DNA from: Hemiscyllium ocellatum | Lineage: Eukaryota | Assembly (NCBI RefSeq): GCF_020745735.1 | Contig: NC_083439.1 | Coordinates: forward strand, 23,450,596-23,514,595 | Direction of reading: 5' to 3' | DNA length: 64,000 nt | Shown here: piece by piece, positions 1 to 64,000 of the stretch | Position numbering within the stretch: the first letter of the stretch is position 1 | Layout of the letters: the number at the start of each line of letters is the position of its first letter | Notes under the pieces: generated by a model | What the model was told of the DNA's origin: nothing | Databases searched by the model: none | Seen by the model: only the letters and a program-made list of their open reading frames with translations | Made by a program: the position numbers and the translations under genes

Positions 1-609
1 GACTGCTGTAATGTGCTGAAATTTGGACTGTTTATTAGAAGCGGGAATGCAGGTTGAATGGATTTCTTGCCTGCTGCTGAAGAACAATCCTCGGGATCCT
101 TAGGCAGCATGGAGCTCCCAACACAGACGTACTGCAGCTTTCAAATTCGGAAACTATTGTGGCGATGTTGATACAATGATGACTATGATGTCAGTCCCAT
201 GCTATTAGAATTAATGATGGCTACCTACCCAGAGGTGCTCTGGATGGACAGCTCGCCTGTAGCCCATTGCACACCCAAAACCAAGACACAAAGAAATAGG
301 AACATTGGATCAGAAGAAATAGGAACAAAAGGAGGCCATTCAGGCCCTCATACCCAGTTCTACTATTTTACTGGTTTATGGCTGAATTACCACAACACAT
401 TTTCCAGCACTATCCACAAGTCCACTGATACCTTTTATATCTAGAAATGCAATGCTCTCTGTGTTGAATAAACTAAAGTCTGAGCCTGCACAGCACCCTG
501 AATAGAGAATTCCAAAGCTTCATGACTATCAAAGTTACAAAACTCCTCATTATTGCAGTTCTAAACAGCCTACCTTCATACAAGCAAGATATCATTTCAT
601 GCTAAATAA

Positions 610-835
610 AAGCAAAATGTGGATGCTGTGGAAATCTGAATTAGAAGCTGCAATTGCTGCAGAAACCCAGCAGGTCTGGCACCATCTGAAGAAAAACAGA
701 GACAATATTTTGTATGACTCTCTTTCGGAACTCTGCTAAAGAAGAGTCATATCAGGCTCGAAAGGTTAACCCTGCTCCTCTCTTGACAGATGCTGCCAGT
801 CCTGCTAAGTTTCTCCAGCACTATCTGTTTTCATA
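610..835. mobile_element. Degenerate palindromic Penelope-pLTR-derived mini-element
   Basis: Inverted arms (cagcaggtctggcaccatctg / cagatgctgccagtcctgct) around a decayed hammerhead-like core. Confidence 0.6.
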
Positions 836-1094
836 TCATTTCGTCCCACAGTAACTTTAACAACCAGGAACAATCTACATATGACTGGAGCACTTGGTAT
901 TGTAGTCCATCCGGGAATGAAGAAGTTTGAGGAGCAACCTTTTCAGCTTTAGGAAGCAATACACAGCAGCATCTCTGCATCAGCAACAGACCACCTGCCA
1001 ATCAGCAGCTGACATGTCTTGTTCAACTCCGACTATGTGAAGACCTGCTCAGATCTGGATTGTATTTGATGATTTCCTCAGGTCGGATTGTGGA

Positions 1095-1442
1095 GTCATA
1101 AAGTTGTACAGCATGGAAACAGACCCTTCAGTCCAACTTATCCCTGCCAAGCAGATATCCTAAATTAATCTAATCCCATTTTCTAGTATTTGGCTCACAT
1201 CCCTCTTCGCCCTTCCTACTCATGGACCCATCCAGATGACTTTTAATGTTGTACTCGTACCAGCCTCTGCCATTTCTTTTGGCAGCTCATTCCATACAAA
1301 CACCACCCTCTTCTTGAAACAGTTGCCTCTCAGGACCCTTTTAAATCTTTCCCCTCTCATCTTAATCATATGCCCTCTAGTTTTGGACTCTCATACTCTG
1401 GGGAAAGACTTTGGCTATTTATCCTGTCCATGCCCCTCATGA
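1095..1442 (-). mobile_element. CR1 LINE 3' end fragment
   Basis: Same 3' UTR and ORF2 tail as the 1731-3258 copy. Confidence 0.8.
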
Positions 1443-1730
1443 CTTATTTGAAAACTTGCTTAGACTGGCCAATATTTTAAGAGTTGCTCAGACTGAACTG
1501 TATTTGGAGAGTTGTTCAGACTGAATTTCTCAAATTGGACTGTATTTGAAAACTCACAACAGATGAGGAATAGCCACAAATCATTGGCAATGCAGTAAAT
1601 CAAAGAAGAGTATATGTGATTGACTGTGGCATCGTCTAGTGGTCTAATCAGAGATATAAATAAAAACCGAACAAACTCCAGATGCTGTAAATCAGAAACA
1701 AAAACAGAAGTTGCTGTAAAAGCTCAGTAG

Positions 1731-3258
1731 GTCATAGAGATGTACAGCATGGAAACAGACCCTTCGGTCCAACGCATCCATGCCGACCAGATATCCCAAC
1801 CCAAGCCAGTCCCACCTGCCAGCACCCGGCCCATATCCTTCCAAACCCTTCCTATTCATATTTCCATCCAAATGCCTCTTAAATGTTGCAATTGTACCAA
1901 CCTCCACCACTTCCTCTGGCAGCTCATTCCATACCTGTACCATCCTCTTTGTGAAAAAGTTGTCCCTTAGGTCTCTTTTATATCTTTCCCCTCTCACCCT
2001 AAACCTATGCCCTCTAGTTCTGGACTCCCCAACCCCAGGGAAAAGGCTTTGCCTATTTACCCTATCCATGCCCCTCATAATTTTGTAAACCTCTATAAGG
2101 TCAGCCTCTGACTCTCTCTATAGCTCAAATCCTCCAACCCTGGCAAAATGCTTGTAAATCTTTTTCTGAACCCTTTCAAGTTTCACATCTTTCCGATAGG
2201 AAGGAGACCAGAATTGCACGTAATATTCCAACAGTGGCCTAACCGATGTCCTGTACAGCCGCAACAGGTCCTCTCAACTTCTGTACTCAATACTCTGACC
2301 ATTAAAGGAAAGCATACCAACGCCTTCTTCACTATCCTATCTACCTGCGACTCCACTTTCAAGGAGCTATGAACTTGCACTCCAAGGTCTCTTTGTTCAG
2401 CAACACTCCCTAGGACCTTACCATTAAGTGTATAAGTCTTGCTAAGATTTGTTTTCCCAAAATGCAGTACCTCACATTTATCTGAATTAAACTCCATCTG
2501 TCACTTCTCAGCCCATTGGCCCATCTGGTCAAGATCCTGTTGTAATCTGAGGTATCCCTCTTCGCTGTCCACGACACCTCCAATTTTGGTGTCATCTGCA
2601 AACTTACTAACTGTATCTCTTATGTTCACATTCAAATCATTTATGTAAATGACAAAAAGTAGAGGACCCAGCACCGATCCTTGTCGCACTCCACTGGTCA
2701 CAGGCCTCCAGTCTGAAAAACAACCCTCCACCACCACCCTCCGTCTTCTACCTTTGAGTCAGTTCTGTATCCAAATGGCTAGTTCTCCCTGTATTCCATG
2801 AGATCTAATCTTGTTAATCAGTCTCCCATAGGGAACATTGTTGAAAGCCTTACTGAAGTCCATATAGATCATATCTACTGCTCTGCCCTCATCAATTCGC
2901 TTTGTTACTTCTTCAAAAACTCAGTCAAGTTTGTGAGACATGCTTTCCCATGCACAAAGCCATGTTGACTATCCCAAATCAGTCCTTGCCTTTCCAAATA
3001 CATGTACATCCTGTCCCTCAGGATTCCCTCCAACAACTTGCCCACCGTCGAGGTCAGGCTCACTGGTCAATAGTTCCCTGGTTTGTCCTTACCACCCTTC
3101 TTAAACAGTGGCACCATGTTTGCCAACCTCCAGTCTGCCAGCACCTCACCTGTGACTATCGATGATACAAATATCTCAGCAAGAGGCTCAGCAATCACCT
3201 CTCTAGCTTCCCACAGAGTACACCTGATCAGGTCCTGGGGATTTATTCACCTTTACCA
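1731..3258 (-). mobile_element. 5'-truncated CR1 LINE (RT to 3' end) inserted into a palindromic mini-element (halves at about 1660-1730 and 3260-3340)
   Basis: [20 protein letters not shown] and WNELPEEVV motifs; (ctctatga)-type tail. Confidence 0.92.
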
Positions 3259-5064
3259 CTAGATCTGAAATGTTAACTCTGATACAGATGCTGCCAGACC
3301 TGCTGAGCTTTTCCAGCAATTTCTGTCTTTGTTTCTAATCTGAGATATATTTGCTTTTTAGTGTTTTTCGCAGTCTTTCCTTCATCTGGTCACTCAATAT
3401 TACTCATTGTAACATAAACAATGTGTTATGTATGGACATTCAAATTAGATTAAGGGTAATTCTTGAAGCCACCAGGAAATGTATGTCTCTAAGTAGATAA
3501 GTGTTTCTGATCCAATATTATTATTCTTCATAATAAGAATAAGACTTGTTGTTTTATATTGGGAAATAAAGTAACAATCATTTGATTATTTGTAAAGTTA
3601 AGTAGATCTTTTGCAAAGGGTTTGCAAAGAACACCTAATGGTCCATTTAATAAAAACTCTATTAAAATGTGAATTAAGATGTGTTGTAACAAACACTTGA
3701 AGAAAACAGTCTTATTCACAAAAATGCTAACCTACAATTTAACAGAGGCAATATTTTTAACTTATATAATCGTCCGTCTCTGGACGGGCTTTCCTTTATT
3801 TTCTTTAGATTTGCTCCAACTCCTTACTCCAATAGTCAAATGCTGCCTTGGTTTTCAGGACAGTTACTTTTGTCTGTCCTTTATCATTTAGATGTTGCAT
3901 CTGGTTATTAGGAGGAGAGGCAGGGTGCTTCAAAACACTTCTACAATTTGCAGTTATGGTGAAGAAGCAATTTATGTCAAATGTAGACATTTAAGATACA
4001 CAGATAATAATAACTGCTCACATGTAACCAGGTATAGTATCAATTAAGGAAGCACATACAATTTGGCAATGATTATTGTCAAGCCAGAGGATTGGGAATG
4101 TTTTAAAACCCAACAAAAGATGACCAGAAAATAACAAAGAGGGGAAAATAAACTATAAATACAGACTACTAAGCAATACAAGTATCCATAGAAGGCATTA
4201 CTCAGACAGATGGAAAACTATGAACAGTTTTGGTCCCTTATCAAAGGAAACATTTGGGCAGTGCGATCCAGAGCAACACACAGGCAGCAAGTCATGTGGG
4301 TGTGGACTGCTTCAGTATCTGTCAATTGATGAATAGTACTGCTAATCAGCAAATTAATCAGTATAAACCCCCACATCCAACCTGATTGATGATGGAGGAA
4401 AGCAGCTGCTGATAGTTGAGGATAGGATGCAACCTGAGAAACACCTGCATTAATGTCCTGTGATTGAGCTGAATGACCATAACCATCTCCCTTTATGCCA
4501 CGTGTGCCTGGAAACAGTGAAGAGTCCTCCCCCCACCTTGATTTACATTGATGTCAACTTTATTGTATTCAGTCAAATTGTGCCTTGTTGTCAAAGGCAT
4601 CTCACCTTACATCTGGAATTCATGTCACCTGAACATGTATGGGCTGCGAGTTCACTCTCGGGCTGAGACCGATGTGGGGGAGGCAGTTTTGGAACTTATC
4701 TTAGTGCAGCCAAGTGTTGCTGCACCAAGTCTGGAGACTTGGAACAGAGTGGGATGACTGTTGGGCTGGGGTCTGGCACGAGCGGTCAGACTACATACGA
4801 AGACCCTGTGCTGAGCTGCTGCAATGCAATGTTTATTTGAAATTTTTCACCTGACTATAATGTCAATCCTGTAACAATATCTTATTTATAACTTAAAGTC
4901 TGTAAAGTAATGCAATGACTTTTTATTTCTCTTTCGTATTCAAGATTTGTACTAGGTGCTTGTACCTAAGATGGCACCATAAGAGACAGACATTGTAAAA
5001 GTTTTTCACCATACTTCAACAATGGAGTACACATGACAATAAAGGATATTTTATTCTAAGGAAA

Positions 5065-5550
5065 AATATAGTGACATTGGAGATAGTCCAAAGGGGATTC
5101 AGAAAGCTGATTCTGAGTATGGAGGACTTTCTAATGAGGAAAGGTTGGGTTTTAGTTGGGTTTGTACTTGTCGAAGTTTAGAAGAATAAGAGGAGACCTT
5201 ATTGAAACAAACATGATTCTTTAGGGGACTTAATAGGGTAGTCACAGAGTTATTATTTCCCCTTGTGTGAGATTCTTGGACATGAGGGCACAACCTCAGA
5301 GTAAAGGATTGCCCAATTAAAACAGAGATGAGGAAGGATTGCTTCCCTAAGTTGGCAATGAGTCAATGGAATTCTTTACCACAGAAGCTTGTTGAGGCTG
5401 AGTCATTAAGGTGAGATAACAGATTTTTAATCAGAGAGGGAATCAAGCATTCTGTGAAAAAGACAAGAAAGTGGAGTTGAGGTTTATCAGATCAACCAGA
5501 TATGATTGAATTGCAGAGCAGAATTGATGGGCCAAAAGGCCTACTTCACT
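5065..5550 (+). mobile_element. Old CR1 LINE 3' fragment
   Basis: Decayed ORF2 C-terminus and 3' UTR (gatgggccaaaaggcctactt). Confidence 0.65.
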
Positions 5551-6918
5551 GTATATCCATTAAGGCCATGTAATATAGATGAACATATACATGTGGAAAT
5601 CTGCATTTATCGAGTACTTCATAAAAAAGTTATTATTTCATGTACTTGTGCAAATTTAATTCAGTTCTTCATATTCCCTGGTGACAGAAGACTCAGCGAA
5701 GAGCTCTCTGTCACTCCACCCCTCCATATACAGTGTTATTAGCCCTCTCCTCTCCCCCACACTTGCACACACAGATACACATATTCCTCTTCCCAAACCC
5801 CCACAAAATCTTTCAAACAGTAGTTCCTCTTCTCAAACTCCCAGCCCTGAGTGGGAATATTTTCTCCCTATTTACTCTGTCCAGACTTCTCATGATTTTG
5901 AACAGATCTCCATTTAACCCTCTCTTCTCCAAGGACAAGATTCCCAGCTTTCCAATCTTACCTTGATTACAGAAATTCCCCATCCCCTGAAGCCACTCAG
6001 ATAATCCTCTTCTTCACGGTGTCTAATGCCTTTACATCTTCCTAAAGCATGGTAACTGGAAATGGATGCAATAGTCCAACTGAAGCTGAAGTAGTATCTT
6101 ATATCAGTTCAACATAATGTTCAGTGTCATTGGGTCAAAATCATGGAATTCCCTCCTTAACAGCACTGTGCGTATACTTTCCCCTAATGGACTGCAGCGC
6201 TTGAAGAAGGCAGATCATCACCAACTTCTCCAGGGCAACCAGGGGTGGGCAATAAATACTGACCCACCCAGTGATGCCCATGTTCCATGAATGAGTTTTT
6301 ATTAGAAATGGAAGAATATACACAGTTAGTTAAAATTCTCAACTCTCTGGAGAAAATCAATGAATATGACTGGTTGAATGGAGAACTATCTCACAAGTAT
6401 GAAAAGAAATGTTCTGGAAATAGAATACAATCCCTATAGTGTGGAAACAGGCCATTCAACCCACCAAACCTCTGAGGATCATCCCACCCAGACCAATCCC
6501 CATACTCTGCAACATTGCGTTTCCCATGGCAAATCTACACATCCCTAAACACTATGGGCAATTAGCATGGCCAAACCACCCCACATCTTTGGACTGAAGC
6601 ATACTAAGAAATGACAGCAATGGGGAAGATAAAGGAAACTGTGTTTCAACTACTGAATTTCCCTAATACTGAAAGAAGGGAGAGATGTTTTTGTCTGTAG
6701 TTAGTTATAGAGCAAGCTCTCCCTCTCTATAATTCTGACTGCAGATTGCTGACTACCATTTTAATGAGTTGAAATTTCATTACTGGATCTCAATCCCACA
6801 GATGCTGGTGCTAGGACTAGTCCCACATTGTGACTTTCAGAGAGGTGGCCAATTAAATGGGGGCCTCAGTGATCCCAATCCAATTAAGAACAAGAAGTAG
6901 GATCCAAAGTCTGAAGAG

Positions 6919-7129
6919 GGAGAAAGTGAGGACTGTAGATGCTGGAGATCAGAGTTGAACCATGTGATGCTGGAAAAACACAGCAGGCCAGGCAGCATCC
7001 GAGGAGCAGGGGAATCGACGTTTCGGGCGTAAGCCGATTCCTGAAGAAGGCTTATGCCGAAACGTCGATTCTCCTGCTCCTCAGATGCTGTCTGGCCTGC
7101 TGTGCTTTTCCAGCATCACATTTTTCAAC
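6919..7129. mobile_element. Palindromic Penelope-derived mini-element with hammerhead core and 16-bp TSD
   Basis: TCCAAAGTCTGAAGAG at 6903-6918 and 7130-7145; inverted arms of about 80 nt; CTGAAGA-AGGCTTATGCC-GAAACGTC at 7041-7066. Confidence 0.85.
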
Positions 7130-7550
7130 TCCAAAGTCTGAAGAGCCAACAGGAGATTGTCCATCACTAAAAGATTGGCCATTCCACTGTCAGAGTATTG
7201 CACACATCTTTTTGATTAAAATTCCACAAGTAGTGAACCCAGTGGGGGCTGTTTAGCTGAGCTGGATAGATGGTTGTGTGGCTCAGACTGTTGGCATCAG
7301 CATGGACTATGTTCCTGATTCCAGACAGTTAGCTAGGTCCCATCCTCCCAACTGCCTTGACAGGCCTGAAAATCTTTGCTGGTCCCATATGATGACTCAC
7401 AAACAATTATTTCAACTTTAAATCCTTCCCAAAGGCACAACCATCGTGCTTTAAAAATACCAAGCAATAAAACACCTGGTTCAAATCAGATATTGGGCAA
7501 GGCAGAGTCAACCTGCTTAATGAACTGTCAGGCATAAAACCAGAGGACTA

Positions 7551-7792
7551 ACTAACAACGAAAACAGAAGTTGTTGGAAAAGCTCAACAGGTCTAACAGC
7601 ATCTGTGAATAGAAATCAGATTTAATGTTTCAGGTCTAATGACCCTTCCTCAGAACTGAGGAAAGGGCAGTGGACCCAAAAGGTTAACTCTGATTTCTCT
7701 GCACAGATGCTTGCAGACGAGCTGAGCTTCTCCAGCAACTTCTGTTTTTGTTTCTGATGTACAGCATCTGTTGTTCTTTTGGTTTTTATTTA
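7551..7792. mobile_element. Palindromic Penelope-derived mini-element (second subfamily) with 10-bp TSD
   Basis: CAGAGGACTA at 7541-7550 and 7793-7802; inverted arms. Confidence 0.8.
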
Positions 7793-8015
7793 CAGAGGAC
7801 TATCTTGTTGTAGTCACAGAAGTAAACGTAAAATTCCAATGATTCTACTTACATAACTTAGTTAGCCTTGTAGCTTCTGTCGATGCCAACGTGACCAGGA
7901 AGCTGCAACAGTTTTACATTGTCATTCGGCCTGATAAAGCATAATCCAGAATTCAACAGGTTTTACTAATATTTGTCAAATGCATTTGTTAAAAGTCCCA
8001 GGTGATAGAATGATT

Positions 8016-8158
8016 CTGTAAAAAACAGAAAGTATTGGAGAAACTAAACAGATCTGGCAGCATTTACAGACAGAGAAACAGAGTTAACATTTCGCGTTTA
8101 ACATGACCCTTCTTTGGAAGAAGAAGATCTTCTGCATCTGCAGTACTTTGCTTTTAAC
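8016..8158. mobile_element. Truncated Penelope-derived mini-element with 9-bp TSD
   Basis: AGAATGATT at 8007-8015 and 8159-8167. Confidence 0.65.
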
Positions 8159-8879
8159 AGAATGATTACATCTACCTCCCAAAAAAGTAACATAACACTT
8201 TTTTTGGGGGTTTTTTGAATGTTAGTACAGCTTGACAGTTACATTGAACAGTTTGTTTGGCAGAAGGGGACTAACATCAATAGCCTTATCATTCAATTTA
8301 CAAAAAAACACTTTGAGTACCTCAATTTGAGTAAGGGCAAACATTTCTGTCAGAATTTTCAAACAGCATTTGTATTCTGCATATTTGTTGTGCTTTGTGA
8401 TGCTACTCATTACAGAACAGTGAGGGGACACAGCTGACATAATACCATTGGTGAATGCAATCAGCAAAGGATTCTAACACAAAAAAGTGACTTAGCCTTA
8501 ATTGCCCTTTGTGAGTCCACAGTTAATTTTGGTCAGTTAACTTCATTTCAAACTTGATAAATTAAGGTACTAAATCGTATGCTTTGTTTTGGTGTCTATC
8601 TATGATAAATCAATGAAGTGCTATGAACAAATAGCTTTAACTGCCGGTGTAATTAGTCTAGGAATAAAAAATGGATAAAATAGGTCATTATAGATCAGAG
8701 AATCTGGGAGATACTGATGAATAGTCAGGCTGTTGTTACAAGACAGTGATAGTGATCACGTGTAAAAAAAAACCTGATAATGACTTGAAGTTATTTTTCA
8801 TGACTTATTAGCTCTAAAAAAAATTTACACCTTTATTTTGATGTATTTAATAAAGACAGACTGAACTATGTCTCAAAAA

Positions 8880-9640
8880 GAAATTAGAGATAGCATGAGA
8901 TCCAAAAGAGGCATACAAAATGGCCAGACAAAAAAAAGACCTGAAGAATGGGAGCAGTTTAGAATACAGTAAAGGAGAATAAAGAGATTAAGAAAGGAAA
9001 AATAGAGTTATAGAGTAAACTTGCAGTGAATATTACTGCCTATAGAGTTTCTATATGTATGTGAAGAGAAAAAACATTGTTCAAGACATATGTAGATCCC
9101 CTATGACCAAAAATAGGGGAAGTTATATTGGGGAATAAAGAAATGGCTGACCAACTAGATATACGCTTTTGTTCTGTGTACATAAAAGAGGACACAAGCA
9201 ACATATCAGAAATGCTGAGAATTTCAGGGTTTAGTGAGAGGGAGGAACTGATGGAAATCAGCATTCGTACGGAAATGGTGTAGGGGAAAATATTGGGACT
9301 GAAGCCCTAAAAATCCCTTGGTCCTGATAGTCTACATCCCAGAGTACTTAAGGAAATGGACCTAGAAGTAATGGACGCATTGGTGTCATTTTCTAAGATT
9401 CTAAAGACTCTGGAACAGTTTCTACAGATTGGAGGGAAGCTAATGTAACACCACTTTTAAAACGGGAGGTACAGTGAAAACAGGGAAATATAGGCCAATC
9501 AGCCTGTTGTTGGTAGTGGGGAAAATACTAGAGCCCTTAATAAAGATTTAATCGCTGAGCATTTGGAAAGCAGTGACAGGATCAGACAAAGTCACCATAG
9601 ATTAATGAAAGGGAAATATACTGGAATTCTTTAAGCATGG
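8880..9640 (+). mobile_element. Old CR1 ORF2 fragment
   Basis: DWREANVTPL and YRPISL motifs in decayed frames. Confidence 0.75.
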
Positions 9641-9724
9641 AACTCTGCAAGGTGGCACAGAAGGTGGGAGTACAGCACAGCAGAGTGAACCTGGATGTAA
9701 ACAGCGAAAAGATAAATAGCCGAG

Positions 9725-10150
9725 GGGTGGGGTCAGTCAGTGTGAGTCTGAAGACAGGCAGAGCAGGATTGAGGACAGTAAAAATGGGACTGAGGTCAGT
9801 TAGAGCAAGACTGAGCACCATCAGGTTGGGGTGGAGGACAGTCAGGGTGGGACGGAGGACAGTCACAGTGGGACTGAACACAGTCACGTGGGACTGAAGT
9901 CAGTAAAAATCGGACTGAGGTCAGTCAGAGCAGGGCTGAGCACAGTCAGAATGGGATTGAGGACAGTCAGATTGGGACTGAGGTTAGTCAGGGTGGGAAT
10001 GAGGACAGTCAGAACAAAACTGAGGTCAGTCAGAGCAGGAGTGAGGTGAGGCACAATGGGACTGAGGACAATTAGAGCAGACAGCTAACAGTTGGAATGA
10101 GACTGTGGGCAGTCATAGCAGACTTGTGGACAGTCAGAGTGGGAGTGGTG
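9725..10150 (+). repeat. Degenerate 21-bp minisatellite (about 20 units, approx. GGGACTGAGGACAGTCAGAGT), probably the 5' UTR of the adjacent CR1
   Basis: Clear 21-nt periodicity that translates as GLRTVRV heptads; lies directly 5' of a CR1 ORF1. Confidence 0.8.
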
Positions 10151-12022
10151 TCAAGAATGCAGCTGAATCCAGAGGCAAAGCAGCAAAGGAGGTGTCACAA
10201 CTCAATAAGTGACATAAGTTTGGTTGTTCAGGAACCAGGTTTAGAGACTGAGTGAGTAGTGTCAACATGAGATAGAATATAAAGTACTTACCTCTGCTGT
10301 AGTTTGTTAGGAATAGAGAGCGAGGGTGAGAAATCTAATCTTGGTGAGTAGTTTTGTATAATTTGTTCCTAGATTAGCTGCAGTTGGTCAGGATAACAAT
10401 GGCAGGAGAACCCAGCCCTTTGGGATGTTCCTCCTGCAATATGTGGGAAATCAGGGACACTTCCAGTGTCCAAGGTGACTAGGGATGTGGAAAATGTGTT
10501 CAGCTGCAGCTCCTGAATTTGTTTGGAGCTGTGGATAGACTCATTACAGAGCATCCATGAGACTGAGAATGTTGTGGTCAGCATGTTTAGAAAGTTGGTC
10601 ATACCACCAGCATGGGGTACACCAACAGAAAAGGTGGGTGACCACCAGGTAGACTAGTAAGCTTGGGCAAGCAATGCAGGAATTCCCTGTGACCAATCAC
10701 CTCTCAAACAAGTATACCTTTTTGGATACAATTGGGGATGAATGGCCTATCAGAGGAAAGCAATAGCTGCAGCCAGATCAGTGACACCATGATGGAGTCT
10801 GTTGCATGGCAGGGAGGGTTGAAGTTTAGTCAAGATGTAGTGATAGGGGACTCTATAGTGAGGGGCACAGATAGGTGTTTCGATGGCTGTGTGAGATGCC
10901 AGGATGGTGTGTTATCTCCCTAATTCCAGGTCAAAGATGTCTTAGAGTGGGCATAGGATACTCTGAAAGGGGAGGGTGAGAGGCCAGATGTCACTGTCCA
11001 CATTGATGCCAATGACAAAGGCAGATGAGGTCCTGCAAAGGAAATTTAGGGAGTTCGTAGGAAGTTAAAAAGCAGGACCTTGAGGATTGTTAACTTGAGA
11101 TTATTCCCTGTGCCATATGCTTGTGAGGAAGATAATACAGTTGAGTGTAGTAGCTGTACAAGAATAACAGTTTGCACCGAAACTGACAGGGAAGTTTGCT
11201 CGTGTCACTCAGAGTATTTTAAACTACTGTGGCTGGGTGGGGCTGGTGGGATCCAGAGCAGTAAGTCAGCATTTTGAGTTTTTCAAGAGAAGCAAAGAGC
11301 TAAATTAAGTAAGTCTGGCAGGAAGAACAGGCAGGGCCAGTTAAATGAGCACGGCAGGACTCGGCAGCAGTTTATTTATTTTAATGCAAGGAGTATAATA
11401 GACAAGGCATTTGAGCTTGGAACCTGGATTAGTTTACCGGACTACGGTGTGGTAGCCAAAGCAGAAACTTAATTAAGAGAGGATAGGACTGGGAGCTCAA
11501 CATTCTAGGGTTTCAATGTTTCAGGTGAGCTAGAGTGAGATATAAAAGGGTTGGTAGAGTTGGATTATTGATTAAGGAGAATGTCATAGCTGCACCAAGA
11601 AAGGACATCTTGGAAAGGTCATCCACTGAGGCAACATGGATAAAACTCAGGAATAAGAGCAATCACTCTGATGGGATTATAGTATAGGGCCCCAGTAGCC
11701 AGCAGGGAACATATGAATAGATATGTAAGCAGAGCATGAAAAGGTGTTAAAACAACAGGGTTGTTGTAGTGGGTGATTTTAACTTCCCCAATATTGACTA
11801 GGACTCCTTGAGTGCCAGGAGCTTAGATGGGCAGAAGTTGTTAGGCCCAACCAAGACTGTTTCTTGGAACAATATGTAGATAGTCCAACAAGGGAAGGGG
11901 TCTACTACACATTGCACTGGGGAATGAGTCCGGCTAGGTAATCAAAATTTCAGTTAGGAGTGTTTTGAGAACATTGAACACTGAAGTTTTAAGATAGTTA
12001 AGATAGTTAAAAGATTGGTCCT
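10150..12022 (+). mobile_element. Decayed CR1 5' part (element A): ORF1 (Zn finger plus SGNH esterase) and ORF2 APE endonuclease
   Basis: MAGEPSPLGCSSCNMWE at 10399; VVIGDSIVRGTD at about 10840; YFNARSI at about 11377; VVVGDFNFPNID at about 11760. Confidence 0.85.
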
Positions 12023-14832
12023 CATCTAGAAAGGAATAGATTGATTACGGAGAGTCAACATGGTTTTATGAAGGTTAGGTCATGCCTCACAAACCTTACT
12101 GAGTTCTTTAAAAAGGTAACCAAACAGTGGATGAGGGTAAAGTGGTTGATGTGGTGTATATGGATTTCAGTAAGGCGTTTGATAAGGTTTCCCATGGTAG
12201 GCTATTGCACAAAATATAGATGCAAGGGATTGAGGATGTTTTAGCAGTTTGGATCAGAAATTGGCTAGCTGAAAGAAGACAGAGGGTGGTGGTTGATGGG
12301 AAATATTCATCGTGGAGTTCAGTTACTAGTGGGGTACCGCAAGGATCTGTTTTGGGTTTACTATTGTTTGTCATTTTTATAAATGACCTAGATGAGGGCA
12401 TAGAAGGATGAGTTAGTACATTTGCAGATGACACTAAGGTCGATAGAGTTGTGGATAGTGACAAAGGGTGTTGTAGGTTAGAGTCATAGAGTCATAGAGA
12501 TGTACAGCATTGAAACAGACCCTTCGGTCCAACCCGTCCATGCCGACCAGATATCCTACCCCAATCTAGTCCCACCTGCCAGCACCCGGCCCATATCCCT
12601 CCAAACCCTTCCTATTTATATACCCATCCAAATGCCTCTTAAATGTTGCAATTGTACCAGCCTCCACCATAGCCTCTGGCAGCACATTCCATACACATAC
12701 CACCCTCTGCGTGAAAAAGTTGCCTCTTAGGTCTCTTTTATATCTTTCCCCTCTCACCCGAAACCTATGCCCTCTAGTTCTGGACTCCCCGACCCCAGGG
12801 AAAAGACTTTGTCTATTTATCCTATCCATGCCCCTCATAATTTTGTAAACCTCTGTAAGGTTACCACTCAGCCTCTGACGCTCCAGGGAAAACAGCCCCG
12901 GCCTGTTCAACCTCTCTCTGTAGCTCAGACCCTCCAACCCTGGCAACATCCTTGTAAATCTTTTCTGAACCCTTTCAAGTTTCACAACACCTTTCCGATA
13001 GGAAGGAGACCAGAATTGCGTGTAATATTCCAACAGTGGCCTAACCAACATCCTGTACAGCTGCAACATGACCTCTCAACTCCTGTACTCAATACTCTGA
13101 CCAATAAAGGAAAGCATACCAAATGCCTTCTTCACTATCCTATCTATCTGCGACCCCACTTTCAAGGAGCTATGAACTTGCACTCCAAGGTCTCTTTGTT
13201 CAGCAATACTCCCTAGGATATTTCCATTAAGTCTGTAAGACCTGCTAAGATTTGCTTTCCCAAAATGCAGCACCTCGCATTTATCTGAATTAAACTCCAT
13301 CTGCCACTTCTCAGCCCATTGGCCCATCTGGTCAAGATCCTGTTGTAATCTGAGGTAACCCTCTTCGCTGTCCGCTACACCTCCAATTTTGGTATCAACT
13401 GCAAACTTACTAACTGTATCTCTTATGCTCACATCCAAATCATTTATGTAAATGACAAAAAGTAGAGGACCCAGCACCGATCCTTGTGGCACTCCACTGG
13501 TCACAAGCCTCCATCTGAAAAACAACGCTCCACCACCACCCTCTGTCTTCTACCTTTGACCCAGTTCTGTATCCAAATAGCTGGTTCTCCCTGTATTCCA
13601 TGAGATCTAACCTTGTTAATCAGTCTCCCATGGGGAACTTTGTTGAACGCCTTACTGAAATCCATATAGATCATATCTACTGCTCTGCCCTCATCAATCT
13701 TCTTTGTTACTTCTTCAAAAAACTCAATCAAGTTTGTGAGACATGCTCTCCCACGCACCAAGCCATGTTGACTATCCCAAATCAGTCCTTGCCTTTCCAA
13801 ATACATGTACATCCTGTCCCTCAGGATTCCCTCCAACAACTTGCCCACCACTGAGGTCAGGCTCACCGGTCTATAGTTCCCTGGCTTGTCTTTACCGCTC
13901 TTCTTAAACAATGGCACCACATTTGCCAACCTCCAGTCGTTCGGCATTTCACCTGTGACTATTGGTGATACAAATACCTCAGCAAGAGACCCATTACAGA
14001 GGTACATAAATAAGCTGCAGAGCTGGGCTGAGAGGAGGCAAATGGAGTTTAATGCTGAAAAGTGTGAAGTGACTGACATTGGAAGGAGTAACAGGAATGC
14101 AGAGTACTGGGCAAATGATAAGATTCTTGGTATTGTAGGTGAACAGAGACATCTCGGTGTCCAGGTGCATAGATCCTTGAAAGTTGCCACCCAGGTTGAT
14201 AGGGTTGTTAAGAAGGCATATAGTGTGTTTGTTTTTATTGGTAGAGGGATTGAGTTTTGGAACCATGAGATCATGCTGCAGCTGCTCAAAACATTGATGC
14301 GACCACATTTGGAGTATTGCATATAGTTCTGGTCATTTGTAGTATTGCATATAGTTCTGGTCACCGCATTATAGGAAGGATGTGGAAGCTTTGGAAAGCG
14401 TTCAGAGGAGATTTACCTCACCTTGTATGGAGGGAAGGTCTTACGAGGAAAGGCTGAGGGGCTTGAGACTGTTTTCTTAGAGAGAAGAAGTGACTTAATT
14501 GAGACATATACAATAATCAGAGGGTTAGATAGGTTGGACAGTAAGAGCCATTTTCCTCGGATGGCAATGGCTATCATGAGGGGATATAGCTTTAAATTAA
14601 GAGGTGATAGATATAGGACAGATGTCAGAGTAGTTACGTTACTCAGAGAGCAGTACGGGCGTGGAATGCACTGCCTCCAACATTAGTAGTAGACTCACCA
14701 ACATTAATGGTCGTTGGATAGGCATATGGACGAGAATGGAATAGTGTAGGTTAGATGGGCTTCCGATTGGTTTCACAGGTCGGTGCAACATCGAGGGCTG
14801 AAGGCCTATACTGTACAGTAATGTTCTAAGTT
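12023..14832 (+). mobile_element. 5'-truncated CR1 (element B), split by element C
   Basis: [17 protein letters not shown] and FADDTK to 12480; resumes as LQRYINKLQSWAERRQMEFN at 13994; 3' tail at about 14830. Confidence 0.88.
12481..13993 (-). mobile_element. Younger 5'-truncated CR1 (element C) nested in B
   Basis: Very similar to 1731-3258; (gagtcata) tail at 12481; TTA repeated at both junctions. Confidence 0.92.
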
Positions 14833-14835
14833 TTA

Positions 14836-15340
14836 TTAGTTGAAAAGGAAAAAAAATATGCATAAGGTTTAGGAAACAAAAATCAAATGGGGTTTTTGAG
14901 AAATATAAATGAAGCAGAAAAGAAATAAATTAGGAGGGCAAGAAGGGACCACGAAATGTCCTTGGCAGGTCGGATTAAGGAGAATCCCAAGACACTTTAT
15001 ACATATATTAGGAGCAAGTGAGTAACTAGGGAAAGTGCAGGTCCACTCAAAGGCAAAGGAAGGAATTTATGTGTGGAGCCAGAGGAAGTGGGTGAGATCT
15101 TTAATGAATATTTTCAATAGTATCCATCAAGGAGAAAGGCACGGATGATTCTAAGTTTAGGGAGGGGTTTGTAGTTACTCCAAAGCATGTTGATGTTAAG
15201 AAGGAAAAGGTGCTGGCTATCTTGAAAAACATTAAGATAGATAAGGCCCCAGGCCCTGAAGCGACCTATCAAAGGATTCTGAAGAAGGCAAGGGAGAAAA
15301 TTGTTGGGGCCAAGATAGAGATATTTGTATCATCTTTCTG
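14836..15340 (+). mobile_element. CR1 ORF2 tether region, likely the continuation of element A
   Basis: IRRARRDHEMSLAGRIKENPKTLYTYIRSK and DKAPGPE. Confidence 0.75.
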
Positions 15341-15969
15341 TTGCAGAAGGGAGTGCTGCTGTCGAGGAAAGCTCAATAAGCTGCTGTAGTGCATCCTATA
15401 AATTGGTTCATATTGCAGCCATGGTATAGTATTGATGGAGGTCATCATGACACAATGGTTGAAATAACTTAAACAAAGTTGGCCTCTTCCTGTTAATTTT
15501 ACAAAAACAAGTTTGTGAACGCTAATTTTATTTCTAATTAAGATAAACTACTGATTCAGGATGTCATTGTAGTGTTTTCAATTTATTTAATGCCTTTTTT
15601 TCTGTGCACTTCATGCATGTTTTTATTCTATTGAACACAGCATTAAATGATATTATGAAATTGCATACGTGTATAATTTCTGGATAAGTGATTGGCAGCA
15701 CTTACTTAAGCTGCTGTAATTCCACAATGGTGATACATATCAAACCTTGTAAACATTTCTGAGACAATTGCTAATGAAAAGTATCAAGAATGAAATTTCA
15801 AACTAAAACAGTTTGTCAGATTTCATTTCTTTTTCCCTTCCAATAGCTGATTAGTGTATAATTAGTCAGGATGGAAGAAGCTGGCACTGAAATTGGATCT
15901 TCCTCCTTTCCATTACTTCATCAAACACTGCTAATTCACACAAAACTTGTGTAATAAATATTTCACCAG

Positions 15970-16895
15970 TAAAGAGGGAGATGGCACAGGGCAGGGTGAC
16001 ACTAGGCACACGGACACACAAGATGGCCGCTGAGCCATCAGTTGGCCAACTTGATACACAAGATGGCTACCAGATCACAATATGGAGAGAAACAGCAGAG
16101 CAGATACGGATACTGCCTGGGGCCACCAGAATGTCAGCACAACGCACTCACAACCCAGTTTTTTTAAAATTTCAAAATATACTTTATTCATAGAAATAAA
16201 TCTTTGGTACCTGTACAATTTGTCATGTTGTTCATAGATATATACATTGCATATCTTAACATTACAAAGAACAGATTGAATTAATTGAATTTACAGTTAT
16301 CCTATTTACAGTTCCCTTTATTAACCATCCAGTCTCTTATTATTTAGCTGTGGCTTCAGCGGAACCCACCTAGTGAGTGGGTGCCCTGTTATACGATAGC
16401 AAAGGAACCTTCTTTAATCCCACTCACAACCCAGTTGATTAGCTTAAGACGAGTGGGTGAGAGAATACACATGAGTAATGAACAAAGTGTCTGGGTCTAA
16501 CCAACATCTCTTATAGAAATGCTAACACCTTGATACAGACTCAGTACAAAATGCTAATAGACATTGAAACTGACAATGTCTACATTGAAACTGACAATGA
16601 CCACGCGGAAATTAACGAAGGCTGAGCTGGAACTGACAAAGTCTGTATCGAAACTATCAACAATTCTGCAATGATTGCCATAAACAAACCATGTTACAAA
16701 GACAATAATCTCATCACTGACTTATTGTATCACAAGATGTATAAAACTTTCTTGACATGTGCCCTGGGTTGAGAGAATACTCGCAGCTGACCGCTGTGCT
16801 GTTGGTGTCTTTCTCTCCATGGAGCTCCGGTATTTCCTTATGCAATAAACTGAACCCTGAGTCTGACTCTGAAACTGGTGTTTTTCCCCACAACA
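15970..16895 (+). mobile_element. Solo LTR upstream of DNAAF4
   Basis: CCAG 4-bp TSD (15966-15969 and 16896-16899); ends CAACA; TATAAAA at 16740; AATAAA at about 16844; two CAAGATGGC YY1-like motifs. Confidence 0.7.
16161..16420 (-). mobile_element. PolyA-tailed L1/Tx1-type 3' fragment inserted in the solo LTR
   Basis: 16-bp TSD CACTCACAACCCAGTT (16145-16160 and 16421-16436); AATAAA plus A-tail on -. Confidence 0.75.
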
Positions 16896-16958
16896 CCAGA
16901 ATTGGTATTTGGCCAGTTGAACATTTATATACAGTTCAGTCAGAAGGCTAGGAAAAGT

Positions 16959-17158
16959 GGGTGGCACAGTGGTTAGCACTACTACCTCACAGTGCTAGAG
17001 ACCTGGGTTCAATTCCCACCTCAGGTGACTGACTGTGTGGAGTTTCCACATTCTCCCTGTGTTTGTGTGGGTTTCCTCCCACAGTCCAAAAATGTGCTGG
17101 TTTGCTAAATTGCACTATAGCATTAGGGGAATGGGTCTGGGTGGGAGTAATCTAATCT
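16959..17158 (+). mobile_element. HE1-type shark tRNA-derived SINE (internally deleted)
   Basis: A/B boxes (tggcacagtggttagc, gggttcaattccc); taatctaatct tail. Confidence 0.8.
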
Positions 17159-17429
17159 TTTAAAAAAAGGCAAACAACTGTCATAAAGCTAAGCAACAAG
17201 GACATAGTAGGAATGGATAATTATGGAAAATAGTATTTAGCAGCTTTAGATGAATCAGTTAGGGCTCAAATGTGGTTAATTTAATGTTGATGACACCATT
17301 TTGTTTCATATCTTGATCCAAAGACTCAGGAGTGGTCTGAAAATGATGTTAACATTCAAACACTGCTCCAGAAAGCAGATTCGTAAACGGATCGATAGAT
17401 ATACCAAACTAGTAGCATAATACACACAT

Positions 17430-17560
17430 TGTTGAGTCACTGGACTCAAAACGTTAACTTTGTTTCTTTCTCCCTTGATGCTGCCAGACATGCTAAGTTT
17501 CTCCAGCACTTTCTGTGTTTTTCTGTTTCAAATCTCCAGCATACACAAATGTTTGTTTTA
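17430..17560 (+). mobile_element. Penelope pLTR-derived fragment
   Basis: gagtcactggactc-aaaacgttaac...gatgctgccagacatgct...ctccagca, as in the other mini-elements. Confidence 0.6.
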
Positions 17561-17704
17561 GCTACATTGCTGAACATTAGTTTGAATTAATTTTCATCAG
17601 AAACCATATTGAATCCATAAAAGTGGCAGTGACTCCCTAAAAGCTCTTCTTAAAAGTCTTGAACTGAGTGAAGAATCTGGAACCTCAGATTCAATGTATG
17701 GAGG

Positions 17705-17794
17705 GTATCCATGGAAACTGTCACTCATTGATCCGGAAGTAACGCCCGTGTCACCCGGAAGGACCAGTGAGCGGGACGCGCGTCGCTTAGCAAC
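17705..17794 (+). promoter_or_regulatory. DNAAF4 proximal promoter with two RFX X-boxes and an ETS site
   Basis: GTATCCATGGAAAC (17705-17718), CCGGAAGT (17733-17740) and GTCGCTTAGCAAC (17782-17794) in a CpG-rich patch just upstream of the ATG. X-boxes are the established motif of ciliary genes. Confidence 0.75.
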
Positions 17795-17812
17795 GGGCTG
17801 CTGTCCGTAAAG

Positions 17813-17935
17813 ATGCCGCTGCAGGTTAAGGATTACACCTGGGACCAGGTGGAGAGCCAAGTGTTTATAACGGTGCCGCTGAAGGGAGTGAGGGCTGGGA
17901 AAGCGGACGTTTTCTGTACAGAGGATTATTTAAAG
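17813..17935 (+). CDS. DNAAF4: DNAAF4 coding exon 1 ([10 protein letters not shown]...TEDYLK)
   Basis: ATG at 17813; donor AAG|GTGAGG at 17936; phase 0. Confidence 0.96.
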
Positions 17936-20900
17936 GTGAGGGATCGCCGTGGGCGGCTGTGCTCTGTGTTTGGAAATGGAGAGGGGAGCCCTGGTCTCTA
18001 CATTTGTTTCACAGGTAAAGCCCAGGCTGTCAGCTTCTGCTGTTACCATCCTAATTTCACCTCGTGTGCCCAGTCACTTTATCAAAGTGCCTTAAAGCCA
18101 CAAAACTATTTTCGTTACATAAATTGTTGGAAAAACTGAGCGGGTTTGGCGGAGAGAAATCACAGTTGACGTTTCGGATCCATTGGCCCTTCTTCAGAAC
18201 TGATGGTAACTGGGAAAAGATTGGTATTTATATAGAAGATGGAGAGGGGAAGAGTAAACTGCAGGTGGAGAGAGAGAGCCCAAAATGGGCTGCTACCACA
18301 CACAACCCGTTGTCAACTCCTATTGTAGCTGCTATTCATTTCCACAGACCATCACCTGATGAAGAAGCAGTGCTCCGAAAGGTAGTGCTTCCAATTAAAA
18401 CTGTCAGACTATAACTTGGTGTTGTGTGATTTTTAACTTCCCATAGACTGACCTTTAATCACGTGAATGTGGTATTGGCACAACCCTTAGAATAGTCCTC
18501 ATCCACAAATCATTTAAAAAGATTGTTAATGTATTGAGCTACATTAAATTTCTGTTTTTAGTTTATAAAAGAAGTAGAGAATGAATACATTTAATTTATT
18601 TTGGAATTGTGAACCTGCATTTAGATTCATAGAGTTATGTAGATATACAGCACAGAAACAGATCCTTCAGTCCACCACGACCATGTTGACCATTTGGCCC
18701 ATATCTCTCTAAAGTCTTCCTATCCCTATACCTATCCTGATGCCTTTTAAACGTTGTATTGTACCAATCTCCATAATTTCCTCTGGCAATCCATTCAATA
18801 CACTCACCACCCTTTGTTTGAAAAGTTGCCCTTTTTGTCTCTGTTAAATCTTTCCCCTCTCACTTTAAACCTATGCTCTCTAGTTTTGGACTCCCCCACA
18901 ATGTTTACCCTCTCCATGCCTCTCATGATTTTATAAACCTCTTATAAGATCATCCCTCAGTCTCTGACACTCGAAGAATAGTTGCAGCCTATTCAACCTA
19001 TAGCTGAAACCCTCCAGCCCTGCCAACATCCTTGTAAATCTTTTCTGAACACTTTCAAGATTCACAACACTCTTCCTTAGCAGGGACACCAGAATTGCAC
19101 ACAGTATTCCAATAGTGGCCGAATCAATGTCCAGTATAGCTGCAACATGACCTCCCAACTCCTATATTCAATGTACTGACCAATAAAGGCAAGCATACCA
19201 AATGCCACCTTCACTCTCCTATTTACTTGTAACTCCTCTTTCAAGGAACTATGAACCTGCAGTCCAAGGACTCTTTGTTCAGCAACACTCCCGAGGACCT
19301 TACTTTTAAGTATATAAGTCCTGTCCTGATTTGCCTTTCCAAAATGCATTTATCTAAATTAAACTTCATCTGCCAGCTTTTGCGCCATTGGCCCATCTGA
19401 TCTTCATTCTGTTGTACTCTGAGGTAACCTTCTTTGCTGTCGACTACACCTCCAATTTTGGTGTCATGTGCAAATTTACTAACCATACCTCCTATATTTA
19501 CATCCAAATCAATGAAAAACAGTGGACCCAGCACCGATCCTTTGGCACATTGCTGGTCACAGGCCTCCAGTGTGATAACCAACCCTCCATCTCCACCTTC
19601 TGACTTCTACCTTCGAGCCTTTGCCTCCAGATTTTGATTCCAAATTTTTTACTTTAACAGGTGAACTTTCCTCCATTTCTGTTTGAGGTAATATTATTTG
19701 CTTCTATTGATGAATCGAAAAGCTCTGCTAAAGTTGGCAATGATGTTGTTATCTTCACCTTGTGTAAGAAAGAATCAAGAATGTGGGAGCAACTTACAAC
19801 GGTCGAAGGTAAGCAATGATTTAGATATTTTGCTATATATTGAATCCTATAAAATTAAAATGGATATGAATTGCATTAGCAGTACTGCTCATGACAGTTA
19901 CTTTAAATTTTGTAGTTAGACATAACTAGGTTTTCTTTGCATCATATAATTACATTGACTGTTCTTTGATAGTTAGTAAGGAAAAGTTGCAGAAAAGGAG
20001 GGAGAATGCAATACTTGCTGCTCAAGAAAAGGCACAAGAGGCAGCAAAAGAAAAGGCAATTAAAAAACGAGAAAATGAGAAGTACTCATTGGAAAAGACA
20101 ATGAAGGTAACTATTGTAGAACTTGTTAAAATATTTAATTTTCTTTGTTGTGCACAATATTGTCTACTTAAAATAGACTTACTGACAGAGTAATTTGATA
20201 TAAAACTATGAATTCAAGCCATTTGTACAATAAAGCTAGAAAAGGAATTAAAGTCTCCAAAGTACAGTTCAAGATGACCAGCGTCATGGTAGTGTTGTAA
20301 CATAGTGATTTAATCAAAACAAGACTTTATCTTCCCTATGCAGATCTCGCACATTTTCTGTAATACTCTTTTCCTTTTTGACAATCCTATAAGATATAAA
20401 CTTAAAACTTGAGGATTGATAGTCAAAGGCTTGACTAATATAATCAAATGGAGTGGTGGTAATGTGAGACAATCATTCAAATGTTACAATCTCATTAATT
20501 CAAAGAATGTAAGATTGTATACATATACACTTTTATCCTTATTAGGCTTCTCTCATAGTTGTATGAAAAGCTTGTTGTATTAATGACTTTCAACCTTTTG
20601 TTTGACTTTGTTCCAAAGATCTAAAAGTTGAAGTTCTAAATTGGAGGAAGGTTAATATTGACGATAGTAGGCAAAAACTTTCAAAAGCTAATTGGGGGCG
20701 GATGTTTTCGGGTAAAGGGACAGCTGGAAAATGGGAAGCCTTCAGAAATGAGATAACAAGAATCCAGAGAAAGTATATTCCTGTCAGGGTGAAAGGGAAG
20801 GTAAAGGGAATGCTGGATGACTAGAGAAATTGAGGGTTTGGTTAAGAAAAAGAAGGAAGCATATATCAGGTATAGACAGGAGAGATCGAATGAATCCTTA

Positions 20901-23900
20901 GAGTATTAAGGCAGTAAGTATACTTAAAAGGGAAATCAGGAGGACAAGAAAGGGACATGGGATAGCTTTGGCAAATAGGGTTAAGGAGAATCCAAAGGGT
21001 TTTTACAAATACATAAGGACGAAAGGGTAAAAGGGAGACAATAGGGCCCCTTAATGATCAGCAAGGTGGCCTTTGTGTGGAGCTGCAGGAGATGGGGGAT
21101 ATACTAAACGAGTATTTTGTATCAGTGTTTACTGTGGAGATGGACATGAAAGATATAGAATGTAGGGAAATAGATGGTGTCATCTTGAAAAATGTCCATA
21201 TTACAGAGGAGAAAGTGCTGGATGTCTTGAAACACATAATGGTGGATAAATCCCAGGACCTGATCAGGTGTACCCTAGAACCCTGTGGGAAACTAGGAAA
21301 GTGATTGCTGGGCCTCTTACTGAGATATTTGTATCATTGATAGTCACAGGTGAGGTGCCAGAAGACTGGAGGTTGGCTAACGTGGTGCCACTGTTTAAGA
21401 AAAGTGGTAAGGACAAGCCAGGGAACTATAGATCAGTGAGCCTGACGTTGGTGGTGGGCAAGTTGTTGGAGGAAATCCTGAGTGACAGGATTTACGTGTA
21501 TTTAGAAAAGCAAGGACTGATTAGGGATAGTCAACACGGCTTTGTGCGTGGGTAATCATGTCTCATGAATTTGATTGAGTTTTTTGAAGTAACAAAGAGG
21601 ATTGATGAGGGCAGAGGGGTGGACATAATCTATATGGATTTAAATAAGGCATTCAACAAGGTTCCCCATGGGAGACTGCTTAGCAAGGTTAGATCTCATG
21701 AAATACAGGGAGAACTAGCCATTTGGATACAGAACTGGCTCAAAGATAGAAGACAGATGGTGGTGGAGGGTTGTTTTTCAGACTGGAGACCTGTAACCGG
21801 TGGAGTGCGACAAGGATCGGTGCTGGGTCCACTACTTTTCGTCATTTATGTAAATGATTTGGATGTGAACGTAGGAAGTATAGTTAGTAAGTTTGCAGAT
21901 GACACCAAAATTGGATAGTGAAGAATTTTGGACAGTGAAGAAGATTACCTCAGAATACATCTCAGAGGAATCTTGATTAGATGGGCCAATGGGCTGAGGA
22001 GTGGCAGATGGAATTTAATTTAAGTAAGTGCTGCATTTTGAGAAAGCAAATCTTAGCAGGAGGTAAGGTCCTAGGGAGTGTTGCTGAACAAAGAGACCTT
22101 GGAGTGCTAGTTCATAGCTCCTTGAAAGTAGAGTTGCAGGTAGATGGGATAGTGAAGAAGGCATTTGGTATGCTTTCCTTTATTGGTCATAGTATTGAGT
22201 ATAGGAATTGGGAGGTCATGTTGCGGCTGTACAGGATGTTGGTTAGGCCACTTTTGGAATATTGCATGCAATTCTGGTCTCCTTCCTATTGAAAGAATGT
22301 TGTGAAACTTGAACGGATTCAGAAAAAATTTATAAGGATGTTGCCAGAGTTGGAGGATTTGAGTGTAGGGAGAGGCTGAATAGGCTGGGGCTGTTTTCCC
22401 TGGAGCATCGGAAGCTGAGGAGTGATCTTTTAGAGGTTTGTAAAATCATGAGTGGCATGGATAGGATAAATAGACAAAGTATTTTCCCTGGGGTGGGGGA
22501 ATTCCAGAACTAGAGGGCATAGGTTTAAGGTGAGAGGGGAAAGATATAAAAGAGACCTAAAGGGCACCTTTTTCATGCAGAGAGTGGTACGTGTATGGAA
22601 TGAGTTGCCAGAGGAAGTGGTGGAAACAATTGCAATATTTAAAGGCATCTGGATGTGTATATGAATAGGAAAGGTTTAGAGGGATATGCGCCAAGTGCTG
22701 GCAAATGGGAGCAGATTAGGTTGGGATAACCGGTTGGCATGGGCAAGTTGGAATGAAGGGGTCTGTTTCTGTGCTGTACATCTCTATAACTAATTCTTCA
22801 CTCAACATACATTACCCATGAATACAAACTTGGAACAAATTACATGCTGGTGGATGCTTTGGATTATGTCAACAATTTGCCTCCATTTTTCATATTTTAA
22901 TTCTTTTATCTTACAGTTATAATCCTAGCAAAGGTGTAAACTAGGTCAACTGTAAGAGGATTTATTTATGGTTGGGCCGGTAGCCTAATTGCATTGTGGC
23001 GAGAGAGAATTCTCCAAAGTTTACTCTGTAATCAGTATCTTCTGTTATCTACTGAATCTGATTGTACAGATTAACATTTCTTCTTTCTTTCACACGACAT
23101 ATGTCATGCCTCAGTTTTTCATACCTTTTCTATCTGAAGTATGCTTATTAGATTTACATTTTCTATGCTAGCAATCCATAAAGTATTAATGTCATTTTCA
23201 TTTCTACTTTTCCCACCAACATTGCAATATGCATTACTAAAAATGTAGAAATACTTAAAACACTCTTTAATCTTCATTGTAAAGCTAAAGTACATTCTGA
23301 TATGAAGTTTGTAGATTTAATTAGAATGAAATTTTTATAAACTTGTGTAATGAACCAGACCAAACCCCCTGAAAATATATCAAGAAGATAGTCTAGACCC
23401 TAAAGTCTTCTTATTTTAATGGTAAGTGTAAGGTGTTGCATTCCAGCTGCAATTCAATGGGTCAAGCTACTTGACTTCAAGCAAAATACACTTTATATTT
23501 ACACTATAGTTAAAATACAGATAGAATGAAAATAAAAGAAAAGAATTGACTTAACTGTAACCCTACTGAAATGGTTAACAAAAGAACATATATATTAACA
23601 ACCACTAATTAACTATTTCAATATAGTAACATCCCAAAAGCACATCCTTGGCAAAGGCAAATTTAGTAAAATAGATTGTCTCACATGCAATTCTAGCAGC
23701 AGGAAGAGAACCCCAGCTTTTAAGGAAAACAGAGAGGAAAATAAATCAGAGCTTCCACATCCAGCACCTGCAGAAAACCAGAACTAAACATCCTGGTTCT
23801 GTGGGAGCTTGATCCCACCCATTCAAGCTGCTTCTATTGTTCCAATTTGAGAAAACACCCAAGGTCTCACAACCTGTTTGCTTTATTAGCTTTCAGCAGA

Positions 23901-26900
23901 CTGCTTTGTGCCTCTATCTCAACCTTTCTTCATTTATAAAAAAAAGGACAAAAATACCTCTTAAAGCTGTAGTATTGTTAAAAGTGAGTCAGAAACTGAA
24001 AGTTTGACATAAACATGATTTTTCAGAATAATAAACTTGCACAACAATTGTACAGATAGAAGAACATGCCAGAAAACAGATTGAAGAGATGAAAGAACAA
24101 GAGCGCAGAAAAGCTACTGAAGAGTTGGAACAGTGGAAGCTGCAGAAGCATGAAGAAGAGAAATTAAAGAGAAAGGAGGAACTAAAGCATGCAAAGCAGA
24201 AAATTGAGGCAGAGAAAAGGAGGATGAAGAAGAAGGAAGAAGCCAAAATACAGAATTCTGACTCACGAACTTCAAACAAACATTCTGTTAAAGGAGGTAA
24301 GCCTATTTCAAATCAGTGATTTAATTCAGATTTCCTTCTATATAAAGACAAAATCAGCAAGAGAGAATTTTACATAACATTCACCCAAGTCTTAAGAATA
24401 CCCATAAAAGATGCAGCATGTGACATTAAGCTAAGTGGATTTCAGATTCATTGTACCTCTCGCTCATTTTAAGTTTTCTCCCTGCCTTTGGTTTCCTCCT
24501 TCCCTTATGCTCAACTACACTCTTAGCCAAGAGAGAGTTTAGGTTAGCCCATGTTAGTTGGAACAAAGTAACTAGTTTGTTGGAATATTCAAATGTACTG
24601 CCAGCATGACTGATCTGAGTCATACGGTAGGCGATTGGGTCTGGGTGGGTTACTCTTTGGAGGGTTGGTGTGGACTTGTTGTGCCGAAGAGTCTGTTTCC
24701 ACACTGTAAGGATTCTGCGATTCTATGCTGATTTGCTGATTTTGGGGATAAGTTGGGTGGAATGGGTTGATCTCTCTTTTGCAGCTTCTTTGCATGACTG
24801 AGTGTAGAATTTGATGTTTGGGGCTTTAAATTGGAATTTAGTGAATAATAAACCAGTATTCGATCCAAAAATCATGTTTACATTATGTCATTACTTGCTC
24901 TATGTATAAACAGGTATTATTATAGAAATGTATTTCTTTCTGTTGGATATTTCTTAAAGATACTTTATTATTTAGCTAAACAACTTACTTCATCAAAAAG
25001 CACTTTTTATTCATTCACGGGATGAGAGTGCCACTGGCTAGGCCAGCATTTATTGCTCATCCCAGAGGACAGTTAAAAGTCAACTACACTGCTGTGGTCT
25101 GGAGTCACATGTAGTCCTGGCGAAGTAAGGATAACAGTTTCATTCCCTAAAGGACATTAGTGAACTAATGGGTTTTTCCGACAAGGGACTCCTAATTCCA
25201 CATTTTTAATTGAATTTAAGTTCCATAATCTGCTGTGGCAGGATTCAAATCCAGATCCCTAGAACATTACTGGATCTCTGAATTAACAGTCCAGTGATAA
25301 TACCTCCCCTTTATTTGAGAGAAGACATTTCATCAATATACTGAGGACTGAGAAGTGAACATGCAACTGTACAGAATCTTCTGGTGCGATGTTTGACACC
25401 GAATGTGTTTAATATCTAATATGTGTAGCACTGTGACTTAACATCAGGATACAGCAACTCAAAAGAAAATCAGCAAATATTGTCATATTCTAAGATTTGA
25501 GTTTGCATATTTCTATGTCTTGTCCTGTTATGGTTATGGATTAGGTTTACAGTGAACGATAAACATGGCAATGTATTCAATTAAGATAAGCGTTCCTTTT
25601 TATACCGATGCTGTTGATTTTGTTTGACCAAACATCATATTTTCCATCCATGCTACTCTGCATATGGTTTGACCTCAAGATGGTGCTCTCCTCCAAAAAG
25701 GGACATCTTTCCTTGCAGAACCTACAAAGCCTGCCTACTAAAAAGGGTCATTCTGTCCAGAACATTTTCTGTATGAAAAATAATTAGATTATTCACAAGC
25801 AGCCAAAAACTCATCAAGAGCAGAAGAATAATGGCGTGGAGTTGTTACATCTAATCAAGCAGGTGTAATAAGCCATATGTAGCGTTCAAATATGAAAGTT
25901 GGCTGACCTCGCGTTTATTTTATTGTGACTTAGTGTTTAGTACTTTGCAGTTACAGTGCCACCTTGACATGACCACATTATCAGCTCCAATATCTTTTGT
26001 TTAAATAAGGTTAAATAAATTGGATTGGCATTAACTTTGGTTTTATTCATTCTACTTGACAGTGCATAGTTCAATGCCTTGAAGTTCCTTTTTCCGTATC
26101 GTAAAGATTTGATTATCAAGGAAGTCAGTTGCTTCCTGATGTATCTGTAGCAAATCTGTAGATCATATTAATAAAGGTACCTTTTCCTCCAATTTTAGTT
26201 CCTAACTGCAAACAAAAAGTATAATATTTTTTGCAGGATGGTATTTAATGGTTAACTTTTAACCATTGATTAATTGCAGGTACAGCTGCCAACATGTTTG
26301 CTGAAAACTACAATGACAAAATCATCCCAGATCCCCGTTCAGCTGGCAATATTGAAGTACAATTCACACCACGAGTTTTTCCTACAGCACTGAGAGAATC
26401 TCTTATTGCAGAGGAGGAAGAGGTTTGGGTTTTGTAAAAGTGAATACATTTCTTCAAACACACGCCTTAATCAATGGAGAAATTGTTTCTGGACCTGTGA
26501 ATCTCAGAAAACAAAGAAGTATTTATACATTGTTAACTCTGATGGTTTGGCAGCTCACGTAACTAGTTTAAATATCCGGTTAGAGATGAGTTTCAAATTG
26601 AAAGGATAAGGAAATTATGGTGGTTTTGTATTGATTTTAGTAAAACCTGTTGTTTGCAGAATAAAATAATAAGTAGAAGAAAATATTGCACCTCTAAGTA
26701 GGTGCTGGGAATTAAAATTTTTTTTTACATTTTAATTATCTTTTTCTCTCCTTTGTACTCACTTATACAGAGTTCCTCTTCAGTAGCATGAATAGGCAAA
26801 TTTATTTTGGGTTTCTGCCAGGTTTTAGTTTGTTATTGCTTGGGGTACAGGAATGCCATGATTACACTTGCATTACAATCTTACTTTGATGAATGTCATG

Positions 26901-29900
26901 TCTTAATCTTGATCAATTTTTAATGTAGTTCAAGTAAATTCTGAAACTAGAATCATATCCTAGATATGATTCTGTGTGGTGCTGTTGATTAGTTGCTGTT
27001 GGTTTACATTTGAGCTTTGGTTTAATTTATTCTTGTTTTTTTGTTGTCCATATATTATAACCGAAAATCTAGGATGTGATCAAATGTTTACACTAAAATG
27101 GTCTTTATAGATTTGGTTTAGAATTTCGAGAATAAAGTTGCTAAGTTTATAAAGCAGCTTTGTCTAAGTTATGATGTGGAGGTGCCAGTTTCGGACTAGG
27201 GTGGACAAAGTTAAAAATCTCACAACACCAGGTTATAGTCCAACAGGTTTATTTGGAAACACTAGCTTTCAGAGTTCTACTCCTTCATCAGGTAGCTGTA
27301 GAACAGGGTCGTTAGACACAGAATTTATAGCAAAAGATTACAGTGTCATGCAGCTGAAATGATATATTGAACAGACCTAGATTGTTGTTAAGTCTTTCAT
27401 CTTTTAGAATGGATTGCAGGTTTCGGTTCATTAATATGTAAATTCCAGAACTTCTTTTAAGTTACATTCTTGAGATAACTTAAAGTTTTATAAAGAAAAG
27501 GTGATGTCTCAGCTCAGAAACCTTAAATACATTGTCTGAGCTGAGATGTCACTTTTTTAAATAAAATCTTACGTTATCACAAGAATGTGACTTAAAAGAA
27601 GTTCTGGGATTAACATATTAATGAACCCAAACTTGCAAAGCTTTCTAAAAGATGAAAGACTTAACAGCACTCTAGGTTTGTTCAATATTTCATTTCAGTT
27701 GCATGATTCTGTAATCTTTTGCTATAAATTCTGTGTCTTATGATCCTGTTTCACAGCTACCTGAAGAAGCAGTGCTCTGAAAGCTAGTGTTTCCAAATAA
27801 ACCTGTTGGATCATAACCTGGTGTTGTGTGATTTTTAACTTTGTGTAAGTTAAGATGCCTTAAGAAATATAACATACAATGAAAATTTATGAACTAAGGT
27901 TCTTCATTTGTTTACAGTGGTTAAGAAAACAGGCAGAAGCTAGACGAGCTAAAAATGCAAATATCCCTGAGCTTAAAGACCTGAAAGAAGAGGAAAAAAA
28001 TCCAGACTGGCTGAAGGATAAGGGGAAGTAAGTCATGACAACATTTTTAACAACTGATTGTAATATTAAAAAACTTCACACTTCACTAACTCGTCAGTAA
28101 AATACAAGGAACAGGACCAACTGCTGTACTTGGCCATTTTCAAACACTCAAAAAGCCTTTGTCTCCACCACCTGTGAAGACTTATGGAGTAAGCTCCTCC
28201 AGTTTTCCTGCCCTCAGAAGTTTTTGCCATCCTCCACCTACTCCATGATGACATGTAAGCCTTAATCCTCACCAATGGAACATCAGAGTCTCTGTCAAGC
28301 AAGGTCAGGCAAGGCTGTTTCATTACACCAACTTTATTCTCCAACTTCTTGTCTGCAATACTGCACCTCACCCCCAAATTACCCACTGACAGGGAAGTAA
28401 TTTTCCTAACAGATGGGAAACTGTTTAATTCATATCACCTTCGATCCAATACTAAAATCACTCAGTTCCGGTGAGTGGGTGCAGTAAACAGATGATGCTT
28501 GTGTATGTATTCACTTAAAAACTGTGTACAAAGTAATTGTTGATTCCTTCATTGAAGCATTTGAAACAATAGGCTTTTCACTAAACTCATGAAAATGTAA
28601 GGTCACGTCTTCTAGTCAGCTCTAATGCCACAATAATTTGTTAATTAAGATCAACAGTGAGATCCTGAAGAATATGTCCATTTCTATATCTGGGGAGCCT
28701 CCTCAGGCCATTTGAGGCATTGGACAAATGCTACCAGTGATACCTTTGCAAATTCTCCAAATTCAATGGCAAGAAAGGTGATCAAACAGCAGTATTCTCT
28801 CCCAAGCCAACGTATCCACAATGGAAGACTTAACCACAAAACCATTTCCACTAGGCAGGGCTTATCATTTACATGCCTGACAGCAGACTTCTGAAACAAG
28901 TATTCCACATGGTCACGGCATGAATCCATTGTCGATTGTTGGAAACAATTGTTAGGGACATCTTCAAAGCACTCAAAAGCTCTACTGAACAGCTCTACTA
29001 ATTCACAGGAGTCTCTGCTTGTGACTAACGAAAATTAAGAAAGTTCATTCAAAAAGGCACCAAACAAATGGAAACACTTCATTGGGAAAATGTAGAGGTA
29101 AAGTTGAGACATTGAAGGGAATTAGCTGCATGATCTTCACACAGTGACTGAAAGGAGTCTTAACTGCCTTTGGTTAAAAAGGAGAGAATTACCCCGTGTT
29201 TTTGCTTTGGTCACTATACAGTAATTCTTGCCAGATGTGTATATGCATAAAGATTGGGTGAAGACACAAAAAGAGTTGGTTAGAATGTGAAATTCTCTGT
29301 CTCAACCTGCTGTCGAAACAACTGCTGCTGAGCATATAAGAGCTTTTAAACAAGAATTAAGGTAGATGCTGAAAAAAAGAGACATGGGCAGAAAATGAGA
29401 GATGATATGATTCTGCCAAAATATCTTGACAAATGATATTGTGACATTTGCTTGAATAAATGCCACTCACAAGATGTACTTGACTGGTGGAAGTTTATTT
29501 GCTTTAGCAGCAGTTTGTGACACAGAATATTACAATCTCACCATCTCTGAGGAAATACTTTATTTGAACTACTTCTGCAATTCTCCAGGAAAGTGTTAGT
29601 CAATTAGATCGGAAGATGATTTGAGGATTAAGTAAAACTACTCAGCATTGCATTTGTTTAAACATTATTTTAATATCCAGAGAAAACAGCCTGTACATTA
29701 ATGACGGACTACTGATTGAAACAACTTGTTCAATAACTGACCCATCTCCAGTCTAGAAGCCATTCTGGTCTGTTGCTGAAGCCTTTCAATGATTTCTGCT
29801 GATCCTGATGCTAATAATATAATAGTTGGAAAAACAGTGATATAAAGTGCTGAATCTTACCAGAATTGGCTAAATACCAATTTTGGTGAGTGTCATGGTG

Positions 29901-32900
29901 ATGTCCACAAGATCTGGCAATTTTTCTCATGCTACCTTCCCAACCTGCCTCATTATTTTGCATCACATCTCTATGGTTTTCTGCTTGTTGTATTCTTCCA
30001 CTTGTCATAGGTAGCAATACTTAACTGTGCTGGACATCCCAAGATTCCTATTGCTAATGCTGTATTTAAAGCCCAGCCATGCACTCAGCCAAGTGGTGGC
30101 AATTTTGAGCTACCATTCACCATGTACGTAGTGGGAGGGCAAGCAAAAGTAATGCTTTTCTGAACATATAGATGGTACAGCTGATGCTTCATTGCATTTA
30201 CAAGTACATATTCAAACATCTATTGCTATTTAAGAAAAAGCTGCACAGCTTATCTGTCCTTAGCTTCATTCCAACTTACAGTCCTATCTTCGGCAGTGCT
30301 ACTCTTTCCCCAATGTCCTTTGTAGCCCAACAGCTTATCATTGTTAAGTGTGGTTCCATCACATACAGGAAAAGCCTTCAAAAGTTTCACATCATTCACT
30401 TTTAATCAGCAATGGTAAAAGCAAACAATAAAACAAGCAGAAGATGCATTTGCGAATGGCAGCAGTCAGGGATAGCTTGCCTTTCAAGAACCAGCACACC
30501 TACAGTCAATGAATAATCACTATAACCAGCTCTCAGTTATTGGAACTGGGTGTCAATTAACCAGTGTGTCTTATTGCACTTGATGCTTCAGTGCTCGATC
30601 ATGCAGAACGTGACGTTCCTCCTGTGCTATGTCACCATCTTCCTCCTCAGATGACAGCTGATACTCTCCTAGCTCTTCAGAGTCCATCATTTTTTGTTTA
30701 TTCATTCATGGGATTGCCTAGAGGGCATTTAAAAGTCAACCACGTTGCTGTGGGTTGGGAGTCACATGTAGGCCAGACCAGGTAAGGATGGCAGTTTCCT
30801 TCCCTTAAGGGTATTAGTGAACCTGATGGGTTTTTCCAACAACCGTCAATGGGTTCATGGTCATCATTAGATTCTTAATTCCAGATATTTATTGAATTCA
30901 AATTCCACCATCTGCAATGATCGGACTGGAACCCGGACCTCAGAACCCTATCTGGGTCTCTGAATTAACGATCTGGCAATAATACCACTAGGCCATCACC
31001 TCCCTTTGTTGCCTACTCCAGTTGTACAGAACACAGCATCTTGGGATAATGTGATGTACTCTGTCTGGAGTGAACTGCAATGCCCTTCAACGCTGATCCA
31101 AACATTGAATATCATCCTCTGGAAGTTTTTATCTGCTTCTCCATAGTCTTTGTGGAAAAACGGGCTGCATTGTATTGATGCCCAATTTCAGTCAAGGGGT
31201 TGCTTCATGGAGTCATCAGCCAAGATCACAAAAGTTAGCTCTGGTCTCCCAGTAACCATATTTATAAGGCATCTGGCCCTTACAATAAAGCAAGAACTAC
31301 CTAATTCCAATTTTTTATTGAATTAAAATTAAACTGCCATGGGGGGGATCCAAACCTGAGTCTCCAGAATATTTCCTTGGTCTCTGAATTAATAGCCTAG
31401 TGATAATATCACTATGCCATTGCCTTTCCTCCATTTGCCTTTCTATCTGCTACCTAATTGGTTGAAACTTACTTTCCATTCAGAATGTAAATGTTACAAT
31501 TAACCATATTGTCCTTTGAAAACAATGTATGCATCTATGTTAGGTAAAGTCAGTGATGCCGCAACTCTGTAGCTCTCCATATTCAAATTGTTTATGAACA
31601 GGAACTGTTTGGTCTTTCACATAATTATGTGGCACTTGGAAAATTAATTCAATGATTTGCCTTTTCTGTGTATCCTCTCAAAGAAATTCTGGAATCCATT
31701 ACATTGTTGTCGATAGTAAAATAATAACTAGCTGCAGTAAGTGATCTTCATTTGTGGCAGTCTGTACATTGTTAGCCATGAAGACCTGTTTTATTTCCCT
31801 GTAATACACTTCAAATCAGGTTATCATATTGTTCAAATATTATTTTTCTCTTCCAGCAAGCTGTTTGCATCCGGAGATTATCTTGCAGCAATTAATGCCT
31901 ATAATTTGGGAATACAATTGAATAATAAACTTCCAGCCCTATATCTGAACCGGGCTGCAAGCCACCTTAAACTAAGAAATTTACACAAAGCCATTGAAGA
32001 CTCCTCCAAGGTTAGTTCATGTTCAGTTTCTGGGAAATTAGTTAATGCTGATCAATTGAATAAGGCAAAATTAACCATAATTCAGTTTGTGTGCACATTT
32101 AAGAACCTTCCTGTGTCCAAGTCACTTTTTGCATCAGGGTCAGTTACAAACTTAAGGTAAATCATAAAATTCCATCTGTTATAGAACAATATCAAATTAT
32201 ACATTTGTTGTGAAGGGATTGGCGTTTGGTTATTTGTCCCACATTTTTATTTCTCTGATGTGGAATGCATTGCTTCCTGTGTCAGGGGATAAACAGGGGA
32301 CACAATCATTCCCTCTCTTATGCTAGAGCAACTCATTAAATTGAAGGTTGCAAGATCATCCAGCCAAAATGACAGTATTCTTTTTAAATAGATACGGATT
32401 AAATTCTGTGGCAGTCACTGGGACTTGATTTGCTATTTTAATCTGTGGCCTGAGTGGAAACACTGTGATTGCTAGGTTGGTGCATGATGCTTTAAGTTAC
32501 TTACTACTCTTGGAATATTTTACACACACTTTTAAAGATAACCTCCAGCTCTTTTTATATTATATCTTTTTACTTGCTTAACTATATATTTTTCCTTTAG
32601 GCACTTGATTTGTTAACTCCTGCTGTTCCAGATAATGCAAGTAGCAGATTGAAAGCCCATATTCGAAGAGGAACAGCATTTTGTGAGCTGGAACTCTACG
32701 TAGAAGGTAAGAGAACTTTTTGGTACTTTGTGCACTGAAATTAGGGGATAGTGGTAATTTCACTCGACTAGTAATCCAGAACTCTCGCCTATTATGGATT
32801 CAAAGCCTATTATGGTAGTTGGTGAAATTTGAATTTGTTAAAAATATGGAATTAAGAGAAAGCCTTTTTATTGTTCATAAATTATGGTAAATTATAAAAC

Positions 32901-34263
32901 AGATTTGGTTCGCTAATGTACTTTCGGGAAGAAAATCTGCCTCTTTACCTCGTCTGGCTCATGTGTCTCCAGACTCTTGGCAATGTAGTTGGCTCTTAAC
33001 CGTCCTCTGGATGAGCAATAATTGCTTGTGAAGCCAGCAAAATCCCTATCCCACAAACATATGAAAAAAATGTAGCAATATATAATTAGCAAATATTAGA
33101 TATTGGAATTAAAACAGGGCTACACCAGCTTTTCCCTTCCCAACATTTTTTCCTCTTTCTCATTCTTTCCTTAAAACTGTAATATGTGAAGATTCCTCTT
33201 TCTCGTTCTTTCCTTAATGCTGTAATATATGAAGATTCAAATACTGCACCAGTTAATGAACTCTTAAGTTATTTAGAATTAACTTCAGGTATGGCAATGT
33301 ACAGATTAGTGTGTGTTTAAGAATAAATTTTAACCACAGTCAGCAAAACAATAGCATATAGCTATTTCTTTGTGCTTTGCTCTTTCCCTTATTTTCTCAC
33401 TTTTCAGGTCATTTATAGAATTATAGAATCCCTAAGCTGTATGTAGAGGCTATTCAGCCCATTGAATTTTCCAGAGTCCTCCAAAGAGCATCCCAGCCTA
33501 TCTCCGTAACCTCACGGTGACCACAGCTATGGGCAATTCATTTTGGCCAATCCACCTAACCTACATATCTTTGGACTTTTGGGGGAACCCAGAGCACCTG
33601 GAAGAACTCCACATAGACATGGGAGAGCATGCAAACGTCACACAGACAGTCACCCAAGGCTGAAATTGAACCATGGCCCCGGGCACAGTGAGGCAGCAGT
33701 GCTAACCACTGTACCACCATACCTTTATATGCCCAACATCACAAGGAGTGAGGAGATAAAACTTCATTTTTTTCCAACGCAACCTGTCCATCTAAACCTT
33801 AACAAAGTTATGTTGGAACATGGAGCTATGGGATTTAGCTGTGTGTTCAGTGTTGGTGAACTATGCAACTTGGCATGTGTTCTAACCAAACTTCATGTCG
33901 CCATCATTGAAGGTGAAGAGAAACACACTCAGCAAATGTGCAAAATCTGCAGTTGCTTGCTAATCATAATTTAGAATTCTGATATTTTTTCCGGTATATA
34001 GTCTAGGTACACTGAAGCCAATTATATTTTCCCACTTCAACTGAGATCTTGCAGACCAGTACATTCTAGTAATTCAATATGAATTTTGTGGTCTACAATC
34101 ACATCACAGCAGATTTGATTTATTTAAGGGATTATTAATTTATGGTCTGGCAGGCCTTCAGGATTTTGAAGCGGCTCTCAAGATTGACCCAAATAACAAG
34201 ACAATACAAGACGATGCAGAAAAGATACGGCAAGTGATTCAAGGAGCCCCTCCAGACCCCTAA
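17813..34263 (+). CDS. DNAAF4: Dynein axonemal assembly factor 4 (DYX1C1), whole gene span. Join 17813-17935, 19661-19808, 19973-20106, 24056-24296, 26280-26422, 27918-28027, 31857-32010, 32601-32706, 34154-34263 = 1269 nt, 422 aa
   Basis: Nine GT-AG exons with matching phases give one open frame: N-terminal CS/p23 domain ([19 protein letters not shown]), charged coiled coil, [13 protein letters not shown] motif, C-terminal TPRs. Gene order with PIERCE2 and CCPG1 matches the known vertebrate synteny. Confidence 0.97.
18125..18440. mobile_element. Two adjacent Penelope pLTR fragments with hammerhead-like cores in DNAAF4 intron 1
   Basis: Core on - at 18168-18197; core CTGATGA..GAAA on + at 18356-18384. 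Confidence 0.65.
18629..19630 (-). mobile_element. 5'-truncated CR1 in DNAAF4 intron 1
   Basis: [17 protein letters not shown] and [11 protein letters not shown]; probable TSD ATTT(A/T)GATTC. Confidence 0.88.
19661..19808 (+). CDS. DNAAF4: DNAAF4 coding exon 2 ([18 protein letters not shown]...WEQLTTVE)
   Basis: Acceptor ttttactttaacag; donor G|GTAAGC; 148 nt. Confidence 0.96.
19973..20106 (+). CDS. DNAAF4: DNAAF4 coding exon 3 ([19 protein letters not shown]...EKTMK)
   Basis: Acceptor ttctttgatag; donor AAG|GTAACT; 134 nt; phase fits. Confidence 0.93.
20618..22790 (+). mobile_element. 5'-truncated CR1 (tether plus RT plus 3' UTR) in DNAAF4 intron 3
   Basis: [33 protein letters not shown] and FADDTK with stops and frameshifts. 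Confidence 0.92.
23346..23982. mobile_element. Probable solo LTR in DNAAF4 intron 3
   Basis: Starts TGTAATGA, ends gtattgttaaa; organisation resembles 42485-43285; no clear TSD. Confidence 0.5.
24056..24296 (+). CDS. DNAAF4: DNAAF4 coding exon 4 ([27 protein letters not shown]...)
   Basis: Acceptor tgtacag; donor G|GTAAGC; 241 nt; charged coiled coil. Confidence 0.92.
24590..24727 (+). mobile_element. HE1-type SINE 3' fragment
   Basis: gggtctgggtgggttactctttggagggttggtgtggacttg...gtttccacactgta. Confidence 0.7.
25008..25310 (-). mobile_element. Deu-domain (SacSINE1-like) SINE; other copies at about 30695-31005 (-), 31310-31430 (-), 32735-33062 (+), 47600-47810 (-)
   Basis: Shared body ggagtcacatgtaggccagacc...ccctaaaggacattagtgaac and a tRNA-like head. 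Confidence 0.65.
26280..26422 (+). CDS. DNAAF4: DNAAF4 coding exon 5 (...[32 protein letters not shown])
   Basis: Conserved [13 protein letters not shown] motif; acceptor aattgcag; donor GAG|GTTTGG. Confidence 0.95.
27172..27844. mobile_element. Long inverted-repeat Penelope-derived element (arms of about 310 nt) in DNAAF4 intron 5
   Basis: 27206-27519 is the approximate reverse complement of 27533-27844; hammerhead cores in both arms; flanks CTTTGT(C/G)TAAGTTA. Confidence 0.85.
27918..28027 (+). CDS. DNAAF4: DNAAF4 coding exon 6 ([36 protein letters not shown])
   Basis: Acceptor tttgtttacag; donor AA|GTAAGT; 110 nt. Confidence 0.96.
28100..29130 (+). mobile_element. Highly decayed RTE-clade LINE fragment
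   Basis: gtcaggcaaggctgtttcattacaccaactttattctcc reads [13 protein letters not shown], an RT motif typical of RTE. Confidence 0.55.
31857..32010 (+). CDS. DNAAF4: DNAAF4 coding exon 7 (TPR: [51 protein letters not shown])
   Basis: Acceptor tttttctcttccag; donor AAG|GTTAGT; 154 nt. Confidence 0.96.
32601..32706 (+). CDS. DNAAF4: DNAAF4 coding exon 8 ([35 protein letters not shown])
   Basis: Acceptor tttttcctttag; donor G|GTAAGA; 106 nt. Confidence 0.96.
33415..33720 (-). mobile_element. HE1-type SINE
   Basis: Reverse complement of the tRNA head (gcagtgctaaccactgt) and body. Confidence 0.8.
34154..34263 (+). CDS. DNAAF4: DNAAF4 last coding exon ([36 protein letters not shown])
   Basis: Acceptor ctggcag; TAA at 34261-34263. 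Confidence 0.95.
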
Positions 34264-34505
34264 AAGCAGGGTAAGAAATGTCAAGAATTTAGAGGTCTAT
34301 TCACAGAAAAAAAAAGTCCTTCAGCCCATTTTGTGTGCACTGGTCAAAAACAACCACCTAACAATTCTGTTCCCATTTACACGCACTTGGCCCATAGCCT
34401 TGTGTGCCTTTGCATTACAAGTGCACATCTAAATATTTACTGACAGTTAGTGTATTTCTGTCTTACACCTTCTGTTGGGGCATAAACATTGTTTTCAGAG
34501 GCATA

Positions 34506-34511
34506 AATAAA
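34506..34511 (+). terminator. Candidate DNAAF4 polyadenylation signal
   Basis: AATAAA about 240 nt after the stop, with a T/GT-rich tract downstream. Confidence 0.5.
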
Positions 34512-35092
34512 TCCAAAGCAATAATCCAAATCAGCCTTTGTTCGATTTTTCTGAGGAAAATTTGTAGTTAAATCAGTTTGAACTAAAAGATTTCTAGAGT
34601 CCTTGACTAATACTGCAATGTATTAATTAATGGTGCAATTGCATTTTTTTCTTTATGAGAAGCTGAAGACTTTTATTCGTTTGTGGTACTCCTTTTAGAA
34701 TTGAGTGTATGCCTTCATGGTCATGAGGTTGGAATATTTAATCGTATGCCTGTTACACAACCATTTTAGATCTGTTAGAACAGTTGCATTATAGAGTCTT
34801 CACCTGCTGAACATCTCCAGTTAAAACTGCAGCTGGCAGATGTTCTCTTTCACATGACTTTGGAATGACTATATCTCTGCCAAGAAATGTTGTTATTTGA
34901 AATTACTCGCTTGAGTCTCCAGTCAACCTTGCATCAACCTTGACTCCATTGTGGTGAAGCTTTATGAAATAACTCCACATAGGCTGTTATCCACCAAGTT
35001 GCCCTTTGTTTACCATGAAGAGTCCTTGGCACTGATCCAGCTCTGTAAAAGCCAGCTGTCAGAGTAACAGAATCTCTGACACTCCTGTTTAT

Positions 35093-35896
35093 TTTTTTAG
35101 ATTTCTTTTTTCTTATTTGCTTCTTTAGAGTGAACAGAATGTCTGACACTCTTGTTTTTTTTAACCCCGCACTACCGTCTAACTGTGGTAGTGCTTATTT
35201 TTTCCCCAGCACCATGTTGTGGGCGTGCAGGTATGAGGCACAGTGAAAGACACAAAGTGCATGAATCTTTATTCAAATTTCCACCACCAGGAAGAAAAGA
35301 AACACCCGAGTGGCCTGTGACAAGCAGTGCCCATACACTCCTGTTTATTTTTTTCTCTCCTAACTGCGGTAGTGCTTATTTTTCCCCCCAGCACCCATGT
35401 TGTGTGTGTGCAGGTGTGAACACTCCTGTTTTTTTCTTTCTTATTTCTTTTTTTTTCCTTGTCACTGATCCAATTCCCTCAGAGCCAGCTCAGAGTGAAC
35501 AGAACCTCTGACATTCCTGTTTATTTTATTTTATTATTTTTTTTCTTTTTTTAAAACCCTCACACTACTGCCTAACTGCAGTAGTGCTTATTTTTTCCCA
35601 GCACCCATGGTGTGTGCAGGTGTGAGACACAGTGAGAGACACAAGGTGCACGAATCTTTATTCAATTTCCACCACCAGGAAGAAAGGAAACACCCGAGTG
35701 GTAATCACATCAAAGGGCAATGCTGTGTGATCAAACAGTGAAGGGGAGGGCAGGGATTAAATAAAAATAGAGTTGGAGGGGGAAATGATGCACTCCACTC
35801 CCTGCAGCGCCCACCTCTCCCTGATCAACTCCAGGGTATTGGTGGACACCACGTGCTCCTTCTCCAAGGACATCCGAGCTCTAACGTAACCGCGGA
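35093..35896 (-). mobile_element. Tandem stack of three 5'-truncated Tx1/L1-clade retrotransposon 3' ends inside the Gypsy 3' LTR
   Basis: Copies at about 35553-35896, 35358-35419 and 35163-35334, each polyA-tailed. The longest encodes FRGYVRARMSLEKEHVVSTNTLELIRERWALQGVECIISPSNSIFI* (35897-35757), resembling a Tx1 ORF2 C-terminus. ACACTCCTGTTTAT recurs at every junction. Confidence 0.82.
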
Positions 35897-36402
35897 ACAC
35901 TCCTGTTTATATCTGACAGCTAAGCCTCCCTGATTGGGGCTGTTAATGTGGTCCAATCAGGGAACTCATTCTATGAGGTTCACCTGGCTGACCTTGTTAC
36001 TATCACTACATCCCTCTCCCTCTGATTCCAAGGGCATACGTTGGTTCTTTTTTTTTTGGCGCTACTCCTGGATCATTTTAGCACCAGGTCAGGTTCCTCC
36101 AACTTTGCCTCGCATATGGGGGCGTATAATGCACAATAGCTTGCCTCTTGAACCTGGACCGTGTCGGGAAAAATGCATTCTGCACTTCAGTCAGCAAAGG
36201 TGTCGGCAGCAACACCTGCATGTCCATTTCAGATTCCGAGGTATCTGGGTTCCAGAACAGTCCGAAAAGCAGTCAAGAAGCCGGGGATGTTTTGCTCCTG
36301 CGCCATTTGTGAGTTTGCGGCTTTCATATGGTCAACATTCTTTTTCAGGACCGTCACATCTGCATGAACTTTCTAGGTTACTGGACCTGATCTTACATTA
36401 AG

Positions 36403-36530
36403 CAAAAGTGAGGACTGCAGATGCTGGAAACCAGAGTTTAGATCAGAGTGGTGCTGGAAAAGCACAGCAGCTCAGGCAGCATCTGAGGAGCAGGAAAATC
36501 GTTTTGGGCAAAATCCCTTCATCAGGAATA
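36403..36530 (-). mobile_element. Penelope pLTR fragment inside the Gypsy element
   Basis: Same sequence family as the pLTRs at 47465-47596 and 49730-49825. Confidence 0.75.
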
Positions 36531-39500
36531 TTCAAGCCCAGTGCTGAATTTTGCCTGAACCTATGGGCAGCACTGCCTTGCCTTCTTTATGTCGACATAA
36601 CAAGGTTTATTAATGTGTTATTATTTCAAATTTACGTCTGTAAAGATATTGGTAGAACTTCCTGACTTCAAATATGATTGCCAAACCTTCCTTGTCTATC
36701 TGGGTATATTTATGTTCTGCATAAACCAAAGTCCTGGATGTATATGCCATTGGGTGTTCCTCTCAATTGGGCCACCTCTGAGCTAATACTACCCCGATGC
36801 TATGTGGGGAGGCATCACATGTTAATACCAGACCTTGCTTGGGATGATAGTGTGCCAACTCCTTAGAGTATGATAGCTGTTTCCCTTCTCTGAAGGCTAT
36901 ATGACTTGGCTATGCAACCATTTCCAAGGCTGACCCTTTTTTAAGAATTGATGCAAAGATGTCAGGATGGAGGCCTGGTTATGTATGAACTTTCAGTTAA
37001 TAGCACTTCATCTTGGTAAATGGTGACCTGTGGTAAACCTCATAAAACATTCTCCATCAACTGCTGAAAAATTGCACAGGCTGATGATACCCTAAACAGC
37101 AGACTTGTATATTGATACAAATCCTTATGGGTATTAAGTGTTGCATTTTTCTGGGAATCCTCTTCTGACTGCAATTGCAAGTGCACATGGCTGATATTCT
37201 GCTTTGTGAAGAATAGTTCCCCTTCCAGCTTTGTGTATAAATCCTCTATGTGTGGGATTAGGTATTTCTCCAGCTGTAAAAAGCAGTTTATCATTTGTTT
37301 AAAATAGCCAGAAAGATGAATCAACCTTCACAATCAGTGCAACTGGTGCTGCCAATTCCGCAAACAGAATTCCGCTGGTTTGATGATTCCTTCGCTGTCC
37401 AATCTGCTTGTTTATGTCTCTACTTATGCCCGTAAGGGAAATGGCACTGGGTGGACCCCTCAGAATTGTGGAATTGCTTCCTGGTCAATGTGCAAGGTGA
37501 CCTTGGTGCTTTTGATTGTTCCTTGACCTTCCTGAAAAATCCAGGCATTTAATTAAGATTTCACTCAGGCTGCCATTTTCTATTCAAAAAATGTTGAGCC
37601 AATCCAGGTGAATCTTCCTCAACCAATTTTGCCCCATCAAGCTTGGGCCCAAGCATTTTACTACAATCAGTAGTAACTGAACCAGCTGTTTCTCATCAGA
37701 GACCAAAGCTGAAGTTGCACCCTTAATATGTAAAGATTCCCTTGTATAGGTTCTCAATTAAGCTGAAGTCTTGTGCAAATTTAAGAGTTGGAGTCGAGTG
37801 AATTTTGTTAAAGACTGGTTCTGTGATCACTGAAATGGCCACACCAGTATTGACCTCCATTAGAATTGGACGACCATTTAACTAGACATTTTATTTGATT
37901 GGTGCTGATTTGGATGTTGCTAAGCAGTTTAACTGTTCCAAACCAGATATAGGTGGTCTTTCCATGGTGTGCACTCTCCTGGATACCAGCCTATGAGTTC
38001 ACTTACTCAATTTAAAGTCTAGTAAGACTCTTTTGCTCCGTACCAGCAGCAACTACAATGGTTTTCTGGCCTGGATTCTGAAGAAAATTTCAACCATTTG
38101 GTCGAGATTTGGTTTTGTTTTGGGGTTTTGTTGTGGGCTGACCTCGAGTCTTTCTGTTGAGGATATGTCCTGAGTAAGGCTGTGCAATTGCCTTTACTCA
38201 AGCGATGTTTCCCCCAAACACAGTTGGATGGCAAGAGTGTCCAATTCCTTCGGAATACTCTGCAACTCACATGCTCCACTTTCTGCATTTTCTAATGACA
38301 CAGCTAGTTGGAGTGCCATTTGAAGTCCACTTGGGCTTCAGATAGTGATGCTTTTGCATGGTTACATCATTCATTCCGCATACCAAACAGTTCCTCAGCA
38401 TCTCATTAAAGGTTTAAACCAAAGTCATCTGCCTCTGCCATCATCTTAACCCAGTCAGAAATCTCAATACAGATTCCCCTGGTTCTCAAATCGCTGAGTA
38501 AAACTGATAACATCTTAGAGTTAGGGGATGCTGGGGTCATAATATTCCTTATCTAAATATGTCAACTCTTGAAAGGTGCCTCAGGAAAAGTTAGGCTCCT
38601 AATAACTGAAAATGCTATGGGTCCACAAGCTGTCAGGGAAATTACTTGTTGCTTGTCATCTGCCCCAGTGCCATTTGCCTGAAAAGAAACAAGTCTCCGA
38701 CGGCAGGATTGAATGGGTCAAGTTTTCCAAATAGCAACATGATGCCAGAAATGCTTACTCCAGCTCAAAGATGACTGTTGTGAGCCAATTTCTTTAGGAG
38801 CATGGTTTTTCTCTCATCACCGCTGAAATAACTCCACAGAGGTTGGAATCTTGTCACCAACTCGCCCATTATTTACATGTGAAGAGTCTTGCCACTAAGC
38901 TAGCTCCTTCAGAGCCAGCTGAACAGAATCTCTGACACTTTTTAAAAAAATATCTATCTTCCCAGGGCTTCCTAATTGGATCTGATTACAACTTCAATCA
39001 GGGAACTCATATTCTATGAGGTCCATCTGGCTGACCTCATTTCTATCATTACACTTTACACTTGATTTCCAACTGGACTACCGTGACTGTTCCGTTAGTT
39101 TTTCCTAAAAGTGTCTGTGGAGAAGTTGAAGACAAAACCAAGCTTAATTGAAATACTCTTGATAAAGTAATAGGTGCCAATTAAAGATATAAACCACATT
39201 TTATATAGTGGCGTGTCATGTTCAATACCCAGCAAATGGACAAATGCAACTCATCTCCAACACATTGAATTCCACATTTCACTGCCACATGATACACTGC
39301 ATCTGAACAACAACCCCCTTGGGAAAGGGGAGTTGATAATTTCAATCATTAATCAGTCAATTTTAGTGTAATTAACACTGCTTTTTCAATTTGACTGTGG
39401 ATCTCAAGTGTTTGCTAAACTTCTTCGTGAAAATAGGGTTAATACACAGCAATTAAGGGACTGAACTCATGACAGGAAAACCTGCCCTGAAATCTTACAG

Positions 39501-42484
39501 CTGATTTCCTGCCTGTTTTGTTACATAGTATTTGTGTTGAGATGCAACTTTGACAACTTTGGAGGTTTATTTATCTGATCCTCATTTTTTGAAGCTCGTA
39601 CTATCAGATCAACATCTGTGTCCTTTCTACTGCATTATGTTGGACCTCAGATGAGGACCAAGATGACTAGCAGCATCAGAAACAGCATTAGCCTGTTTCT
39701 CACAGATCTGCAGCTCCACAGGAGCAAGGTTATGAGCAGAAAGATGCAACTCATACCTATTGCCACATGGTCCACAAGTAGAGTTTAAACTTCCAGCACA
39801 TCAGAACAGCAGTATCTCAGCTGGCTGAATATGTTACATCAGGTAGTGGCTGACCTTTCAGCTGACTGGAACTTTATTTGTTGCCAAGTGGACCTGATAA
39901 TCACTTTTTACCCGACACGGTCAAAAATCATTATCACCCTCATTGTTTGCTTCTTGATCCTTCCAAGGCTGTGATGGAGAGATTCATGGTCAGCAGCCCA
40001 TAAATGCATAATGCTGGTGACTGATGATTTGTTTGGCAGGGCAGGCAATTATGTCAACTTTGCCCATGATATTGCTGGACAGAATGGGCAAGCAGTTTGA
40101 GATCCTGACTGAATTTTCACAGGTGCAGTAGATTATTTACTGCATGGGTGTATTAGTTAATCGACTCAGTATATCCTGGAACATTCATCAATCGCAGGGG
40201 CATTTATTCTATCATCTTTTTCTTGGCTCACCCACAATTCCCTATTGGCAATAAATTGGAGAGCACTTTGCTGCAGATCATTAGAGTGATGTTTATCCAA
40301 GGTTAGAATATCATGCAACCTTTTTAAACTAGCATTCAAAATTAGCTATTTATTAATCTAAAGTTTGTACACACTTGTTTAATGTTCTATGCAGTTGGCC
40401 TATTGAAGAATAAAAGCCAATCTATAATTTTGGCCTATGGAACTCTCTCCACATGATATCAAGAATAGCTGAAGGCACTTGATTTTGGAAACAGTGTGGG
40501 CTCTGACAACATTTCAGCAACAGTACTGAAGACTTGTGCTCCAGGAAAACTGTATCTTTAGCCATATTATTCAAGTGCAGATGTAACTCAGAACTGACAA
40601 TATAGAAAACTGCCTCCTATGTCCTGTCAACAAGGACAGACCCAGTCTGGCCAATTGCTTCCCCATAATCATCAGCAAAATGATGGAAGTTGTTGTTAGC
40701 AGTGCTACCAGGTGACATTAACCTGCTCAGTTATGCTCAGTTTGAGTTTCAAAAGTTGGGCTGTATGACTCTATATTGGAGGCTTGCCACCCCTCACTTT
40801 GCCCCATCCTTATGGAATATTGTCCCTCAAACTATATGTAGCCAATAATCTTTCTGTAATGGAGATACTTTTGGTCCTTTGTGGACAATGGCTAATTATC
40901 TCTTTTCAAGTCAACATGTCTGAGTTGGTTTGCCACATGGTTGTAAAATATTTAATTCTGTAACCAGTTATCTAGGTGGGTCCCCAACTTGAATAGCTAG
41001 ACACATTAAGATTCCATTGATATCCAGGGATGCCTTCTCTGGAGTTGTCAACGGAGAGATGGCTGGGAACCTGCCATTGGTCTGCATCTCCTCCGTGTGT
41101 TCTGTGCTTCCTTTGCAAAACTGGAAAGTAACTAAAGTGACATTGCATTTAAAGATGATAGTGTCAGTGGTGAATGTGAGGAAGTGTACAGGCAGAGATG
41201 GATAGGTAGACCTTCAAAGTAGTGTGAGGAATGAATTATTGAAGTGTGCTTGAGAAAGCAGAGCAAAGGGTTGATGTGATATACCTCTCAGGATGTCAGT
41301 GAAGTGCCACTCTCACCTTTTCTACTCTGCTTATGTCACCTCCTGCTCTCCTTTCTGAACCCGTGGGCAACTTCCAGCCTGCACTTTTGTTTCATGGGCA
41401 GACTTTTTCTTCTCACAATAGGGAAGAAAATGTTTATGTGGACTCTTACATTGCTAGCATCTCATCCAAAGCAGCATCACAAGATGAAACAAGAGATGAA
41501 ACAAGGCACAATCTTTGAATATCTGATTTAAATTCAGCCAGTTCCTTTTGTTGTGCTGTTGACTCCAAAATCCATGGTTGGCATGTTGCTTTAAATTTTG
41601 AAGTTGAAATTAACACATAGAGTCATAGAGGCATAGAGATGTACAGCATGGAAACAGACCCTTCGGTCCAACCTGACCAGATATCTCCTGTCATTAAGCT
41701 GGCTCATATAAATTGGTTGGAAAACCAAGAGTGACACATTGACTGGGTTAAAAAGCCAATGGACACACCTGTTGTCAACTTGACAGGAATTTAAATTCTA
41801 ATCAGACGTTTCAGAGACCAGCAGAAATGTACGTCAAATAAAATTAGCACTTTCTAGATAGGTTATGGGGAAAAATAAGAATAATTCTAATTTACTTTCT
41901 AAACTGCACAGTTTCTTACTTTGTAATCATCAAAAAATACATTTTTTACTGAAATCAAGCAAATTGAAAATATTGAATTCACCATCTTTCATATACTCTA
42001 CAAATGTGACTCTTGTCCATTCAACAAAGTGAATGAGTTATTCAAATTTCATTTTATACAGTCTTGCTATTTTGTGATGAATACATGTTAAACTCACTTT
42101 ATCAAACACACAGACCAAATAAAAGGTAAATCTTTCCATATTTTCCTTGTTGTTGTTGGCTGCCCTTCGATTCAAGGATGACATCTACTCAAAATTGCAA
42201 ATTTTTGTCACAAATTGTTATGTGACTGAACAGGCTGACCCTTGACCTGTAGGTCTTTGGGCCTATGGAGTAGGATCTCCCATAAGATGGCAGGATCTGG
42301 AGCACAAGAATTGCTTCCTTTTCTTTCCCTTAAATTCTGCTACTCTGTCTAATCATTAAGAAGTTGAAGCTCAAATCATGATTCTGCTTGATGATCAAGT
42401 TGTCATCATTTTGAACACTTTATAGCAAACCCCTGCAAATTATAAATGTCATTGCTGCCAGTCTTCAGGGAGAGCTTGGGATGT

Positions 42485-43285
42485 TGTTACAACACAGGGT
42501 AAACCTCTCTGCTAATTTAAACCAGCCATACAGAAAACGTTCACCTTACGCTGTAATCTGTTAAAATTTGAGAGGCAAACAACTATCCCAGAGGTCACTG
42601 TTTAAAGTAAAAATTAACAATTTTATTCTTGAAGCCCAACAAAGAATATTAAAACCAGCAACTATTTACAACTCCTTTCTTTTAAACCTATCTTTTACCT
42701 CCCACTCTACAATACTGGTCCGATAAAACAAAATCCTGATTAATATTTACAAAAAAAAATCATGTTTCAAAAACCATGTTTTGTCAATTCTCCTTTGTAC
42801 ATTTTCTCTAGGTCAGTTTCAATGTTCTGCTGCACAAACCTCTTATAGACAGGTACCTTTCAGAGAGCTCTTCAACCCCTTTGAAGATTTTCATCTGTAG
42901 ATTTTCTCTAAGTCAGTTTCAATGTTCTGCTGTGCAAACTTCTTATAGACAGGTATCTTTCAGCGAGCTCTTCAACCAGCAGTCTATATTTGTAGATGGC
43001 CTTGCAGTTCTTCTTCTAAATGTTCAAAATGTCCGGTTTTATATCCCAAAACATCAGATCGTTTCACTGGTTTTAATATTATCAAAATACTAAATTCAAA
43101 TTTGATTGGATTTTGGTATCTTGGGGCATAATTTAAACTGATTGGCTGAATTTGATTTTGTTTTTGTTTCATGACAACTCAGTTGCAGCTATCAGTTTCC
43201 CAAGTGTCACATTCTTACTTTGTTCAGTCCTTGCTAGCTTTTCAACTCTCTTAAAGGTACAGTACACCTCTATACCTTCATAACA
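42485..43285. mobile_element. Solo LTR with an internal duplication of about 75 nt
   Basis: TGTTAC...ATAACA ends; flanks ATGT and GTGT; repeat at 42802-42877 and 42902-42977. Confidence 0.65.
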
Positions 43286-44940
43286 GTGTTGTTATAGCAT
43301 ATTCTTTGTCCTCCTCTGTAACAGTGGCCATCTGAAATTTATGAAAACAGGACCTGATGGGGTAGATGCTTTTCAGTGACCCAGTTGATTTTGCAGATGT
43401 TTTGCATGAGTAATTGCAGAACTGGCTTAAAACATTATTCATGCACTAACATTTATTCAATGGTCCTCCTATTGATTCCAGCAAATGAGGAGGATACATT
43501 GCTGGTGGAATTTCTCTAGTGCTCTTATGTATCACTAATATACAGTCCCATTCTCATTACAGTACAGCAGTTTTATGAACAACAGCAGTGAGTGTTTGAC
43601 AACCAAGTGCTCCACTAGTCAACATAATGCCTAGTGAGAAAGTTGGTTGCCATCCTGTACTGCGGTGAGAACTAGACTAAGTAATGCCAGTTGGGTTGCT
43701 CCGATATCATGATGCTATGTGTTCAGTTTCAAACAAACAGTATTGCTTTTGCCATTCGTAACTTAACAATGAAAAGTCCTCATGTTTTGGAAATAACTAC
43801 TTGAAAAATGCAATGGAGGCTTTTAAGTCAGAATAAACAATAATGCAGTCCTGGTAGCCTGTTGTTTCATTTGAACATCATTTCTCTAAAGCATTAACGA
43901 TTTTATGTGAATTTTAGAATGATAATGTTATGATAAAGCTAGAGTGATAAATTGGAATAGCATTTGATTATACTGTCATAATTGTGTTTTCAAAGACATT
44001 TTTAAACCTGAAATTTTAATTTAATGGTAAAATTAGGTAACTCATCTGGAGCAGAAAATGGGTGTAAAGAGTATGAGAATATGGAAAATTGAAAACTAAA
44101 ATGATTATTTAAAGAAGAAAAGGCAATAAGTAGCCAATAATAGCCCAATGCTTCCAATATCACTGAGATACAACAAAAGAAGAAACCGGTGAACAAATAA
44201 GGAGGAGAGAATGAGATTCAAGGCAATCTGCTGAAGAACAGTATCTTAAAAGAAGACATGACATCGACATTAAAGAGTTACTGGACAATGGTTATCTGTT
44301 GTTATTCTGAAATAATATAACAAACTTTCACCGGAGTTGTTTTATTGTTGATGATTGCCATTTTATTTGTTTTTCTAAAAAAAAATTCCAAAATATAAAC
44401 CATGATAATTTAATGATAAATATGGTGTACTAAGGAGAACGAGGATGAGCAAATTTTACACTTTCTAACTTGTACTAAGTTACTGTGCTTTACTTATTAA
44501 ACTGTCTAGTTTAATTATTAAACTATTTAACATCGTTAGATGCATAATTGTGTTTGTGAAGTGTCTGACACCTCAGAATTGGCAAACATTTTCAATACCT
44601 CATGTAATAATGATTCATACTTAACAGTGCCCGATCTTTTAATTTGATTGAGTTCATATGGGTAATTCAGGAGAAGGTAAATCCATTTTAATACAATATC
44701 TGAAATTAATGTACATTTTGATACTTCTGTTTTGATAACATACAGGCATCGTTGAGACAGTTGCTGTATGCCCACAATAAGCATTCTGACTCCATAAATG
44801 TTCTGGTGAAAGACTGTAATGTGTGAATTAATTCTGGAATTTGCATTTCATGACTAGGTTGTTACACTTCCATTGTGTCAGACAGGTATGCATAGTAATT
44901 GGAAAACTCTTTTCAGTCACCCTATTCATTTTAAATAATA

Positions 44941-45459
44941 GAACTCCTATCGGAAGGATGTTGTGAAACTTGAAAGAGTTCAGAAAAGATTTACAAGGAT
45001 GTTGCCAAAGTTGGAGGATTTCAGACATCGGGAGAGGCTGAGTAGGCTGGGGCTGTTTTCCCTGGAGCATGACAGACTAATGGGTGATTTTATAGAGGTT
45101 TATAAAATCATAAGGGGCATGAATATGGTATACAGACAATGTCTTTTCCCCAGGTTGGGCGAGTCCAGAAGTAGAGAAAATAGGTTTCAGGTGAGAGGGG
45201 AAGAATTTAAAAAGCACCTAAAGGGCAACTATTTCACACAGAGGGTGGTTCATGTATGGAATGATCTGCTGAGGAAGTGGTGGAGGCTGGTACAATTACA
45301 ACATTTAAAAAGCATCTGGATAGGTAAATGAATAGAAAGGGTTTAGAGGGATATGGGCCAAGTACTGGCAGATGGGACTAGATTAGGTTAGGGTATCTGG
45401 TCGGCATGGACGAGTTGGAGCGAAGAGTCTGTTTCCATGATGTACATCTCTCTGACTCT
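44941..45459 (+). mobile_element. CR1 3' fragment
   Basis: [14 protein letters not shown]...VWNDL followed by the 3' UTR. Confidence 0.9.
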
Positions 45460-46092
45460 AAGAGCTCAGACATTCTTTGCTCAGAGGCCTTCAGGCATAA
45501 TACACTATGTATATCCTAAGAACAGTCATATTCAACTCGAAACATTGACCCTGTTTCTCTCTCTGCAGATGCTGCCCGAGCTACGAAGTTTTTCCAGCAC
45601 TTTTATTAAATCTCAGTTTTCCAGCTTATGTTGCTTTTTGTTTTCATGAATAAAATTAAAACAACCAGGTTTGGTAGATGTGAAGTATATGGGGCACGAT
45701 GTTTTTGGGTAGCAGGGTTGGCCACTGCAAGATCTAGAAAGTTAGTGGTGAATGGACCCCTGCCAATTACTACATCCCTCAGCCATTTACTGTTTCAAGA
45801 GCTGCTGGCTTATCTGATTGGCTGGTAGTACTTTGATTCCAGCAGGAGCACTGTCCAAGACTGGAACTATAAGTAGTCTCCTGATTCTGACCTGACATCC
45901 AGGACATATTAAGTGTGGTGGGGGAATCTCTCAGCTGGGAGGAAGCTGATGCAGATGGCATGGCAAGAACACGATGGCACTTTCAGTTGATGAAATCTGT
46001 CAAGATTTCCCTCAATCATTCCTGTCCAGTTGCTTGCTCAGTTATTTTTGGTGTTGGTTAAGAATCATGTAACTGTATTGTATGCCTGGAGT

Positions 46093-47596
46093 CCCCAGCT
46101 ATGCCTGTCTCTTCGTAGGAGCATGGGCCCCAGCTATGCCTGTCTCTTCGTAGGATATGTGGAACAGTCCATCTTCCGCAACTACACTGGCACCACCCCC
46201 CACCTTTTCCTCCGCTACATCGATGACTGTATCAGCGCTGCCTCGTGCTCCCACGAGGAGGTTGAACAGTTCATCAACTTTACTAACACCTTCCATCCCG
46301 ACCTCAAATGTCTCAGACTCCTCCCTCCCCTTCCTAGACCTTTCCATCTCTATCTTAGGTGACCGACTCAACACAGACATCTACTATAAACCGACTGACT
46401 CCCACAGCTACCTGGACTACACCTCCTCCCACCCTGCCCCCTGTAAAAACTCCATCCCATATTCCCAATTCCTTCGTCTCCGCCGCATCTGCTCCCAGGA
46501 GGACCAGTTCCAACACCGTACAGCCCAGATGGCCTCCTTCTTCAAGGACCGCAGATTCCCCCTAGACGTGATCGACGATGCCCTCCACCGCATCTCCTCC
46601 ACTTCCCGCTCCTCTGCCCTTGAGCCCCGCTCCTCCATCCGCCACCAAGACAGAACCCCACTGGTTCTCACCTACCACCCCACCAACCTCCGCATACAAC
46701 GTATCATCCGCCGTCCTTTCCGCTACCTCCAAACGAACCCCACCACCAAGGATATATTTCCCTCCCCTCCCCTATCAGCGTTCCGCAAAGACTACTCCCT
46801 TCGTGACTCCCTCGTCAGGTCCACACCCCCCACCAACCCAACCTCCACTCCCGGCACCTTCCCCTGCAACCACAGGAAATGTAAAACTTGCGCCCACACC
46901 TCCTCCCTCACTTCCCTCCAAGGCCCCAAGGGATCCTTCCATATCCGCCACAAGTTCACCTGCACCTCCACACACATCATCTATTGCATCCGCTGCACCC
47001 GATGTGGCCTCCTCTATATTGGGGAGACGGGCCGCTTACTTGCGGAACGCTTCAGAGAACACCTCTGGGACGCCCGGTCCAACCACCCCGTGGCTCAACA
47101 CTTTAACTCTCCCTCCCACTCCACCGAAGACATGCAGGTCCTTGGACTCCTCCATCGGCAGAACATAACAACACGACGGCTGGAGGAGGAGCGCCTCATC
47201 TTCTGCCTGGGAACCCTCCAACCACAAGGAATGAACTCCGATTTCTCCAGTTTCCTCATTTCCCCTCCCCCCACCTTGTCTCAGTCGGTTCCCTCAACTC
47301 AGCACCGCCCTCCTAACCTGCAATCTTCTTCCTGACCTCTCCGCCCCCACCCCACTCCGGCCTATCACCCTTACCTTGACCTCCTTCCACCTATCACATC
47401 CCCATCGCCCCTCCCCCAAGTCCCTCCTCCCTACCCTTTATCTTAGCCTGCCTGGCACACTCTCCTCATTCCTGATGAAGGGCTCTGGCCCGAAGCGTTG
47501 AATTTCCTGTTCCTTGGATGCTGCCTAACCTGCTGTGCTTTAACCAGCAACACATTTTCAACTGTGATCTCCAGCATCTGCAGACCTCACTTTTTA
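46093..47596 (+). mobile_element. 5'-truncated Penelope-like element (RT C-terminus, GIY-YIG endonuclease, pLTR), inserted in a Deu-type SINE
   Basis: FLRYIDD, LPFLD, YYKPTDSHSYL, CNHRKCKTCAH, LYIGETGRLLAERFREH; TSD CTGGAGT (46086-46092 and 47597-47603); hammerhead-like core at 47472-47499. Confidence 0.93.
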
Positions 47597-49729
47597 CTGG
47601 AGTTACAGGTAGGCCAGACCAGATAATAATGGCAGATTTTCATCCCTAAAGGTTAATGGTGAATCAGAATTGCTTTTAATGACAATCTCCTAGTTTTATG
47701 TTTACTATTAGTTATACTAGTTTTTATTCCAGAATTACTCAATTAGTTAATTAACTGTATTTGAATGCCCAACAACTGCTGTGGGATTTGGATTCACGGA
47801 TTACTGATTCAGTGAGCTATCCAGAATACCTTGGGTATCACCAATTATCTATCAATATTTGAATAAAACATCTTCCATAATAAAGTAAAAGTTTATCATT
47901 TAACAAAGAGATTCCATCCTTTTTTGATATGTTTCTCTGATCTACCATTTTGGAATTAAGAGCTATTTTAAATTATACAGTACCAAGGACTTCAAGTTTT
48001 AATTTTGTAGTGAGATTTGAAACTGATATTTAAAATCATTGAAGACTATAATTTGTCACATTTAGCACAGTGCTTTGGATAACAAATTATACCATTCAGG
48101 AAAATAAAATTGTACTGTCTCGAAGATTTGTAGTTGCAGGATCATTTGATATCTCAGTGTGGTCATCCCTGTCCTTTTGCAAGTTGCCCCAGGCCTAGGT
48201 CAGAGTTCCCTGCTCAAGTGATGGAACCAGCAAATTTTTGGTGGTGATGACGGAAGAGCAAGAACCTCAAGGTTACAGCTGTTTACAGGCAGAGGACACC
48301 TCAGCAAAAGTGGTTTTGTTTCCTTTAAATGCACATGGGAAAGATAACAGGAAGCCACCTTGTATTCTTTTCCGTTGTTATATTGCTCATTACTATTGGT
48401 AGTTGTCAGTGTCAGGTTCTTATAAACAACTGAAGAGCAATGCAAGACAAAGGGAAATGGGCACAGGATCTATCCTTGGGATAATTCACACTACACAAGA
48501 ATGAATACTAATTTTCTGAATTGTTTAAGAGGACACTAAGTAGTATCAAAAGAAGTGAAGGAATATTCAGCAAAATATGATTGTTAACAAGGTTTTAATA
48601 TCCTTGGCATATGCTTCATTTCTTTGGAACTGCTTCAAGTTTCACTTTATCAGCTTGTTTTTTTTAAAAGAAGTAGCTATATTATTATGGGCTAGCTATT
48701 TGATAAAGAGATACATTTTGTGATATATAAAACCAAAAGAAAGACAATGTGTAATTGAACTGTGACTCTCTCTGCAGATGTTGGCTGACCTGTCGGGTAT
48801 TTTTTTGCCTATTCTGTTTCTTTAACATATTTTAGGCATTATTTGGAGAAATTACAATTAAAGTGCCTTTGTTCTGTTTAATGATTACTTTGAAAGTAGG
48901 TATAAGCAAGCCGGCTTTCATTTACACATTTCAACTGCTAGCTTATTGAAATTTCAAGGGAATAACGTGAGTCAAAGTCAGGATTTATGCCTTTTTTAAA
49001 GCAATTAAATCTCCTGTTAAAGAAAATCATAGGGACTTCTTTAACATCAATAGCACATAACAGCATAGTTTCAAGAAAGTGAAGGAGTGTGATCCATAAC
49101 TGTAAAGTTGCACATACAGTATTGGTATTTGTGTTCAGACAGTGTATTGTCTGTGGATGAATCTTGTTCAGATAGAGGACAGGTTAGAGATCACATGTAG
49201 AGATGGGCAGTGTGAGAACCAATGGACACATTTTTGAGGAGCTGGAACATAAATGGCAGGCTGAGGGACCCCATTTTGTACTGTAACATTTGATGATTCT
49301 TATAGTATTGAATAGGGTGATGTTGAGCATTGTACTGATATTTTTTAAAAAAAATTTAGGGATGTGGGTCTCACAGGGTGGGCCAGCATTTATTGCCTGC
49401 TCCTAATTGCCTGTGAGAAAGTGGTGCTGAGCAATCATTTTGGACCACTGTAGGAACATGTACAACACATTCGCTCGGGACTTCCAAGACCCAACAAAGA
49501 GAATGTATGATGATATATTTCCAAATCTGGATTGTGAGTGGATTGGAGAGGAACTTGCAGGTGGTGGTGTTGCCATGTTTCTATTGTGTCATCCTCTTTG
49601 ATGGTAGATGTCATAGGTTTGGAAGGTCCTAAGGAGCCTTTATGAATTTTTGGAGTGCATCTTGTAGATGGAGCACACTGTTGCTAATGAGCATTGGTAA
49701 TAGAGAGAATGAATGGTTATGGAAGTGGT

Positions 49730-51867
49730 TCTGGATCAGTGGTGCTGGAAGAGCACAGCAGTTCAGGCAGCATCCAACGAGCAGCGAAATCGACGTTTCG
49801 GGCAAAAGCCCTTCATCAGGAATAAAGGCAGTGAGCCTGAAGCGTGAAGAGATAAGCTTGGGGAGAGAGTAGCATAGAGTACAATAGGTGAATGGGGGAG
49901 GAGATGAAGGTGATAGATCAGGGAGGAGAGGGTGGAGTGGATAGGTGGGAAAGGAGCTAGCAGGTCGGACAAGTCCAGACAAGTCATGGGGACAGTGCTG
50001 AGCTGGAAGTTTGAAACTAGGAAGAGGTGGGGGAAGGGGAAATGAGGAAGCTGTTGAAGTCCACATTGATGCCCTGGGGTTGAAGTGTTCCGAGGTGGAA
50101 GATGAGGCGTTCTTCCTCCAGGCGTCTGGTGGTGAGGGAGCGGCAGTGAAGGAGGCCCAGGACCTCCATGTCCTCAGCAGAGTGGGAGGGGGAGTTGAAA
50201 TGTTGGACCACAGGGCGGTGTGGTTGATTGGTGCGGGTGTCCCGGAGATGTTCCCTAAAGCGCTCTGCTAGGAGGCGCCCAGTCTCCCCAATGTAGAGGA
50301 GACCACATCGGGAGCAATGGATACAATAAATGATATTAGTGGAAGTGCAGGTAAAACTTTGATGGATGTGGAAGGCCCCATTAGGGCCTTGGATAGAGGT
50401 GAGGGAGGAGTTGTGGGCACAGGTTTTGCAGTTCCTGCGGTGGCAGGGGAAAGTGCCAGGATGGGAGGGTGGGTCGTAGGGGGGCGTGGACCTGACCAGG
50501 TAGTCACGGAGGGAATGGTCTTTGCGGAAGGCGGAAAGGGGTGGGGAGGGAAATATATCCCTGGTGGTGGGGTCTTTCTGGAGGTGGCGGAAATGTCGGC
50601 GGATGATTTGGTTTATGCGAAGGTTTGTAGGGTGGAAAGTGAGCACCAGGGGCGTTCTGTCCTTGTTACGGTTGGAGGGATGGGGTCTGAGGGCGGGGGT
50701 GCGGGATGTGGATGAGATGCGTTGGAGGATCATGTGGGAAGGGAAATTGCAGTCTATAAAGAAGGAAGCCATTTGGTGTGTTTTATGGTGGAACTGGTCC
50801 TCCTGGGAGCAGATACGGCGGAGGCGGAGGAATTGGGAATACGGGATAGCATTTTTGCAAGAGATAGGGTGGGAAGAGGTGTAATCCAGGTAGCTGTGGG
50901 AGTCGGTGGGTTTGTAAAAAAATGTCAGTGTCAAGTCGGTCATCATTAATGGAGATGGAGAGGTCCAGGAAGGGGAGGGAGGTGTCAGAGATGGTCCAGG
51001 TAAATTTAAGGTCAGGGTGGAATGTGTTGGTGAAATTGATGAATTGCTCAACCTCCTCATGGGAGCAAGAGGTGGCGCCAATGCAGTCATTAATGTTACG
51101 GAGGAAGAGGTGGGGAGTGGTGCCGGTGTAATTACGGAAGATCAACTGTTCTATGTAGCCAACAAAGAGACAGGCATAGCTGGGGCCCATACATGTGCCC
51201 ATGGCTACCCCTTTGGTCTGGAGGAAGTGGGAGGATTCAAAGGAGAAATTGTTAAGGGTGAGGACCAGTTCGGCCAAACGAATGAGAGTGTCAGTGGAAG
51301 GGTACTGTTGGAGACGTCTGGAGAAGATAAACGGAGGGCTTGGAGGCCCTGATCATGGCGGATGGAGGTGTAGAGGGATTGGATAACCATGGTGAAGATG
51401 AGGCATTGGGGGCCAGGGAAACGGAAGTCTTGGAGGAGGTGGAGGGCGTGGGTCGTGTCTCGAACGTATGTGGGGAGTTCCTGGACTAGGGGGGATAGGA
51501 CAGTGTCGAGGTAGGTAGAGATGAGTTCAGTGGGGAAGGAGCATGCTGAGACAATGGGTCGGCCAGGGTGGTCAGGCTTGTGGATCTTGGGAAGGAGGTA
51601 GAACCGGGCAGTGCGGGGTTCCCGAACAATGAGGTTGGAAGCTGTGGGTGGGAGATCTCCTGAGGTGATGAGGTTCTGTATGGCCTGGGAGATGATGGTG
51701 ATGGGGGGTGGGGTCATGGTCGAGGGGGCAATAGGAAGAGGTGTTTTTGAGTTGGCGTTTGGCTTCAACGGTGTAGAGGTCAGTGCGCCAGACTACCACT
51801 GCGCCCCCTTTATCCGCTGGCTTAATGGTGAGGTTGGGATTGGAGCAGAGGGATTGGAGGGCTGTGT
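49730..51867 (-). mobile_element. 5'-truncated Penelope-like element (RT plus GIY-YIG plus pLTR)
   Basis: FYLLPKIHKPDHPGRPIVS, QTKGVAMG and LYIGETGR; 14-bp TSD GTTATGGAAGTGGT (49716-49729 and 51868-51881); intact hammerhead core at 49792-49819. Confidence 0.93.
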
Positions 51868-51986
51868 GTTATGGAAGTGGTGCCTGTCAAGTGTGCTGCT
51901 TTGTCCTGGATGATGTTAAACCTCTTGAAAGTTGTAGGAACTTTACTCACCAAGACAATTAGGGAGTATTCCATCACATTCTTGAC

Positions 51987-54238
51987 TTTGATTTGATTTG
52001 ATTTATTGTCACATGTATCGAAGTACAATGAAAAGCTTTGAGTACAAGCAGAACGTAGGAAGCACAGATGTACGGACATGATGTACAGATCAAAAAAACT
52101 TAGACAGAGGCATACAGGTTACATTGCACAGGGTGTGCTCTGGGTGAGATCAGCATTATTTGAAGCTAGAGAGTCCATTCATCAGTCTAATAATGGCTAG
52201 GAAGAAGCTGTTCCTGAACCTGCTGGTGCATTTGTTCAGGTTTCTGTATCTTCTGAAGAAGGGCTCATGCCCGAAACGTTGATTCTCCTGCTCCTTGGAT
52301 GCTGCCTGACCTGCTGCATCAAAAAGTGTGATGCTGGAAAAGCACAGCCAGTCAGGCAGCATCCAAGGAGCAGGAGAGTTGACGTTTTGAGCATGAGCTC
52401 TTCATCAGGAATGAGGTGATGGCCCAAGGGTGCTGCTAGATAAATGGAGGAGGGGGAGCAGGGCTGCTGGGGGAAGGTAGCTGGAAATGCCATTGGTAAA
52501 TGAAGCTGGGGGGTGATGGTGATAGGTTGAGGAGGAGGGTGAAGCAGATAGGTAGGAAGGAAGACAGACAGGTAGGCCAGTTCAAGAGGGTGTTGCTGAG
52601 TTGGAAGGTTGAATCTGGGATAAGGTGGGGGGGAAGGGAAAATGAGGAAACTATTGAAATCCACATTGATGCTGTGTGGCTGGAGGGTTCCAAGGCAGAA
52701 GATGAGGCATTCTTCCTCCAGGCGATGGGTGGCTAGCGTTTGGCAGTGGAGGAGGCCCAGGACTTGCATATCCTGGGAGGGGGAGTTAAAGTGTTCGGCT
52801 GTAGGGTAGTGGCATTGTTTAGTGCGTGTGTCCCAGAGATTTTATATGAAATGTTTCACAAGTTGATGTCCTGTCTCCCCAATATAGAGGAGACCACATC
52901 GGGAGCAACGGACACAGTAGATGACATATGCAGAAGTACAGATAAATCTTTGTCGGATGTGGAAGGATTCTTTGGGGTGTTAAACGGAGGTGAATGGGGT
53001 GGTGTACGTGCAGGTTTTACACTTCTTATGGTGGCAGGGAAAGGTGCTGGGAGTGGAGAGTAGGTTGGTGGGGGTGGGGGAAATGTGGATCTAACAAGGG
53101 AGTTGCGGAGGGAATTATTTCTGCGGAATGCAGAGAGGGATTGGGAGGGAAATATGTCCCTGGTGAGAGGGGTCTCTTTGTAGGTGATGGAAATGGCAGA
53201 GGATGATATGTTGTATCTGGAGGTTGGTGGGGTGGAAGATGAGTACTGGGGGAGTTCTGTCCTTGTTGTGATTGGAGGGGTGGGAAGAGGAGGAGATATG
53301 CTGGAGGGCATCATCAACCACATGGGAGGGGAAATTGCGGTTCTTGAAGAAGAAGGCCATCTGTGGTGGAATTGGTTCTGGGAGAAGATGCGGAGGAATT
53401 GGGAGTAAGGGATAGCATTTTTACGGGCATCACGGTGGGAGGAGGTGCAATCTAGGTAGCTTTGGGAATTGGTGGGTTTGATGTAGATCCGTGTTGAGCT
53501 GGTCGCTGGAAATGGAGATGGAGAGGTCCAGGAAGGAGAGGGAGGTGTCTGAGATGGTCCAGGTGAACTAGAGAGGTGATATTGGAAGGTGTTAGTGAAG
53601 TTGATGAACTGTTTAACCTCCTGGTGGGTGCATGAGGTGGCGCCAATACAGTTATCAATGTAGCGGAGGAAAAAGTGGGGAATGGTACCAGTGTAGCTGC
53701 GGAAGATGGACTTTCCATGTACCTGACAAAGAGGCAGGCATAGCTGGGGCCCATGCAGGTGCCCATGGCTACTCTCTGGTCTGGAGGAAATGGGAGGTTT
53801 TGAAGGAGAAATTGTTAAGGGTGAGGACCAGTTCAGTCAGTTGAATGTGTCAGTGGAAGGGTATTGGTTGGGTCGGCGGGAGACAAAGAAAATGAGGGCT
53901 TGGAGGCATTTATCATGGCAATGGATGAGTACAGGGACTGGATGTGACTGGTGAAGTTGAGGCATTGGGGGTCGAGGAAACAAAAGTCATGGAGGAGGTG
54001 GAGGGCATGGATGGTGTCTGAATGTATGTGGGGAGATTCTGCACCGAAAGGGACTGGATGGTGTCAAGCGTTGACTTCTGTGGTGGTCTAGGCACTGCAC
54101 ACCACCTTCTGTCGTTTCTTACAGTCCTGGGCAGAGCAGTTGCCATACCAGGCCATTATGCACCCAGAGAGTACGCTGTCAATGGTTGCATTTGTAGAAG
54201 TTGGTGAGGGTCCTTATGGACTTGCCACATTTCCTTGT
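51987..54238 (-). mobile_element. Rex1/Babar LINE 3' part (pieces 51987-52252 and about 54072-54238) split by a Penelope element
   Basis: RRYRNLNKCTSRFRNSFFLAIIRLMN and DSVLSGCIMAWYGNCSAQD; (AAATC)n tail. Confidence 0.75.
52253..54068 (-). mobile_element. Older Penelope-like element with an inverted pLTR piece at its end
   Basis: Decayed RT and GIY-YIG frames; inverted hammerhead-containing segment at 52253-52320. Confidence 0.88.
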
Positions 54239-55460
54239 GCCTTGTAGATTGTAGACAAGCTTTGGAAAGTCAGGAGGTGAGTTATTCACTGCAGGATTCC
54301 TAGCCTTTACCTGCTCTTGTAGCCACAATATCTGCGAGACAAGTTCAGTTTCTGGCCAGTGGTAACTCCCAGTATATCGCCAATGGGAGAATTCAGTGAT
54401 GATTGTCTCTTTTTAGAGCTGGTCATTGCATGGTATTTGTATGGGATGAATGTTACTTGCTATTTGTTCAAGTTTGGATCTGTCCTGGTCTTAGTACATT
54501 TTGACATGGATTGCTTGAGTATTTGAGGAGTCACAAATAATGCTGAGCATTGTGCAATTATCAGTGAATATCCCTACCTCTGACCTAATGATGCAGAGTA
54601 GGTCATTGATGAAACAACTGAAGATGGTTGGGTCGAGGACACCATCCCGAGAAGTTCCTGGAGAGATGCTTTGGAGTGGCAACTGACTTGAACAACCACA
54701 GCCATTTTCCTTTGAGCTGGGTCTGATTCTGTGCTATCTGCATGATATAACTGCTAAAGCATTGAGGGTCATAAGGAACCCAGGTGGGAAGGTAATTCAT
54801 AATAAATGTAGTAGCCATCATAGCTCCCTCTGCAATCAGTTATTTTTTTCTCTTCATGCTCAGTGGGGCCTCTTCTGGTTATTGTGGGCATGTCCCTTTT
54901 TCATTAGCTCCAGTTGGATATATCTCTCTACCATATGGAACACTCACATGCCTGGATTTAGGATTCCTGAGCACTCATTTATGAACCTCAAGACAAATCT
55001 AATTGCTATATTTAAGGTGTCTGACTGGCACACTTAAAAAACCTTTTGAAATTGCTTTGGTTTTGAGAATATAATGAACAAGTTATACAGAGATACTTTC
55101 ATCATAGAAATCATAGAAACTCTACAGTGTGGAAACAGGACATTTGGCCACAGTAATCCTCTGAAGTGTATCCCACCAGCAGCTCCAGAACACACATAAA
55201 AGCAAGATAGTTTTTTTAAATATGCAAGCTCTACCTATTAGAGTCCTTTCATGCAGCATTTCAAATGTTTATAGTATATGTAGGAGGATGAACATTGCCG
55301 AATTGTTTAAGTTAATTCCATCACTACTTCAACAGTACAATAGAGACATGGTCCATATAACACCAAAGCAAAATAGTTGGTCAATCTGAATCTGGATTCA
55401 GACTGTACTTTTAGCATTGTGGGATAAACAAACACAATTGTAATTTAATTTAAACTGGAT

Positions 55461-55466
55461 TTTATT
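55461..55466 (-). terminator. Candidate PIERCE2 polyadenylation signal
   Basis: TTTATT on + (AATAAA on -) about 900 nt after the stop. Confidence 0.5.
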
Positions 55467-56370
55467 GACACACCAAATCCCAATAGCTTCACACAGTAAT
55501 TGAATTACATGCTGTTTAAATTAGGGAAATTATGAACAATGTATATTTGGGACCAGAAGCAAGTGTGTCATATTCAGGAGCTACATAATATATGCAATAA
55601 TCTCAATACATTACTTAGTCAGCGAGAGCAGGGCTGCCAAAATGGGTGGTCTTTAAAATTATAGGATGGTTTTGGACAGTATTAATTGTTGAAGTAGCAC
55701 TAGTCTTTAAATTGTTGAAATTTGGAGGTATTTTAAAATTAAACAGGATAAATCAGATTGGTATTTCAGATCACAAATTAGAAATTGAGCCTAAACAAAT
55801 TACCGACAAAGAGTAAGAGAATGACATATGGAACTATTTTATCTAAATTACAAACATAGGGACAGAAATGTAAGAGTGGGATTTGGGGTTGGGGACTGAA
55901 CGATTGTTTTTACAAGTTGCTGCTGAGAAAGGAAATGGTGAGAAGGGGAAGTGGTATTGTGCTGGGAGGCTTTTGAAATGCATCTGTAAGAGCCAGCAGA
56001 TTTTGCATGCTAAACGAATACAAGGTGCAACAGCACTATCCGGTGTAGGAGTTTGTAAGATTTTATGTGAAAGAAAACATTTGATTGCTCGTTCTTGACA
56101 TTTGTTGGGTCTGTCTATGTTCTTCCGAATGCTGCTTTATCAAGCATGCCTGAAAGAAATTATGACAAGAATACAGTTGTACACGTGATACATGTACATA
56201 AATTCTAACTTTGCACAATCTCTCCCCAGTCCCACAGACAAAACTAAAATGTTCTATTCATGGTGCCAACAAATATTAGCAGAAAATGTCACCAGTTGAC
56301 TGTTACAATACCACATGCACTCTCGAACCAATGCACTCTCGAACCACGACGGCTTGCTCCCAGTCTCAAG

Positions 56371-57225
56371 TCAAAGGGGGAGTAAATCGTGCACTCTCCT
56401 TTTGTCCGAGCCAGTATTTAGGGAACGGTTTCGGTACATCCCGCCAGTTTGAAGCATTGCAGAGAAGGACTGCGTTAGTGGTTTGTAGACTGAAGGTGCA
56501 ATTTCACATGTGGGTTGGTTGGACCCATATGATGCACTGGTGGTTCTGAAGAGTGGATTTTGAGGTTTAACGAACGGAACAGGGAATGCCGCCGTCGGGA
56601 ATTTCGCCATGCAAGAAAAGACAGGGTTACCAGGATTCGCGCAGGGAGACCACGGCTTCTCCATATCCTCTGCTTTAGCAGCAGTGGCTGGAATAGGACT
56701 ACTTTCACTCGTTTCCTTTTTATGTTCAACTTCTGGAGCAAGAGATTGACTGTGATCATCACGGACTGAGTTCTTACACTCACCCTTGGGAGCAAAGGAT
56801 AAACGGACATCATCACACACACTGTCATCAGGTGCCTTTGCAACAAAAGCTGGATTGAAATCATCCCGCACTTCATCACACTGAACCTTCTGAGCATGGG
56901 CTAAATCAACATCGTCACACATCATGTCCTTAGATTCAACCTTGGGCGCAAAAGATTGGTTAAAATCCTTGCATATTGAGTCTTCAATCTGATCCTTCTG
57001 AGCAAGGGGTGAATTAGGATCAACTTCACAATTTGTCGACTCAACTCTTGAAAAGGGCAGTTTGGGATTGTCACACACCGAGTCTTCAAAGTGAACCTTT
57101 CCAGCGAGGGATGAGATGGTATTGTCATCCCTGCGCTCAGCCTGGGGAGCAGTGGGATCATCATCACAGTTCGGGCTTTTGAACTGAACTTTTCGAGCAG
57201 TCGCTCGACTGGGATGACAGCTCAT
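56371..57225 (-). CDS. PIERCE2: Piercer of microtubule wall 2 (C15orf65, DUF4490 family), 284 aa with a repeat-rich N-terminal extension
   Basis: C-terminus CANPGNPVFSCM...LFRTTSASYG...GGMYRNRSLNTGSDKRR matches the PIERCE/DUF4490 family as recalled. Expected syntenic position and orientation. First in-frame ATG at 57225 (ACCATG); the ORF-track start at 57237 is a TTG; in-frame TGA upstream at 57247-57249. Confidence 0.88.
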   Translation of the reverse strand: MSCHPSRATARKVQFKSPNCDDDPTAPQAERRDDNTISSLAGKVHFEDSVCDNPKLPFSRVESTNCEVDPNSPLAQKDQIEDSICKDFNQSFAPKVESKDMMCDDVDLAHAQKVQCDEVRDDFNPAFVAKAPDDSVCDDVRLSFAPKGECKNSVRDDHSQSLAPEVEHKKETSESSPIPATAAKAEDMEKPWSPCANPGNPVFSCMAKFPTAAFPVPFVKPQNPLFRTTSASYGSNQPTCEIAPSVYKPLTQSFSAMLQTGGMYRNRSLNTGSDKRRVHDLLPL

Positions 57226-57424
57226 GGTCCCTTTCAATAGGAAAGTTCAGGTCTTCCCAGGTGGAACACGGTTTTTACACGGTCCTTTCTGCTCCTGGTT
57301 TCCAGCACCCGCAATTCTTTGTTTTGTTTCCCCCCTTTCTGGGGCGTTCACAGACCCCTGCAGCTCCCCTTTGGCCAAGTACCAGTTTGACTGTGAAGTG
57401 AAGCAGTATCCAGAGGGAAATATT

Positions 57425-58100
57425 GTAACCAATGCAGTCAGCTGAAACCCTTAGCCCATGGTTACCATGGAAGCATTGTTCGGCTCGAGCTGTTTGTTGT
57501 GGCAGCGGCGCCTTGGTAACGGCGTTTGATTGGTTGTTCGTCACGACGGGGCGTGTTCGGCGGGTGTTTGCGCGGCGCATTCGGGTTGTAGTCCGGGGGC
57601 GGGGGAAGAGCGGGGAAGCGGTTGGGTTTGGGACTGCAAATCCCAGAATGCCGCGCGGCGAGGCGGGGTTGCGCGTAACCGCCCGGCCGGGAGGGGGCGG
57701 GGCCTCGTTCGGCAGCGTCAGTCAAAACATCACAAGAGGAGGGGGAGGGGTGCGGGCTGGCCGCAGCCTCTGGAGGCTGTTGTTTTTTAACGGGTCAACA
57801 ACAAGCGTTTGACTTACCGCCGGCTGAAGGGAGAGGCGGCAGGTGAGGCTCGGGGTCGAGGCCCGGGGAATGGGGGTCGCGATCGTCGCTGTCTCCCGGG
57901 GTGACGGACCGTGGGCGGTGGTGAGGGAGGGAGGGGATTGGTCTGAGCTGGGAAAGGCCGAGGGGAGGGGGCAGGCTGAAGGGCCTCGGGCTCAGGTTAA
58001 CCTTCTCCTGCCTCGAATGACCCATTTCCCCGACTCCTCCCCCAGTTAAAACCGCTCGGGCGCCGTCCCTGTTATTATTGCTGCGCGCTGGGGAGGGGGA
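57425..58100. promoter_or_regulatory. CpG island, bidirectional PIERCE2/CCPG1 promoter
   Basis: GC- and CpG-rich. X-box-like GTTACCATGGAAGC (57461-57474) and GGCGCCTTGGTAAC (57507-57520); CCAAT boxes on both strands (about 57429 and 57529); GC boxes near 57596 and 57694. Confidence 0.8.
57720..57842 (+). other. CCPG1: Probable CCPG1 non-coding exon 1 (start approximate)
   Basis: Strong donor CAG|GTGAGG at 57843 inside the CpG island; the next coding exon has an acceptor just 16 nt before its ATG. Confidence 0.55.
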
Positions 58101-59377
58101 AGCTTCGCAAAGTCACTTGTTTATTTTTGGTTCAGCCTGTTCAGACCCCGCTAGCTCTGGTTTTCCTTCACACACACAAGATTGCAAACGATTGCATGAT
58201 CTGACTGCACTCTCACTGACGCAACTCCCTCCTCCCCACCCTCCACTCTTTTCCCCCGTTTTCTATTTTGTGTGTGGCAATGGGAGTAATGCGCACCTCT
58301 CAGACTGCACGGTTTACTGAGGAAGGCTGGAATTAAACCGGACCTCCGCAAAAAGCGCCTTCTTCACAGCCAAATCTCTGATCACAGTTGTTGATGAAAC
58401 CGTCCTCTCACAGCAACAGCCGACGAGGAACAGTTGCTGTTGTTGACATTATCTCCTTTTTTCTTCTTGTTTTGCAAACCATGATCTGCATTTTGGGCAG
58501 GGCTTTCTGCACTTCCCTAATTTCCCTGGGAAGACAGGTCACAGCTAAGTCATTGCTCCCTAACTTTTCACACTTTTCCATGAGCCATTCCTCACAGTAG
58601 TGCTGACAATAATTACAACATGGGTCTGGAAGGATCATTAATGAAGACTTACCATCTCAAACTCTCATGAAACACCTAATTCTTAAAACATGATTGCTAT
58701 GTGATGCCAGGGACAAACCATAGAATGGGGCTAATATGATTTAAGGACGCAATATGTGCATCTAAGTCAAAAATCAAGAATTTCTTAATTCTGCTATTAG
58801 CCTACCAAGGAGTCAGATAGAAATCTCAATCTTTTATGGAACATGCAATGACTGTCTTGGGAAACAAGGATATCATATCCTTCTTATGCTTGAGGTTGCA
58901 AAACCTTTTTATCTTGTTAGCTCTGAAGTGGTCCTGCTTCTTTTCCCTTCCCCATATGACTCCTGGTTTTTGTCTGGCATTTTTCTCCAGCAGCATAACT
59001 GTCATTGACAGTTCAACAAAGTGGAAAATTATATCATTCAATGGTTACAACACAGGAGGAGGTAATTCAGCCTGCTGGAATGACTGTGGGATACAGGCGG
59101 GCAAACAATGCATTATCTCAATGACTATAATTTCAGTAACTATTTTTGGTTTTATTCAAACAGAAAATTTGCTTAGAACTGGAAGAGAATTTGGGCTAAG
59201 GAGGTCTATTTTATTCTCAGTAATTTCAGTTGTGCCTCTTGTATTATTCCTTCATCTCTACTAACCTATTTGGTTTTATTTTCAACTCGTTTATAATATT
59301 GACTTTTGTCACTTGTTTGAGAACTTATTTTGCTGTTATTTTTAATGTAAAACCAAGTTGCCTAACTGCTGTTTTTG

Positions 59378-59578
59378 AAAATGTGTTGCTGGAAAAGCGC
59401 AGCAGGTCAGGCAGCATCCAAGGAGCAGGAGAATCGACGTTTCGGGAAAAGATTACTGAAGAAGGGCTCATGCCCAAAACGTCGATTCTCCTGCTCCTTG
59501 GATGCTGCCTGACCTGCTGTGCTTTTCCAGCAACATACTTTCAGCTCTGATCTCCAGCATCTGCAGACCTCACTTTCT
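59378..59578. mobile_element. Palindromic Penelope-derived mini-element with 17-bp TSD in CCPG1 intron 1
   Basis: CCTAACTGCTGTTTTTG at 59361-59377 and 59579-59595; near-perfect inverted arms; core has GAAA changed to AAAA. Confidence 0.88.
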
Positions 59579-59804
59579 CCTAACTGCTGTTTTTGCCCCA
59601 AACTCGTCTCCTTTGCGTCAGTGAATGATTTGCCTAAAACATTTTAGTTAATCCCTTCTGTCATTTATGATTGTGAATTTAATCTTTAGATTCTCGTTTG
59701 ATTTGTGATTAATGAATGTTATAAGTATTCTTGTGGTAATGAAGCTACTAAAACAGTGCAGAATATTTAGCATCTTTAAATCAATCTTAAACTGTAAGTA
59801 TTTC

Positions 59805-60080
59805 ACAGAATCCTGACAGTGTAGAAAGAGGCCATTTGGCCCCTCAAGTCAGCACTGATCCTTCAAAGATCATCTCGCCCAGATGTAACCCTTGTGACCC
59901 CACTTACCATGGCTAATGCACCTAACCGGCATATCTTCGGACTGTTGGAGGAAATCAGAGCACCAGGAGAAAACCTAAGTAGACACTGGGAGAATGTGCA
60001 AACTCCACAGAGACAGCCACTCAAACCTGGGTCCCTGGCACTGTGAGGTAGCAGTGCTAACCACTGTGCCATCGTCCTGC
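59805..60080 (-). mobile_element. HE1-type SINE
   Basis: Translates as the typical [16 protein letters not shown] pseudo-ORF of the tRNA head. Confidence 0.8.
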
Positions 60081-62304
60081 CCTAAATAGAGTGCTGAGAT
60101 TAGGGTAATATTTCCAAGAGGCACAAGTGCATGCTCACAGTAATAACTGGAACACGGAAATAGCGGAGGATGGTTGAAACAGCCCTTAAAACAATGACCA
60201 ATGTGTCTTATCCCATTTTGTTCCTACTTTGTATTTCATTTGTAACTTTCTGCCCGATATCATTGGTATTTTTCTATGGGTTTTTTTTTGTCTGTTTTAT
60301 GTGTTTAATATACTTGGTCAATCCTTGTTTTTACCTGTTTTGGATTGTTGCCTTTTGGAAATGGAAGCAGTATATTGTTATTTTAAAGAGCAGGGATATT
60401 CTTTGGCTGGGAACTACTGATCCACCAATAAAAAAAGCCTAAATTTGTTGTCCTTTTTATCATAAATGTGTAAAGTGGAACCACTGCAAACCAAAGATGA
60501 ATTCAGATTCAAAATATACTAAAACTAAAATTAAACTTCAGTTTGCATTGTAGTCTTTTCAATTCTGTACAACACCGTTCCAATTTTTAATTTCTAATTT
60601 TTTTAAAAGTGCAATTTTAGACTTTGTAACCTAATCTTATCCATATTTTGTTTTCCTTTGAAAATAGTTTATTTTTCTTTTTGATGTCAGTATTTGGAAG
60701 AAACCTTCAAAATACATTGTATCCCAGTCAAAAATCAGGATCATCCATGCATGGAATAAATGCTGAAGATTCAGTTTTTAATGTGTACATTATCAATCAC
60801 TACTGAGTGCTGGATGAGTGAACATTGTATTTTGAACTTACATTGGTAATTAAACAGAAAGATAGATATTTGTGGGTATATGAAATTTAAGATTTCTTGA
60901 CATGCCACATTTAACATTGTGGCACAGTAGGCTATTTACAGAACAATGCATGTAATTATTCTTGTCCTCATTTTTTGCGGTGTAATTTTTGCTATGAAGT
61001 TTCACTACTGATTTCGCAATTATTGAAAGCACTTTTCCTCTTAAAATATTGCATAATGTTGCAAACTTTTTAACAAGTGTTAACCTTCTTCTTATCTGTA
61101 CTAAATACAACCCCAGTTTTGATTATTTCAAAAATACATATTCCAAACCATTATATGAAAACTGGATTGCTACGAGTTGGGAATTTGTAGCATGTTAAAT
61201 CTTTTAGCGTTTGAGCTGCAATTTCACCTCGGTCTTCTATAGACCTCTATAAAACTTCCATGCATACTCATGTGACACAGGCTAATCACTTGCTGCCTGT
61301 TACTAAATCTGTTTGGAATAAAGTTCACTGCATGATATCATACACCTCAGAATGGGTCCTGTCGTTTACTGAGACCATTTTAAAATTTGAACTGTCACTT
61401 CTTCTGTTCAAGGACTAGAGTGTGGAATAGTATCAGCATTGAACTTCAATTTAATTGTGTACCAATTATGGTTCAACTGCCCTTTATCCTGCTGGACAAT
61501 CAGGGTTCTATTGTAATTTGTAGAAGAATACACGATGCTGATCTGTTTTGCTACTAGCACATAATTATTATTTACAAGGCATAATAAAGGACATCTAATG
61601 GTAAAATTTCAATCTTTGTCAATCCTTCCTGTATTTTGATTTGATGCCTCCAGGATTGGATTCCTGAAAATTGGATTTGATAGTTTGAATGGATGCTGAT
61701 CTAAGCAACCGTGATTCAATATGGTCTCCATTTGTTCATGTATTCTGTAAGCACATAATCTAAATGCTTAGCCTCTAATAGTTTTCTAGTGCAAAACACT
61801 GACGTTACATGCATGGATTAGGTGCATCAGTAAACCACTCAGCCTCTCGAGGCTGCTACACCATTCAGTAAGATCATTGCTGCTTTGAATATGTGCCAGA
61901 GAGTTTGATTTATTGCTCCCATAACTGATCAGTAACAACTAGGATTAGCCATAAAGTATACATTTGAGATCTGTGTTTTTGCTTTCAATTTAATTCCATA
62001 CAGTAGTTACAGTACAGTTAGGAATACCATATGCATTGAGAGTAGTGTGGCATTTTCTTTTGTCACCAATGTGATTAAACGTATAGGGAAGGTGGTAAAA
62101 GCTTTTGGCATCTTTCAGATCCCATGGTATACCTGTTTTCCATTTCAGGTGAATAATGCTGAAAGTTGTATTGCTCTACAAAAATAATGCCTGTAATCTG
62201 TACAATCCTGAACAATTGCAGTAAACAGACTTATGTAGCAGTGTACTCTTAATAGAAGTTTCATGAGTTTCTATGTTACTTTCACTTTGAATGCAAAGTG
62301 AATG

Positions 62305-62563
62305 TGCCAGAGATCCGGGTTCAATTCCCGCCTCAGGCGCCTCTCTGTTGGAGTTTGCACATTCTCCCTATGACTGCGAGGGTTTCCTCCCACGGTCCAA
62401 AAATGTGCAGGTTAGGTGAATTGGCCATGTTAAATTGCCCGCAGTGTTAGGTGAAGGGGTAAATGTAGGGGAATGGGTCTGGGTGGGTTACACTACGCTG
62501 GATCAGTGTGGACTTGTTGGGCCAAAGGGCCTGTTTCCACACTGTAAGTAATCTAATCTAATC
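62305..62563 (+). mobile_element. HE1-type SINE (5'-truncated)
   Basis: B box gggttcaattccc; (taatc)n tail. Confidence 0.82.
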
Positions 62564-63367
62564 TATTACACAATTGAAAAACTTTCTGAAATATTGGGCA
62601 AATCTGGGTGTTATGAATGGGGTAGGATGCAAGGAGGTAAATAAGTTGGGTAAACATTGAGTCTGTATCTTGGGTATGACATTTAGTCTATGAAAGAAAA
62701 TCAAATTAAAAAGAGCTTGCCCTTGATTGGCTTGAGGAGCAAAATAACTCATTCCTGTTCCTTGTTTGCATGTTTGTGATTAAAATAACTCAACGCCTAG
62801 TTGTCTTTCACGTTTAAGTTCAAGTTCACATTGGTAGCTGCTAGAACACTCTTGAGTTTTAGATTGGCTTATACATGCAGTCTAAAGGTGTCGTCACAGT
62901 GATAAATTTAACATCTATATATAAATATAATATTGTTGAAAGCCCCAATTTTATTTTAAGTTTGAACTGTGCTGTGCAGCTGTTCTTGTGAACAGTGACC
63001 TTGCCATCTAGATAAGGTGCAGGGAGGAAAGATGGGTCACATGATTACTCAAACAAAAACAAACTGTTCTTACTATATACCGTGTGTGTACTATTAATCC
63101 AAAGTTTTGTTTTAAAATTGGCATAAATTTTAATTATTCCCTAGTTTTAATTTAAACAGAATACAAAGCTTTTCCTTTTGGCATATGTGTGTTGGCTTTT
63201 TATGAGTGCCATTTGAGTTTAAATAGTGTTGTTTGGGTTCCAGGAACATGTGTTATTAACAACAGACCAAACAAAATGATTGTGGCATGGAAAAGTATTG
63301 GACTTAAACTTTGATTTTCTTTTGCTAATTTGGATATTGTTTGTTTTGCAGTTACCTTGGCGTAAAG

Positions 63368-63427
63368 ATGTCGGAGAGTTCCAGCGATAGTGAATCATCC
63401 TGTGGTTGGACCATAATTAACCATGAA
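63368..63427 (+). CDS. CCPG1: Cell cycle progression 1 (ER-phagy receptor), first coding exon MSESSSDSESSCGWTIINHE; gene continues beyond the window
   Basis: Matches the CCPG1 N-terminus with its LIR motif (WTII). Acceptor tttgttttgcag at 63351; donor GAA|GTATAT at 63428; synteny. Confidence 0.92.
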
Positions 63428-63867
63428 GTATATTATACTTTTCTTATTTCATTTCTTAATCTCTATGATATATTATAATTGTGGTTTATCTGTGCACTGA
63501 AGAATGGAGTTATTAAGAATTGTGAGATGTAAGAACTAATTATGCAATAACTTGTGATTTTTTTTTAAAAAAGGCAAGATTTTGCTTTGCATACTCTGTT
63601 ACAGAATCATGTTCCAGGTCTTTTATAAGTTTTTCTGACTTTGGTGCACATAAGTAGGTAAGGGAAATCCCCACCCCTCACTATTCTTTCACATTGTGCA
63701 ATAGTCTATATTATCCAATGTCTATATTTGCATAGTTTTCTTTGGAATTGGTCACTTAATTAACAATCTTGCCACTATTTCCTTTTCTTCCCAAGTGACT
63801 AGAAAAATATATTTGTGCGTACCTACGATGTAGTATTTCGTATATATTGTGAAAGTCCTAACTATGT

Positions 63868-64000
63868 TGTGGTTCTGTTCGCCAAGCTGGGAATTTGTGC
63901 TGCAAACGTTTCATCCCCTGTCTAGGTGACATCCTCCGTGCTTGGGAGCCTCCTGTGAAGCACTTCTGTGATGTTTCCTCCGGCATTTATAATGGTTTGT
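63868..64000 (-). mobile_element. End of another Penelope-family pLTR (runs off the window)
   Basis: On -: cggagga-tgtcacctagacagggga-tgaaacgtt, a decayed hammerhead-like layout. Confidence 0.5.

Follow-up and report, generated by a model that had tools for sequence, protein, structure and literature searches.

The 64-kb window (the whole stretch of DNA analysed here) contains a single old LTR retrotransposon that lies on the minus strand and has lost internal sequence, with its 5′ LTR at 38824-39053 and its 3′ LTR at 34965-36010. The 3′ LTR is interrupted by a block of 804 nt, which contains three copies of a retroposon designated X in this study (X_A, X_B and X_C), together with copies of a 14-nucleotide sequence (14-mers b to e, with a and f at the outer edges of the block), A-rich tails and short pieces of LTR sequence. 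The features of the locus are as follows.

34960-34964, minus strand: left copy of the 5-bp target-site duplication of the LTR retrotransposon, CTTTA on the plus strand; the identical 5-mer is found at 39054-39058
34965-35078, minus strand: 3′ LTR, R/U5 side of the insertion site, ending with ...TTTCA on the minus strand; aligns to 38824-38939
35079-35092, minus strand: 14-mer a, the outermost target copy, contiguous with the LTR; exact match
35093-35162, minus strand: A-rich tail (35093-35126), 19 nt of LTR sequence (35127-35145), 14-mer b with 2 mismatches (35146-35159) and a short A-run
35163-35334, minus strand: X_C, a 172-nt 5′-truncated copy of retroposon X; 87% identical to X_A over 153 nt
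35335-35348, minus strand: 14-mer c, exact
35349-35419, minus strand: X_B, 64 nt (35356-35419) plus a short A-tail; 86% identical to X_A
35420-35433, minus strand: 14-mer d, with 1 mismatch, at the tail boundary
35434-35552, minus strand: A-rich tail (35434-35456), 54 nt of LTR sequence (35457-35510), 14-mer e with 1 mismatch (35511-35524) and the 28-nt A-rich tail of X_A (35525-35552)
35553-35896, minus strand: X_A, a 344-nt 5′-truncated X copy whose 10-bp hairpin lies 12 nt before the tail
35897-35910, minus strand: 14-mer f, exact, still joined to the LTR TATA box and U3
35911-36010, minus strand: 3′ LTR, U3 side, with a TGTAGTG start (minus strand), two CCAAT motifs in a palindrome and then TATAAA; aligns to 38995-39053
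36011-36024, minus strand: polypurine tract directly upstream of the 3′ LTR, a purine run abutting the TG of the LTR
36025-38823, minus strand: degraded internal part of the LTR retrotransposon, with an RNase H remnant detected by Pfam
38824-39053, minus strand: 5′ LTR with an empty, diverged site at ~38934-38955; 85% identical to the 3′ LTR minus the inserts
39054-39058, minus strand: right copy of the 5-bp target-site duplication of the LTR retrotransposon

By self-BLAST, 34965-35083 was found to match 38824-38939 and 35954-36010 to match 38995-39053, with the two flanks being contiguous in the second place, which bears out the suggestion of the initial annotation that the inserts are foreign to the LTR. 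When the 804-nt block is left out, the two LTRs are 228 and 230 nt in length and show 85% identity in aligned columns. Both of them start with TGTA and end with TTTCA on the minus strand (TG..CA), and CTTTA is present on both outer sides of the pair (34960-34964 and 39054-39058). Since the 5′ LTR has no insert, the block at 35093-35896 entered after the integration of the LTR element.

In the interior of the host element, an RNase H domain (RT_RNaseH / RT_RNaseH_2, Pfam PF17917/PF17919) was detected at 36610-36750 on the minus strand (E = 1e-11), and RT-like and protease-like ORF pieces, which were recognised by eye alone and scored in no search, lie upstream of it in the expected order. When the RT-like and RNase H pieces were searched against PDB sequences, no useful match was returned; integrase is missing from the interior of the element, in which no clear primer-binding site was found, and a repeat of ~130 nt is nested at ~36405-36530. 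The structural hallmarks of Ty3/Gypsy elements (TG..CA LTRs, a 4-6-bp duplication and a polypurine tract) are all present, and these features and the RNase H domain detected by Pfam make it plausible that the host is Gypsy-like. Logan contigs from four runs representing three organisms (A, B and C) were compared with the locus: contig depth falls left of ~34965, and the family contigs lose agreement past 36010.

The most conspicuous property of the 3′ LTR is the stack of 14-mers. Six of them (allowing up to two mismatches) were recovered in the 64-kb window, all on the plus strand and all at the positions reported previously (35079, 35146, 35335, 35420, 35511 and 35897), i.e., within 832 bases (35079-35910), whereas in shuffled sequences the mean count was 0.65 and six was not reached in any of 100 shuffles. 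Each of the first five is followed by a T-rich run on the plus strand, as had also been claimed. On the minus strand the site reads TATAAACAGGAGTGT; it is located 98 nt into the LTR, with two CCAAT motifs upstream of it, and includes the final bases of a TATAAA, a position that suggests that this region is the promoter TATA box. The uppermost insert (X_A) starts 9 nt past the TATAAA hexamer in the same direction as the LTR, very close to the distance of about 10 nt given in the initial annotation. Another 14-mer-like motif at 32285 (plus strand) has no LTR context and was dropped as a chance occurrence.

On the minus strand, from U3 to R/U5, the block consists of 14-mer f, X_A and its tail, 14-mer e, 54 nt of LTR sequence and a second A-rich tail, followed by 14-mer d, X_B and its tail, 14-mer c, X_C and its tail, and then by 14-mer b, 19 nt of LTR sequence, a second A-rich tail, 14-mer a and the remaining LTR. 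Thus, the 14-mers at 35146 and 35511 (b and e) differ from the others in that 19 and 54 nt of LTR sequence, respectively, lie downstream of them on the minus strand before an extra A-rich tail is reached. These two 14-mers adjoining LTR pieces contain internal mismatches, and the first 12 nt (plus-strand reading) are identical in 14-mers a, c, d and f.

The three inserts belong to one retroposon family. Self-BLAST revealed that 35553-35896 is repeated at 35163-35313 (87%) and at 35359-35423 (86%), and the three copies, previously described as differently 5′-truncated, similarly oriented and about 345, 60 and 170 nt long, measure 344, 64 and 172 nt on the minus strand. They have a common 3′ end region, an A-rich tail and different 5′ ends, so that both a poly(A) or A-rich 3′ tail and 5′ truncation of copies are observed for X. 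No further X copy was found by BLAST in the 64-kb window, and the LTR flanks match the sister LTR only, so that the genome-wide evidence is of an indirect kind. The 5′ junction of X lies at the same position, after GTGT, in all three copies, and each tail abuts a 14-mer. The identical junctions at every X insert imply that both strand breaks occurred at the same nucleotides each time and generated a duplication of 13-14 nt; three inserts therefore share one orientation, a constant 13-14-nt duplication and the same junctions at a single sequence of a multicopy target.

The copies also differ from each other internally. X_C retains ~20 nt of family sequence that is absent in X_A (loose ends at 35332 and 35705). 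X_B and X_C, but not X_A, have the same state at a 4-nt indel that is polymorphic in the family at 35609. Such indel differences indicate that X_A, X_B and X_C were derived from different source elements. Along with the distinct truncation points, they agree with the earlier claim that these are independent copies, and tandem duplication of one X insert is effectively excluded. In addition, beyond 35896 the family contigs carry on in the 5′ direction and agree on a single sequence (loose end at 35897, agreement 0.97), and because the contigs agree beyond this point, X_A is truncated relative to a longer family.

With regard to the nature of X, X_A contains a hairpin of 10 bp, 12 nt before the tail, with a z-score of -3.1. 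One of its pairs is T-A in X_A and C-G in the family majority and in X_C, which looks like a compensatory change and hints that the 3′ structure of X is under constraint. The hairpin was not found in X_B, a 5′-truncated copy whose 3′ end lies in the hairpin loop, i.e., without the 3′ arm, and which was nevertheless inserted. A search of 34500-39500 against Rfam (E up to 1) yielded no match, including none to an snRNA or tRNA. No APE or RT sequence was found at the X locus, and the window has no longer copy of X. Of the three reading frames of X_A, the only one that is open across the 5′ truncation point has 23 codons, too short for a protein search; a 46-codon frame of X_A was considered as the end of an ORF and rejected, as the family consensus in two species has a stop just upstream. 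On the basis of these sequence features, X may be either a non-coding partner or the 3′ UTR of a LINE. To our knowledge, Tx1 is the sole vertebrate LINE clade known to have poly(A) tails, sequence-specific targets and fixed duplications; by elimination, the machinery would be a Tx1-clade LINE.

The contigs provide a view of the same site in other LTR copies. One contig of 1402 nt in run X2 (organism A) is identical to the locus, so that A is probably the species from which the window comes. LTR contigs that reach the 14-mer were divided into those that continue into a T-run (7 local T plus 14-21 more, i.e., a T-run of 20 or more) and those that continue into empty-site U3 sequence. Among the matches listed, the approximate numbers were at least 52 versus at least 22 in run X2 (A), at least 38 versus at least 17 in run X8 (B), at least 58 versus at least 32 in run X9 (C) and at least 3 versus at least 1 in run X1 (A). 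In all three species, therefore, the comparison of filled and empty sites proposed in the initial annotation gives, among the matches listed, more T-run than empty-site continuations. The filled share, measured from the target side, is ~64-70% of contigs among the matches listed, and T-runs account for 32-49% of the 14-mer coverage by summed depth, contig depth being different from copy number. Given the age of the LTR family, whose sister LTRs are 85% alike here, the likeness cut-off of 80-85% misses many copies.

The sequence past the T-run is heterogeneous (agreement 0.44-0.46), and corresponds to the 3′ end of X in run X1. That the 14-mer belongs to the LTR consensus, as native single-copy LTR sequence, is evident from the loose ends at 35963 and from the empty-site continuations, which answers the question raised earlier of whether it could be part of the element's own ends. 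Stacks are not confined to the present locus: a contig from another locus in organism A contains a truncated X, a 14-mer-like motif, a T-run and X again, and joints in which a 14-mer and a T-run are followed by a short LTR piece and another 14-mer are found at other loci in all three species. These contig sequences provide good evidence that the LTR site has been hit recurrently and independently.

How exclusively X uses this site is a different question. Approximately 19,000-26,000 contigs per run matched the 1.2-kb stretch, nearly all of them on X, compared with 110-487 per run for the 136-nt LTR flank, so that X contigs exceed LTR contigs well over tenfold, with the reservation that depth is not equivalent to copy number. 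In this contig comparison of the 1.2-kb stretch, from which the X tail region was left out as a repeat, the middle of X is covered more deeply than its 3′ end. The gap between X and LTR contigs suggests that X-like sequence occurs elsewhere, that X lies within a larger repeat or that stacks are typically deep; probably, there are many X-like sequences outside this LTR family, or X is part of a larger repeat. Strict specificity of X for the LTR site thus appears doubtful from the contig sequences. Consequently, the proposal that this retroposon is site-specific holds insofar as the exact site has been used recurrently in three species; its strict form is doubtful, given that X contigs greatly outnumber LTR contigs.

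Considering all these observations, we suggest that X has repeatedly and precisely been retroposed into the TATA site of the LTR, a reading to which we assign a probability of roughly 0.7. X would be a poly(A)-tailed non-LTR retroposon family spread by target-primed reverse transcription, and a LINE-type endonuclease would favour the TATA-box region of a short Gypsy-like LTR family. The plus strand is opened right after CCTGTTTAT, where the T-rich 3′ end adjoins the tail of every insert, and the second break is made 13-14 nt from the first in every event. With breaks at this distance the 14-mer is duplicated and the site recreated, so that later inserts stack in one orientation. Following integration of the LTR element, at least three events, from three different source copies, gave rise to the 804-nt block in its 3′ LTR. 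X itself would be the 3′ end of a LINE or a non-coding partner having the same tail and hairpin, and the LTR may be a multicopy landing pad in which insertion does no harm.

The two A-tailed LTR pieces could be accounted for as 3′ transductions. In this process, the junction of a tail with TAAAC would create an AATAAA, and transcription of a copy residing in another LTR would run past its end, with polyadenylation ~20 nt farther downstream. The 54-nt piece together with its 14-mer shows 83% identity to the local LTR at 35023-35092 and, at positions where the local LTR deviates, has the bases of the family majority. The 19-nt piece ends 27 nt past the AATAAA, and LTR pieces with tails at other loci in the three species are mostly 5-20 nt long, corresponding to ends 13-28 nt past the AATAAA, whereas the 54-nt piece is too long for this spacing. 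An alternative that fits the layout equally well comprises five events, with the newest at the R/U5 side and duplications of 14, 68, 14, 14 and 33 nt, two of the inserts (those with 33 and 68 nt) being tail-only. This alternative is favoured by a AAATAAGAAA-like motif common to both extra tails and by one joint with only 9 T-rich bases between two 14-mers. A model of long duplications with each new insert placed next to U3 was rejected, since X_B, rather than LTR sequence, precedes the 54-nt LTR piece. Either way, whether by transduction or by five events, the first nick would have been made at the same nucleotide.

Explanations that need fewer events or less specificity were also considered. 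Most or all of the 804-nt block might have arrived at once, as a single read-through retrocopy of a stack residing in another LTR, in which case only the outer 14-mers (35079 and 35897) would be the local duplication; there would be one event here, and the site preference would be kept. Stacks are indeed present at other loci, read-through into LTR flanks seems to occur (35127-35159 and 35457-35524), and the mismatches in the inner 14-mers at 35146 and 35511 are what would be expected of foreign copies. However, the inner 14-mers at 35335 and 35420 match the outer ones in the first 12 nt while those neighbouring the LTR pieces do not, and the transcript would have to escape cleavage at several signals made of a tail plus AATAAA, so we regard such a composite arrival as unlikely. 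Another scenario, local tandem duplication or unequal crossing-over of one insert between 14-mers with subsequent deletions, could draw on the direct repeats, which can drive unequal exchange, and on the A-rich tails beside the LTR pieces, which are alike. This scenario is very improbable: the copies have distinct 5′ ends, each exactly abutting a 14-mer, Tandem Repeats Finder reported only A/T-rich tails and no other array at the locus, and the indel pattern of X_A, X_B and X_C largely refutes it and contradicts local duplication of one insert, a possibility that the initial annotation had singled out for checking.

The specificity itself could be only apparent if X were inserted by a non-specific L1-type machinery with a preference for T-rich/A-rich DNA, for which the TATA box and old tails would form a hot spot with chance pile-up. 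The L1 endonuclease prefers TTTT|AA, to which the nick site seen here, TTTAT|AT, is similar; Alu and L1 often insert into older tails, and X is apparently far more abundant than the LTR. On the other hand, both breaks fall on the same nucleotides in every event, outside older tails and with the same duplication of 13-14 nt, and the variable duplication length expected of L1-type insertion is not observed, as junction positions are identical in all events. Furthermore, one-third to two-thirds of the detectable LTR copies are filled at the exact position in three species. It is therefore quite improbable that insertion of the L1 type produced the stack.

The preferred reading of repeated precise retroposition may be extended to a more elaborate one, in which X as well as its LINE partner would be obligate "parasites of a parasite", with a life cycle built around the LTR site. 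The promoter borrowing suggested in the initial annotation is not supported at this locus, and the expected LTR transcription start would lie 10-16 nt inside an insert. The CCAAT/TATA promoter would stay just upstream of the newest copy and could transcribe it, each insertion would turn the downstream TATA copy into an AATAAA signal, and read-through RNAs ending in target sequence would return to other LTRs, such that stacks might propagate themselves. Taken as a whole, this elaborate scheme is doubtful, and we mention it only tentatively.

Retroelements that use other transposable elements as targets have been characterized before. Tx1 targets include a piggyBac element, snRNA genes, microsatellites, and Mariner and Harbinger transposons (Kojima 2015, PMC4494074); for instance, Tx1L inserts in Tx1D of Xenopus, the Tx1-Mar group in Mariner-N4_AMi and Tx1-9_AMi in Harbinger (PMC4494074). 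LTR retrotransposons are the preferred target of the families Tx1-8_Crp and Tx1-4_AMi, although the insertion position within these crocodilian LTR-element targets is not given in the text of that paper (PMC4494074). Hence, the belief expressed in the initial annotation that LTR targeting of this kind was undescribed has to be abandoned, as Tx1 families in LTR retrotransposons are on record (PMC4494074). The same study considered an element target-specific if the same target was present in >20% of its flanks, and also dealt with non-coding partners that share a Tx1 target and with transcription from the flanking target (PMC4494074).

The system described here shares with these transposon-targeting Tx1 LINEs the poly(A) tail, 5′-truncated copies, one orientation and position in a multicopy transposon and a fixed duplication, as well as, in their case, non-coding partners that are mobilised to the same target. 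It differs from them in its shark host, in its target, which is the TATA-box region of a 230-nt Gypsy-like LTR, and in the stacking of several inserts per site; moreover, X is known here from its 3′ part alone (344 nt), and its membership of the Tx1 clade is putative. SINEU-3 and other non-autonomous Tx1 partners offer a second parallel, being short non-coding retroposons that occur nearly only in the target of the partner LINE, and transcription has been proposed to depend possibly on the flanking target (PMC4494074). In contrast to SINEU-3, X is seen only as three 5′-truncated copies without a head and lacks an snRNA or tRNA match in Rfam.

Outside the Tx1 clade, R1, R2 and other LINEs specific for rDNA or other repeats show precise repeated use of a site, tandem stacking and read-through transcripts containing target sequence, and R1 makes a 14-bp duplication. 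Unlike X, R1/R2-type elements use rRNA genes and belong to other clades, and R2 lacks a poly(A) tail and cuts with a restriction-like endonuclease. The proposed origin of the A-tailed LTR pieces resembles L1 3′ transduction, in which a weak signal of the element is read past to a downstream poly(A) signal and flanking DNA is carried along, but in the present case the downstream signal would be made by the insertion itself, from the tail and TAAAC.

No new category of element is established by these findings, since Tx1-type elements targeting transposons, LTR elements included, were already known. What may be new is the lineage of the host, the precise position within a 230-nt LTR (its TATA box) and the depth of stacking, and, if confirmed, the AATAAA-creating junction may be new as well. 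The locus represents a clean and well-delimited example of target-specific retroposition in a cartilaginous fish, with an empty and a filled LTR within the same element, a filled LTR that is a stack from several source copies, and use of the site across at least three species. Systems of this type illustrate how retroelements find harmless landing pads and draw attention to naturally occurring endonuclease/RT machines with sequence specificity, a property of interest for the targeted insertion of DNA. They also carry a risk for genome annotation, in that such stacks may be misread as odd tandem repeats or mis-assembled LTRs.

Both of the 5′-truncated minus-strand copies considered here of X, a poly(A)-tailed retroposon family, possess a hairpin near the 3′ end:

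35566-35587, hairpin in copy X_A
35171-35193, hairpin in copy X_C

One pair of this hairpin is C-G in X_C and in the majority of the family versus T-A in X_A, a difference that looks like a compensatory change. In addition, 36-46% of the words sampled from X_A were present in sequencing runs X15-X20 (four coded organisms), which are small assemblies whose RNA origin is guessed, and X-like sequence probably occurs in RNA, if only as a segment of other transcripts.

In the 5′ LTR of the degraded Gypsy-like element, the target site (38934-38955) reads ACACT, T5, A7 and TATCT in place of the 14-mer into which X has recurrently inserted. This empty site has either diverged or been scarred, and may carry the footprint of an earlier event. 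Within U3 of the LTR lies a palindrome (35926-35968) that includes two CCAAT motifs and at which joints between opposite strands were observed in the contigs. Contig depth of the U3 part was much greater than that of the R/U5 part in every run, and the U3 part may be common to other repeat families.

Several additional coding remnants and ORFs were detected in the window:

12566-14364, minus strand, broken LINE reverse transcriptase in two adjacent ORFs (RVT_1, E = 1e-12 to 1e-13)
46157-47335, plus strand, long ORF of 392 aa
50017-51090, minus strand, long ORF of 357 aa
56371-57237, minus strand, ORF with a C-terminal PIRC1_2 (Piercer of microtubule wall) domain (E = 2e-12)

No DNA similarity was found between the LINE reverse transcriptase and X. 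The PIRC1_2 ORF is probably a host gene exon. The 392-aa and 357-aa ORFs, which match the GIY-YIG endonuclease weakly with E values (1e-4 and 3e-4, respectively) close to the Pfam cut-off, have the appearance of two Penelope-like elements that run in opposite directions. Adjoining them are copies of a repeat of approximately 130 nt, frequently arranged as inverted pairs, which occurs at least seven times within the 64 kb, including:

6923-7119, repeat copy
36405-36530, repeat copy nested inside the LTR element, between its two LTRs
47468-47594, repeat copy
49738-49824, repeat copy
52253-52412, repeat copy
59383-59576, repeat copy

These repeats may represent Penelope-like terminal repeats.
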